The translations under genes were made by a program, and so were the position numbers. Positions 1 to 43,576 of a DNA stretch of 43,576 bases are shown here, in pieces. Below the pieces are notes generated by a model, which worked only from the letters and a program-made list of their open reading frames with translations, was not told the origin of the DNA and did no database searches. Position 1 is the stretch's first letter. Each line of letters starts with the position of its first letter. The DNA comes from an uncultured delta proteobacterium (GTDB lineage: Bacteria > RBG-13-61-14 > DRUE01): assembly GCA_903930515.1 (NCBI GenBank), contig CAIYYW010000310.1, forward strand, positions 1 to 43,576, read 5' to 3'.

Positions 1-65
1 CATCTTGCGAATTTTTTGCGGGTCCGCCTTTCCCTGGAGAATCAATTCACCGCAAATTCCGCACA

Positions 66-1193
66 TCAGGATCGCTCCTTGGTCAACTCTTGGTAAAGCG
101 CAAGATACGATTCAAGCATTTGCTCCAGGCCGAATTCGCGTCCGGCCCTTTCCTTCGCCTTCGCTCCCAATGCCATTGCCAGAGCCGGCTCTCGGAGCAG
201 ACGGCTGATCGCGCGGCTCAGCGCCGATTCATCCTCGGCCGGAACCAGCAGCCCCTCTTTCCCGTCTTCCATCAGCTCCGGCACCCCGCCGACTTTTGCC
301 GCGACAATTGCCTTCCCCGCGGCCATCGCCTGCATCAACGCCACGGGCATTGCTTCAATCCGGCTGGGAAGCGCGAACAAATTGAATAAGGAAAGATATT
401 GTTCCGGCTCGGGCAGGAATCCCGCGAACCTGACCCGGTTGGAAATGCCGAGATTTTTAGACATCTGTTCCAGCTTGCTTTTTTCCGGGCCGTCCCCGAT
501 GATCACCAAGTCCAAGTCCGGGAATTCCCCGGCCAGGGAATGGAACGCCCGGACCAAAAGGTCTATCCCTTTTTCCCGGTGCAGCCGGGCAATGGCCCCG
601 ATATTTCTCGCGCCGGGCTTAATCCCCAATTTTTCCCGCAAATTACTTTGCGCCGGGACATTATCCGGCAAGGGAATCCCGTTTTTGATCACCGATATTT
701 TATCCGCGGGGATGGAATAATTTTTCACGCAAAATATTTTCAACGCCCCCGAAACCACAATATATTTCCGGGCCAGGGACGAGGTGAGCATTTCCGCGAC
801 GGCTTTTAACCGGGCCCGGTCAAAGGTGTGGATGGCGCAAAGGATGGTTTTGCTCCCGGAGATTTTTCCGGTCAGCTTGGCCATCAGGTTGCCCTGGAAT
901 AATATTCCCTGAACCAGGTCGGGCTTGCATTTGCGGAGGTCGGAGCTGATGCTGAGAAATACCGGCAGCAGGCGTAAAACATATGCCGGATTGATTTTCT
1001 GGCCAAGCCCGTAGCTCTTCACCGGCACTCCCAGTTCTTCAATCAGCTTTGCAAAATGGCCTTTCCGTTTCAGCGTCAGGACCTGGATCTGGAATTTGGG
1101 AGCGAGCCCCCGGCACAACTCATACAAGACCTGCTCGGCGCCGCCGAAGTCCAGGTCGGTGATGAGGAAGGTTATTTTTGCCCGCTCATCCAT
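66..1193 (-). CDS. glycosyltransferase, family 4-like (GT-B fold)
   Basis: 375-aa ORF. N-terminal ITDLDFGGAEQ and C-terminal PSRIEAMPVALMQAMAAGKAIV segments are typical of GT4/GT1 enzymes. Its start overlaps the upstream GT2 gene by 22 nt. Confidence 0.85.
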   Translation of the reverse strand: MDERAKITFLITDLDFGGAEQVLYELCRGLAPKFQIQVLTLKRKGHFAKLIEELGVPVKSYGLGQKINPAYVLRLLPVFLSISSDLRKCKPDLVQGILFQGNLMAKLTGKISGSKTILCAIHTFDRARLKAVAEMLTSSLARKYIVVSGALKIFCVKNYSIPADKISVIKNGIPLPDNVPAQSNLREKLGIKPGARNIGAIARLHREKGIDLLVRAFHSLAGEFPDLDLVIIGDGPEKSKLEQMSKNLGISNRVRFAGFLPEPEQYLSLFNLFALPSRIEAMPVALMQAMAAGKAIVAAKVGGVPELMEDGKEGLLVPAEDESALSRAISRLLREPALAMALGAKAKERAGREFGLEQMLESYLALYQELTKERS

Positions 1194-2095
1194 TTCTTTA
1201 CCATTCTCCTAAACTTGATCAAGCTATTCAGCCCCGCCGGAGGGACCAGGCTTAAAAGCCATCCCATCCCAATGCGAAGGTTGAGGGGGAAGCCGCTCAT
1301 AGCTGCGCGAAACCTCTGCCTCGCTTCGGGAGCATGTCCCGCAGCCAGAAACCTGATTCCGCTGTCGCAGTAAAGGTTGGAAAGCGCCCGGCTCTTGAGC
1401 CGATCCAATTCCGGGTTGCGGGCAAGGGCATCATTTAAAATTTGAATTGTAATCTCCTCGGCTTGAGCGGTCTTGCTCTGGAGCGCGCTCTCCGGGTGCT
1501 TGCGGTATTCCAGTCCAACCCAAGGATAGCGGACCAGCGATCCGTATCGGGTCGCGCGCATCCACAAATCCCAGTCGGCGAAATGTTTCCAGGGATGATA
1601 CCATTCTCCCTGCTCGAACAATTTCATTCGGATGATGGTTCCCGAATTGATCAGGAAATTGCCCATCAGCAAATTTTCCAGGTTTGCCCGGGGCCGGGTT
1701 TTCTGGAGATAGAGCCTTTTCCCTCGGGGGTCAATGATCCAGGCATCCCCGTAAAAAAGGATGGCCTCGGGATGCGCTTTTTCAAATTCGGCGATTTGCC
1801 GGAGATGTCCCGGCAGATACCGATCATCCCCATCCAGCAACGCGATTAATTCCCCCCGGGCGCTTCTAATTCCGGTGTTCCGAGCTTCTCCTTCCCCTTT
1901 ATTCTCCTGGCGCAACACGGTAATCCGGCCGGCGTAAGCCTGCAAAATCTCCGCGCTCCGGTCAGTGGATCCGTCGTTCACCACCACCACCTCAAAGGCA
2001 ACCCCCTTCTGCGCCAAAACGCTTTCCAACGCCTCGGCGATATACTTCTCCTGGTTATAAACCGGAATCACCACACTGATTAACGGCTGGCTCAT
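1172..2095 (-). CDS. glycosyltransferase, family 2
   Basis: 307-aa ORF starting ISVVIPVYNQEKYIAEALESVLAQ, with a DGSTD and a LDGDD (DxD-type) motif, classic for GT2. 4-nt overlap with the upstream flippase gene. Confidence 0.9.
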   Translation of the reverse strand: MSQPLISVVIPVYNQEKYIAEALESVLAQKGVAFEVVVVNDGSTDRSAEILQAYAGRITVLRQENKGEGEARNTGIRSARGELIALLDGDDRYLPGHLRQIAEFEKAHPEAILFYGDAWIIDPRGKRLYLQKTRPRANLENLLMGNFLINSGTIIRMKLFEQGEWYHPWKHFADWDLWMRATRYGSLVRYPWVGLEYRKHPESALQSKTAQAEEITIQILNDALARNPELDRLKSRALSNLYCDSGIRFLAAGHAPEARQRFRAAMSGFPLNLRIGMGWLLSLVPPAGLNSLIKFRRMVKKWMSGQK

Positions 2096-3522
2096 TTCGT
2101 TTTCAGTCCCACCGCCTGATAAAATAATTTTAGATCGCCCTGATTGATGGTCCGGGTGAGCAGGAGCAAAACCAAATAAGCCGCAAGCATCACCGGTCCA
2201 AAGATCAACAGTTTCAGCTCCAGCGTCCGCGAGACTGCCACCAGGGCCGCGGCCAGGACCACCGGCCAGGCCGAGGCTTTGAGCATCAGGAGGAAGTCCG
2301 GGCGAAAGGCCGGGAGCGCGCCGGCTAATAGGACCTGGGTGATAAAGGCGGCAAAGGTGGCGAAGCCGGCTCCGGCGATTCCGTAGATGGGGATCAAGAT
2401 CAGGTTGAGCGCGACATTTACCGCGGCGCCGGCGCCGTTGACCCAGAGCCAGGCTTTTTCTTTTCCACGCGAGAGCGCGGCGTTGAACAGGCCGTAGTAG
2501 AGAAAGATGAAGACCACTGCCGTGCTCAGCCAGAAGAGCGCGGTGTCGGCTTCCATAAAATCGGGTCCGAAGAGGAGGGAGAGGATTTGGCGGCTGAACC
2601 CGCCGAAGATGATCCAGGCGATAACCACGATGATGGTGTTATATTTATAACTGTAATGGTTGGCCTTCTCGAATGAGCGGCCGGACTCGCCCAGGTATTT
2701 GACCAGCAGGGGAAAAACCGTGAGGTACCAGGAAACGGGGATCAGCACCAGGTAATCGGTGAGATTGGCGCAGCTGCCGTAAAGCCCGACCTGGCGGGCG
2801 CCCAGGAACTGGTAGATGATCAGTTGGTCTATCCGGCTGATCACCATAATGAAGACATTGTTGAGCAGGAGGATCCAACTGGCGCGGAAGATTCCCCGGA
2901 CTTCGTGAACGGAAAAATTAAAATCCGGCCGGTATTCTTTCTTTTCCAGGCTGAGCAATGAAAAGAATAATAACTGGACCAGCCGGTATCCGAGATAAAT
3001 CCAGAAGAAAGGGAACAGGCCGAGCCGGATCAGGATGGCGATGGCGCGGCCGGATTGATAGAGGATGGCGCTTAAGCCGTCGGCCACGCTCGGCCGGAGC
3101 AGGCGCAACTCGATCTGGTGGGGCACCTGCAGGATGAAGGAGGCGTTTCCGAGCAGGCCGAGCAGGACGATGGACAGGAAGAAAACCGTCCGGGGCGGAT
3201 ATCCGAGCAGGACCGCGGCGGTGATTCCGGAAACCCATCCCAGCAGGGCCAGCCCGATCTTGATCGCCAGGCCGGCGCCGAGATATTTCCGGGTCAGCGC
3301 CGGGAATAACACCGCTTCCCGCGCCACCACCAGCTCGATCATCGGAGGGGTGAAGACATTGAGGAAAGTGAACCAGGCGAATACCAGGCTGTACACCCCG
3401 AAATTTTCCGTGCCCAAATATCGGATCAGCCAGATGGTGACCAGGAACCCGAGCAGGGAGGCGGACAGCCGCTCGAAGAGGATGATGGAATTATTGAGCG
3501 CGACTTTCCGGACCAGGCTCAT
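2092..3522 (-). CDS. polysaccharide/oligosaccharide flippase (Wzx/MOP superfamily-like), polytopic membrane protein
   Basis: 476-aa, highly hydrophobic, about 12-14 predicted TM segments. The N-terminus (NSIILFERLSASLLGFLVTIWLIRYLGTENFGVYS) is typical of polysaccharide biosynthesis (PST/Wzx) proteins. Confidence 0.8.
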   Translation of the reverse strand: MSLVRKVALNNSIILFERLSASLLGFLVTIWLIRYLGTENFGVYSLVFAWFTFLNVFTPPMIELVVAREAVLFPALTRKYLGAGLAIKIGLALLGWVSGITAAVLLGYPPRTVFFLSIVLLGLLGNASFILQVPHQIELRLLRPSVADGLSAILYQSGRAIAILIRLGLFPFFWIYLGYRLVQLLFFSLLSLEKKEYRPDFNFSVHEVRGIFRASWILLLNNVFIMVISRIDQLIIYQFLGARQVGLYGSCANLTDYLVLIPVSWYLTVFPLLVKYLGESGRSFEKANHYSYKYNTIIVVIAWIIFGGFSRQILSLLFGPDFMEADTALFWLSTAVVFIFLYYGLFNAALSRGKEKAWLWVNGAGAAVNVALNLILIPIYGIAGAGFATFAAFITQVLLAGALPAFRPDFLLMLKASAWPVVLAAALVAVSRTLELKLLIFGPVMLAAYLVLLLLTRTINQGDLKLFYQAVGLKTK

Positions 3523-5423
3523 TTCTCTGATTCCTTTGAATATTTTTCCAGGAGTTTGCCCGCATCCAAGTCCCGATATTTTTCCGAAAGCTCCTTCAGG
3601 ATCTCCAACATCTCCCTCTGCTGCCCCCGGGACAGCTTAATCCGGGCCAGTTCCCATAAGGCGGCCTGGTGATCTCCCGAGACCGCAAGGGCCTTCCGGG
3701 CAAAAGTTTCCGCCTGGACCGGGTCTCCGTTCAGGCGGTGGATCCGGGCCATCCGGACCAGCATTTCCAGGTTGTTGGGATATAATTCCAAGCCGCGTTG
3801 ATATTCCATTTCCGCGGACCGGATCCGGCCCTGCTTGAAATAATAATCAGCCAGACGCTTATGCCAGAACGCAAAACGGGGATTAAGGCCGATCGCCTTC
3901 TGAAAATATTCCTCCACCAGCGATTCCTTCTCTCCTTTTTGGGTCGCGCTGAAAGCCAGGAGTGCGTAAGCGTAATCATCGCCCGGAATTATTGACAGGG
4001 CCTTTTGGGCATAAGAGCGGCCCTGGTTGAGATCGCGCGCGTTGAAAAAAGATTGAGCCTTCAGGATCGCCCTTTGCTCGGCGAACACCCATCCGGCCCC
4101 CAGGCCGAGGACGGCGATCAGGAGCGCGAGGCCGGCCCGGGAGAGCCGGGATACTTTTTGGGATGAGGCGGGGAAGAGTTGGATCGTGATCGCGGCGAGC
4201 AGGGCGAAAGAGAGCGAAGCCAGCTCCGGGGCGTAGAGATCGAAATCCCAAAGCCAGTGAGACCAGAGGACCAACAGAGCGGCAAAGATGCTGTTCAGGA
4301 GAGGGTCTTTCCGGGCAAGAATTTTTCGGAACGCGAGCAAGGGAGATAAAATCAGCGCCAGCAATCCGGCTAACGCGGCCGGGCCGGCCTCGGCCAGGAC
4401 CTGGATGAAATTGTTGTGCGCGTACCTGACTTCGTTGGACCGGGCCTGTCGGTATTTGGGATAGGCGATCCAGAAATTGCCCAGCCCGACTCCGAGCCAG
4501 GGCTTTTCGCGAAAGACCTGAAGGCCGGCCTGGAAATTATAAAGTCTTAGGATAACCGGGTTGGATTCGCCCTGAAAGATATTCGCCCTCCGGCGATAAG
4601 CGAAGATGGATAGGACCGAGGCCGCGGTCAAAAAGATCAGGATCAAGGAGACGATATTTTTTTTGGAAAAGAGGGAACTGGAAAACCGGAGCGCGACCAG
4701 GACGGCGATCCCGATCAGGAAGGAAAGGAATCCGCCGATGGATTTGGACAGGAGCATCGGGATCAAAAGCAAAAGCGCGATCAGGGAGGCCGCACTTAGA
4801 TAAAGGCTTTGTTGCTTTCGGCCGGACCGGACATTTTTTTCAACCAGTCCGATCCAGAGGATCAGGGCTGCGGCGAGGAATACGGAGAAGAAATCCGGGG
4901 AAAAGGTCAGTCCGAAAATTCTTTTCATTCCAACCTGTTCCAAACCGGCCAGGTTGGCGTTCCCGCTGATTTGCACCATGCTCTCCAGGCCTCCGAAGTA
5001 TTGCCGAAGCCCGGCCAGGGATTGGATGATGGCGGCGAGGATAATGATGGAAAGCAATTGATCCGGTTCCTGATGGTTCAGTATTTCCAGGCCGGAGAGC
5101 AGGATAAACAAATAACCCAGGAAGATCACCAGTTCTCGGCCGCTGGAAAGGGGCTGGATGCCGAAGGGCATAGACAGGATCAAGGAGGCGAAGAACAATC
5201 CCAAGCCGATCTTGAGCAGGCGGGGGATGGGGAAAGCGGATTTGGAAAAAAGCAGCGCCAGGAGATATGCGAGGGAGAACCAGGCCAGGAAGATATAATT
5301 GGACCAGTAATAAATCCGGCCGGAGATCAGGCATCGCAGGAGCAGGCCGGACAAGAAAAATATTTCCAGGAATTTGGGCGCGGAATTTTCATCCAATTTT
5401 TTTCCCGCCAAAGGCTCAGGCAA
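3519..5423 (-). CDS. O-antigen ligase/polymerase-like (Wzy_C-type) membrane protein fused to C-terminal TPR repeats
   Basis: 634-aa ORF. The N-terminal ~430 aa are polytopic, with a large loop typical of the O-antigen ligase family. The C-terminal ~190 aa show TPR-like repeats (e.g. AEMEYQRGLELYPNNLEMLVRMARIH, AETFARKALAVSGDHQAAL). Confidence 0.75.
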   Translation of the reverse strand: MPEPLAGKKLDENSAPKFLEIFFLSGLLLRCLISGRIYYWSNYIFLAWFSLAYLLALLFSKSAFPIPRLLKIGLGLFFASLILSMPFGIQPLSSGRELVIFLGYLFILLSGLEILNHQEPDQLLSIIILAAIIQSLAGLRQYFGGLESMVQISGNANLAGLEQVGMKRIFGLTFSPDFFSVFLAAALILWIGLVEKNVRSGRKQQSLYLSAASLIALLLLIPMLLSKSIGGFLSFLIGIAVLVALRFSSSLFSKKNIVSLILIFLTAASVLSIFAYRRRANIFQGESNPVILRLYNFQAGLQVFREKPWLGVGLGNFWIAYPKYRQARSNEVRYAHNNFIQVLAEAGPAALAGLLALILSPLLAFRKILARKDPLLNSIFAALLVLWSHWLWDFDLYAPELASLSFALLAAITIQLFPASSQKVSRLSRAGLALLIAVLGLGAGWVFAEQRAILKAQSFFNARDLNQGRSYAQKALSIIPGDDYAYALLAFSATQKGEKESLVEEYFQKAIGLNPRFAFWHKRLADYYFKQGRIRSAEMEYQRGLELYPNNLEMLVRMARIHRLNGDPVQAETFARKALAVSGDHQAALWELARIKLSRGQQREMLEILKELSEKYRDLDAGKLLEKYSKESEK

Positions 5424-6183
5424 AATCCCTCCGATCCAGGATCAGGCCGGCCAGGACCAGGATCAAGGCCGCGGTGAGAATCCCGAGCAGGATAGCGAGG
5501 GCGAAAGCGCGCGCCGGCATAATGTCCCCGTAAGTGGCGTTCTCTAGCCAGCTATAGTTGGACAGGTTGGGGAGGGCGTAATAAAGGGCCTGGCTGAAAT
5601 ATCTCAGAGCGGGTTTTCCCGCGTGCTCTCCGAAGGACTTGATGTCTGCGGTGAGATGTCCGATCACGAACAGGGAAAGGGTGAAGATGGCGGAAAGGGT
5701 GGGGGTGGTGAAGGTTGAGAAGAACAGCGCGATCGCCACCACGATCAGGAGCTTGACCAGGATCAGGATCAGGGCTTGGGCCTGGGACCAGGTGAAATGC
5801 CCGCCCAGGTAATACAGCACGACTAAATAAACCGCAACCATAATCGCCAGGTTGACCAGGATGGTCACAACCAGGCCGAGATATTTTCCCAGCATAAACG
5901 CCGACCGGGACACCGGCTTGGAGAGCAGGGCGTAAATGGTTCGGCGCTCGATCTCCTTGCTCACCAGGGAGATTCCGAGGAAGATGGCGATCAAACTTCC
6001 GAAGATGGAAATGCCGTTCAGTCCCACATCAATGGCGATCCGGTCCCATTCTCCGGTGGAAAGCTGCACCAGGGCGATGGACATCAGGATCATAATCAGG
6101 GCGAAGACGAGCAGGTTATACAGGATTCGGTCCCGGATATTTTCCCGGAAGGTGTTGAGGGCGATCACCCAGATTTTTTTCAT
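5416..6183 (-). CDS. ABC-2 type transporter permease
   Basis: 255-aa ORF with 6 predicted TM segments. The N-terminus (KIWVIALNTFRENIRDRILYN) is typical of ABC-2/NosY-like permeases. 4-nt overlap with the upstream ATPase gene. Confidence 0.85.
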   Translation of the reverse strand: MKKIWVIALNTFRENIRDRILYNLLVFALIMILMSIALVQLSTGEWDRIAIDVGLNGISIFGSLIAIFLGISLVSKEIERRTIYALLSKPVSRSAFMLGKYLGLVVTILVNLAIMVAVYLVVLYYLGGHFTWSQAQALILILVKLLIVVAIALFFSTFTTPTLSAIFTLSLFVIGHLTADIKSFGEHAGKPALRYFSQALYYALPNLSNYSWLENATYGDIMPARAFALAILLGILTAALILVLAGLILDRRDFA

Positions 6184-7118
6184 TCCTGCTTGCTCGCCTC
6201 CACGATTTTCCAGAAATAATCCTCCAGGCTTTGCCGATGCGCGAAATATTCCTGGAGCGATCCTCCCCGGTCCAGGATGGTTTTTACCAGCGTCATGGAT
6301 TTTTCTTCGTCGGTCATCCGGATCAGGGCCTGATCCGCCTGCCAGGACAGGGTCAGCTCCCCGGCCCGGGCTTTCCCTTCCAGGTCTTGCTTCAGGTCCG
6401 GCGATTTAATCCGGGCCTGGATTTCCCAGCTCTGGATGGTCGCGGAAGAGAGCTCCCGCACCGGCCCCACCTTGAGCAGCTTTCCCTGGTGGATGATCCC
6501 GACCCGGTTGCAGATCACTTCCACATCGCTCAAGATATGGGTGTTGAAAAAGACCGTCTTGCCCTCCTGGCCCAGACGCGCGATCAAGTCCCGGATTTCC
6601 TTCCGGCCGATCGGGTCCAGCCCGCTCATCGGCTCGTCCAGGATCACCAGCTCCGGATCGTTGATCAGTGCCTGGGCCAGCCCGATCCTCTGGAGCATGC
6701 CCTTGGAATATTTACGCAGCGCCAGATCCCTCGCCCGGTTCAGCCCGACCTGGTCCAGCAGGCGATTGACGCGCGATCGGCGCTCCCGATGACTGAGCGG
6801 GAAGAAGCGGGCGCATAAATTCAGGAATTCCTCGCCGGAAAGATACTGGTAAAAATCCGGCTGTTCGGGCAGGAACCCGATCCGGTTTTTGCTCTCCACC
6901 GTTCCCGCGGGCTTGCCCATCAGAAAGGCCTTGCCGGAGCCGGGCTTGAGCAGTCCGGCCAGGATTTTGATGGTGGTGCTTTTACCCGCGCCGTTGGGTC
7001 CGAGGAACCCGAAGATTTCTCCCTTTCCAACCTCCAGGCTCAATCCCTGCAGGGCCTTCACCTGCTTCCGGAAAAAGCCGGAGTAAAAAGTCTTATGCAA
7101 GTTTTCGATTCTGATCAT
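6180..7118 (-). CDS. ABC transporter ATP-binding protein
   Basis: 312-aa ORF with Walker A GPNGAGKST, signature-like YSKGMLQR and Walker B LVILDEP. Confidence 0.93.
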   Translation of the reverse strand: MIRIENLHKTFYSGFFRKQVKALQGLSLEVGKGEIFGFLGPNGAGKSTTIKILAGLLKPGSGKAFLMGKPAGTVESKNRIGFLPEQPDFYQYLSGEEFLNLCARFFPLSHRERRSRVNRLLDQVGLNRARDLALRKYSKGMLQRIGLAQALINDPELVILDEPMSGLDPIGRKEIRDLIARLGQEGKTVFFNTHILSDVEVICNRVGIIHQGKLLKVGPVRELSSATIQSWEIQARIKSPDLKQDLEGKARAGELTLSWQADQALIRMTDEEKSMTLVKTILDRGGSLQEYFAHRQSLEDYFWKIVEASKQE

Positions 7119-7987
7119 TTTTCAAATGCCTTGGGACGATATACCCCCAGGTAATATTCTTTGGTGCTCCGCGCCTGATGGGTTCCCGCGTCTATATAAT
7201 ATTGTCCGCCAAACGGGTCCGAAGGCAATTGCGACGGAGCGATCAAGCCGGAATCCGTCAGGTCCTGAATCCGGTTTGGGTATTTCTGATAGGTTTGATT
7301 ATACTCCGCGATTTTTTGATTGAGGAAATCCAATTGCTTCCTTTGCTGGATCCCGTTCGTCATATCCTGGATGGAATTGCTCCAGGCTTGGTTCCGGCTG
7401 CCCTTGGACAGTTCGTCCAGGATGGATTGACTCAGTTCCAGGTTTCCCTTCTCGGCCAAAATCCGCGTGGCCAAAAGCCCGTACGGCCGGTAGCCGGAAA
7501 GCTGGTAGGCTTTCCGGAAAGATTCCGCGGCCCTCTGGGTGTCGCCGATAAAATAGTAATTGACGATCCCGAGCAGGAACGCGATATCCTTGCTGGCGGG
7601 GAGGTTCTTTTCCCCTTTTTCCAGGAGTGCCAGGTTTTTCGCCGGGTTGATCTGATTGACGATCATAATCACTGACGGATAATAATAGGCTTCCAGGAAC
7701 CGGGGAGAGAGGTCGGTCACGAAATCCGCGTAACGGCAGATCTCGACCGGCGGGTTTTTTTGAGCGAGGTTGGCTCCCAGGTACTGGATGGTTTTGAGCC
7801 AGTAAAAATCAGCGACCAAATTGATGTGTCCCAGGCTCAACGGCCGGACCAGGAAGGGCTTGGGAAAAATCAGCAGGGTCTGCTCCCGCGCCGTCTCGGT
7901 CTGGCCGCTCAGGTCCCTCCGGTTCTGGAGGAAGGCCATACTGGCGAATAGCAGGACGGCCAGAAGGGACATCGCCAACCGGTTCAT
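7115..7987 (-). CDS. secreted/periplasmic hypothetical protein with helical-repeat region and GspG-like C-terminal motif
   Basis: The ORF track gives 7115..8065. The internal Met at 7987 begins a signal-peptide-like MNRLAMSLLAVLLFASMAF and shares a TAATG stop/start overlap with the upstream gene. The C-terminus (YPNRIQDLTDSGLI...DPFGGQYYID) resembles the type II secretion pseudopilin G globular domain. Confidence 0.7.
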   Translation of the reverse strand: MNRLAMSLLAVLLFASMAFLQNRRDLSGQTETAREQTLLIFPKPFLVRPLSLGHINLVADFYWLKTIQYLGANLAQKNPPVEICRYADFVTDLSPRFLEAYYYPSVIMIVNQINPAKNLALLEKGEKNLPASKDIAFLLGIVNYYFIGDTQRAAESFRKAYQLSGYRPYGLLATRILAEKGNLELSQSILDELSKGSRNQAWSNSIQDMTNGIQQRKQLDFLNQKIAEYNQTYQKYPNRIQDLTDSGLIAPSQLPSDPFGGQYYIDAGTHQARSTKEYYLGVYRPKAFEK

Positions 7988-8538
7988 TATTTTTCCTCGA
8001 AGAACTCGGGCAGGAAATGGATTCCGAGCTCCACCGGTTTTTCCGGGCGGAGATGCGCGACCCATCTGCCCAGTTCCTGGGCCAGCAGTTCGGCGAGCTC
8101 AAACCCGGCATACAATTTTACCCGGTCCAGGGGCTGATCCACCAAGGCCCGGAGAACGGCCTCGGAAAATTCCTTGATCGTGAAATTCCCGCGGTAGAGG
8201 TCGCTGATCGCCAATCCGCAATTGCGGGCGCCGGCCCGGGCGAGCTTGCGGCAGGCCTGGTCCAGCCATCCCGCGACCTGATCGAGGCTCAGGTTCCGGC
8301 TTTGCTTGAGCGCGATCAGGAAAATCTGGGGGGCCAGTTGCCGGTTGAAATCAATCAGGAGCCAGTCTCCATTCCCTTCAAACAACTCCTGGAGCGCGAG
8401 CCCGCTGATCAATCCCTTGAGCCGGAAGTCCATCCGGCCGGTCTCTCCCCGCGGGGGCATCTGATCCAAAAAAACCGGCAGGGCGATGGTTTCCCGCAAC
8501 GACCAGTCCGGAGGGTAGGCGCAGGCGACGACCCTCAT
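7987..8538 (-). CDS. hypothetical protein (183 aa), no recognisable family
   Basis: Long ORF in the operon frame, 4-nt overlap with nusB upstream and 1-nt overlap with the downstream gene. No motif recognised by eye. Confidence 0.6.
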   Translation of the reverse strand: MRVVACAYPPDWSLRETIALPVFLDQMPPRGETGRMDFRLKGLISGLALQELFEGNGDWLLIDFNRQLAPQIFLIALKQSRNLSLDQVAGWLDQACRKLARAGARNCGLAISDLYRGNFTIKEFSEAVLRALVDQPLDRVKLYAGFELAELLAQELGRWVAHLRPEKPVELGIHFLPEFFEEK

Positions 8539-8972
8539 TGCCTTTCCACCTTGCGGATTTTGCCGGACTTGACCAGGCTTTTTAAAACCTGGTCCAGGAT
8601 CCCGTTGATGAAGGCGCCGGATTCGCTTGAGCCGAATTTTTTGCCCAGCTCGATCGCCTCGTCAATGGTCACCTTGCAGGGGATATCTTCCATTTCCAGC
8701 AATTCAAATATGGCCACGCGCAAAATATTACGGTCAATCCGGCTCATCCGGGACAGTTTCCAATGCTCGGAATGTTTTTCAATCAATTGATTTATTTCTT
8801 CCTGCCGGCGCCCCGTCCCCTCCACCAGTTTTTGGGAGAATTCCCGGGTTTCCTCGCCCACCTTCTGCTCCTCCCAGAACATCTCCAAGCCAGGCGCGTC
8901 CACGCCTGCGTGAAAATCCACCTGGTATAATGCCTGGAGCGCCAGCTCCCGGGCTTTGCGTCTTTTGCCCAT
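8535..8972 (-). CDS. nusB: transcription antitermination factor NusB
   Basis: 145-aa ORF. RKARELALQALYQVDF at the N-terminus and the central and C-terminal helices are typical of NusB. Sits in the conserved position after ribH. Confidence 0.93.
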   Translation of the reverse strand: MGKRRKARELALQALYQVDFHAGVDAPGLEMFWEEQKVGEETREFSQKLVEGTGRRQEEINQLIEKHSEHWKLSRMSRIDRNILRVAIFELLEMEDIPCKVTIDEAIELGKKFGSSESGAFINGILDQVLKSLVKSGKIRKVERQ

Positions 8973-9008
8973 TTTAGTTGGTTTTCAAGGAACTTAGACC
9001 ACGACTTT

Positions 9009-9470
9009 TCAAATTTGTTTGAAGATTTGGGCCAGCTCCACTGCAGACATCGCCGCGGCAAATCCTTTATTCCCGTTTTTGGTTCCCGCCCGCTCAATCG
9101 CCTGCTCGAGCGTATCCGCGGTGATCACCCCGAAAGTCACCGCCACTCCGGTTTCCATCCCGGTCTGGGCGATCCCCTTGGTCACTTCCGCGGCCAAATA
9201 TTCAAAATGAGGGGTCTGCCCCCGGATCAACGCTCCCAGGCAGATCACCGCGTCATATTTTCCGCTCTTGGCCAGCTTGTACCCGGCCTGGGGAATTTCA
9301 AACGAGCCCGGCACCCGCACCACCACGATCTCGTTCTTGTTGGCGCCCAGTCGCTCCAGCCCGTCCAGGCATCCCTCCAGGAGCCGGCTGGTGATCAGTT
9401 CATTGAACCGGCTGACCACCACTCCGAATTTCAGTCCCTTCGCCTCCAGCTTGCCAATTATCTCTTTCAA
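9009..9470 (-). CDS. ribH: 6,7-dimethyl-8-ribityllumazine synthase
   Basis: 153-aa [33 protein letters not shown] and [17 protein letters not shown] are characteristic of RibH. Confidence 0.95.
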
Positions 9471-9472
9471 GT

Positions 9473-10726
9473 TTACCTCCTCTCCTTCTCCCTCGGATTT
9501 AGATTGAGCAGATGCCCCAGCTTTTCCTTTTTGGTCGTAAGGTAGCTCAGGTTCCGCTCATTTGGACTGACCTCTATCGGAACCCGCTCCGTGATCTCCA
9601 TCTCGAAGCCCTCCAAGGCCACAATTTTTTTCGGGTTATTGGTCAGCTCCCGCATCCGGCGCACGCCCAAGTCAATCAGGATTTGCGCGCCGATCCCGTA
9701 ATCGCGCAGGTCGGCCGCGAACCCGAGCGCCAAATTGGCCTCCACCGTGTCCATCCCCTGGTCCTGGAGCATATAGGCCTTGAGCTTGTTCAAAAGGCCG
9801 ATGCCCCGTCCTTCCTGGCGAAGGTAAACCAGGACCCCCTTGCCCTCCTTCGCGATCATCGCCATCGCCCGATGCAGTTGGTCTCCGCAATCGCAGCGGA
9901 GCGATCCGAAAATATCCCCGGTCAAACATTCGGAATGGACCCGGGCCAAAATATTATCTTCCGGAAGAATCTCTCCCTTGACCAGGGCCAGATGAATATC
10001 CGGGCTGACATCGCTCTGGTAAGCGACCACTTTCCATTCCCCCCATTCCTGGGTGGGAAGGAAGGTCTCGGCCGCGCGATGGACCAGACGCTCGGTTTTC
10101 ATCCGATACTTGATCAGGTCCGCGATAGTGACGATCCGGAGATCGTGTTCTTCCGCGAACTTGAGCAAATCCGGCATCCGAGCCATGGTGCCGTCATCCT
10201 TCATAATCTCGCAGATCACGCCCGCGGGCTTGAGTCCGGCCAGCCGGCACAAATCCACCGACCCTTCGGTTTGACCGGTGCGGACCAAAACCCCGCCCTC
10301 GCGCGCCCGGATCGGGAAGATATGCCCGGGCCGGACCAGGTCCTCGGCGCGGGCGTTGTCCGCGATCGCGGCCTGGATGGTCCGGCTGCGGTCATAGGCG
10401 CTGATCCCGGTGGTGACTCCCTCGCGGGCCTCGATGGAAACGGTGAAGGCGGTTCCGAACCGGCTCTGGTTCTCGTTCACCATCAGCGGCAATCGAAGCT
10501 GCTCCACCTTATCCCCGGTCATCGTCAGGCAGATCAATCCCCGCCCGAACCGGGCCATAAAGCTGATCGCTTCCGGGCTTACCTTCTCCGCGGCGACCAT
10601 CAGGTCTCCCTCGTTCTCCCGGTTCTCGTCATCCACCAGGATGATCATCTTCCCATGACGTATCAACTCGATCGCCTGCTCAATCGAGGCCAGCCGGGGG
10701 GTTTCTTCCGAATGACCTTTGCTCAT
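9473..10726 (-). CDS. ribBA: bifunctional 3,4-dihydroxy-2-butanone-4-phosphate synthase / GTP cyclohydrolase II
   Basis: 417-aa ORF. The DHBP synthase half carries [12 protein letters not shown]. The GCH-II half carries [21 protein letters not shown] and [10 protein letters not shown]. Confidence 0.96.
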
Positions 10727-10729
10727 CTT

Positions 10730-12175
10730 TTATTTTTTTGGCTCCCTTGCTTTTCTGCTCAAATATGTGGTCCGGATATGAAGCATATTATACCGGACAA
10801 TTTCCCGCCATTTCAGACGGTGGACCCTACCGTAATCCACCGCGAAACTGAACAGAAATATTATATCAAACAACGGGTTTTTCGGCAACTTGACCAGCCA
10901 GGGAATCAATTTTTCCCAAAGCCCTGAATGGAACCCGAGCAGGAATAGTTTATGAAGGTTTTCCAGGCGATCCGTGTCCGGCTGGCGGAATGGGCTGAAA
11001 GCGAAGTAGCTCAAGTCCTTTCCACTCGGATGCCCCGGCTTTTTCAAGCGGCCCTCTTGTTCCATCTGCTCGGTCAGGCGGGCGCCGGGAAAGGGCTGGA
11101 ACAGAGACCCGACCGCGAACTCGTTTTTAAGCTTCCGGTTATAGCTCAAAGTCTTCAGGCCCTTCGCCAGCGTGTCCCCCGGATAGTTGAGCATATTGTA
11201 GCTCTGGAGCTGGATCCCGGCCTGATGCAAAACCTCAACTCCCCGCTCAATCTGAGCGTCACTCATTTTCCGGTTAAGAATTTTTTCCCGGTCAAAAGCG
11301 TCCGCGCTCTCCAGTCCGTAGAACAAAACATAGCAGCCGCCCTCTTTCAACAGGCGCGCTTTTTCCTCCGTGATCTGGTCAATCCGGCCGGTGCAGAAAA
11401 AGGGAATCCCGATTTCCCGGCGGTAGCGCGGCAGGAATTTTTCCAGCCATTCCTGGTCATAGCTGAACAGGTCGTCGTTGAATCCGATGGTGCGGCCTGG
11501 AGCTCGCGAGATCACCCCTTTGATCTCCTCCAGCAAATAATCCGCGGATTTGAATCGCAGATAGCAATCCCGGTTCGGGTAAATCTTCCGCAGACCCAGG
11601 TTCGCGCAATAGCTGCACGCGAACGGACAGCCCCGGCTGGCCATAAAAAATTTGATCGGGTAGTCCCGGAAATATGGGTACCGCGAAAAATATAGCTCCT
11701 TGTCCGGAACCGCCAAACGATCCAGGTTTTCAACCAACGGCCCCACCGGGTTTTCAAAAATCCTTACGCCCTGGCGCGCCCACAAATTTTCTATGCCCGT
11801 GTAATCCTCTTTCCGGCTCAAGGCCTCGGCCAGCCGAACCATCGCCTGTTCCCCTTCCCCGCGCAAAACCAGGTCCACCGATTGGTTGTGGATGATTTCC
11901 GGGAAAAAGGTCGGGTCAACCCCGCCGAAAATGGTCAGGGTCTGGAGCCTCCCCTTGACCGCCTTGGCCCAGGCCAGGGCCGGTTCACGCTCAACCGATA
12001 CGACCGGGAAGCCGACCAGGTCGGGCTGGAACTTTGCTATTTTCGCGAGCGGGCTTTTTTCAAAAAAAGGTATGATCAGCCGGGTCTGATGACCGGCCCG
12101 CTTAAGCTCTCCGGCCAAAGCCTCCAGGCCGTGAAGCTCGTATTCGTTAAGTTGGATGAAAACTATCTTTGACAT
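10730..12175 (-). CDS. radical SAM enzyme with N-terminal B12-binding-type domain, embedded in the rib operon
   Basis: 481-aa ORF. N-terminal Rossmann-like segment (IVFIQLNEYELHGLEALAGELKRAGH ... DLVGF). CxxxCxxC cluster motif ASRGCPFACSYCAN. Only 3 nt separate it from the ribBA start and 13 nt from the ribE stop. Confidence 0.85.
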   Translation of the reverse strand: MSKIVFIQLNEYELHGLEALAGELKRAGHQTRLIIPFFEKSPLAKIAKFQPDLVGFPVVSVEREPALAWAKAVKGRLQTLTIFGGVDPTFFPEIIHNQSVDLVLRGEGEQAMVRLAEALSRKEDYTGIENLWARQGVRIFENPVGPLVENLDRLAVPDKELYFSRYPYFRDYPIKFFMASRGCPFACSYCANLGLRKIYPNRDCYLRFKSADYLLEEIKGVISRAPGRTIGFNDDLFSYDQEWLEKFLPRYRREIGIPFFCTGRIDQITEEKARLLKEGGCYVLFYGLESADAFDREKILNRKMSDAQIERGVEVLHQAGIQLQSYNMLNYPGDTLAKGLKTLSYNRKLKNEFAVGSLFQPFPGARLTEQMEQEGRLKKPGHPSGKDLSYFAFSPFRQPDTDRLENLHKLFLLGFHSGLWEKLIPWLVKLPKNPLFDIIFLFSFAVDYGRVHRLKWREIVRYNMLHIRTTYLSRKAREPKK

Positions 12176-12188
12176 CTATTATAAAAGA

Positions 12189-12818
12189 TCAAAAGCCTTC
12201 TTCTTTCAAACGCTCCAGGCTTAAAGCCCCGCGGCCTTTGCCCAGGAACTTCTCCACATATTTCCCCAGCAGGTCCGCCTCCAGGTTGACCGGGTCCCCG
12301 ACTTTCTTCCCGCCCAGCGCAGTCCGCTTCAAGGTTTCCGGGATCAGCATCACCGAGAACACCCGGCCGGAAACCCGGTTGATGGTCAGGCTGATCCCGT
12401 CAATCGCGATCGCCCCTTTTTCCACCAGGTATCTCTTCAAATCCTCCGGAGCCTCCAGTTCCCATTCCTGGAACTCCCCGGCCCGGCTCAGCTTTTTTAT
12501 TTTGCCCACTCCGTCAATATGCCCGAGCACGAAATGCCCGCCCAGCCGGTCCGACAGTTTCAGCGCGCGCTCCAGGTTCACCCTCTCTCCGACCTTTCTG
12601 GACTGGAAAGTGGTCCGGGATAAACTCTCCTTGCTCAATCCCACCCAGAAAGAATTCCCGGATTTTGACGCCACCGTGAAGCAGGCGCCGTCCACCGCCA
12701 CCGAATCGCCCAAAGCCGTTTGGAAATCTTTTCCCGGCTCGACCAGGATTTTTTTCCCGCTCGAGAGCGGCTGGATCCGGGAGATGGTTCCGACTCGTTC
12801 AATCAATCCCGTGAACAT
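12189..12818 (-). CDS. ribE: riboflavin synthase (alpha chain)
   Basis: 209-aa ORF starting MFTGLIERVGTI, with the duplicated lumazine-binding repeats (GDSVAVDGACFTV / GAIAIDGISLTI). Confidence 0.95.
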   Translation of the reverse strand: MFTGLIERVGTISRIQPLSSGKKILVEPGKDFQTALGDSVAVDGACFTVASKSGNSFWVGLSKESLSRTTFQSRKVGERVNLERALKLSDRLGGHFVLGHIDGVGKIKKLSRAGEFQEWELEAPEDLKRYLVEKGAIAIDGISLTINRVSGRVFSVMLIPETLKRTALGGKKVGDPVNLEADLLGKYVEKFLGKGRGALSLERLKEEGF

Positions 12819-12819
12819 C

Positions 12820-13908
12820 TCACACCTCGTGGAGGAACGCGGTTAAGAGGAAATCGTTTCCGATCCGCCGGAGTTCCGGCTGATACAGAGGCAAAGCCTG
12901 ATCCAGCCGGCGCGGAATTTTGCCCGCGATCATCGCTCTTGATTCTTCGTCCGCCAATATTTTCGGCGCGTAAAAAAACGCGATCTCGTCCACCAGCCCC
13001 TGGTCCAAAAGCGACCCCGCCAGTTCCGCCCCGCCCTCGCATAAGACGCTCGCGATCCGGATCTTTCCCAGCCGGGTCATCAATTCCTTTAAATTCACCC
13101 GCCCATTTTGATCGCTCCTGGTTTCAATAATCCGCACCCCCAGCCGGGCGAGTTCAATTTTTTTTCTCGCCCCGGCCTTGCTCGAGCAGGCGATCAGGGC
13201 CGGAGATTGAAAGGCCCGGGCAACAACCGGAGTCCGCAGAAAGCCGTCCACGATCAACGGCATCGGTTGATGAGCCTTGCCCTGGAGACGGGCCGTGAGC
13301 GATGGGTCGTCCTTGAGCGAGGTGCCCGCTCCCACCATCACCACTTGGACCTTGCTCCGGAGCCGGTGAACATATTTCCGCGCCGGCTCCCCGGTGATCC
13401 ATTTGGAAGTCCCGCTCCGGTCCGCGATCCTTCCGTCCGCGGTCGCGGCCAGCTTCAGGATCAGCCAGGGTTTTCCGGTGGTAATGTATTTCACAAAATG
13501 CCGGTTGAGCACGCGACATTCCGGTTCCAGGATTCCGCTCACCACCTCGATCCCGGATGCCTTCAGTTTCCGGAATCCCCTCCCGGAAACCAGCGGGTTT
13601 GGGTCCCTCATCCCGGCCACTACTTTTTTCACCCCGGAACGGATCACCAATTCCGCGCAAGGCGGGGTTCGGCCCCAGTGGGAACAAGGCTCCAGGTTCA
13701 GCACCAGGGTGGAGCCGCGGGAACGGCTCCCGGCTTTTTGGAGCGCCTTCACTTCCGCGTGCGGCTCTCCCGGTTTTTCAAAGTATCCCTCGGAAACGAT
13801 CCGGCCGGATTTCACCACCAGCGCCCCCACCATCGGGTAATGCTCGGTCCCTCCCTCGGCCTTTCGCGCCAGGTAAAGCGCCCGCTTCATCAATGGCTCA
13901 TAATCCAT
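12820..13908 (-). CDS. ribD: bifunctional diaminohydroxyphosphoribosylaminopyrimidine deaminase / 5-amino-6-(5-phosphoribosylamino)uracil reductase
   Basis: 362-aa ORF. Deaminase zinc motifs HAEVKAL and PCSHWGRTPPC. C-terminal reductase half (WLILKLAATADGRIA). Confidence 0.95.
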   Translation of the reverse strand: MDYEPLMKRALYLARKAEGGTEHYPMVGALVVKSGRIVSEGYFEKPGEPHAEVKALQKAGSRSRGSTLVLNLEPCSHWGRTPPCAELVIRSGVKKVVAGMRDPNPLVSGRGFRKLKASGIEVVSGILEPECRVLNRHFVKYITTGKPWLILKLAATADGRIADRSGTSKWITGEPARKYVHRLRSKVQVVMVGAGTSLKDDPSLTARLQGKAHQPMPLIVDGFLRTPVVARAFQSPALIACSSKAGARKKIELARLGVRIIETRSDQNGRVNLKELMTRLGKIRIASVLCEGGAELAGSLLDQGLVDEIAFFYAPKILADEESRAMIAGKIPRRLDQALPLYQPELRRIGNDFLLTAFLHEV

Positions 13909-13913
13909 TTCCG

Positions 13914-14396
13914 TTATTTCCCGGATTTGGCCTTCTCCTGCTTCTGCCGGTCCAGCAATTCCTTCAACTCGTCCATAAACTGGTTGATGTCCTTGAACGA
14001 CCGATACACGCTGGCAAACCGCACATAGGCCACATGGTCCAGGTGATACAGCTCCCGCATCACTTCCTCGCCCACCACGGTGGACGCGATTTCCTTCTCC
14101 CCGCTCTCCAGCAGCTTATGCTCAATCTTGTCCACCACCTTCTCCAAAGTGGTGATGCTGATCGGCCGCTTCTCGCAGGCCTTTTTCAGCCCGAGCAAAA
14201 TCTTCATCCGGTCAAACGGCTCCCTCCGTCCGTCCTTCTTGATCACCAGCGGCATCACCTCTTCCACTCGCTCGTAGGTGGTAAAGCGCCGGCTGCATTC
14301 CATGCACTCACGGCGCCTTCGGATCACGGCGCCATCCTTGCTTAGCCTGGAATCAATCACGCGGTTGTCCAGGTCTCCGCAAAACGGGCACTTCAT
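13914..14396 (-). CDS. nrdR: transcriptional repressor NrdR (zinc ribbon + ATP-cone)
   Basis: 160-aa ORF. MKCPFCG...VIDSR...[17 protein letters not shown] zinc ribbon followed by an ATP-cone. Confidence 0.95.
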
Positions 14397-14866
14397 CTTT
14401 TTCCCTCCTCAAACTTGATTATTTGGATCCCGGCCTCCTTGATCAAAGCCCGCGCCAGCCGGTCCGGGTAGCCTTCTCCATAAATAATTTTCTTGATCCC
14501 CGCGTTGATCAGCATCTTCACGCAGATACTGCAGGGAAGGTTGGTGGCATAGAGGCTGGAGCCTTTGATCGGAACCCCGTGATACGCCGCCTGGATGATC
14601 GCGTTCTGCTCCGCATGCAAGCCCCGGCAAAGCTCCGCCCGCTCCCCCGATGGAATCTCCCGCTCCTCCCGCAAACACCCAACCTCGTAACAATGCTTCA
14701 ACCCGCTCGGCGCCCCGTTATATCCGGTGGACAGTATCCGCTTTTCCTTAACCAGGATCGCCCCCACCGACCTCCGCATACAGGTGCTCCGCCGGCTTAC
14801 CAGCTTCGCCAGCTCCAGGAAATATTGATCCCAGCCCGGCCGCACCAGAGTTTTCCTCTTCATCAT
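14393..14866 (-). CDS. deoxycytidylate (dCMP) deaminase, ComEB-type
   Basis: 157-aa ORF. Cytidine/deoxycytidylate deaminase zinc motifs HAEQNAI and [10 protein letters not shown]. Confidence 0.9.
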
Positions 14867-14871
14867 CTTTA

Positions 14872-14900
14872 ATTTATCATCATTATCCGGTTATTTCCAA
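14872..14900 (-). promoter_or_regulatory. candidate sigma70-type promoter of the dCMP deaminase-nrdR-rib array (possibly leaderless)
   Basis: On the minus strand: TTGGAA, 17-nt spacer, ATAAAT, then only TAAAG before the first ATG (14866). No Shine-Dalgarno is visible. Confidence 0.3.
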
Positions 14901-14933
14901 TTCCAGAGTCTGCCGGGCAAATCTCTTTTTGGG

Positions 14934-14981
14934 GCGCGGGCATCTTGCCTGCGCGCCAATCAGCGGGCGGGAATCCCGCCC
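14934..14981. repeat. two adjacent GC-rich hairpins (REP-like)
   Basis: GCGCGGGC-ATCTT-GCCTGCGC (14934..14954; 8 bp including one G-T pair) and GGGCGGG-AAT-CCCGCCC (14965..14981). The first resembles the hairpins at 43468..43553, including the shared upstream TGGGGCGC context. Confidence 0.5.
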
Positions 14982-15002
14982 CACAATTTTTCTCGCTGGC
15001 TT

Positions 15003-15045
15003 AAGAAAGAAAAAGGGCGCTTGAAAGATCAAGCGCCCTTTTTCC
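15003..15045 (-). terminator. rho-independent terminator (bidirectional architecture)
   Basis: Perfect 10-bp stem GGGCGCTTGA / TCAAGCGCCC with a 4-nt loop, an A-run on one side and a T-run on the other. On the minus strand it follows the 23-codon ORF. Confidence 0.8.
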
Positions 15046-15131
15046 GAACCCAACGGCTCCTAATTAAGCGCTCCGCTCACCTCTGCAAAAAGGCCTGCTC
15101 CAATTTCTTGGACCAGGGTTAGGTGTTTGGC

Positions 15132-15203
15132 TTACTTTCTCTTTTTGGTTTTCTTGACGGCTTTTTTCTTCGCTACTTTTTTGTGCGCTTTTCCACAGAC
15201 CAT
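15132..15203 (-). CDS. 23-aa polybasic micro-protein (MVCGKAHKKVAKKKAVKKTKKRK)
   Basis: ATG at 15203 is preceded by GAAAGGAGAAACACA (GGAG 7 nt upstream). TAA stop at 15132-15134. The strong terminator at 15003..15045 lies downstream. The longer 62-aa track ORF (from 15320) would start inside a terminator hairpin. Confidence 0.45.
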   Translation of the reverse strand: MVCGKAHKKVAKKKAVKKTKKRK

Positions 15204-15286
15204 TGTGTTTCTCCTTTCTTTAAGATTGGTTTTAGACTTGGTACCCCAAAATTCCCGCGATGAGTGGAGCTCTTTTTCGCGCGTGT

Positions 15287-15328
15287 ATAAAAAAACCGGA
15301 GAGGAAGGCATGGCCTTCATTTCTCCGG
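15287..15328 (-). terminator. rho-independent terminator on minus strand with no annotated gene directly upstream
   Basis: Minus strand reads CCGGAGA-AAT-GAAGGC-CAT-GCCTTC-C-TCTCCGG followed by TTTTTTT: 13 bp of stem plus a T7 tract. Confidence 0.65.
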
Positions 15329-15649
15329 CAATCGGTTCGTCCTGTCTCTATCTCGCTCAATCCGGGCTCTCTCTTTCTCCACCACCACCCGGGACTCATC
15401 CTTTTCTTAGTATGCCATATTTTTCAAAGCTTGTAAAGGAAAAAATGCATTCCCCCTCATTTTTTTTCAAACCCCGAAAAACGCCTCTGCCGGGAAATTT
15501 GGGCCCTAAAACGCTCCCGGCAAAATTGGCAACGGCAAAAGCGCCGGAATTGACGACTTAAAACTTAAGGCCCGGTCCTAAATGTAATCTATATTACAAA
15601 TGCCCAAGGCCGGCGCGGCCAGGCTCGGTCGGCGTCGGCCGGGGCGGCC

Positions 15650-15677
15650 TTGACAGTCGCGGGAAAGGTTTTAAAAT
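15650..15677 (+). promoter_or_regulatory. candidate sigma70 promoter of tRNA-Arg
   Basis: TTGACA (15650-15655), 16-nt spacer, TAAAAT (15672-15677). The tRNA 5' end lies 10 nt downstream. Confidence 0.5.
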
Positions 15678-15686
15678 AAGGAGCAA

Positions 15687-15762
15687 GGGCGATTAGCTCA
15701 GTGGATAGAGCACCGGCCTCCGGAGTCGGTTGTCGCGGGTTCAAATCCCACATCGCCCTCCA
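15687..15762 (+). tRNA. tRNA-Arg (anticodon CCG), CCA encoded
   Basis: 76 nt. 7-bp acceptor GGGCGAT/ATCGCCC, D-arm GCTC AGTGGAT AGAGC, anticodon stem CCGGC/GTCGG with loop CTCCGGA (CCG), T-loop TTCAAAT (one C-A mismatch in the T-stem), discriminator T, then CCA. Confidence 0.9.
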
Positions 15763-15834
15763 GAAAAAGATCCCCGCAAGTTCGTGTCCTGCCTTGATGC
15801 AAAGGGTTAGTCCGAGTCGTCCTATTTTCCGCCG

Positions 15835-17316
15835 CTATTCCGGCCGGAGGAGCGGGAAGGGGATGACTTCTCGGATGCTGGGGGAATCGGTCAGGAACAT
15901 TGTAAGGCGGTCAATCCCGATACCTTCTCCGGCGCAGGGGGGCATTCCGATTTCCAGGGCCTGGATGAAGTCTTCGTCAATGGGATGGGCTTCCTCGTCG
16001 CCTTTGGCTTTGGCCCGGGCCTGCTCTTCAAAGCGTTTCCTTTGATCAGCCGGGTCGTTGAGTTCGCTGAAGGCATTGGCGACTTCTTTCCCGGCGATGA
16101 TCAATTCAAACCGGTCGGTGACTTCGGGGTCTTGTTCATTGCGCCGGCTGAGCGGAGAGACTTCCACCGGGAACTGGGTGATGAAGGTGGGGTTGAGGAT
16201 TTCGTGCTCCACGGCTTGTTCAAAAACCGCGGTCAGGGCTTTTCCCCAGCCGTCGCCTTCCAGGAGTTTGAGGCCTTTTTGCTTGAGCCAGTTTTTGGTG
16301 GCCAGTCCTTGCCGGATTTCTTCTTTGCTCAGGCCGAGCTTTTTGGCGACCGCGTCTTCCATTGTGATCCGGGCAAAGGGGGGCGTGAAGTCCAGCTCTT
16401 TTTCCTGAAAGGAGATTTTGAGTTGGCCTCGGATTTGTTGAAGCAGGCTGACCAGCATTTCCTCGCTCAGCTTGATCAGGTCTTCATAATCCGCGTATGC
16501 CAGGTAGAACTCCAGCATGGTGTATTCCGGGTTATGCCAGGTGCTGATGCCCTCGTTTCTAAAGCAGCGTCCGATTTCATAGACGCGCTCAAAGCCTCCC
16601 ACCACCAGCCGTTTGAGATGAAGCTCGGTGGCGATGCGGAGGTATAAATCAATGTCCAGGGCGTTGTGGTGAGTGACAAAGGGCCTGGCCAGGGCGCCCC
16701 CGGGGATGGATTGCAGGATCGGGGTTTCCATTTCAATGAAGCCGCGGTCTTCCAAAAATTTCCGGATCTGGCTGATAATCGCGGCGCGGGTTTGGAAAAT
16801 TTCCCGGACCTTCGGAGTCGCGACCAAATCCACATAGCGCTGCCGGTATCGGGCTTCCACATCCTTGAGCCCATGCCATTTTTCCGGGAGCGGCCGGATG
16901 GATTTGGTGACCAGGATCAGGTCTTTGGAGTAAATGGTGAGCTCGTTGGTCCTGGTGCGGAAGGCCTTTCCGGAAACGCCGATGAAGTCGCCGACATCCA
17001 GTTGCTTGAGCAGCCATTGCTTTTCCTCGCTCAGGTCGGTTCGATTGAGGTAGATTTGGATTTCGCCGGTGCGGTCTCGGAGCCCGAGAAAATTGACCTT
17101 GCCCATAAAGTTTAGCCGGACAATCCTTCCGGCCACCGAGAACTCTTCTTCAATCTTCTCAATTTCTTCCTTGCCCAATGAATCCAGCCTGGCCCTGATT
17201 TCGCCGATCTGGTTCTTCGGCTTGAACCGGTTGAAATAGGGATTGACGCCGCGCTCGCGGATTTTTTCTATCTTCTGGTAGCGCTGGGAGATTATTTCCG
17301 GCTTATCCTCGTTCAC
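15835..17316 (-). CDS. lysS: lysine--tRNA ligase (class II)
   Basis: 493-aa ORF. N-terminal OB-fold region and class II catalytic core (FIEMETPILQ, CFRNEG, GIGIDRL). Confidence 0.96.
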   Translation of the reverse strand: MNEDKPEIISQRYQKIEKIRERGVNPYFNRFKPKNQIGEIRARLDSLGKEEIEKIEEEFSVAGRIVRLNFMGKVNFLGLRDRTGEIQIYLNRTDLSEEKQWLLKQLDVGDFIGVSGKAFRTRTNELTIYSKDLILVTKSIRPLPEKWHGLKDVEARYRQRYVDLVATPKVREIFQTRAAIISQIRKFLEDRGFIEMETPILQSIPGGALARPFVTHHNALDIDLYLRIATELHLKRLVVGGFERVYEIGRCFRNEGISTWHNPEYTMLEFYLAYADYEDLIKLSEEMLVSLLQQIRGQLKISFQEKELDFTPPFARITMEDAVAKKLGLSKEEIRQGLATKNWLKQKGLKLLEGDGWGKALTAVFEQAVEHEILNPTFITQFPVEVSPLSRRNEQDPEVTDRFELIIAGKEVANAFSELNDPADQRKRFEEQARAKAKGDEEAHPIDEDFIQALEIGMPPCAGEGIGIDRLTMFLTDSPSIREVIPFPLLRPE

Positions 17317-18426
17317 TTCCTCTCACTCGCCTCCTTCTTGAGATACGCAAACACGAACGGCTCCAACTTTCCATCCAGCACGGCCTGGACATTCCCGGAC
17401 TCGTAACCGGTCCGGTTGTCCTTGATCAACTGGTAAGGCTGGAGCACATAGGATCGGATCTGGGACCCCCACTCGATGTCCTTTTTATCGGCGTGAAATT
17501 CTTTCTCAAATTTTTCCTTGCGCTCGCTCTGCTCTTTTTCATAGAGCCGCGCCTTTAAAATTCTCATGGCGGTGGCCTTGTTCTGGTGCTGGCTTCTCTC
17601 GTTCTGGCACTGGACCACGATATTGGTGGGCAGGTGGGTGATGCGCACCGCGGAATCCGTGGTGTTCACGCCCTGCCCGCCCTTTCCCTGGCTGCGATAA
17701 ACATCTATGCGCAGGTCTTTGTCCTCCACTTTGAGATCAACCTCCTCCTCAATGTCCGGCATGGCATAGACCGCGGCGAAGCTGGTGTGGCGCCGCTTGT
17801 TGGCGTCATAGGGGCTGATCCGGACTAATCGGTGCACGCCGGTTTCGGACCGGAGCCAGCCGAAGGCATATTTCCCCGTGACCATCAGGATCGCGTTTTT
17901 GATTCCGGCTTCCTCGCCGGCCTGGAGGTCAACCACCTGGCCGTCGAACCCCATCTGCTGACAATACCTGAGATACATCCGGAGCAGGATGCTGGCCCAG
18001 TCCATGGCCTCGGTCCCGCCGGCGCCGGAGTTGATGGAAAGGAATGCGTCCTTGGCGTCGTTCTGACCGGTGAACAGTTGCTCGGTCTGCCAGCGTTCGA
18101 TTTCCTTTTCAGTTTGCTCCAGGGTTTGCTTGATCTCCGGTTCCAGGCTGTTGTTTTTATCTTCTCCGGCCAGCTCAATCAGCACCTGCAGGTCCTCCAC
18201 ATCTTTCCCCATCTTTTCAAAACTCTGAAGGCGGTCCTTGACCTGGGCGAATTCCTTATTGACTTTTTTGGCCTGATCGGCGTTCTGCCAGAGGTTGGTA
18301 TCCTTCAGTTTTTCTTCCAGCTCCGAGACGCGTTTCCTCCAACCGTCCAGGTCAAAGAAACCCCCGCATTTCCTTGATTTGACCCGACAGCTTCACGGCG
18401 CGTTCCTGATATTCTTCCAACATCAT
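17313..18426 (-). CDS. prfB: peptide chain release factor 2, requires programmed +1 frameshift
   Basis: Frame 0 runs 18426..18355 (24 codons, [24 protein letters not shown]) and ends at an in-frame TGA (18354-18352). After skipping T18354, the reading continues from GAC at 18353 in frame with the 299-aa track ORF (17313..18212). GGQ motif present (GKGGQGVN). About 370 aa in total. Confidence 0.93.
18351..18366 (-). promoter_or_regulatory. RF2 autoregulatory +1 frameshift site
   Basis: Minus strand reads CGG GGG TTT CTT TGA C: an SD-like GGGGG three nt upstream of the slippery CTT, then TGA-C, matching the canonical bacterial prfB site. Confidence 0.9.
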
Positions 18427-20009
18427 TTTCCGGTTCTCCTCATTTTCTCTTTCCGCTTTTTAAGAAGGATACCGATTAGGGACAGGCTCGTCAAGGCCAG
18501 GGACAGGATCGGGAACCAATCCCCATATTGAGTGTAGGGGGTATGGAGCGGAGAGGGCTTGACGATTCCTTCCAGGGCGGCGATCTCAAAAATGCCGGTC
18601 TGCTTGAGAATCCTTCCGGCCGGGTCGCAGATGCAACTGACCCCGGTGTTGGCGGCGCGCAGGAAATAGACTCGGTTTTCCACCGCCCGGAGGGCGATGT
18701 TGGAGTTGTGCTGATAGGGGGCGCTGGTGGGTCCGAACCATGCGTCGTTGGTGATGGTGCTCATAATTTGGGCGCCGGCCCTGGGGAATTTCCGGACCAG
18801 GTTGGGAAAGATCAACTCGTAGCAGATCACGCAGGCGATCTTGAATTTGCCGGTTTCAAAGACCGTGACCTTTTTTCCCGGCGTGGTATTCCCGGTGTTG
18901 CCTCCGGCGATGGCGTCCACCCAGAACAATAATTTCTGGATCGGCACATATTCCCCGAACGGGACCAGGTGCATTTTGTCATATCTTCCGGCAATTTTTT
19001 CCGCGAAAGGCGAAAGCAGATAGGCGCTGTTGAAGTTTAATCTTTGGTCGCCCTCAAATTCGCGGCTGATGCTCCCGACCAGGAAGTAGGAATCAAAGAC
19101 GCTGATCTGTTTGATCATCTCGCTCTCGGAGCGGTTCTCCCAGCTGAGGTTGAAATAATCCGTAATCGAGGCCTCGGGCCAGACCAGCAGGTCTTGCTTA
19201 TCCTTGAGCAGGGATTGGCTTAAGGCGATGTGGCGGGAGAGGGTGTTCCAGAAAAAAAACGGGTTCCATTTTACTCCCTGGTCAATATTGCCCTGGACGA
19301 TCGCGACCTTGATTTCCGGCTGATGGGCAAAGGCGCGGTCAACCGATCGGATCCGGAGGCCGCCGTAGCCGAGGTTGGCGAGGAACAGGAATAGGGCGAC
19401 GCCGAATTCCAGCACGGCCTTTTTCGGGATCGGCCATTTCTGGAACAGGGAGGCGCTCCCGAAGTTTACCAGGGCGACCAGCCAGGAGACGATCCATACC
19501 CCGGCCAGTTCGGAGATTTGGATCGCGCCCAGGAATTTATATTGAGAAGACCCGAGCATTGCCCATGCGAACCCGCCGAGCGGGAAATAGTTTCGGATAT
19601 ATTCCAGGCTGACCCAGATCAGGGGGCCGATCAGGAGAAGGCTGAGCTTGAAGTTGAGCTGAACCGCCCGGACCAGGGCGCAAAAAACCGCGAGATAGCC
19701 GGAGAGCATCAGGGCCAGCAGAAGCAGGACCGGGTAAGCAAGCCCCTTGCTCATCCCGGCATAATTGATCATACAATAAGGGATCCAGTAATAGGTCCCC
19801 AAATTTCCGATCATCCCCGCGATCAAGCCGAGCCAGAAAGATCGTCCGGCGGAGGCGCTCCGGATCGAGATCAGGAGCGGGACCAGACAGAACCAGGCGA
19901 GCGGGGTCAGGGTGATGCCGCGGGCAAGGGGAAAGCTGAGCCAGATCAAAACGCCGGAAAGGGCGGCGAGCGAGATTTGGATCAGGGTATGGCGGCTGAT
20001 TTTTTTCAT
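18423..20009 (-). CDS. lnt: apolipoprotein N-acyltransferase
   Basis: The track ORF extends to 20264, but the plausible start is MKKISRHTLIQISLAALSG at 20009, 1 nt after the ybeY stop. N-terminal polytopic region plus a CN-hydrolase domain (LVWPE, CVICYE). Its stop overlaps the prfB ATG (ATGA). Confidence 0.9.
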   Translation of the reverse strand: MKKISRHTLIQISLAALSGVLIWLSFPLARGITLTPLAWFCLVPLLISIRSASAGRSFWLGLIAGMIGNLGTYYWIPYCMINYAGMSKGLAYPVLLLLALMLSGYLAVFCALVRAVQLNFKLSLLLIGPLIWVSLEYIRNYFPLGGFAWAMLGSSQYKFLGAIQISELAGVWIVSWLVALVNFGSASLFQKWPIPKKAVLEFGVALFLFLANLGYGGLRIRSVDRAFAHQPEIKVAIVQGNIDQGVKWNPFFFWNTLSRHIALSQSLLKDKQDLLVWPEASITDYFNLSWENRSESEMIKQISVFDSYFLVGSISREFEGDQRLNFNSAYLLSPFAEKIAGRYDKMHLVPFGEYVPIQKLLFWVDAIAGGNTGNTTPGKKVTVFETGKFKIACVICYELIFPNLVRKFPRAGAQIMSTITNDAWFGPTSAPYQHNSNIALRAVENRVYFLRAANTGVSCICDPAGRILKQTGIFEIAALEGIVKPSPLHTPYTQYGDWFPILSLALTSLSLIGILLKKRKEKMRRTGK

Positions 20010-20010
20010 T

Positions 20011-20484
20011 TCATTTTTTGAGTCTGTCCAACAGTTCTTGTTCCTTCTTCCGCATCCGGGCCGCCTCTTTGGGGTTTCGCTCGTGATCATATCCGAGCAG
20101 GTGGAGGATTCCGTGGGCGAGGAGGAGTTCCAATTCGGCTTCCAGCGAATGATGATGCTGTTTGGCCTGAGCCTCCGCGGTTTCCAACGAGATGACAATA
20201 TCTCCCAAAACCGGGTCGTTTGGATCGGCCTCCGGGCCTTCGCGCTGGGGAAAGGCGAGCACATCGGTTGGCCGGTTTTTATTTCTCCAGGTCCGGTTCA
20301 ATTCCCGGATGGCTTGATCATCCGCCAACAGGATGCTGAGCTCGACGGGATCAACTTCCAAGTCGTTTAAGAACTTCCTTGCTTTTGCCGTTATCTGTTT
20401 CTTTATGTTCTTTCGGCTCCGCGGGTTCCGAGCCGAAATCCGGATTGCTGTCTTTTTTCCGCGCACCCTGAACTCCTTTTTCAA
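20011..20484 (-). CDS. ybeY: rRNA maturation endoribonuclease YbeY
   Basis: 157-aa ORF. HGILHLLGYDH zinc motif, PTDVLAFP, and ELSILLADD beta strand. Start chosen at the only Met. Overlaps the upstream gene by 134 nt. Confidence 0.88.
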   Translation of the reverse strand: MKKEFRVRGKKTAIRISARNPRSRKNIKKQITAKARKFLNDLEVDPVELSILLADDQAIRELNRTWRNKNRPTDVLAFPQREGPEADPNDPVLGDIVISLETAEAQAKQHHHSLEAELELLLAHGILHLLGYDHERNPKEAARMRKKEQELLDRLKK

Positions 20485-22774
20485 CCGGCTCCGGGTAGTC
20501 CGGCCGGGTATGATACATTGCCCCGAGGATCTTGGTAAAGGCCTTGGCGATTTCGTGGAGGTTTTTGAGGGTCAGTTCGCAATCTTCTAGTTGCCCGTCC
20601 ACGAACACCCGGTTGATCAGGTTCTGGACCATCCCCTGGATCTTGGCCGGGTTGGGCTCGCGGATGCTCCGGGCCGCGCTTTCCACGATGTCGGCCAAAA
20701 GCAGGATTCCGGCCTCGCGGGTTTGGGGCCGGGGTCCGGGATACCGGAAGTCCAGTTCGTCAATGGTGTCAATCTCCGGGTCTTCCAGCTCCTTGGCTTT
20801 TTCATAAAAAAACTTGATCAGGCCGGTGCCGTGATGTTGCTGGACTGCGTCCACCACATCCTTGGGCAGGTTGTATTTTTCCGCCAGCTCCATCCCTTCC
20901 TTGACATGCTTGATCAGGATCAGCGCGCTCATGGTGGGCCGGATTTTGGAATGGGGATTTTTTTCTTCCCACTGGTTTTCCGCGAAATACTGGGGCATTT
21001 CCATCTTGCCGATGTCGTGATACATCGCCATCACCCGGGCCAACAGCGGGTTGGCGCCGATCGCCTCGGCCGCGGCCTCGGCCAGGTTGGCGGTGAGCAG
21101 GGAATGTTGATGGGTGCCGCTGGCCTTGAGGCTCAGTTCCTTGAGCAGGGGGTGCTCCTGGTTGAGCAACTCCAGCAGTTTGATGTTGGTGGCGTATCCG
21201 AACACCGATTCCACGATCGGGGTGACCCCGGTGACCACGATCGCGGCGAAGATCCCGCCGAACAGCGCGAACATCAAGTTATAGATCAGCAGTTCCTGAT
21301 CCCGGACGGTGTTCTGGATCATCGCGAAGCTCGCCGCCACAATGAAACTGACCAGGCCCAGATAGATTCCGGCCCGGAAAATTTTTCCCCGCTGCTCGCA
21401 GGTGCCGACCTCGCTCGCGGCCACCACGCTTCCGAGCAGGAAATAGACCACGGGATAGAAGTCAAACCCGGTGACCATGCCGCTGAAGCCGCTGAGCAGG
21501 AACGAATAAATCATCGCGGTCTCGCTGTTCATCACCATCCGGACCAGCATCGCGCTCCCGGCGATCCCGGCCAGGTAATAGAAATTGATCCCGTCGGGCA
21601 GGCTCAGGCTTTCTTTGAGGTTTGCCCCCAGGGATTCGGCCAGTTTCAATGCCGCCAGGCTCAGGATCAGGAGCAGGCTCAGGAACAACAGGTCCCGCAC
21701 GGTGAGCCGGAATTTCTTGATGTTGTGCTCGGCGAAATGGAAGACGAAATACTGGCTGAGCCAGATTAAAATCAGCATCCCCAGGATCAAGAGCCAGCTT
21801 TCAAACGGGGTCCGGATATTCTGGATCGCCTCGATCTTCTTCCACTGATCCTCGTTGATCCGGTCTCCCTTGCGGACGATCACTTCTCCTTTTTTCAACT
21901 TGAAATACACCGGCTTGACCCCGGACACCGCCCGGGTTTTGGATTCCTCGGTCTCGAGCTGGTTTAAGGCCAGGTCGGGCTGAAGGGATTCCGAGACGAT
22001 CTTCCCGATCAGTTTTTGCAGCTCAAAGGGGTAACCGGGGAATTCCTGCTTGACCATCAGGTCAAGTTCCTTCCTGACCTCGGAGAGGTCGCGCACCTGG
22101 CTGAAATCCGAGAGCGGGCTGCGCTGGTCGGTCTTGAGGTTCCGGATCACGATGCCGTTGGCGCCGCTTTTTTGAAACAGGCTCCGGCTGCTGACCAGGG
22201 GCCGGCCGAAAATTTCATTGACCAGGGTCTGTCCGCGGTTGAGGATTTCCTGCGAAAAGCGGAACTTGCGGAGCAGGTCTATCTCGGACTGGCTCAGCTC
22301 CACTCCCAGTTCGCTGATCAGCTCGTCCTCGCGATCCTTCTGGAAGGCGGAGGGGACGGAGATGGTTTCCCCGCGGTTCCCGGGCGAGAGCCGGTATAAT
22401 TCGCGCATCCCGGAGAAGAATCCCTCCAGTTTCTGGTTGAGGCTGGCAGGGAGGTCGGGGGAGAAATCATAAACTTCCGGGGTTTGCTCCGAGGCGCTCT
22501 TCTGGTATTGGGCGATGGTGACCAGATCCTGGACTTCCAGATCCTGAAGCACCCGGATGGTTTTATCGGCGATCTCTCCCGCCTGATACTTCCGGGCGGT
22601 GATATACTGGCGGGGGTAAAAGATGATCGCGATCAGGATCAGGCTCACCGCCAGATAGATCAACCCCTTGACCAGTTGCGGACGGGAGCGGTAGTAGAGT
22701 TGGAGTTGTTTGTCCCAGTTCTGTTTTCTTTCCAGTCCGGATAGTTTGGTATTTTTTGCTGAATGGTTCATCAA
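20351..22774 (-). CDS. 7TM-receptor HD-domain phosphohydrolase (PgpH/7TMR-HDED family)
   Basis: 807-aa ORF. N-terminal extracytoplasmic region, 7 TM helices, and a C-terminal HD domain (HQHSLLTANL, YHDIGKM, VQQHHG). Sits in the conserved phoH-HD-ybeY arrangement. Confidence 0.88.
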   Translation of the reverse strand: MMNHSAKNTKLSGLERKQNWDKQLQLYYRSRPQLVKGLIYLAVSLILIAIIFYPRQYITARKYQAGEIADKTIRVLQDLEVQDLVTIAQYQKSASEQTPEVYDFSPDLPASLNQKLEGFFSGMRELYRLSPGNRGETISVPSAFQKDREDELISELGVELSQSEIDLLRKFRFSQEILNRGQTLVNEIFGRPLVSSRSLFQKSGANGIVIRNLKTDQRSPLSDFSQVRDLSEVRKELDLMVKQEFPGYPFELQKLIGKIVSESLQPDLALNQLETEESKTRAVSGVKPVYFKLKKGEVIVRKGDRINEDQWKKIEAIQNIRTPFESWLLILGMLILIWLSQYFVFHFAEHNIKKFRLTVRDLLFLSLLLILSLAALKLAESLGANLKESLSLPDGINFYYLAGIAGSAMLVRMVMNSETAMIYSFLLSGFSGMVTGFDFYPVVYFLLGSVVAASEVGTCEQRGKIFRAGIYLGLVSFIVAASFAMIQNTVRDQELLIYNLMFALFGGIFAAIVVTGVTPIVESVFGYATNIKLLELLNQEHPLLKELSLKASGTHQHSLLTANLAEAAAEAIGANPLLARVMAMYHDIGKMEMPQYFAENQWEEKNPHSKIRPTMSALILIKHVKEGMELAEKYNLPKDVVDAVQQHHGTGLIKFFYEKAKELEDPEIDTIDELDFRYPGPRPQTREAGILLLADIVESAARSIREPNPAKIQGMVQNLINRVFVDGQLEDCELTLKNLHEIAKAFTKILGAMYHTRPDYPEPVEKGVQGARKKDSNPDFGSEPAEPKEHKETDNGKSKEVLKRLGS

Positions 22775-22792
22775 AATCCGCTCCCGTCGGGA

Positions 22793-23776
22793 TCAGTGGT
22801 TCCGAATTCTCTTCCGCTCGTCCTCGTCGTAGGCCTTGATGATTTTCTGGACCAGCGGGTGGCGGACCACATCCTGCTCGGTAAAGTAGCTGAAATGAAT
22901 CCCGGGAATATCCTGGAGGATTTTGCCGACATGAATCAAGCCGCTCTGGTCGGGCGAGGCCAGGTCAACTTGGGTGATGTCTCCGGTGATCACGGCTTGG
23001 GAATCGAACCCGAGCCGGGTTAAGAACATTTTCATCTGGAGGATGGTGGTGTTCTGGGCCTCGTCCAGGATCACGAAGCTGTTGTGCAGGGTCCGGCCGC
23101 GCATAAAGGCGAGCGGGGCCACTTCAATGATCCCCCGATCAATCAGGCGGGAGGCCCGTTCCAGATCCATCATATCGTGGAGCGCGTCATAGAGCGGCCG
23201 GAGATAGGGGTTGACCTTTTCAATCAAATCCCCGGGCAAAAACCCCAGCTTCTCTCCCGCTTCCACCGCGGGCCGGGTCAAAATTATCCGGCTCACCTCG
23301 CCTTGGGTCAAGGCCTGCACCGCCATTGCCATCGCCAGATAGGTCTTTCCGGTTCCGGCCGGGCCGATGGAAAAGACAATATCGTTATTCCGGATTGCCT
23401 CCAGGTATTCGCGCTGGGCGATGCTTTTGGGAAGGATCGGCTTCCGTCTCCCGGCAAAGGTCATTCCCTCCTGGTAAAGTCTTTCCAAATGCAATTCCGG
23501 GTTCTGGCTGATCATCTTCACCGCCGGCCCCAGATCGTTTTCTGTGACTGTGAACCCTTTCTTGAGCAGATGATAAAGCTCGTTCACCACCCGTTTGGCC
23601 ACCTGCACCTCCGCCTCTGAGCCGAGTATGCGGATGGTATTGCCCCGGGCATGGATTTCCACTTCAGTGAGCTCTTCCAGGCGTTTCAGGTTCCGGTGAT
23701 GTTCTCCGAACAGGACTCGGGCCAGATTAGTGTCTTCCAGCACCAGGTCTATAGAGCTATCTACTCTTCTGTTCAT
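22793..23776 (-). CDS. phoH: PhoH-like ATPase (PhoH/YbeZ)
   Basis: 327-aa ORF. Walker A GPAGTGKTYLAMA, ILDEAQN, and an N-terminal KH-like segment. Confidence 0.92.
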   Translation of the reverse strand: MNRRVDSSIDLVLEDTNLARVLFGEHHRNLKRLEELTEVEIHARGNTIRILGSEAEVQVAKRVVNELYHLLKKGFTVTENDLGPAVKMISQNPELHLERLYQEGMTFAGRRKPILPKSIAQREYLEAIRNNDIVFSIGPAGTGKTYLAMAMAVQALTQGEVSRIILTRPAVEAGEKLGFLPGDLIEKVNPYLRPLYDALHDMMDLERASRLIDRGIIEVAPLAFMRGRTLHNSFVILDEAQNTTILQMKMFLTRLGFDSQAVITGDITQVDLASPDQSGLIHVGKILQDIPGIHFSYFTEQDVVRHPLVQKIIKAYDEDERKRIRNH

Positions 23777-23796
23777 AAATTTACAGCCCTGACCGA

Positions 23797-24846
23797 TTAG
23801 GGCCTCGGGCCGCTGATTTGGTAACCCCCTTCTTCATAATAGTATTGCCGTTTTTGACCGAATTTCAAGTCCGATTCCGGCAAAATGCCCTTCCGGCTCA
23901 ATTCCGAAAGCGTCTGGGGATATGATCCCTGCTCCAGCCGGTAAATCTCCAACCCCTGTCTTATCCGTTCTTCCTGCCAAGTCCGGGCTGGACCGGTGAT
24001 CGAGGCCTTTTCCGGTCCGGAAAGATAAATCCGGATCCCATTCGCGGACAATCCCAGCAGGAGCGCGATCAAGACCCAGAAGGCCGATTGATAAACCAAT
24101 CCGGAAATGGATTTCCCGGCCGCCCCCTTTTCCTCGACCACCATCTCCGGCTCGATCCTGCCGATCCGCTTCAGGTCCGCCAGTATTTTCATCGCCTCAA
24201 ACCTGGTGAGCATCGTTAGAGACGCGATCTCGGCAATGGTTTTTCTGCCGTCAACCCACTGGTAAATCCGGGCTTGGTCATCCTTAAGCCGGTCCTCGGT
24301 TCCAAATTCCCCCCCCCTTTTCCGGAAAACGCCCTCCATCGGGCCGATCTCCTTAAGCAGCCTGGCCCACTCGTCCTTGATCCGATACCCGTCCATCAGC
24401 ACCTGCTCGGTGTCTATCTCCACCACATAAGACGGGTGATAGTTGACCGGCTCCGCCTCAAATTCGTATTCGCCCTCCTTAAGCAGGAACAGTTGATTGA
24501 TCAGGTCCATATTCCGGGTAAAAATGTAGGTCTTCAGGTCCAGCGCCGAGATCAATTCCAGCCCGGCCAGAACCGCCTCCAAAGGTTTGAGCTCGGATTT
24601 GGACTTCTGCTCCGCTAACCTGGCCTGGTTCAAAGGCACCGCCCCGGCCCGGACCAGGTAATCGGAAAGAGATTCGCCCCGGGCCGCGGGTTTTTTTTCA
24701 ATCTGGACGATCTTGCCCTCGCTGATCAGGATATGGTATTCGCCCTGGTCGCTCTTGACCTCCAGTCGGCCGGTGCGGCGCTGTCCGCTGATCAGTTGCA
24801 GGATTGCCGAAATGCCGAAATCCCGGAGTGAACCATTGAGTCCCAT
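23797..24846 (-). CDS. DUF4388-type domain protein with one TM helix and GspG-like C-terminal module
   Basis: 349-aa ORF. N-terminal GSLRDFGISAILQLISGQRRTGRLEV is typical of DUF4388. TM helix LVYQSAFWVLIALLLGL. C-terminal YRLEQGSYPQTLSELSRKGILPES is pseudopilin-G-like. Confidence 0.75.
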   Translation of the reverse strand: MGLNGSLRDFGISAILQLISGQRRTGRLEVKSDQGEYHILISEGKIVQIEKKPAARGESLSDYLVRAGAVPLNQARLAEQKSKSELKPLEAVLAGLELISALDLKTYIFTRNMDLINQLFLLKEGEYEFEAEPVNYHPSYVVEIDTEQVLMDGYRIKDEWARLLKEIGPMEGVFRKRGGEFGTEDRLKDDQARIYQWVDGRKTIAEIASLTMLTRFEAMKILADLKRIGRIEPEMVVEEKGAAGKSISGLVYQSAFWVLIALLLGLSANGIRIYLSGPEKASITGPARTWQEERIRQGLEIYRLEQGSYPQTLSELSRKGILPESDLKFGQKRQYYYEEGGYQISGPRP

Positions 24847-26670
24847 TTAGACCTCCACCGAAGTCAGCTTGAGGTAGAGCAGGATGGAGACCAGGCTGAA
24901 CAGCAAATAGATTCCGGCCCCAACCAGAACCCAGGTTTGCCATAAGCCGGCCCCGGGAACCAGCATCGCCGGAAGCTCCCAGCTCAAGTAGATGCCGGAT
25001 AAAAACAGGACCGGCCAGATCATCAGGGTCAAACCGGTAACAGCTTTTTCCTCTAAAAACAGGCCGGAGCCGGGAACCGCCAGGTTGAGGCCGATCCCGA
25101 TCCAGCCGATCAGGCGATGATAGTTATGCGCCAGGGCTTTCTGCTCCATCTTCAGCTTGGGGTCAACCGCCTTTCCGGAAAAATAGATCTGGTGGCAGGG
25201 TCCGCAAACCCCGATCTCCCGGCTCTCCGGCAGACATTTCGGGCAGATGATCCGGCCGCAATACCGGCAGGTCCGGACCTGGTTCCGCAGACCAATCGCC
25301 AGCAGAAGGATAAACCCCAGGATGAACAGAAAGATCCCGCCGCGGCCAGATTTTAACACCATAGACCAGGCCCGGACCGGGACCAATTCCTTTTCCAGCA
25401 ATTGCGCCGGCAAGCTCATCCGGACCGGAACCACATTTGCCTTGAGCAGGCTTTTCTCCAAATCCACCCGGGCCACCATCTGTTCGTCCAGTTCCCGCGC
25501 CTTTTGATAGGCCTGATCGGATTGGTCATACTTCTGACCCAGGCCGTAAGCCTGGCTCAGGTTGTAATAAATCTCCGCGGAACCCGGATCCAAGCCCTGT
25601 GCGCTCTCCAAAGTCTGGATCGCCTGATCCACTTGGTTGAATTCCAGGTGGAGCGCCCCCAGTTGATTATACGCAAACGCGGAAACCCCGTTGGTATGGG
25701 CCAGGCTGAGCAGGAGCGCGGAACTGTCATCGTATTTTCCCGCTCTCCGCTCCGCCTCGGCCAAAGCCAGGGTCAAAGTCGTGGAACCGTCGGTCTTGGG
25801 CTCGCTCCGGAGCAGGGCCAGGTCATTTTCGTCAATAATTCCCAGGTCCAGGTTTAGTTGGCTTAAAACCGCGCCTTTGTCCAATGGGATGATCAGGTCT
25901 TTTGCCTTTTGCTCGAAAAATCCCGGCAAGACCGAGAGTAGCAGGACCAGCATATAAATACCCTTGATCCGGTCCGTGGCAAAGCCCAGGCACAAAACCG
26001 CCGGCCAGGCCAAGACCATCCAGAAAGGGGCTCCCACGAAAAAAGGGATCAATAAGATCAGCAGGAGCGCCGGAAGGGATAGTTTGCGCGCAGGCTTCGG
26101 CCAGAGATGAGAGAACCAATGAAGGAACGGCCGGGAATAACGGCCGACCACCAGCAGGGAGAGGATGACCAGGAAGATCTTGATCAGACCGGCCGCTCCC
26201 ATCCAGGCCATTGCCTGGATCCTCAGCCGGGCCAAAAGGTCATAGTCCAAGAGCTTTAATCCCCGCTGGAACGCCGCGTAGGATTCTGACGGAGAAAACG
26301 CGCCCGGACTCAGGAACAGTTGGGCCTCGCCAAAAGCGGCTTCCGCGGAATGAGGCGCGAAATAATGGCTGTATTTCAGGAGACGGTCCCGCGTCGGAGC
26401 CGGCAAATGGGCCTGCTGGCAAAGGCGGATCAATTCCATCGAGTAGGCCGGCAAATCCTGGATCTGATAACCCCAGAGCGCGGCCAGGGCCTGGTCCAGA
26501 CTCTGGAATCCGGCCTGAGATTGTCCGGCCCGGAGAGACTTAATCCCCTCCTGAAAATTGCCGACCAAATCCTCCGGCAGCAACTGGTAATTCGGAACCT
26601 GCGCTCGAACCGTGCTCAACGCCAGCAAAGCCGCCCCCAGAGCAAAGCCAACTGTTAATCTTTTAGACAT
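24847..26670 (-). CDS. membrane protein with TPR repeats and an intramolecular Cys6 zinc-finger-like module
   Basis: 607-aa ORF. Signal peptide, several TM helices, TPR-like region (YNQLGALHLEFNQVDQAIQTLESAQGLDPGSAEIYYNLSQAYG), CRYCGRIICPKC-x9-CGPCH, and C-terminal TM helices. Zero-nt gap to the downstream DUF4388 gene. Confidence 0.75.
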   Translation of the reverse strand: MSKRLTVGFALGAALLALSTVRAQVPNYQLLPEDLVGNFQEGIKSLRAGQSQAGFQSLDQALAALWGYQIQDLPAYSMELIRLCQQAHLPAPTRDRLLKYSHYFAPHSAEAAFGEAQLFLSPGAFSPSESYAAFQRGLKLLDYDLLARLRIQAMAWMGAAGLIKIFLVILSLLVVGRYSRPFLHWFSHLWPKPARKLSLPALLLILLIPFFVGAPFWMVLAWPAVLCLGFATDRIKGIYMLVLLLSVLPGFFEQKAKDLIIPLDKGAVLSQLNLDLGIIDENDLALLRSEPKTDGSTTLTLALAEAERRAGKYDDSSALLLSLAHTNGVSAFAYNQLGALHLEFNQVDQAIQTLESAQGLDPGSAEIYYNLSQAYGLGQKYDQSDQAYQKARELDEQMVARVDLEKSLLKANVVPVRMSLPAQLLEKELVPVRAWSMVLKSGRGGIFLFILGFILLLAIGLRNQVRTCRYCGRIICPKCLPESREIGVCGPCHQIYFSGKAVDPKLKMEQKALAHNYHRLIGWIGIGLNLAVPGSGLFLEEKAVTGLTLMIWPVLFLSGIYLSWELPAMLVPGAGLWQTWVLVGAGIYLLFSLVSILLYLKLTSVEV

Positions 26671-26810
26671 CTCTTGGATACTTTTATACAGAATATCACA
26701 ATCCCGGAAAAATTGACAATTTCAGGGGAGCCGGGATTTCTTGCTTGCCCGAAGAAGGTCAAAAGAGCGGAGGCTGGTCAGATGATTGCCAACTGGGCAA
26801 CCGGCGGAAT

Positions 26811-26896
26811 GGTTGATCTGTTGATAAGTTAATAGGTTGATAAGGAAGAAAAGATGGTCTCCGCGACCCTTGATCAATTTATTAACCGATCAACCA
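26811..26896. repeat. cluster of GTTGAT(A/C) motifs and GATC sites in the divergent intergenic region
   Basis: GGTTGATCTG, TGTTGATAAG, GGTTGATAAG, CCTTGATCAA, and CCGATCAACC (reverse complement GGTTGATCGG). GTTGATAA differs by one base from the last 8 nt of the DnaA box complement TGTGGATAA. Confidence 0.4.
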
Positions 26897-26956
26897 ATTA
26901 TCCCGTCGGCATCGGTTGCTAATAATTCCGGGCCGGGTAAAATTGAGGGGATGCCG

Positions 26957-27688
26957 ATGGACTTGCGCAAATGGGGGGAAACCGGTAGCTTCGGGCCTCG
27001 GCAATGGCTCCGGCACCGCCTGCTCCTGAAAGAGCTTAAGGCCGGCTTGCCGGAAGGCGCGGTCTTGGACGCCGGGTGCGGGGAAGGGAGGCTGGCGCTG
27101 CTGATCGCCAATCGCGGATACCAGGTCAGCGGGTTTGATCCGAGCGGGGAAAGCCTGAAACAGGCACGCGAACGAAACCCCGGCCTGACCTTCTGGAGCG
27201 GGAAAATGGATTCCATCCCGGTTCCGGATCAAAGCTTTGACGCGGTTATCTCCGGAGAGGTGCTTGAACACCTGGAGGATGACCGGGCCGCGGTCAGGGA
27301 AATTTACCGAGTCCTCAAACCCGGCGGACTCGCGATCGTTTCCGTCCCGGCCGACCCCCTAAAATGGAGCATTGACGATGAATGGAGCGGGCATAAACGC
27401 AGATATACCGAGCCGGGCCTGGAAAAAATCTTCCAAGACGCCGGGTTTCAAAAAGAAAAAATCCGCCGCTGGGGTTGGCCGGTGATCTGGTCCTACGCCT
27501 ATTTCTATTATATCCCCCGCCTGAGAAGAAAAACGCAAGCCGGACCCCAAGCCGCTTTGCCGGCTGGACTCAAGGATTCCCGTCTGATTCGGGCCCTGTT
27601 TTGGATCGCCCTGACCCCTGACCGGATTTTCTCCAAAGCCCCCTTTGGGATCGGATTGATCGGAAGCTTCCGCAAACCCGCCCGATAA
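26957..27688 (+). CDS. class I SAM-dependent methyltransferase
   Basis: Motif I is VLDAGCGEGRLA, with DAVISGEVLEHL after it. The track ORF begins at a TTG (26837). ATG 26957 has GAGGGG 6 nt upstream. ATG 26951 is an alternative start. Confidence 0.85.
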   Translation: MDLRKWGETGSFGPRQWLRHRLLLKELKAGLPEGAVLDAGCGEGRLALLIANRGYQVSGFDPSGESLKQARERNPGLTFWSGKMDSIPVPDQSFDAVISGEVLEHLEDDRAAVREIYRVLKPGGLAIVSVPADPLKWSIDDEWSGHKRRYTEPGLEKIFQDAGFQKEKIRRWGWPVIWSYAYFYYIPRLRRKTQAGPQAALPAGLKDSRLIRALFWIALTPDRIFSKAPFGIGLIGSFRKPAR

Positions 27689-27793
27689 ATCCCCGGGTTT
27701 TCCTGGGGATGGGCAAAATACAGTCTAAATAAAGTGTAGTCTATGCTTAAGCCGGGACGAGCCGTCCGGTCCGGGGATAACCCTTGATCGATA

Positions 27794-27812
27794 TTTATAT
27801 AGGCTATATAAA
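27794..27812. promoter_or_regulatory. perfect AT-only palindrome inside a ~40-nt AT-rich patch
   Basis: TTTATATAG-G-CTATATAAA (9-bp arms) lies within GATCGATATTTATATAGGCTATATAAAATATATTATATTTAGAC, flanked by GC-rich sequence, about 130 nt upstream of rnhB. Confidence 0.4.
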
Positions 27813-27944
27813 ATATATTATATTTAGACGGCCGGTGGGGCCGGCGGGATCCGGGATCTAGTTCGTGGGGTTGCCGGCGCCGCGGTTGGGGAGGGGTTGG
27901 GCGGGCCGCTTGCACTTCCGGGCCGGTTTATTAGAATAGGGTCA

Positions 27945-28661
27945 ATGTTGAAGCGGGGCGCCAGGCTGTTTGCGATGGGGGAGCGGGTTCCGGACCTTTT
28001 GCAGGAGAAGCGGATCCGGAGGCTGGGATATGGAATCATCGCGGGGGTTGACGAGGCGGGGCGAGGCCCTTTGGCCGGGCCGGTGGTTGCGGGGGCGGTG
28101 GTCCTTCCGGACTGGATCCGGAAGGGGTCTAAGCTATGGATGGTTCGGGATTCAAAGAAGCTGAAGGCGGAGGCCCGGGAGGAGTTGTTCGAGTTGATCC
28201 TGAAAGAGGCGGTTGCGGTCGGGGTGGGGGAGGCGGACGAGCGGGAGATAGATCGGCATAATATCCTCCAGGCCTCGCTGATGGCGATGGAGCGGGCGGT
28301 GGAGGCCCTGTCGGTGGCTCCGGACTTTTGTTTGGTGGACGGGATTCATTCCCTGAAGGGCATCCCTTCCCAGGCGATCACCAAGGGGGATGTGATCTGC
28401 CTGAGCATCGCCTCGGCCAGCATCGTGGCCAAGGTCACCCGGGACCGGAAGATGCTGGAATATCATCGGCTTTATCCGCAATATCAGTTTGAGAAGAATA
28501 AAGGATACGGCACCAAAGCGCACCAGGAGGCGCTGTTGAATTATGGCCCGTGCGAAATTCACCGGAGGAGCTTTGGGCCGGTGAGATTGTGCGCAGCCAG
28601 GAGTGTCTGCGCCCCAGGAATCGGGACTAAAGTCCCTCGCGCAATGATGAAAAGAGATTAA
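27945..28661 (+). CDS. rnhB: ribonuclease HII
   Basis: IAGVDEAGRGPLAGPVVAGAV catalytic motif, DSKKL, and KGDVICLSIASASIVAKV. Start is ambiguous: the track gives 27897, with Mets at 27945 and 27975. Confidence 0.9.
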   Translation: MLKRGARLFAMGERVPDLLQEKRIRRLGYGIIAGVDEAGRGPLAGPVVAGAVVLPDWIRKGSKLWMVRDSKKLKAEAREELFELILKEAVAVGVGEADEREIDRHNILQASLMAMERAVEALSVAPDFCLVDGIHSLKGIPSQAITKGDVICLSIASASIVAKVTRDRKMLEYHRLYPQYQFEKNKGYGTKAHQEALLNYGPCEIHRRSFGPVRLCAARSVCAPGIGTKVPRAMMKRD

Positions 28662-28681
28662 AAGCAGATGAGGTATAAGAA

Positions 28682-30079
28682 ATGGAAGTTAGAGTAAGGT
28701 TTGCGCCCAGCCCGACCGGTCATTTGCATATCGGGTCGGCCCGGACCGCGGTTTTCAACTGGCTGTATGCGCGTCACACCGGGGGGAAGTTCCTGCTCCG
28801 GATCGAGGACACCGACCCGGAGCGGAGTAAGCAGGAATACACGGAGGCGATCCTGGATGGGCTGAAATGGCTGGGCCTGGATTGGGACGAGGCGTTGGTA
28901 TATCAGAGCCGGCGGCTGGCTGTTTACAAGGAGACCGCGGAGAAGATGGTTTCCGAGGGCAAGGCCTATTATTGCGGTTGCACGGCCGCGGAGCTGGACG
29001 ATATGCGGGAAAAGGCCCTGAAAACCGGGGGCAAGCCCAGGTATGACGGCAGGTGCCGGAACCGCAAAGATCATCCCGCGGACCGGCCCAGGGTGATCCG
29101 GTTCCAGAGCCAAAGCGCGGGCGCCACCGTGGTTGAAGACCTGATCCAGGGCCGGGTCAGCTTTGATAATGCCGAGCTGGACGACCTGATCATTCTCCGC
29201 TCGGATGGCACGCCCACCTATAATTTCAGCGCGGTGATTGACGACCACGCGATGAAGATCACCCACATCATCAGAGGGAACGACCACCTCAATAACACCC
29301 CGCGCCAGATCCAGATCTATCAGGCGCTCGGTTATGATCTGCCGGCGTTCGCGCATCATCCATTGATCCTGGGCGAGGACCGGAGCAAGCTGAGCAAGCG
29401 CCACGGCGCCACCGGCCTGACCCAGTATCGGGAGGAAGGGTATCTGCCGGAGGCGATGGTCAATTTCCTGGTCCGGATCGGCTGGAGCCACGGCGACCAG
29501 GAGGTTTTCAAGACCAAGGAGATGATTGAATATTTCGACCTCAAAGACCTGACCCCGTCTCCAGGGGTATGGAACCAGGAGAAGCTGGTTTGGATCAACG
29601 GCGACTACATCCGCAACACCCCGATTGATCGGCTTGCGGACCTGGCCTTGCCCTTCTTTCAGAAGAAGGGATATCCCGCGCAGAAGGACGATTATTTGCT
29701 GGCCATCATCAAGGACTATCAGGTGCGGGCGAAGACGATTGCGGATTTCGCGGAAATGGCTGGTTTCTATTATGTTGAGGAGGTTCAGTATGACCCGGAG
29801 GCCAAGTCCAAATTCCTCGGTCCGGACCAGCTCAAAATCCTGGAGATTTTAAGAGACAGGCTGGGCGGGCTTAACCAATTTGAAAAGACCGCTCTGGAAG
29901 GTATCTTCCAGCAAGTGATCGCCGAGACCGGGCTCAAGATGAAACACATCGCACAGCCGCTCCGGGTGGCTATTGCCGGGGTGACGGTTACCGCGGGGAT
30001 CACCGAGGTGATGACCGTGCTCGGACCGCAAAGGACGCTCAGCCGGCTGAACCGGGCGATCAGGAGCATCAATCTTTGA
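28682..30079 (+). CDS. gltX: glutamate--tRNA ligase
   Basis: 465-aa ORF. RFAPSPTGHLHIGSART (HIGH) and KLSKRHG (KMSKS). Confidence 0.96.
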   Translation: MEVRVRFAPSPTGHLHIGSARTAVFNWLYARHTGGKFLLRIEDTDPERSKQEYTEAILDGLKWLGLDWDEALVYQSRRLAVYKETAEKMVSEGKAYYCGCTAAELDDMREKALKTGGKPRYDGRCRNRKDHPADRPRVIRFQSQSAGATVVEDLIQGRVSFDNAELDDLIILRSDGTPTYNFSAVIDDHAMKITHIIRGNDHLNNTPRQIQIYQALGYDLPAFAHHPLILGEDRSKLSKRHGATGLTQYREEGYLPEAMVNFLVRIGWSHGDQEVFKTKEMIEYFDLKDLTPSPGVWNQEKLVWINGDYIRNTPIDRLADLALPFFQKKGYPAQKDDYLLAIIKDYQVRAKTIADFAEMAGFYYVEEVQYDPEAKSKFLGPDQLKILEILRDRLGGLNQFEKTALEGIFQQVIAETGLKMKHIAQPLRVAIAGVTVTAGITEVMTVLGPQRTLSRLNRAIRSINL

Positions 30080-30189
30080 CTTTTAATTCCCTTTAGGCAT
30101 AAAATTATTATTGAACATGAAATTAGAACTCAAGCCATATTATCGCGATGTTTACGATCAAGAATTGATTTCAGATCTGAAGAGACAGG

Positions 30190-30381
30190 TTGCGCTTTCG
30201 CGTACTGCGGCGGGACAATTTCAAATGCACAAGCTGCGACAGATCCCCAGCCATTACTCCCGGGGTTCAGCTTCATGTTGACCATATAAAACCTTGGGCA
30301 AATGGCGGGGAGACGGTCCTGGAGAATTTGCAAACCCTGTGCTCGAAATGCAATATTGGAAAAAGCGATCTAGAATATTAG
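30190..30381 (+). CDS. HNH endonuclease (McrA-like), TTG start or frame-disrupted
   Basis: RFRVLRRDNFKCTSCDRS...LHVDHIKPWANGGETVLENLQTLCSKCNIGKSD is a textbook HNH core. There is no ATG in frame, and TGA sits at 30178-30180. An ATG ORF (30117) in the -1 frame encodes MKLELKPYYRDVYDQELISDLKRQ and runs into it. Confidence 0.65.
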   Translation: MRFRVLRRDNFKCTSCDRSPAITPGVQLHVDHIKPWANGGETVLENLQTLCSKCNIGKSDLEY

Positions 30382-30400
30382 GAGAAATCAGGAGGCTTCA

Positions 30401-30622
30401 ATGTCCAAGAAATTCACCGCGGTGATTACGAAGGAAGAAGATTGGTATGTGTCGCATTGCGTGGAGCTGGGCGTGGTCAGCCAGGGCAAGACCATTGAAC
30501 AAGCCCAGGCGAACCTGAAGGAAGCGGTTGAGCTTTACCTGGAAAGTTTTGGGAGCGACGATCTTCCGGAAAGCACCGGGGAGGTGGTTTTGTATCCGCT
30601 CGTGGTCGCGGTGAATGACTAA
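30401..30622 (+). CDS. hicB: HicB-like antitoxin (UPF0150 fold, no DNA-binding extension)
   Basis: 73-aa ORF. FTAVITKEEDWYVSHCVELGVVSQGKTIEQAQANLKEAVELYLESF is typical of HicB N-domain proteins. SD GGAGG lies upstream. Confidence 0.8.
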   Translation: MSKKFTAVITKEEDWYVSHCVELGVVSQGKTIEQAQANLKEAVELYLESFGSDDLPESTGEVVLYPLVVAVND

Positions 30623-30839
30623 GCTCCCGGTCTTGTCCGGAGAAAAGCTGATCAAACTTCTTAAGAAAGCGGGATTTGAGGTTGTCCGTCAAAAAGGCGG
30701 TCATATCAGCTTGAGAAAAGGGGAAGCCAAGACCGTGGTTCCGCTCCACAACGACCTGGCCAAAGGAACTCTTCTAGGCATTCTCAAACAGTGCGGATTA
30801 AGCAAAGAAGACTTGCAAAGATTGATTGAAGAAGGATAA
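30615..30839 (+). CDS. hicA: HicA-like mRNA interferase toxin (YcfA family)
   Basis: 74-aa [33 protein letters not shown]...[23 protein letters not shown]. 8-nt overlap with hicB. Confidence 0.8.
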
Positions 30840-30912
30840 TTTCGTAATCCGCGCATGCGAAAACGAATCGCGCCTGAAGGCGCTCGCGCATTTGGAGCAG
30901 AGGAGAAGAAAG

Positions 30913-32604
30913 ATGACTAATGAGCGAAAGGCTCCGCTGGATTTCATCCGGACGATCATCGCGGAAGACCTGAAGAGCAACAAGTATCAAGGCCGGGTGG
31001 TGACGCGGTTCCCGCCCGAGCCGAACGGGTATCTTCACATCGGTCATGCCAAGAGCATCTGCCTCAATTTCGGGGTCGCGAAGGAAAACCAGGGCGGGGT
31101 CTGCCATCTCCGTTTTGACGACACCAACCCGATCAAGGAGGAGGAGGAATTTTTTGAGTCAATTAAGGAGGATGTTCATTGGCTGGGATTTGACTGGGGC
31201 AAGAACCTTTTTCACGCCTCTGATTATTTTGAGCAACTGTATCAGTGGGCAATCCAATTGATCAATTCCGGCAAGGCCTATGTCTGCGATTTAAGCGCGG
31301 ACCAGATGCGGGAATACCGCGGCACCCCGACCCAGCCGGGCAGAAACAGCCCGTATCGGGACCGGTCGGTGGAGGAGAACCTGGACCTGTTTCAGCGGAT
31401 GCGGGCCGGGGAATTTGAGGAAGGCTCGCGGGTGCTCCGGGCCAAGATTGATATGGCCGCTCCCAACATCAACCTGCGCGATCCGGCGATGTATCGCATC
31501 CTGAAAGTCGCCCACCAGCGCACCGGGGATCAGTGGCGCATCTATCCGACTTATGACTGGGCGCACGGCCAGTCGGACTCGATTGAAAAAATCACCCAGA
31601 GCATCTGCACCTTGGAGTTTGAAATCCATCGGCCGCTCTATGACTGGTTCATTGAACAGATCGGCATCTATCATCCGCGGCAGATTGAATTTGCCCGTCT
31701 CAACCTGACCTATACCGTGCTCAGCAAGCGGATGCTGAAGCAGTTGGTGGAAAGCAAATTGGTCTCGGGTTGGGACGATCCCCGGATGCCCACCATCTCG
31801 GGACTCCGGAAACGCGGCTATACCCCGGAGGCGATCCGGGACTTCTGCGACCGGATCGGAGTGGCCAAGGCCGATTCCCGGGTGGACATCGCCCTGCTCG
31901 AGCACTGTTTGCGGGAAGACCTGAACAAAAGGGCTAATCGGGTGATGGCGGTATTGAGGCCGCTCAAGGTGGTGATTGAGAACTATCCCGAGGGGCAGGC
32001 GGAAGATTTGGAAGCGGTGAATAATCCCGAGGACCCGGCGAGCGGAACCCGCAAGGTTTCTTTCTCGCGCGTGATCTATATCGAGCGGGAGGATTTTATG
32101 GAAAACCCTCCCAAGGGATTTTTTCGGCTGGCTCCGGGAAGGGAAGTGAGATTGAGATACGGCTATTACATCACTTGCAAGGATGTGGTCAAGGATCCCA
32201 AGACCGGAGAAATCACCGAGCTTCATTGCGTCTATGACCCGGAGACCCGGGGCGGAGGCTCCCCGGACGGGCGCAAGGTCAAGGCCACCCTCCATTGGGT
32301 CTCCGCGGAACATTCCCTCCCGGCTGAAGTGAGACTCTATGGTCATCTTTTCACCAAGCCCAACCCGGACGAGATTGAGGAAGGCAAGGATTGGAAGGAC
32401 AGCCTTAATCCCGAATCATTGGAAACCCTGACCGGATGCCGGGTGGAGCCGAGCCTGAAAAACGCCCAACCCGGAGACCGGTTCCAGTTTGAACGCTTGG
32501 GATACTTCTGCGTCGACAAGGATTCCAAGGCCGGCGCGCCGGTGTTCAACCGCGCGGTCTCGCTCCGCGACGAATGGTCCCGAATCCAGAAGTCGCGGAA
32601 ATAG
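30913..32604 (+). CDS. glnS: glutamine--tRNA ligase
   Basis: The track ORF starts at 30826. ATG 30913 has AGGAG 7 nt upstream and yields [36 protein letters not shown] (HIGH) and TVLSKR (KMSKS). Confidence 0.95.
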
Positions 32605-32632
32605 CCGACCCTCCCCCGCTGAACTGATTTGC

Positions 32633-32663
32633 CCGGCTGGAAGGCCGCGGCCGGTGGTTTTTT
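32633..32663 (+). terminator. candidate rho-independent terminator after glnS
   Basis: GC-rich stem CCGGCTG / CGCGGCCGG region followed by TGGTTTTTT. Confidence 0.5.
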
Positions 32664-32751
32664 CGGCCCGCTGATTTAAGGGAAACTTTGCAACAGGCCG
32701 GAGCATCAATATCTCTGCCGATTAAATTCCAAAATACCAAGGAGGTGTCCG

Positions 32752-32940
32752 ATGGCGGGGAAGAAGAAGGCGGAAAAAACCGTGAAGAAGGGCGCGCGCA
32801 ATCCGCAGAAGGGTGTGAGGAAAGGCGCCCGACTGATGTGCGAGGACTGCGGATTGGTGCTGGTGGTGGGTCAGGCCTGCGGGTGCGATGATTACAGTTG
32901 CAATGTGGCCTGCTGCGGGGAGCAGATGTCTATTATTTAA
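32752..32940 (+). CDS. small Cys-rich protein with desulforedoxin-like metal-binding pattern and Lys-rich N-terminal tail
   Basis: 62-aa ORF with AGGAGG 7 nt upstream of the ATG. The C-terminal MCEDCGLVLVV...CCGEQM matches the desulforedoxin pattern C-E-x-C-G-x-V ... C-C-G-E-x-M, with an extra inserted CGC...C. A hairpin terminator lies downstream. Confidence 0.7.
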   Translation: MAGKKKAEKTVKKGARNPQKGVRKGARLMCEDCGLVLVVGQACGCDDYSCNVACCGEQMSII

Positions 32941-32995
32941 GGTCTGTTCCCGCCCAACTGATTTTACGCCGGTAAGGCCGGGTCCGATTGAGCAT

Positions 32996-33029
32996 AAAAA
33001 GGCCGGGGGTATTCCCCGGCCTTTGATCT
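32996..33029. terminator. bidirectional terminator between convergent genes
   Basis: AAAAA-GGCCGGGG-GTATT-CCCCGGCC-TTTGATCTT: 8-bp GC stem. The T5 run falls on the minus-strand reading, after the lipoprotein gene. Confidence 0.7.
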
Positions 33030-33046
33030 TCAATGGTTGCGGGATT

Positions 33047-33562
33047 TTACTTGATCGCGCCTTTCAGGTTCGACTCGATCTTGTTGCCCTTGGCGCCGGT
33101 AAAGACCGCGGTCAGGACCGTGGCAGTGGCGGCCTTGAGGGCCTTGACCTTGGTCGCCTTGCAGTTCCCCGCGACCGGGGTCAATTTCATAATCTCGGAA
33201 TCGGCTTTCCAGGAGGCAACGCAGGCGCCGATGTCCCGGCCGTCCTTATCCAGTCCCTGAACCGAGATGGTGATTTCCTCGCCCACCTTCAACTCCAGCA
33301 TCTGGGTATCCTTGCCCGAGGTGGGAGTAGCCGCCTTATAAAAAACGGTAATCACCACATCGCCGGTAGCTTGCGAAGTCGCCGCGGCCTGCCCGGTGGT
33401 TCCACCGGCCGGTTCCGCGACCGGGGCCGGCTTGCTGGTCTTGGCCGCCGGGGTCTTTTCTTTGGCCGGCTGCTCCGCCGGTTTCTTGCATGCAGTCCCG
33501 ATCAAAATCATTGCCAGGATCGCCGCCCCCAGAATTCCCAGTCCCGATTTCTTGCCGTTCAT
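33047..33562 (-). CDS. putative lipoprotein with Pro/Ala/Thr-rich linker and Ig-like beta domain
   Basis: 171-aa ORF. Signal peptide ending LIGTAC (lipobox-like), a low-complexity linker, then a beta-rich domain. GGAGGA SD upstream. Confidence 0.75.
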   Translation of the reverse strand: MNGKKSGLGILGAAILAMILIGTACKKPAEQPAKEKTPAAKTSKPAPVAEPAGGTTGQAAATSQATGDVVITVFYKAATPTSGKDTQMLELKVGEEITISVQGLDKDGRDIGACVASWKADSEIMKLTPVAGNCKATKVKALKAATATVLTAVFTGAKGNKIESNLKGAIK

Positions 33563-33999
33563 TTCTTTTCCTCCTTCTTCTCTCAGCTTTAATTTTATTT
33601 TGACAATCGCTTCGGCCTTTGGTGCCCGATTTGATTCATCCGCCTTTTATAAGGTTATTATATTATAGCCGGGAAAAATTTAAAAGCTAATCCCATCCGC
33701 AGTTTCGGGAGCAGGGGCTGTTTGTTGGCTCGGGCGTGGTTGAGGCGGGATGCAAGAGCGGGATCGGCCAGCGGATGAAGCGATCGGGAAGGGAATGGTC
33801 GGTCCCCGGCGTAAATGTCATCATCGGCCTCCGATGCCTTTTGCTTTCTTTCAGGCCGATTTGAGGAATATTGGGGGTTGCGTTGTGCCTGAAGACCCAC
33901 TTTTATGATGTACTTTTTTTTTGACGCAGACCCCCATGCGCGCGGCCCAGGCCCGGATTCCAAATCACGACGATGCAGGTATTAACCTTTCCATCTATC

Positions 34000-34027
34000 T
34001 TGTCAAATCCCGGCCCGGTGTTATCTT
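34000..34027 (+). promoter_or_regulatory. candidate promoter placing the transcription start at or next to the HAD gene ATG (leaderless)
   Basis: TTGTCA (34000-34005), 16-nt spacer, TATCTT (34022-34027), then 7 nt to ATG 34035. No SD. Confidence 0.3.
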
Positions 34028-34034
34028 TAAGCCG

Positions 34035-34646
34035 ATGATCAAGGGGATGATATTTGATATGGACGGAACCCTGACCCGGCCCTGCATTGATCTGGGGGAG
34101 GTCCGGGAAAAGATCCGCGGACTCAACCCGGGTCTGCCCATCTATGAGCAGGCGCTCCAATGGCCGGAGCCGGAAAAGGAGCGGGCCTTGGCGATCCTTT
34201 GCGAGGCGGAGATGAATTCAGCCGCCAAAGCCGAACCGGGTCCGGGGGTTTATGACCTGATCCGAATCTTGGACCAGAGGGGCATCCGAAAGGCGATTTT
34301 CACCCGCAACAACCGGTCGGCGCTGGACCTGACTTTGTCCCGGCTCGGGTTGAGCGGCGCCTTTGATCCAATGGTCACTCGGGACCTGGGGCTTAAGCTC
34401 AAGCCCGATCCCGATCCGGTTTTTTATATTTTAAAACAGTGGCGGTTGGCCCCGGAACAGGCGCTGGTGGTCGGGGATTTCCATTTTGATCTGATGGCCG
34501 GGAAGGCCGCGGGATGCCCGACGGTTTTTTTGTCTCAACTAGAGAATTGCCCCCGGCCGGAGAAGGCCGACTATCTGATCCGGCGCCTGGATCAGGTGAT
34601 CGGGATAATGGAGGAGTTGGATGAAGCCGGACCCGATCAAGGCTGA
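34035..34646 (+). CDS. HAD-superfamily hydrolase (phosphatase)
   Basis: MIFDMDGTLT motif I (DxDGT), TRNNRS motif II-like, and VVGDFHFDLMAGKAAG motif IV. The track ORF begins at a TTG (33921). Mets at 34035 and 34047. Confidence 0.85.
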   Translation: MIKGMIFDMDGTLTRPCIDLGEVREKIRGLNPGLPIYEQALQWPEPEKERALAILCEAEMNSAAKAEPGPGVYDLIRILDQRGIRKAIFTRNNRSALDLTLSRLGLSGAFDPMVTRDLGLKLKPDPDPVFYILKQWRLAPEQALVVGDFHFDLMAGKAAGCPTVFLSQLENCPRPEKADYLIRRLDQVIGIMEELDEAGPDQG

Positions 34647-35361
34647 ACTCAAGTCAACCTTCCATCGAATCCGAGACGGATTCCTCCTCGCCGGGATCGG
34701 GTTGATCCTCGCCTCCCCCCATATTTACGACCAGGCATATTCCCTGGCGCCCCGGATGTTCACCCGGCCGGCCACGCCGGAAACAATGAAACTGTTCCTG
34801 CTCGGGCTGTTGATTCTCTATTTCTTCTCCCTGTTCCTGTTCATCCTGATCGGGATGCTGGCAAATAAACGGGCCGGCCTGGCCCCGTTCTCCTACCCGG
34901 GCTGGGGAAAAATTCTTCTCTCGCTGGCCCTGGGAATATTATTGATCCCGGTGAGTTACCTCCTTTATGACCACCTGGCCCTGGCCTTGATCCCCGAAGT
35001 CTATCCCCGGAAATTGTTTGTCGCCCTGATCTATCCCATCTCCGCATCCTTTCCCCAGGAACTCGCCACCCGTTTCGCCCTGCTCAGTCTGGCGGTCTGG
35101 ATTCTGGGAAAGAGTAAGCGGAAAAAAATCCTGGCCAACTTCCTGACCTCCCTGCTCCTGGCCGCTTTTGCCTGGGTGGATTTCTATCGCCTGGCGGGGG
35201 TCAGCCTGACCGGGATGGAAATCATCCTGTTCTGGACCGGGGTGGTGGTACTGAATATGGTCGCGGGAGCGCTTTATCTCAAAAACGGTTTTTGGTCCAG
35301 CCTGGCCTTTAAATTCGGGTTGATGCTCAAATTCCCCCTGTTCTTTTTACTCTTCTTTTAA
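34621..35361 (+). CDS. polytopic membrane protein, weak and degenerate CPBP/CAAX-protease-like pattern
   Basis: 246-aa ORF with about 6-7 TM segments. GGAGGA lies 5 nt upstream of the ATG. FPQELATRF loosely resembles CPBP motif 1, but the His motifs are not evident. Overlaps the HAD gene by 26 nt. Confidence 0.65.
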   Translation: MKPDPIKAELKSTFHRIRDGFLLAGIGLILASPHIYDQAYSLAPRMFTRPATPETMKLFLLGLLILYFFSLFLFILIGMLANKRAGLAPFSYPGWGKILLSLALGILLIPVSYLLYDHLALALIPEVYPRKLFVALIYPISASFPQELATRFALLSLAVWILGKSKRKKILANFLTSLLLAAFAWVDFYRLAGVSLTGMEIILFWTGVVVLNMVAGALYLKNGFWSSLAFKFGLMLKFPLFFLLFF

Positions 35362-35391
35362 TCCGGGGTTTGAGAGGCGGATAGGCTGATC

Positions 35392-35417
35392 GCCGGAAGA
35401 CAACAGTGTCTGCCGGC
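35392..35417. repeat. GC-rich hairpin between convergent genes, same family as those at 43468..43553
   Basis: GCCGGAAGACA-ACAG-TGTCTGCCGGC (11 bp with one mismatch). Read on the minus strand, the core is AGACA-CTGT-TGTCT, compared with AGACA-CTCT-TGTCT at 43.47 kb. No T-tract. Confidence 0.5.
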
Positions 35418-35450
35418 CAAGGTCGCGGCCCACCGACCGGCAGGTTGAGA

Positions 35451-37208
35451 TCAGAGCTTGGAAGCCTGGGTTGCGATCCGGTCGGTTTTTTGGGAAATGG
35501 CCTCGAGCTGAGCCAGGATCAGTTCCTTGGCGGCCATAGCCGCTTTTGAGATCAAGACCAATTCTTTTTTATCCTGGTTGCGGAGTTTGAATTCCACCGA
35601 ATCCTTGGCCAGGGTTTTATCTCCGACCAAAATCCGGAGCGGGATCCCGATCAAATCCGCATCCTTGAATTTCACCCCCGGGCTTTCCTCCCGGTCGTCC
35701 AAAAGCACTTCCAATCCCAGCTTTTCCAGCTCCGCGGCCAGATCGTCCGTGACCTTTCTCAATCGTTCGTCCTTATAATTGATAGGCAACAGATAGATCT
35801 GGAACGGGGCGATGCTTAAGGGCCAGATGATCCCGCTCGGGTCGTGGTTCTGCTCAATGGAGGCGGCCACGGTCCGGCTGGTGCCGATCCCGTAACAGCC
35901 CATTATGAAGAATTGTTCCTTGCCGTTCTGGTCCAGGAAGGTCGCGTTCATCGGTTTGGAATATTTCAGCCCGAGCTTGAAGATGTGTCCGACTTCAATG
36001 CCTTTATGGAAATGATACTCGGACCCGCAGCGGTTGCAAAAATCTCCCGGGACCACGACTCGGAGGTCGGCGATTTTGGCGGCCTGGAAATCGCGGGTTA
36101 AGTTGGTATTGAGCAAATGATAGTCCGGCTCGTTCGCGCCGGTGATGAAATTTTTCAAGAGCGCCACTTCCTGGTCCAGATAGATCGGGATTTTCAGCCC
36201 GACCGGTCCGGAGAAGCCGAGCGGGCCTTTGGTCAATTCCTGGATCCGTTCGGGAGTGGCCATTTCCAGCCGGTCGGCGTTGATCAGTCCCTGGAGCTTG
36301 TTGGGGTTGAGTTCGCGGTCTCCGCGCACCATCGCCGCGACCGGTCCTTTATCGCTCTCAAAGATCAGGGTCTTGACCAGGTTCGCCGGAGCCAGTTTCA
36401 AAAAGGCGCAGACTTCCTCTACCGTTCTCCGCCCGGGGGTATGAACTTTTTCCAAAACCTGTTCCGGGTCGGTCTCCGGTTTCGCCGCGGTTTTCACTTC
36501 CGCTTTTTCCAGGTTGGCCGCGTAACCGCATTTGGGACAGACCGCCAGCGTGTCCTCGCCGGTGTCGGCCAGGACCATAAACTCGTGGCTGAATTTACCT
36601 CCGATCGGGCCGGTCACGGCCTCCACCGCCCGGAACTCGAGACCGCACCTGGCAAAGATGCGCGAATACGCCGCATACATCCCCTGGTAACTCTTCTCCG
36701 CGCCGGGCTCGTCCGCGTCAAAGCTGTACGCATCCTTCATCCCGAACTCCCGGCCGCGCATCAGCCCGAACCGGGGCCGGATCTCGTCGCGGAACTTGTC
36801 CTGGATTTGGTAGAGGTTGACCGGAAGCTGACGCCAGCTCCGGAGCTGGCCCCGCACCAAATCCACGATCACTTCCTCGTGGGTCGGGCCCAGGCAGCTT
36901 TCGTGCTCGTGCCGGTCCTGGAACCGGAGCAATTCTTTCCCATACGCCTCCCAGCGGCCGGATTCTTTCCACAACTCGGACGGTTGAACCATCGGCAAAA
37001 AAACTTCCTGGGCGCCGGCCCGGTTCATCTCCTCCCGGATGATCTCCTCCACCTTGCGGAGCGCGCGCAACCCGAACGGGAGCCAGTTGTAAATGCCGGC
37101 CGCGAGCTTCTTGACCATTCCGGCCCGGAGCATCAGTTGGTGCGAGATCACCTCGGCTTCCGCCGGGCTTTCCCGGTAAGTGGGCAAATAATACCTGCTT
37201 AATTTCAT
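35451..37208 (-). CDS. proS: proline--tRNA ligase (bacterial type with INS editing domain)
   Basis: 585-aa ORF starting MKLSRYYLPTYRESPAEAEVISHQLMLRAGM, with class II motifs and a central insertion domain. Confidence 0.96.
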   Translation of the reverse strand: MKLSRYYLPTYRESPAEAEVISHQLMLRAGMVKKLAAGIYNWLPFGLRALRKVEEIIREEMNRAGAQEVFLPMVQPSELWKESGRWEAYGKELLRFQDRHEHESCLGPTHEEVIVDLVRGQLRSWRQLPVNLYQIQDKFRDEIRPRFGLMRGREFGMKDAYSFDADEPGAEKSYQGMYAAYSRIFARCGLEFRAVEAVTGPIGGKFSHEFMVLADTGEDTLAVCPKCGYAANLEKAEVKTAAKPETDPEQVLEKVHTPGRRTVEEVCAFLKLAPANLVKTLIFESDKGPVAAMVRGDRELNPNKLQGLINADRLEMATPERIQELTKGPLGFSGPVGLKIPIYLDQEVALLKNFITGANEPDYHLLNTNLTRDFQAAKIADLRVVVPGDFCNRCGSEYHFHKGIEVGHIFKLGLKYSKPMNATFLDQNGKEQFFIMGCYGIGTSRTVAASIEQNHDPSGIIWPLSIAPFQIYLLPINYKDERLRKVTDDLAAELEKLGLEVLLDDREESPGVKFKDADLIGIPLRILVGDKTLAKDSVEFKLRNQDKKELVLISKAAMAAKELILAQLEAISQKTDRIATQASKL

Positions 37209-37235
37209 TTTTAAACCTTTCCCGACTTTTGCCGG

Positions 37236-37264
37236 ATTTTAAATAAAAGCGGACCGGCGGTCAA
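37236..37264 (-). promoter_or_regulatory. candidate sigma70 promoter of proS
   Basis: Minus strand reads TTGACC, 17-nt spacer, TAAAAT. The ~30-nt leader contains GGGAAAGG before the ATG. Confidence 0.4.
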
Positions 37265-37282
37265 ATCATCAGCGGAACCAAA

Positions 37283-37879
37283 TCAGCCCGGCAGTTTTTT
37301 TCGCATCAGCATCCGGTAACCGGAGAAGCCCTGTTTTTGCCAGAATTCAACCCCGGCCCGGTTCTCGCTCAGGACCTGGAGATAAACCAGCTCAATCTGA
37401 TTTTCCCCGAACCAGTTCAGCGCCTGCCGGACCAGTTCCGAGCCTGCGCCCGCCTTCCGGTTTTGCTCTTCCACGAACAGGTCCGCGATGTATCCCGTCC
37501 GCTGAGGCTTGAAAATGGACGGGGGTGCCAAAGGCGGCTCCAATCGGGCCAGGAGGGAACCGAGTATTTTCCGCGCCACCCGGCGAGGACCGAGCCGTTC
37601 AAGCAGGGTATTCCTGGAGGGGGATTGCAGCCGCTTGATCCCGGTTCCGGAATAAATGTTCAGCCGGATGAACCCGATGGCCGACTCGCCGCGCAGGGCG
37701 AGCAGGATTTTATTGTTGCCCGCGGAAAGGAAACCCCTGACCAGTTTTTCAAAATCGGCCTCGGGAAAAATTTCCGCGAGCCGGTCGTAAGCCATCTGGC
37801 CGCGCATCAGCAGCTCGAACAATCCGGACAGGGCCGGGAGGTCGTCCAGGGTTGCCGGCCGGATTTTGGTTTCGGGCAT
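37283..37879 (-). CDS. GNAT-family N-acetyl/acyltransferase
   Basis: 198-aa ORF starting IRPATLDDLPAL. Acetyl-CoA binding-type segment VEEQNRKAGAGSELV. C-terminal FWQKQGF. Confidence 0.85.
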   Translation of the reverse strand: MPETKIRPATLDDLPALSGLFELLMRGQMAYDRLAEIFPEADFEKLVRGFLSAGNNKILLALRGESAIGFIRLNIYSGTGIKRLQSPSRNTLLERLGPRRVARKILGSLLARLEPPLAPPSIFKPQRTGYIADLFVEEQNRKAGAGSELVRQALNWFGENQIELVYLQVLSENRAGVEFWQKQGFSGYRMLMRKKLPG

Positions 37880-37881
37880 TT

Positions 37882-39186
37882 TTATTTTCCGGAGGCTTTA
37901 GGTTTTTTTTCGATTTCCTTTTTGAGCGCGTTGATCCCGACCAGGGCCTGGCATCCGAGCAGGGCGTGCTCTAGGGTGGGCTCGGTCTTGACCGCGTAAC
38001 TCAGGATCCAGCCCATTTTTCTGAGATCCGCGGTTGACCCGTTGAAGAACAGGGTCTTGCCGTCACTGGCAATCAGCCTGGAAAATCCCTGGGCCGGTTG
38101 GGCGCCTTCCTGGAAGGTTTCGCAGGTGACATAATCCGGTTTTTTCAGGATACATTCAGTGTCATACTTGAAACTGTAATCAAAGATCGCCAGGTCCATG
38201 CCGATTTCCCAATGGTATTTCGGGCCTTTCGCGCCCATCCCCAGGGAATCCACCTTTTGCGCCCCGGGCATGAATTCCGGGTACTTGAGGTAGTCCGTGA
38301 TCACCGACCAGACCCGGTCGCGGGCCGCGGAAGTAATGGCGCCGGCCGTGACATAAACCGTGGGGCCGTCTTCCAGCACCAGGATTTTTCCGCGCTCCAG
38401 GAATTTCTGCATGCTGTCCGGGTCCTGCGACAGTATCTCAAAAACCGGCTTGCCCTTTTTGGGCGCGACCAGTTTTCCGCCCGATGCTTTGTATCTCTTT
38501 TCGGCCTCGAATTTGGTGGCGCGGGTGACCATTACCGCGGTGCTGACATTGGTCATCATTTCCACCAGCGGGGCGCGGGTAAAAATCATCTTCAAAAACT
38601 TGCTCCTCGGCTCGGAATAGACCGAGTAGAAAGCCATGGTCCGGCCGTCCTCGGTCGGGATCAATTCCCAGAAGCCCACATTGATATTGAACTCTCCCCA
38701 CGAGTGCGCCCAGTCGGTCCGGTAGGGAGGCCGATCGTAATGGTACACGCCGTAATCCATAGTGTATTTGATGAAGGCCATCTTGACATTGATGTGGAAG
38801 GTCACATCGTGAAGGTTTTCGCCGACCTTTTTGGACTCGGCGCCGCCGGTCATGGGCACGAACTGGTTGTAATGCTCAAAATCGGAAAGGGTGGCGAAGA
38901 CCACCTCGGCCGGAGCGTTGACCATAATCCCGGCCGCGCTCATCCAAGGGACCACCGGCGGTTTGTCATAAAAAACAATCACCTGCCCCCGGTCCAGAAG
39001 GTTTTCCAGCAATCCCTTGTTGGCGCCCTCGGGCAAAATATGCTGGTTGTAGGTGATCCTCATCATCCGTTTGATTTCATCTTCGTTCTTCGGGACCGGC
39101 ACCCGGCCTTCCTGCGCTTGCAGCCGAAGGCTGAGGAAAAAAACGCCCAAAATCAAAAACCATTTGTTTCTGAAAAGGCTGCTCAT
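37882..39186 (-). CDS. secreted protein with two tandem SRPBCC/START-like domains (paralog B)
   Basis: 434-aa ORF. Signal peptide MSSLFRNKWFLILGVFFLSLRLQAQE. Two repeats of the SRPBCC pattern (I-x-AP-x-x-V ... DF-x-x-Y-x-x-F-x-P ... GFWEL). About half its residues are identical by eye to the upstream paralog. Confidence 0.8.
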   Translation of the reverse strand: MSSLFRNKWFLILGVFFLSLRLQAQEGRVPVPKNEDEIKRMMRITYNQHILPEGANKGLLENLLDRGQVIVFYDKPPVVPWMSAAGIMVNAPAEVVFATLSDFEHYNQFVPMTGGAESKKVGENLHDVTFHINVKMAFIKYTMDYGVYHYDRPPYRTDWAHSWGEFNINVGFWELIPTEDGRTMAFYSVYSEPRSKFLKMIFTRAPLVEMMTNVSTAVMVTRATKFEAEKRYKASGGKLVAPKKGKPVFEILSQDPDSMQKFLERGKILVLEDGPTVYVTAGAITSAARDRVWSVITDYLKYPEFMPGAQKVDSLGMGAKGPKYHWEIGMDLAIFDYSFKYDTECILKKPDYVTCETFQEGAQPAQGFSRLIASDGKTLFFNGSTADLRKMGWILSYAVKTEPTLEHALLGCQALVGINALKKEIEKKPKASGK

Positions 39187-39217
39187 AATTTCTCCTGTTT
39201 TTTCCGGTTAGTATCGC

Positions 39218-40534
39218 TCACTTTTTCTCAATTTTATCCTTGATGGAATTTAACACCAAAACGCCTTGGCTGGCAAGGCTGGCGTATTCCAGGGTCGGCT
39301 CCACCGAAAGCGCGTATTTGGGGATGCGGCCGATTGAGCGGAGGTCCGTGGTGGTTCCGTTGAAGACGATGGTTTTATTCTCAAGCGGGATCAGCTTCCA
39401 GAACCCCGGCGCCGGGCCGCAACAGGGCCGGTCAATCTGCCAGCTTACCAGGCCGGGCGGCGAGAACCGGTATTGCCATTGCGGGCTTTGCGAGAACTTG
39501 AACCCGGCCAAATCAAATTCCAGGTCCCACCGATAGGTCTCCCCGTTTTTTCCCGCGCCCAAATATTTCACACCTTTCACCCCCGGCATAAACTGCGGGT
39601 AATTTTTAAAATCCGTGATTTTACGAAAGGCGTCCTGGATTCCGGAATTGAGCAGGGTCCCGGCCACCAGGTAAACCGTGGGACCGGGAACCAGGAGCAA
39701 GAGCTTGCCGCGCTCCAAAAAAAGCGCCAGCGTTTTTGGGTCGCTGGTGAGAACTTTTTCCATCCCCGGCCAGTCCAGGGGTTTCGCCGGAACCGGCTTC
39801 AATCCCTGTCGCTTCTCGGCCTCCGCTTTCATCGCCTGCACGATCATCGTGGCCGTGCTGACATTGGTCATCATCTCCAGCGTGGGCTCGCGGGAATAGA
39901 TCATTTTCAAAAACCGGCTGCTCGGTTCGGAATAAATGGAATAAAAGGCCATCGTGCTTTTCTGGTCCGCGCTCGGGATCAGCTCCCAGAAGCCCACGCA
40001 CCGGTCAAACTCCCCCCAGGCCAAAGTCCAGTCCAGCCGATGCGGCGGCTGGCGATATGAATACAACCCGTAATCCATCCGGTAGTTAATGAACGCCAGC
40101 TTGACCTTGAGATGCAAGTCCTCCTGATAGACATTCTCAAATAATTTGTGGTCGTCAATCCCATCGGTCATCGGCACATATTCCGGATAGCGGGGATGGT
40201 CCATAATCACTTGATAAACCTTTTCCATCGGAGCCCGGATCAAAATCCCGGCCACACTCATCCAGGGAATTTCCTTCGGATGATCGTAAAACATAATCAC
40301 CTGGCCCATCAGAAGCATCTTCTCCAGCAAAACCGGGTCCGCGCCTTCCGGAAGCGCGCGCTCGGACAGGGTCACCCGCATCATCTTCTCCGCTTCCGCA
40401 AGATTCCCGGGCCGCGGGATTTGATTGAGGGAGATGGCGATTCCCGGGCCGAGCAATCCGATCAGCCCGGAAAATAAAATAAAGATGAAGGCTCTGACTC
40501 TACTCCAGTCCCATATCTTTAATCGCTTTGACAA
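39218..40534 (-). CDS. secreted/anchored protein with two tandem SRPBCC/START-like domains (paralog A)
   Basis: 438-aa ORF with a hydrophobic N-terminus. Shares long identical blocks with paralog B (PWMS.AGI, MDYG.Y.Y, VGFWELIPS, TMAFYS.YSEP, FLKMI, LEMMTNVSTA). Its start overlaps the PIG-L gene end by 35 nt. Confidence 0.8.
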   Translation of the reverse strand: MSKRLKIWDWSRVRAFIFILFSGLIGLLGPGIAISLNQIPRPGNLAEAEKMMRVTLSERALPEGADPVLLEKMLLMGQVIMFYDHPKEIPWMSVAGILIRAPMEKVYQVIMDHPRYPEYVPMTDGIDDHKLFENVYQEDLHLKVKLAFINYRMDYGLYSYRQPPHRLDWTLAWGEFDRCVGFWELIPSADQKSTMAFYSIYSEPSSRFLKMIYSREPTLEMMTNVSTATMIVQAMKAEAEKRQGLKPVPAKPLDWPGMEKVLTSDPKTLALFLERGKLLLLVPGPTVYLVAGTLLNSGIQDAFRKITDFKNYPQFMPGVKGVKYLGAGKNGETYRWDLEFDLAGFKFSQSPQWQYRFSPPGLVSWQIDRPCCGPAPGFWKLIPLENKTIVFNGTTTDLRSIGRIPKYALSVEPTLEYASLASQGVLVLNSIKDKIEKK

Positions 40535-41357
40535 TTTCTCCGCCGGCCAGCTCGTATCTAAAGGCCTCCGCGAATTGGTATCCGGCCTTCTTGCCGATCT
40601 CTCCGCAATACATTTTCACCATCAGGTCAATCACTCCCCGGTAATTGTTCCGGTCCAGGCTGGCGGTGGTTTTGGGGGCCACCTTATTGGCCTGGAGGGC
40701 CAGCTTCATTTCGTCAATGGTCAGCTTCATCTGGCTGTCGTGGGCGCAGAGCGCCTCAATTTTTTGGTCAATGAAATTGCTGATGTCAATAATGGTGTCG
40801 GCGTGGACATTGGCCTTGGCGAAATAATATACCTCCGCAACCAGGTGCGGCTTCAATCCCTTTTTGAAATGCTCGGGATAAAATTTCGGGTTCTGGGAAA
40901 AGCCGATTGCCTCAACTGCGGCCTGAGCCACCATCTGATGGTCCGGGTGCGGCTCGAACGGGGCCCAGGGATCAAAGGTGAAAACGATCCGGGGCTTGTA
41001 GGTCCGGATCAGCTTGATAAATTTCTCCCGCAGATGGTTGAGCCGGTAGTCGCGGAGCATCCCGTCCGGGTATCGCAAAAAAATCACATCCTTCTTGCCC
41101 AGAATTTTCCCCGCCGCCAAAGCCTCGGCCTCGCTGTCCTTGATCAGTTGTTTGGCGGGAAGGTCAAAGCTGCCCCGCTGATTATCCGTGGCGATCACCT
41201 CAAAAATCTCCCAGCCCTCGCCGGCGAATTTGGCCACCGTGCCCCCGGCCAGAAATTCGGTGTCGTCCGCATGCGCGACCAGGAGCAGAATTACTTTATC
41301 AGTGGCCGGCATATATTTTTTCGGCTCGGCTTTTTTCCGGCTTTTTCTTCCCGCCAT
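40500..41357 (-). CDS. PIG-L/LmbE-family de-N-acetylase
   Basis: 285-aa ORF. VILLLVAHADDTEFLAGG matches the AHPDDE-type zinc motif, and HPDHQMV is present downstream. AGAAGGGA SD-like sequence lies before the ATG at 41357. Confidence 0.85.
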   Translation of the reverse strand: MAGRKSRKKAEPKKYMPATDKVILLLVAHADDTEFLAGGTVAKFAGEGWEIFEVIATDNQRGSFDLPAKQLIKDSEAEALAAGKILGKKDVIFLRYPDGMLRDYRLNHLREKFIKLIRTYKPRIVFTFDPWAPFEPHPDHQMVAQAAVEAIGFSQNPKFYPEHFKKGLKPHLVAEVYYFAKANVHADTIIDISNFIDQKIEALCAHDSQMKLTIDEMKLALQANKVAPKTTASLDRNNYRGVIDLMVKMYCGEIGKKAGYQFAEAFRYELAGGEIVKAIKDMGLE

Positions 41358-41418
41358 TTTTCCCTTCTTCTTCGTGGCGCGTCCCGCGTATTCCGCGGGA
41401 TTGTCTGCGTCCGCAGTT

Positions 41419-42231
41419 TTAGGACATCAAGGTTTTTTCCGCCAGGAATTTCGCCGCCATCGGGGCTTCCAGCTTCGGGTTTTTGCCTTCGTATTCAATG
41501 GACAGGTATCCGTCATACCGGGCCTGGTCCAGGATTTTGAAAATCTTGTCCCAGTCCTGCTTCTTGTCCCTGCCGGTCTCGTCAACTTGGTAAAATTTCG
41601 CGTGCACCATCATCGTGTAAATCATCGCCTTTTCCAGGGCCGCGTATCCGTTCACCTCCGCGGTGTCCACCAGGTAGTCGCCGGTGTCCAGGCAGATCCG
41701 GAGCCAGTCCGAGCCGACCTCGTCAAGGATCCGGAACAGGTCGTCCACGGTTTTGGTGAAGCCCAGATGGTTATGGTTCTCCAGCACCAGCATCACGCCG
41801 GCGTCTTCCGCCTTTTTGGACAGGCGCTGCAAACACTGGATCATCTCCGGCCAGAGCCGCTGCTTCTCCGCTTCATATTTGGCCGGATCGTGTTGTCCGG
41901 GCCAGCCCGCCAATACCCGGAGCATCTTCGCCCCGAACCAGTTCGCGATCGGGATCCATTTCTCCACCAGCTTCTCGCTCTCCATCCGCGCCCCCGGGTC
42001 CGCTTTTCCGAAATCGCTGCTTACCGAGCAGATCGGGATTTCCAGGCCCAGGTCCGCGATCAATTTTTTCAAGCTGGTGACATATTCCCGGTTCAGGCTG
42101 GGGAAATGAATATCCAATAACTCCACACCGTCCAGCCCCAGCTCCTTGCAATGCTTCACCCAGCTCAACTGATCCATCTCCTTGGACTGGAACAGCGGAT
42201 GATACGACCAGCTACTCATGCCAATTTTCAT
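41419..42231 (-). CDS. sugar phosphate isomerase/epimerase (xylose isomerase-like TIM barrel)
   Basis: 270-aa ORF. MKIGMSSWSY..., LGLDGVELL, VLENHNH and DTGD are typical of the AP_endonuc_2/IolE-like TIM barrel. Confidence 0.85.
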   Translation of the reverse strand: MKIGMSSWSYHPLFQSKEMDQLSWVKHCKELGLDGVELLDIHFPSLNREYVTSLKKLIADLGLEIPICSVSSDFGKADPGARMESEKLVEKWIPIANWFGAKMLRVLAGWPGQHDPAKYEAEKQRLWPEMIQCLQRLSKKAEDAGVMLVLENHNHLGFTKTVDDLFRILDEVGSDWLRICLDTGDYLVDTAEVNGYAALEKAMIYTMMVHAKFYQVDETGRDKKQDWDKIFKILDQARYDGYLSIEYEGKNPKLEAPMAAKFLAEKTLMS

Positions 42232-42331
42232 CCATCTCCCTCCTGACTAATTCCAACTTAGCCGAAACTTGCTAAAAATCAAAATGGAAAGTCCGGGTTT
42301 ACGGGTTTCCGAGGTCTTAAACCCGGAACAG

Positions 42332-43330
42332 TTATCTGGTCGGCTGCCAGACAAAAGTTCCGGTCTTGTCAATATATCCGAGCTTGTCCTTGAACTCCAC
42401 CCGGGCCAGGCCCAGAATGAATTTATCCGCGGCGTCAAACTTGGGCTCAACCGCCAGCTTGCCGCTCTTATTGAGGTAGCACCATTTCTCAAGCATCTTC
42501 GCCGGGGCGAGTCCGTCGGAAAAATATCCGGCATCGTCATACTCCGGGTTGATCGCGAATTTGCCGTTCTTCCCGAGGTATCCCCATTTCTGGCCGATTC
42601 TTACCGCGGCCAAGCCGTCGGAAAAATCGCGTGCCTGGTCAAACTGGGGGTTGATGATGATCTTGCCGAAGTTGTTGATGTATCCGAACTTGGTCCCGAT
42701 CCTGACGCCGGCCAATCCCTCGGAAAAATCAGAGGCTTCTTCAAACTGGGGGTTGATGGTAATCTTCCCGAACCGGTCAACATATCCCCATTTCTCCCCG
42801 ATCAGCGCCTTGGCCAATCCGTCGTAAAAATCGCCGCATTCCGCGAACTGCGGGTTGATCGCGATCTTTCCGAAAGTGTCCACATATCCCCATTTATCTC
42901 CGACCTTCACCCTGGCCCGGCCTCCGGAAAAATTACCGGCTTCCTCAAATTGCGGGTTAATCGCGAACACGCCGTTCTTGTCAATGAATCCGAATTTGTT
43001 TCCCAGCTCCTCGGCGTTCACCAGCGCCAGCCCCTCGGAAAAATCAGCCGCGTCGTAAAACTGCGGGTTGATCGCGAGCTTGCCGGTCCGGTTCACATAC
43101 GCCCATTTGCCCTCCACCGCGCCTCCGACCTTGACCCGGGCCAGCCCCTGCGAGAACCCGTAGGCCTCGTCAAACTGAGCCTTGATCGCCATCTCCCCGC
43201 TCTTCTTGATGTATCCCCATTTGCCGAATTGCCGGACCGGATAGAGACCGATCAAATCCTGAGGGCGCGCCGAATAAACCGCGAAACCCAGCAGAATCAC
43301 CCCGGCAAAACCGGCCATAATCTTCTTCAT
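42332..43330 (-). CDS. WG-repeat (KWG) protein, secreted
   Basis: 332-aa ORF with a signal peptide, then about nine ~37-aa repeats of the pattern KWGY(I/V)(D/N)xxGKxAINPQF(D/E)xAxDFSEGLAxV. AGGAGG SD lies 8 nt upstream. Confidence 0.88.
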   Translation of the reverse strand: MKKIMAGFAGVILLGFAVYSARPQDLIGLYPVRQFGKWGYIKKSGEMAIKAQFDEAYGFSQGLARVKVGGAVEGKWAYVNRTGKLAINPQFYDAADFSEGLALVNAEELGNKFGFIDKNGVFAINPQFEEAGNFSGGRARVKVGDKWGYVDTFGKIAINPQFAECGDFYDGLAKALIGEKWGYVDRFGKITINPQFEEASDFSEGLAGVRIGTKFGYINNFGKIIINPQFDQARDFSDGLAAVRIGQKWGYLGKNGKFAINPEYDDAGYFSDGLAPAKMLEKWCYLNKSGKLAVEPKFDAADKFILGLARVEFKDKLGYIDKTGTFVWQPTR

Positions 43331-43465
43331 CGCCCAAACCTCCTGAAATTACTCTCTCCGTGTATTTTACTTGTAGTTAGGACTTGAATCAAGGCCAACA
43401 TTAGTAGCGCGATCCATTGCAAATCAGCTTAAGTCTGCGAGCGCCTTTAGTCGTAATAGATTCGT

Positions 43466-43567
43466 GGCGCAGACACTCTTGTCTGCGATTCTGCTTTGAA
43501 TACTCCTCTGGGGCGCAGACACTCTTGTAGGGGGCGGGACACTCTTGTCCCGCGTTTGAATACTCCT
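43466..43567 (+). repeat. tandem array of hairpin + TTTGAATACTCCT modules (truncated by window end)
   Basis: GGCGCAGACACTCTTGT occurs at 43466 and 43512. Hairpins are CGCAGACA-CTCT-TGTCTGCG (43468..43487) and GCGGGACA-CTCT-TGTCCCGC (43534..43553). TTTGAATACTCCT occurs at 43495 and 43555. Confidence 0.7.
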
Positions 43568-43576
43568 TCCCCGTCA

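Follow-up and report, generated by a model that had tools for sequence, protein, structure and literature searches.

Gene Organization of the Locus

The window, meaning the whole 43,576-nt stretch of DNA that was analysed, belongs to an uncultured delta proteobacterium and carries a riboflavin biosynthesis operon on its minus strand, in which a 481-aa open reading frame (ORF) for a putative class B (cobalamin-type) radical SAM enzyme, hereafter rSAM, lies between ribE and ribBA. The minus-strand order is dCMP deaminase-nrdR-ribD-ribE-481-aa rSAM-ribBA-ribH-nusB, and the part from nrdR to nusB that a first-pass annotation had claimed was confirmed by Pfam. The genes are listed below in the direction of transcription.

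14393..14866, minus strand: dCMP deaminase, leading the co-directional array (Pfam)
13914..14396, minus strand: nrdR, unrelated to flavin synthesis yet resident in the operon (Pfam)
12820..13908, minus strand: ribD, deaminase/reductase (Pfam)
12189..12818, minus strand: ribE, riboflavin synthase with two Lum_binding domains (Pfam)
10730..12175, minus strand: rSAM ORF, 481 aa, putative class B (cobalamin-type) radical SAM enzyme, ATG start (Pfam)
9473..10726, minus strand: ribBA, DHBP synthase / GTP cyclohydrolase II (Pfam)
9009..9470, minus strand: ribH, lumazine synthase (Pfam)
8535..8972, minus strand: nusB, unrelated to flavin synthesis yet resident in the operon (Pfam)
7987..8538, minus strand: 183-aa protein of unknown function, with a 4-nt overlap with the nusB stop

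The rSAM ORF is a real gene, as it has full-length homologs at E=0 and 29 conserved orthologs. Its ATG follows the ribE TGA after 13 nt and its TAA precedes the ribBA ATG by 3 nt, junction sequences that agree with the spacing reported at first pass. No intrinsic terminator was found at either junction, nor any strong Shine-Dalgarno sequence at the canonical distance before the rSAM or ribBA start, and rSAM is probably transcribed together with the operon. Promoter-like sites lie within the rSAM ORF at 10888-10787. This tight embedding had been taken as a sign of function, but it is not diagnostic because such close packing is shared by the entire 15-kb array, unrelated genes included, with gaps of -79 to +36 nt between its co-directional genes (16/16, positions 14866 to 66, ∼15 kb). 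Downstream, the same array continues with genes for an ABC-2 exporter, a Wzy_C ligase, a flippase, GT2, and GT4.

The riboflavin pathway itself is complete, with RibA/B/D/H/E all identified in the window by Pfam, and therefore presents no gap for rSAM to fill. No FMN riboswitch (RF00050) was detected in the window (gathering threshold), in positions 8400-15900 (E≤1), or in 12 related loci (gathering threshold), and no other Rfam element was found in or before the operon across the window, positions 8400-15900, or the 12 related loci. The literature searched likewise contained no paper tying a B12-type or other radical SAM enzyme to the rib operon, ribBA, or riboflavin.

Domain Architecture and Cofactor Site

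The rSAM protein exceeds the Pfam cutoffs for both Radical_SAM (PF04055; 49.2 bits against 29.5, residues 180-338) and B12-binding (PF02310; 38.0 bits against 32.1, residues 16-115). The CPFACSYC (CxxxCxxC) motif noted earlier occupies residues 183-190, and its cysteines, C183, C187, and C190, are invariant in 29/29 orthologs and also kept in 80% or more of the 66 paralogs compared. The predicted model (pLDDT 89.7, pTM 0.89) is divided into the following parts.

Residues about 1-120: predicted Rossmann cobalamin-like domain, with five β-strands alternating with helices at 3-120
Residues 131-141: predicted β-hairpin linker
Residues 174-358: predicted radical SAM core, a partial TIM-barrel carrying C183/C187/C190
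Residues 381-391: predicted disordered loop
Residues 401-472: predicted C-terminal four-helix module

The top Foldseek matches of this model are MgmA, TsrM, CysS, TokK, OxsB, and AprD4, and the cobalamin-type Rossmann domain originally proposed for the N-terminus is upheld both by its Pfam score and by the class B enzymes among these matches. The Rossmann domain, motifs, and predicted fold together place rSAM confidently in the radical SAM superfamily and give it a class B fold, and cobalamin binding is probable. In OxsB, TsrM, and TokK, cobalamin is positioned by a GG motif, associated with the cobalamin tail in the DMB pocket, and by a GE motif (PMC9204698). The rSAM residues G84-G85 and G106-E107, which never vary among the orthologs and recur in most paralogs, appear to correspond to these motifs, a match drawn from sequence position and secondary structure rather than from superposition.

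The orthologs also share signature residues that distinguish them from the paralogs, namely H15, D87, E62-R63, H452, H466, and TTY469-471. Asp87 stands where the His of a 'GGxH' motif occurs in 61/66 paralogs, and this replacement, along with H15, shows that the cofactor site has been remodelled. His15 is invariant in orthologs and located at the end of the β1-α1 'His loop', which leaves open a His-on cobalamin, a state unseen in the class B structures solved so far.

Distribution and Origin of the Insertion

Orthologs of rSAM (50-75% identity) occupy about 20 distinct loci with a genomic GC of 38-65%, and the clade that carries them derives mostly from sediment-labelled metagenomes. The 29 proteins are 477-488 aa long with a mean column identity of 68% and, besides the cluster cysteines, 100 further invariant columns. 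They form one 50%-identity cluster among 1.84 billion (1.84e9) representative proteins, and in the same search the bit score falls from 825 for this cluster to 469 for the next match. In every ortholog locus (about 20) rSAM lies immediately upstream of ribBA, and it follows ribE in every locus that has ribE; ribBA is the sole neighbour kept beside rSAM at all of them, and neither the locus census nor the 1.84e9 representatives yielded a member of the subfamily outside the ribBA context. This adjacency persists despite divergence to 50% identity in both rSAM and NusB, and also where other genes were inserted nearby; a foreign insert is present in the rib operon of locus L025. At locus L008, ribD and ribE are gone from upstream and genes for a carbamoyltransferase, a sulfotransferase, and a GHMP-kinase precede rSAM, while at L003 just the last 27 codons of ribE remain upstream, so that the locus has either been rearranged or been assembled as a chimera.

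A related operon, L096 (GCA_054045765.1), has the canonical nrdR-ribD-ribE-ribBA-ribH-nusB arrangement in the same order and orientation as the window, with nothing between ribE and ribBA. The carrier clade is monophyletic in the rSAM tree as well as in a concatenated NrdR+RibD+RibE+RibBA+RibH+NusB tree, and the two trees are congruent, with the insert-free L096 as outgroup. These phylogenies fit one ancient insertion between ribE and ribBA followed by vertical inheritance, and a single origin means that the association with ribBA counts as one event, with an effective sample size of one. Independent recurrence of the rib association in unrelated lineages was not found, the carriers being one clade. 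Recent horizontal transfer was rejected on the basis of this tree agreement and of the rSAM GC3 of 0.68, which falls within the 0.65-0.81 of its neighbours. Among carrier loci whose sequence extends far enough past nusB, most have the 183-aa gene there (27-78% identity), whereas L096, which carries no rSAM, lacks it. RibBA is highly conserved more widely, with 70-72% identity already at Syntrophus, Desulfobacterales, and Spirochaetes.

A 255-aa orphan ORF is co-inherited with rSAM in one subclade and missing from the entire subclade of the window, and the original insert may have been a two-gene cassette of rSAM and this companion. As a functional clue the companion proved a dead end: it comprises 12 clusters in all, its weak Pfam match to Imm32 is below the cutoff, its AF2 model is poor (pLDDT 68.6, pTM 0.40), and Foldseek returned no fold match better than E = 0.14.

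Beyond the orthologs, rSAM has ∼470-aa B12-type radical SAM paralogs with full-length homology and 32-41% identity (e.g., P0050, P0057, P0063, and P0253), and no rib gene was found at any of the paralog loci covered (≤41% identity), which number roughly 66 in the census and about 70 in all. Six paralog contexts were inspected in detail: all six contain further radical SAM genes, five of the six contain further B12-type radical SAM genes, and most also hold GT9, PMT_2, a Wzx-type flippase, a carbamoyltransferase, or class I methyltransferases. The usual setting of the paralogs is a polysaccharide-type cluster that holds several radical SAM genes. The neighbourhood survey proposed at first pass gives a divided answer, as rib embedding holds in all orthologs, whereas homologs at ≤41% identity are found in these unrelated polysaccharide-type clusters.

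Candidate Functions of the Inserted Enzyme

The reading that best accommodates these observations, with a probability of roughly 45%, is that rSAM is a functional, lineage-restricted class B enzyme that was inserted once, has been vertically inherited, probably acts on a non-flavin sugar or polyol substrate, and travels as a passenger in the operon. A single insertion into the housekeeping dCMP-deaminase/nrdR/rib/nusB operon would date to the ancestor shared by the carriers, a clade of uncultured bacteria, and rSAM would since have been inherited vertically and transcribed with the operon, where riboswitch control was not detected. The [4Fe-4S] cluster on C183/C187/C190 would reductively cleave SAM to a 5'-deoxyadenosyl radical, which would abstract hydrogen from an unactivated carbon, and the most likely next step would be methyl transfer from a methylcobalamin bound by the Rossmann domain at the N-terminus. 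Its substrate would most likely be of the sugar or polyol type and no canonical riboflavin intermediate, a preference that follows from the presumed descent of rSAM from paralogs of polysaccharide and glycoconjugate clusters, and the enzyme would not be a sixth member of the riboflavin pathway but a stable passenger of an operon that itself hardly changes.

In favour of such a passenger are the class B domains and fold, the single ortholog cluster, the monophyly of the carriers with an insert-free outgroup, and paralog loci that lie in glycan contexts and include none with rib genes. The operon already hosts the unrelated nrdR, nusB, and dCMP deaminase genes and tolerates a foreign insert at L025, the window array runs into glycan-type genes, carbamoyltransferase, sulfotransferase, and GHMP-kinase genes precede rSAM at L008, and the riboflavin pathway is complete and lacks an FMN riboswitch. 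Several observations nevertheless pull the other way. The ribBA adjacency is unbroken at about 20 loci despite deep divergence, rearrangement, and nearby inserts, and the subfamily was found in no other context. The signature residues differ from those of the paralogs, which implies a changed substrate that the paralogs do not directly reveal. The ribityl chain and pentulose phosphate are themselves sugar-type, so that the family background is also compatible with a target in the flavin pathway. The methylase step is further weakened by AprD4, a close structural match with the same domain layout that is yet a diol dehydratase. On this evidence, the balance tips slightly towards a substrate of the carbohydrate type, unrelated to flavins, over a flavin target, and the insertion of an unrelated radical SAM enzyme is no less likely than the flavin, lumazine, or deazaflavin-like product put forward by the first-pass annotation.

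Possible, though on the whole doubtful, is a role in tailoring the flavin pathway, whereby rSAM would act on an unactivated carbon of a riboflavin-pathway metabolite, through methylation or rearrangement, and so give a modified flavin- or lumazine-type cofactor. Candidate targets are the ribityl chain or ring of 5-amino-6-ribitylaminouracil, 6,7-dimethyl-8-ribityllumazine, riboflavin, or FMN, or the substrate or product of RibB. The invariant position between ribE and ribBA, the survival of ribBA adjacency through rearrangements, and the short, terminator-free junctions argue for such a role, as does a subfamily restricted to the rib context, with signature residues peculiar to its active site and C-terminus and a sugar-chemistry background compatible with a ribityl or pentulose substrate. 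It is plausible but hypothetical, because the association is a single event of insertion and vertical inheritance (an effective sample size of one) within a compact array that holds unrelated genes and accepts foreign inserts, and because there is no FMN riboswitch and the pathway is complete without rSAM; the literature searched also held no link between a B12-type radical SAM enzyme and a rib operon. Similarity to BzaD, of B12 lower-ligand biosynthesis (TIGR04385), amounts to just 53.1 bits against a cutoff of 450, which also counts against a flavin-pathway role. A more speculative variant is an oxygen-independent route from flavin to another cofactor fragment such as benzimidazole. Somewhat less probable again is that rSAM, with its original 255-aa partner, C-methylates or rearranges a ribityl-pyrimidine, lumazine, riboflavin, FMN, or the four-carbon DHBP to a previously undescribed flavin-pathway derivative. 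This would yield a novel cofactor or, without a need for oxygen, divert intermediates of the flavin pathway into a building block of some other cofactor.

Chemistry that is independent of cobalamin or other than methylation, compatible with either substrate hypothesis, appears improbable. The Rossmann domain would then be structural, and the reaction a dehydration, rearrangement, or cyclisation like those of AprD4, HpnJ, and BchE. AprD4 is the best PDB sequence match (37 bits) with Foldseek TM-scores of 0.66/0.70, the non-methylases HpnJ and BchE are among the top NCBIfam matches, and the replacement of the 'GGxH' His by Asp87 points to a remodelled cofactor site; set against these are the conserved GG and GE motifs (PMC9204698), a B12-binding Pfam domain above its cutoff, and structural neighbours that are mostly true cobalamin methylases.

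Modification of a protein or peptide, as by MgmA and Mmp10, whose genes lie close to that of their target enzyme, is very improbable for RibBA, RibE, RibH, or the 255-aa companion: the best structural match, MgmA, is a protein glutamine C-methylase (PMC11796369), several of the stronger NCBIfam matches of paralogs are RiPP or protein methylases (e.g., ApyD and rSAM_ocin_1), and the companion is co-inherited in one subclade, but the MgmA TM-scores (0.63/0.72) about equal those of the small-molecule enzymes CysS and AprD4, the companion is lacking in the subclade of the window and has a poor model with no fold match, and RibBA of carriers differs from that of non-carriers at only two positions (D243 and E360) with no distinctive insertion, so that its sequence does not support RibBA as a protein substrate.

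Significance

Few biological C-H functionalisations are as difficult as some of those performed by class B radical SAM enzymes, and to our knowledge most of their subfamilies have no known substrate. The rSAM described here is unusually tractable, as it belongs to a rare and sharply delimited subfamily with a fixed address in a cofactor operon, which yields a short and cheap candidate list of five or six riboflavin-pathway metabolites. A role in flavin metabolism, if true, would signify a new step or branch in a pathway that is considered completely described, and uncultured bacteria would have a flavin-type cofactor of a new kind. A passenger role, if true, would mean that a stable housekeeping operon has carried a passenger for a very long time, a caution for annotation through guilt by association.

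Comparison with Known Systems

All 20 NCBIfam matches of rSAM fall far below their curated cutoffs, and none of the matches of seven paralogs reaches one either. The protein thus belongs to no characterised family, which settles the subfamily check raised at first pass in the sense that no well-characterised subfamily claims it. The top-scoring curated models are HpnJ (TIGR03471; 80.9 bits, equivalog cutoff 577.6), the PhpK family P-methyltransferase (TIGR04479; 80.7 bits, cutoff 600), and BchE (TIGR02026; 72.9 bits, cutoff 481). These share the B12-binding and Radical_SAM pair with rSAM, which nevertheless scores ∼7-fold under their cutoffs (73-81 against 481-600 bits), and no hopanoid, bacteriochlorophyll, or phosphinothricin genes were found near rSAM in the window. 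Several homologs bear a BchE label from JGI automatic annotation. Lower scores were obtained for the AprD4 family diol dehydratase (NF033070; 35.1 bits, cutoff 500) and for MgmA, the MCR glutamine C-methyltransferase (TIGR04014; 28.8 bits, cutoff 360), and no mcr gene is present among the annotated ORFs of the window.

MgmA (9CCB), TsrM (6WTE/6WTF), CysS (9N1B), TokK (7KDX), and OxsB (5UL3) have the same three-part layout as rSAM, consisting of an N-terminal Rossmann domain of the cobalamin type, a partial TIM barrel with the CxxxCxxC motif, and a C-terminal cap. They match the model with Foldseek E-values of 1e-16 to 3e-21 (TMq 0.62-0.71), the best being MgmA at 3e-21, but share a mere 12-18% sequence identity with rSAM and differ in operon context. 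OxsB, TsrM, and TokK have no His in the 'His loop' (PMC9204698), unlike rSAM with its invariant His15, while TokK has the 'GGxH' His where rSAM orthologs have Asp.

The paralogs share with rSAM the residues C261/C281, R181, N192, R207, D234-D235, R264, E289, and R296, as well as a helical module at the C-terminus in which a related motif occurs. They differ at the signature positions, with L15, H87, H63, E452, and N466 in place of the H15, D87, R63, H452, and H466 of the orthologs.

AprD4 (6FD2), a radical SAM 1,2-diol dehydratase of aminoglycoside biosynthesis, is not known to use cobalamin. It matches rSAM in sequence over the radical SAM core and resembles it in size and fold (TMq 0.66, TMt 0.70). 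The rSAM locus lacks an aminoglycoside cluster. AprD4 acts on a sugar substrate, in line with the glycan context of the rSAM paralogs.

A class-B-type radical SAM enzyme in the riboflavin operon

The open reading frame between ribE and ribBA encodes a conserved, intact class-B-type radical SAM (rSAM) enzyme at a fixed operon position.

10730-12175, minus strand: rSAM ORF, 481 aa, ATG start

It is separated from the upstream ribE stop by 13 nt and from the downstream ribBA start by 3 nt, within the minus-strand order dCMP deaminase, nrdR, ribD, ribE, rSAM ORF, ribBA, ribH and nusB (neighbours verified by Pfam), and its GC3 is native. The protein exceeds the Pfam cutoffs for both Radical_SAM (49.2 bits; cutoff 29.5) and B12-binding (38.0 bits; cutoff 32.1) and carries the cluster motif C183-PFA-C187-SY-C190. 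Its AlphaFold2 model, built with 29 orthologs as input, is confident (pLDDT 89.7, pTM 0.89) and comprises a five-stranded Rossmann domain, a partial TIM barrel and a C-terminal four-helix module. The first-ranked Foldseek matches in the PDB are the solved class-B enzymes MgmA, TsrM, CysS, TokK, AprD4 and OxsB (TMq 0.62-0.71; E 3e-21 for MgmA), followed by the MiaB/RimO methylthiotransferases. Position, Pfam domains, cysteine motif and class-B-like predicted fold all bear out the first-pass annotation of a B12-binding-type radical SAM enzyme.

For this protein, every curated NCBIfam model scores far below its cutoff: the best scores are those of PhpK, HpnJ and BchE (73-81 bits against cutoffs of 481-600), with BzaD at 53 bits (cutoff 450), AprD4 at 35 (cutoff 500) and MgmA at 29 (cutoff 360). 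Sequence matches in the PDB are likewise weak (AprD4 37 bits, TokK 32 bits, MgmA 24 bits), and the paralogs too are without a curated family. The names BchE and YgiQ carried by some JGI homologs are automatic annotations and are unsupported.

Conservation and origin of the insertion

Homologs form three groups: the ortholog tier (50-75% identity; about 40 clusters at the 90% level), a tiny sister tier (~41%) and a very large paralog tier (32-38%). An exhaustive HMMER scan against 1.84 billion 50%-identity cluster representatives finds the whole ortholog tier in a single representative at 825 bits; the runner-up protein scores 469 bits, and more than 150 representatives reach 353 bits or above. 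The subfamily embedded in the rib operon is thus rare and has a sharp boundary. We collected 97 loci and mapped rib, nrdR and nusB genes by tblastn in the first 92. The rib embedding seen at first pass is conserved in all orthologs: ribBA lies directly downstream of every rSAM gene at least 50% identical, wherever downstream flank is present, and ribE lies upstream in nearly all such loci, an arrangement verified by called-gene tables for the homologs P0002, P0012, P0029, P0030 and P0031 and, starting from RibBA, for P0155. By the same tblastn mapping, rib, nrdR and nusB genes are absent from the flanks of all ~66 loci with 32-41% paralogs. GC content among the carrier loci spans 38-65%, and NusB identity to the window drops to 50%, so the carrier clade is old and diverse.

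The rSAM-ribBA pair has stayed intact through several rearrangements (loci L008, L003, L009, L021, L022, L095 and L025). At L008, the upstream ribD and ribE are missing, with carbamoyltransferase, sulfotransferase and GHMP kinase genes in their place. At L003, from a 38% GC relative, ribE is reduced to its last 27 codons (5905-5985) directly upstream of the rSAM start, with unrelated sequence beyond, a sign either that the locus was truly rearranged or that the MAG contig is chimeric. At L025, an unrelated 1.8-kb insert (2402-4227) encoding an AAA-ATPase-like 397-aa ORF and a 270-aa ORF separates ribBA from ribH, so the operon tolerates unrelated inserts. The inserted ORFs resemble mobile or defence-type cargo.

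Neighbor-joining trees (distance-based, without support values) of the rSAM proteins and of concatenated NrdR, RibD, RibE, RibBA, RibH and NusB recover the same two subclades, and place the insert-free canonical operon L096 outside the carriers (identity to the window: RibBA 72%, NrdR 56%, RibD 41%, NusB 38%). Since rSAM divergence also keeps pace with that of RibD and RibE and GC3 is native, the simplest history is one insertion followed by vertical inheritance. Two further genes accompany the carriers.

L009 5228-5992, L095 3730-4491, L021 576-1346, L022 4226-4996: ~255-aa orphan ORF between ribE and rSAM
Window 7987-8538, minus strand: 183-aa protein with no assigned function, 4-nt overlap with the nusB stop

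The 255-aa companion is found in each of the two deep branches of subclade B, is missing from subclade A, to which the window belongs, and forms a family of just 12 clusters among 5.8 billion proteins, five of them on contigs equal in length to carrier contigs, so the original insert may have been a two-gene cassette of rSAM and companion. It has a weak, below-threshold Imm32 match, a poor AlphaFold2 model and no match in the fold search. Most carrier loci whose sequence reaches far enough past nusB have a homolog of the 183-aa gene there (27-78% identity; weak Peptidase_M17_N-like match). L096, which is free of the insert, does not, and the gene is a second clade-specific operon addition.

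Operon architecture

Sixteen minus-strand genes, from 14866 down to 66, run in one direction at spacings of -79 to +36 nt: dCMP deaminase, nrdR, the rib genes and nusB come first, then genes for an ABC-2 exporter, a Wzy_C/TPR ligase, a Wzx-type flippase, GT2 and GT4. Tight embedding had been taken at first pass as a functional clue, but all 16 genes are equally compact, nrdR, nusB and the dCMP deaminase gene included; compactness belongs to the region and not to the rSAM gene. No intrinsic terminator was found at the ribE-rSAM or rSAM-ribBA junction, consistent with predicted co-transcription, and no FMN riboswitch was found in the window or 12 related loci.

10787-10888, minus strand: two sigma-70-like hexamer pairs in the rSAM 3' end, about 60-160 nt before ribBA
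14965-14981 (plus) / 15005-15052 (minus): GC-rich hairpin then T-run upstream of the operon start
37283-42231, minus strand: in a row, GNAT acetyltransferase, SRPBCC pair, PIG-L family deacetylase, xylose-isomerase-like TIM-barrel protein

The hexamer pairs, TTGCCG-17-TATAAT with extended TG and CTGAAA-18-TATAAT, are consensus matches only and might serve ribBA-ribH as an internal promoter. The hairpin region, with sub-threshold Rfam matches to CsrC and the plastid psbA 3'UTR, is most likely the terminator of the adjoining unit and not a riboswitch. The SRPBCC (Polyketide_cyc) proteins are tandem paralogs of 434 and 438 aa, and their gene row may encode a small-molecule or thiol/glycoside pathway.

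Proposed function

Six paralog contexts were examined (L011, L012, L093, L094 and L097, plus second copies inside them). All contain additional radical SAM genes, most have GT9, PMT_2, a Wzx-type flippase, carbamoyltransferase, class I methyltransferases, or epimerase with transketolase, and they look like glycoconjugate- or polysaccharide-modifying clusters. For a class-B-type enzyme of single origin, established at a fixed position and with paralogs that sit in glycan clusters, we propose that the gene would be transcribed together with the rib genes, and that its product would reductively cleave SAM at the C183/C187/C190 cluster, whereupon the 5'-deoxyadenosyl radical would take a hydrogen from a sugar- or polyol-type substrate and, as the most likely step, a methyl group would be moved from methylcobalamin. 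Chemistry other than cobalamin-dependent methylation, judged separately from the substrate, seems improbable.

We assign a probability of roughly 45% to a substrate unrelated to flavin synthesis, which would make rSAM a passenger gene, perhaps tied to an envelope glycan. Because the association dates from one event, in an operon where unrelated genes also reside, a conserved position by itself argues only weakly for a common function, and the riboflavin pathway is complete without rSAM. Against this, rSAM always sits beside ribBA despite wide divergence and several rearrangements, and no other context was found for the subfamily; a flavin-pathway substrate, though rather unlikely, would make the enzyme of high interest, which is otherwise moderate. 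A protein or peptide target is very improbable, RibBA having no carrier-specific feature that points to its modification.

Comparison with known class-B enzymes

The class itself has been described before, but not this subfamily, its signature residues, companion gene or operon address, and no B12-type radical SAM enzyme linked to the rib operon was found in the literature searched. Orthologs and paralogs share the cluster cysteines, C261, C281, a GG motif (84-85), a GE motif (106-107) and many charged residues, and differ as follows.

Signature residues of the rib-embedded orthologs and the corresponding residues in paralogs
Position 15: His in orthologs; Leu in paralogs
Positions 62-63: Glu-Arg in orthologs; x-His in paralogs
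Position 87: Asp in orthologs; His, in the class-B 'GGxH' motif (61/66), in paralogs
Position 452: His in orthologs; Glu in paralogs
Position 466: His in orthologs; Asn in paralogs
Positions 469-471: Thr-Thr-Tyr in orthologs; varied in paralogs

The H15, E62-R63 and D87 codons lie at about 11915-12133 in the window. The sister tier at 41% identity, whose genomic setting is a cluster that includes several radical SAM genes but no rib genes, has H15, D87 and Glu-Arg and is without the C-terminal signature; remodelling of the cofactor domain therefore precedes rib-operon capture, with which the C-terminal changes coincide. A structural review of class-B enzymes describes OxsB, TsrM and TokK as binding cobalamin base-off, His-off, holding the cofactor through GG and GE motifs and lacking a histidine in the beta1-alpha1 'His loop' (PMC9204698). 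In contrast, the rSAM orthologs have an invariant and therefore unusual His15 at the end of the matching loop, with loop and motifs matched to the solved structures by sequence position and predicted secondary structure and not by superposition, and His15 and Asp87 could mark a remodelled, perhaps His-on, predicted cobalamin site.

Follow-up and report, generated by a model that had tools for sequence, protein, structure and literature searches.

A conserved gene cluster of a PIG-L-family deacetylase and predicted exported double-START proteins from an uncultivated bacterial lineage

What could connect a cytoplasmic deacetylase with a pair of proteins that appear to work outside the cytoplasm, so that their genes are packed end to end? 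The question is raised by the contig CAIYYW010000310.1 of an uncultured delta proteobacterium, analysed here over its whole length of 43,576 nucleotides (the window). A preliminary description, made from the sequence alone, had noticed a xylose-isomerase-like TIM-barrel gene, a PIG-L/LmbE deacetylase gene, two paralogs with START-like (SRPBCC) domains and a GNAT acyltransferase gene in a row, and had read them as a secreted carrier pair sandwiched between a deacetylase and an acyltransferase.

Layout of the locus

An ORF check of the window finds five co-directional genes on the minus strand between positions 37283 and 42231, at the coordinates first given, and Pfam matches confirm the identity proposed for each of them (Table 1). 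The GNAT gene lies 2 nt past the end of paralog 2, as read directly off the sequence. The claimed 35-nt overlap between the end of the PIG-L gene and the start of paralog 1 holds on condition that translation begins at the TTG at 40534, which is the sole in-frame start codon that retains the signal peptide of paralog 1 and has a GGAG just upstream. The top-scoring promoter-like site of the region, by consensus match only, is situated between the GNAT gene and proS and, going by its sequence, likely forms the downstream boundary of the unit; of the loci surveyed, only the window and locus L003 have proS after the cluster. At the other end, the co-directional gene 100 nt upstream of the TIM-barrel gene encodes a WG-repeat protein with an N-terminal hydrophobic segment. 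Homologs occur upstream of the TIM-barrel gene in three related loci (L003, L022 and L051) at varying distance, and the WG-repeat protein is a loosely associated neighbour.

Table 1. Features of the cluster and its immediate surroundings (coordinates in the window)
Feature	Coordinates	Strand	Evidence
WG-repeat protein, 332 aa, predicted exported	42332..43330	-	Pfam WG_beta_rep, 8 repeats, E 1e-88
Xylose-isomerase-like TIM-barrel enzyme, 270 aa	41419..42231	-	Pfam AP_endonuc_2, E 1.5e-35
PIG-L/LmbE-family zinc deacetylase, 285 aa	40500..41357	-	Pfam PIG-L, E 3.8e-28
Di-SRPBCC paralog 1 (ST1 type), 438 aa, predicted export signal	39218..40534	-	Pfam Polyketide_cyc, two stretches, E 1e-14
Di-SRPBCC paralog 2 (ST2 type), 434 aa, predicted export signal	37882..39186	-	Pfam Polyketide_cyc (two stretches, E 1e-14) and Polyketide_cyc2
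GNAT N-acyltransferase, 198 aa	37283..37879	-	Pfam Acetyltransf_1, E 3.7e-13
Promoter-like site between GNAT and proS	37236..37264	-	TTGACC-17-TAAAAT, 10/12 consensus matches

The TIM-barrel, PIG-L and GNAT products lack a hydrophobic N-terminus in the hydrophobic-segment scan, and a Kyte-Doolittle scan of the TIM-barrel enzyme finds no hydrophobic segment at all; the PIG-L and TIM-barrel enzymes are cytoplasmic. Since the window encodes Lnt, the host lineage is probably Gram-negative (diderm). None of six proteins tested matched the PADLOC models of anti-phage defence.

Fold and predicted export of the paralogs

The two paralogs are 46% identical across 407 residues. Both match PF03364 (Polyketide_cyc) in two stretches each (55.0 and 53.4 bits, cut-off 23.4) as well as PF10604 (34.7 and 42.7 bits, cut-off 27.4). 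Their AlphaFold2 models bear out the two START-like domains per protein that had been proposed. Paralog 1 (pLDDT 90.1) consists of two helix-grip domains and a hydrophobic helix near the N-terminus (residues 10-27), and the two helix-grip domains of paralog 2 (pLDDT 89.0, pTM 0.87) extend roughly over residues 68-234 and 266-425; in each half of both models, six to eight strands are followed by a long helix, which is the SRPBCC helix-grip fold. With both proteins Foldseek ranks the di-domain ARO/CYC proteins StfQ and BexL first (E 1e-13) and single SRPBCC/START structures next, and more than 240 SRPBCC-type PDB matches are found at E ≤ 1e-3. The N-terminal half of paralog 2 is homologous to its C-terminal half (BLASTP E 5e-13; hhalign probability 99.8%), and the two domains of each paralog are, on sequence grounds, products of an internal duplication. 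In metagenomes the family comprises about 970 clusters at 50% identity, and the sources searched give no functional name for it or for any member of the gene cluster. The JGI label "RatA toxin" (RatA/Coq10) finds no support: paralog 1 reaches 21.8 bits with PRK10724, whose cut-off is 258, and paralog 2 does not match at all.

Signal peptides were judged by a heuristic, namely a K/R-containing n-region with 11-22 uncharged residues in a row behind it. This arrangement is present in nearly all full-length members of the family, whose N-terminal segment shows 28% column identity as against 60-66% in the mature protein; in paralog 1 the hydrophobic-segment scan places the segment at residues 16-34. 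The family alignment contains no conserved lipobox cysteine. Both paralogs are accordingly best described as predicted to carry an N-terminal signal peptide and to be exported, as had been suggested for each of them.

The N-domain and the C-domain are not equally conserved, with 39 and 23 columns, respectively, at 90% identity or more. Within the N-domain the polar residues R156, D158, W159, Y145, Y148, E209 and E229 are strongly conserved and could mark an active site instead of a carrier pocket. Two SRPBCC helix-grip domains per chain and unequal domain conservation are also features of the ARO/CYC proteins StfQ (4xrt) and BexL (4xrw). However, these are cytoplasmic, measure about 300 aa and belong to type II PKS clusters, whereas the paralogs appear to be exported and measure about 435 aa, and PKS genes were found neither anywhere in the window nor in the surveyed related loci. 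The paralogs moreover possess an extra helix-helix-strand element ahead of each domain, and the whole-chain TM-score between the two groups is only 0.27, which indicates that the domains are arranged differently. With START/StAR proteins and other SRPBCC binders (STARD4, the Xanthomonas START protein 3qsz, TTHA0849, RatA/Coq10) they have in common the helix-grip fold with its cavity (single-domain target-normalised TM-score 0.6-0.8), and it is plausible that they bind a hydrophobic ligand. Yet known START/SRPBCC members are either single-domain cytoplasmic proteins or domains of larger cytoplasmic proteins, in contrast to the predicted exported di-domain architecture seen here. Conversely, LolA, MlaC, LptA and the sterol binders BstB/BstC (PMC10942540) would share with the paralogs the periplasm and the proposed holding of hydrophobic molecules, but have nothing in common with them in fold. 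The literature searched describes no SRPBCC-type periplasmic carrier, in agreement with the initial view that this is not a described system.

A conserved core with variable partners

Synteny was examined in some 50 related loci from metagenomes and MAGs. At least 12 distinct loci with differing flanking genes share the order TIM–PIG-L–START, which constitutes a conserved, tightly spaced core; because it is found on many independent contigs with different flanks, chance adjacency does not account for it. Between PIG-L and START the relatives show gaps of -8 to +121 nt, in most cases no longer than 28 nt, and at the majority of related loci the gene immediately upstream of PIG-L is a TIM-barrel ortholog (60-81% identity). 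The smallest conserved unit is the PIG-L→START pair, with a 3-nt gap and unrelated opposite-strand genes on either side, and some lineages have only this pair. The START tree falls into three major clades and PIG-L adjacency occurs in all three, down to a START identity of about 45-49%. Members of the ST1 clade usually follow PIG-L directly, while those of the ST2 clade are within the cluster in every sampled locus, just upstream of a GNAT or a radical-SAM (rSAM) gene, except in L003, where ST2 is upstream of an opposite-strand sulfatase-family gene. Several related loci are missing the second START gene. About half of the START-family loci have no PIG-L gene, and START is there found, among other settings, alone or paired with a type IV pilin gene. 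In one MAG, PIG-L and START are on separate contigs, and PIG-L orthologs without START are widespread. A distant di-SRPBCC gene overlaps by 4 nt, in a single case, a gene for a FadL/Toluene_X outer-membrane channel for hydrophobic compounds; other distant relatives have unrelated neighbours.

PIG-L is the best-conserved gene of the cluster and belongs to an ortholog group of its own that has no functional name. Its orthologs show 74-91% identity in relatives that have the cluster, as against 50-63% in genomes where they do not adjoin START. The protein matches PF02585 with 99 bits (cut-off 28.2), and its HxDD (AHADD) and HPDH metal/catalytic motifs, which align with those of the archaeal diacetylchitobiose deacetylase 3wl4 (E 4e-29), are intact. 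In Pfam domain, motifs and size it resembles the PIG-L/LmbE deacetylases (diacetylchitobiose deacetylase, BshB, MshB, GlcNAc-PI deacetylase), but it falls under every equivalog cut-off: 98.7 bits against 182.5 for BshB1, 64.6 against 195.25 for BshB2, 50.2 against 277 for Mca and 44 against 224 for MshB. Its nearest solved relatives, diacetylchitobiose deacetylase and BshB, act on soluble sugars, not lipids. The TIM barrel covers positions 2-247 of the 249 in PF01261 (123.5 bits, cut-off 31.1), and all its NCBIfam matches are far under their cut-offs, the best being D-psicose 3-epimerase with 51 bits against 300. Its nearest named relatives are sugar epimerases/isomerases and its best solved relative, 4ovx, is an uncharacterised protein.

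Beyond this core, the five-gene arrangement varies among the related loci. The GNAT of the window, in whose sequence an R-K-A-G-A-G acyl-CoA motif can be read, has counterparts after START only in L002/L024, L005, L020 and L049 (31-55% identity), so that GNAT follows START in about five distinct loci. In most of the others (at least eight) its position is filled by a B12-binding radical-SAM enzyme, and the two never occur together in one surveyed locus. As a member of the cluster, GNAT is accessory and variable. Since it is not conserved and most relatives have the rSAM gene, deacetylation followed by N-acylation is one variant of the cluster and not its core logic, and the "sandwich" is not a conserved layout. 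The parallel drawn at the outset with LpxC/LpxD and MshB/MshD likewise reduces to an analogy. What MshB→MshC→MshD, LpxC→LpxD and HpnK→HpnJ, the last pair belonging to the hopanoid cyclitol ether, have in common with the cluster is a GlcNAc deacetylase beside an enzyme that could use the freed amine or sugar as its substrate. However, no partner enzyme is orthologous here, and LpxC, LpxD and HpnK come from other protein families. GNAT scores 14.1 bits as MshD (cut-off 163) and has a single GNAT domain instead of the tandem architecture, and the rSAM enzyme of the relatives scores 56 bits against an HpnJ cut-off of 578 and 89 bits against an HpnR cut-off of 650.

In at least eight loci the cluster is adjoined by genes for two exported alkaline-phosphatase-superfamily phosphodiesterases, PD1 and PD2, which are 72-84% conserved among themselves and usually located downstream of the B12 rSAM gene. 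This continuation in the relatives had escaped the preliminary description; the window contains neither the rSAM enzyme nor PD1 or PD2.

Possible roles in the cell envelope

Our tentative proposal, to which we give a little less than an even chance, is that the operon tailors an amphipathic molecule bearing an N-acetyl-hexosamine in the cytoplasm and that periplasmic di-SRPBCC binders then handle this molecule. PIG-L and the TIM-barrel enzyme would act on the N-acetyl-hexosamine-type head group, and a variable enzyme would follow, GNAT re-acylating the freed amine here and the B12 rSAM enzyme taking its place in most relatives. The hydrophobic part of the molecule would fit into the helix-grip pockets of one or two Sec-exported di-SRPBCC proteins, which would retain the molecule in the periplasm or move it about there; in many relatives PD1 and PD2 may act on it as well. 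We infer that all products share a single amphipathic, amino-sugar-bearing molecule and that the role of the START proteins is one of binding or carrying, not of catalysis. The exchange of GNAT for rSAM without co-occurrence fits alternative fates of a deacetylated amine, the phosphodiesterases beside the cluster suggest a link to the envelope, and the overlap with the FadL/Toluene_X gene points to a hydrophobic cargo. On the other hand, neither the window nor the surveyed loci have a glycosyltransferase, flippase or transporter gene in the cluster, which leaves the step from cytoplasm to periplasm without explanation and counts against the proposal. So do the frequent separation of PIG-L from START in either direction and the soluble-sugar substrates of the PIG-L relatives. 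The conserved polar residues of the N-domain and the restriction of the FadL link to one case also weigh on that side.

A serious rival, although on balance we think it unlikely, is a catabolic or scavenging role, in which the di-SRPBCC proteins would capture an external hydrophobic glycoconjugate, the phosphodiesterases of the relatives would cleave it, and the imported amino sugar would be degraded by PIG-L and the TIM-barrel enzyme while GNAT detoxifies or recycles the amine. The diacetylchitobiose deacetylases nearest to PIG-L are indeed catabolic, the relatives of the TIM barrel are consistent with sugar breakdown, PD1 and PD2 are hydrolase-type enzymes located outside the cytoplasm, the FadL-type channel is an uptake channel, and L003 has a GH20 hexosaminidase gene a few kb upstream. 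Nevertheless, an importer, kinase, deaminase or regulator is absent in or beside the cluster at every surveyed locus, the conservation of PIG-L, which has orthologs of 50-60% identity across other lineages, resembles that of a housekeeping gene more than that of a niche catabolic one, and in sugar catabolism one would not usually expect a B12 radical-SAM enzyme at the GNAT position.

We consider it somewhat less probable again that the gene order is simply inherited, PIG-L and the TIM-barrel enzyme sharing one cytoplasmic job (e.g., making a low-molecular-weight thiol or some other amino-sugar metabolite) and START having an unrelated one in the envelope. The many loci with only one of the two partners would agree with this, as would the different compartments of the products, and all cluster-bearing contigs may stem from one poorly sampled lineage. 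Yet the linkage persists where all flanks differ (L019 as compared with L002, L003 and L006) and across all three deep START clades, and the very short or overlapping gaps suggest translational coupling. Least probable of these readings is that the di-SRPBCC proteins are not carriers but periplasmic cofactor-free enzymes (cyclase-, dehydratase- or isomerase-like) acting on a small hydrophobic molecule. Their best fold matches are cyclases, including the mono-domain ZhuI and TcmN besides StfQ and BexL, and invariant R156, D158, W159, Y145 and Y148 sit on pocket strands of the N-domain, whose stronger conservation recalls the asymmetry of the ARO/CYC proteins, only one domain of which is reportedly catalytic according to the work on StfQ and BexL. 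However, in sequence they resemble cyclases only marginally (E 0.03), the low whole-chain TM-score to StfQ reflects a shared domain fold only, and neither the cytoplasmic location of ARO/CYC proteins nor their PKS context is matched here.

Returning to cytoplasmic tailoring followed by periplasmic binding, a bolder form of it, which we regard as improbable, would make the di-SRPBCC pair the first bacterial START-type periplasmic lipid-transfer system, shuttling a glucosamine-bearing lipid such as a hopanoid-, polyprenol- or phospholipid-linked amino sugar. PIG-L and the TIM-barrel enzyme would make the head group, GNAT (by N-acylation) or the B12 rSAM enzyme would diversify it, and the phosphodiesterases of the relatives would trim it. 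To our knowledge, periplasmic transport of hydrophobic molecules in bacteria is known for few cargo types, among them lipoproteins (Lol), LPS (Lpt) and phospholipids (Mla). Proteins of the START fold, in turn, are the classic lipid-transfer proteins of eukaryotes, so that an exported tandem-START family would represent a new route in bacteria. The START proteins are soluble, confidently modelled and expressible without the source organism, which makes the question testable even though the lineage is uncultivated, and the genetic tie of the family to an amino-sugar deacetylase offers a concrete handle on its cargo. The cluster is a conserved, real and so far unnamed system, whose cargo in the cell envelope is probably a hydrophobic amino-sugar compound.

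Gene order and chromosomal setting

On the minus strand, a co-directional run of ORFs extends from 43330 to 37283, from the gene for an exported WG-repeat protein (eight repeats) to that of a GNAT acyltransferase, and is followed by proS. The preliminary description had reported a gene cluster at 37283-42231, which the ORFs at these coordinates and their Pfam identities bear out. The WG-repeat gene lies directly upstream of the cluster in the same orientation, and homologs of its product are also encoded upstream of the TIM barrel gene, at varying distances, in three related loci (L003, L022 and L051; locus numbers designate metagenome or MAG loci carrying relatives of the cluster proteins). 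The overlap between the PIG-L deacetylase gene and that of the first START paralog (ST1) assumes a TTG start at 40534, the sole start codon in this frame that retains the hydrophobic N-terminus. By consensus match, the top promoter-like site of the region falls in the gap between the GNAT gene and proS, which makes it probable that proS is under a promoter of its own.

Features of the window; spacings (nt, to the next gene of the run) were read from the sequence, a negative value denoting overlap
Feature	Position	Strand	Spacing	Remark
WG-repeat protein gene	42332-43330	-	100	Pfam above gathering score
TIM barrel gene	41419-42231	-	61	Pfam above gathering score
PIG-L gene	40500-41357	-	-35	Pfam above gathering score
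ST1 gene	39218-40534	-	31	Pfam above gathering score
ST2 gene	37882-39186	-	2	Pfam above gathering score
GNAT gene	37283-37879	-	74	Pfam above gathering score
proS	35451-37208	-		Pfam above gathering score
glnS	30826-32604			
gltX	28682-30079			
GC dip	30001-31000			0.494 vs about 0.56 elsewhere
prfB	17313-18425	-		release factor 2; listed ORF 299 aa
prfB frameshift site	18351-18357	-		CTT TGA C
tRNA-Arg (CCG)	15687-15762	+		lone gene
Riboflavin synthase gene	12189-12818			
B12-binding radical-SAM gene	10730-12175	-		
ribBA	9473-10726			

The surroundings are those of an ordinary chromosome, in which no mobile element was apparent: a riboflavin operon, lysS, prfB, lnt, gltX, glnS, proS, a set of polysaccharide genes and a tRNA-Arg gene, the last located between a dCMP deaminase-like gene and lysS. 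Since Lnt is encoded here, the cell envelope is probably of the diderm type. The listed prfB ORF lacks its N-terminus because of a programmed +1 frameshift site about 70 nt past the ATG. A drop in GC content coincides with the ~750-nt gap between gltX and glnS, in which neither an ORF nor a tRNA was found. Within the riboflavin operon, flanked by the riboflavin synthase gene and ribBA, lies a B12-binding radical-SAM gene whose product shares only some 25% identity with the B12 radical-SAM enzyme (rSAM) associated with the cluster in relatives.

The exported tandem-SRPBCC proteins

ST1 and the second START paralog, ST2, are 46% identical. Confident AlphaFold2 models computed from family alignments (pLDDT 90.1 and pTM 0.86 for ST1, 89.0 and 0.87 for ST2) consist in both cases of a twice-repeated unit, in which two short helices and a strand precede a helix-grip SRPBCC domain closed by a long helix. 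An additional N-terminal helix, of low confidence in both models, corresponds to the signal peptide. The N and C halves are homologous (BLASTP E 5e-13; hhalign probability 99.8%), which identifies the di-SRPBCC architecture as the product of an internal duplication. At the head of the Foldseek results stand StfQ and BexL, two di-domain aromatase/cyclases (E about 1e-13); since superposition over the whole chain is poor (TM-score 0.27), the packing of the domains differs. The next matches are many single-domain SRPBCC/START structures with target-normalised TM-scores of 0.6-0.8. As polyketide aromatase/cyclases (ARO/CYC) the proteins were rejected, since the fold alone matches and a PKS context is absent.

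The N-domain is more conserved than the C-domain, with 39 vs 23 columns at least 90% identical, and its pocket strands bear the invariant polar residues Y145, Y148, R156, D158, W159, E209 and E229. The first 25 residues vary, yet those of almost every full-length member have the character of a signal peptide; a conserved lipobox cysteine was sought in the family's N-termini and is absent. Scanning the TIM barrel, PIG-L and GNAT proteins for a hydrophobic N-terminus revealed none.

When 1.84 billion representatives were searched exhaustively with a profile, 969 proteins passed E ≤ 1e-3; of these, 231 also passed E ≤ 1e-10, and 41 even E ≤ 1e-30. The family comprises double-domain (about 410-475 aa) and single-domain (about 190-240 aa) forms, and the examples inspected likewise start with signal peptides. 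Protein and profile searches and cluster look-ups gave no functional name for any member: the matches are called "SRPBCC family protein" (in NCBI, a few members, from Myxococcota or Deltaproteobacteria MAGs), carry the RatA label or are nameless, and no named or cultured homolog emerged. RatA toxin/antitoxin, the JGI label, was discarded, both for a score far under the cut-off and for the export of the proteins. Distant members share no recurrent neighbour. In a Deltaproteobacteria MAG, a distant di-SRPBCC gene and the gene of a FadL/Toluene_X outer-membrane channel share a 4-nt overlap (L052 6001-8528), a single case; one other distant member lies upstream of a DUF3108 gene and another upstream of an HSP90 gene, each likewise seen once.

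Variation of the cluster among relatives

About 50 related loci, collected by looking up proteins and by scanning genomes and metagenomes for patterns, were mapped by tblastn. The fullest cluster (L022) reads WG–TIM–PIG-L–ST1–ST2–rSAM–PD1–PD2, where PD1 and PD2 are Phosphodiest-family proteins of the alkaline-phosphatase superfamily (675-700 aa); L025/26 lack only the WG gene. L006, L007 and L028-31 have a single START gene with rSAM, and GNAT replaces rSAM in the window and in L002/L024, L005, L020 and L049; in none of the loci mapped do the two occur together. At the other extreme, L009/L019 and L033 have a bare PIG-L→START pair with a 3-nt gap between unrelated opposite-strand flanks. Across relatives the PIG-L→START gap spans -8 to +121 nt and is mostly at most 28 nt.

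The cluster is real and undescribed, and its conserved core is TIM barrel, PIG-L and exported di-SRPBCC protein, to which an exchangeable tailoring enzyme and, as a rule, a pair of exported phosphodiesterases are added. The deacetylase–carriers–acyltransferase logic proposed in the preliminary description applies to one variant only, GNAT giving way to rSAM in most relatives.

Neighbour-joining of 34 distinct START sequences separates an ST1, an ST2 and a third clade. ST2-clade members invariably lie within the cluster in the loci sampled. PIG-L adjoins START in members of all three clades, yet about half of the START loci have no PIG-L, so that the linkage is not universal. In at least six distinct third-clade loci, where PIG-L is not adjacent, START is followed by a type IV pilin gene (L001 9675-10121; L010, L011, L013, L040, L041, L050). 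Among NCBIfam models, PilA of the Myxococcus type fits this pilin best; its conservation between the loci is 45-66%.

Tandem PD1/PD2 genes follow the cluster in many relatives (L002 10363-14489; L005 3016-7139; L006, L007, L022, L025). PD1 has a signal peptide and one membrane anchor, PD2 a TAT signal, which places both outside the cytoplasm. Neither gene is present in the window or in its close relative L003, and in L003 a membrane-bound EptA/LtaS-like sulfatase-family gene occupies their place. Proteins of this type, with 5-7 TM segments, are encoded at L014 7001-9975 and L003 9375-11507. In the MAG of L014, PIG-L and START are on separate contigs and the PIG-L ortholog adjoins the EptA-like gene, whose product is 33-34% identical to that of the gene adjoining the L003 START cluster.

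What the cluster may do

The PIG-L protein carries the AHADD and HPDH motifs. Among solved structures it is closest to archaeal diacetylchitobiose deacetylases (E 4e-29), then to BcZBP, LnmX and BshB, and it scores under every NCBIfam equivalog cut-off. Its orthologs form a large, well-conserved group (at least 169 clusters, 50-91% identity), in which some clusters are labelled Deltaproteobacteria or Polyangia. The TIM barrel matches only generic sugar epimerase/isomerase relatives, and GNAT is a generic single-domain enzyme. Membership in BshB, MshB, MshD, HpnJ or HpnR was rejected with every score far under cut-off, as was anti-phage defence, PADLOC giving no match for the six proteins. A bacterial GPI-like pathway, combining PIG-L, a GT22 protein in L002 and PigN-like Phosphodiest proteins, was also dropped: the GT22 match, at 25 bits, is a weak one that reflects the GT-C fold in general and occurs in one locus only, and PD1/PD2 are exported as soluble or single-anchor proteins, unlike the multi-TM PigN-type transferases.

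We tentatively favour a model in which an amphipathic molecule would have its amino-sugar head group shaped by the cytoplasmic enzymes and would then be bound in the periplasm by the exported SRPBCC proteins. Its main gap is that the cluster contains neither a transporter nor a glycosyltransferase. A catabolic or scavenging system is a somewhat unlikely reading of the same genes. It is doubtful that the adjacency is simply inherited and reflects no common pathway. That the SRPBCC proteins are themselves periplasmic enzymes seems improbable.

All domains of the cluster belong to known superfamilies. Neither in the literature nor among database names did we find a family of exported tandem-SRPBCC proteins described, or a conserved operon that unites it with PIG-L and a TIM barrel; literature searches for periplasmic SRPBCC or START carriers likewise gave nothing relevant. 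The cluster is a solid, testable lead on how hydrophobic molecules may be handled in the periplasm.
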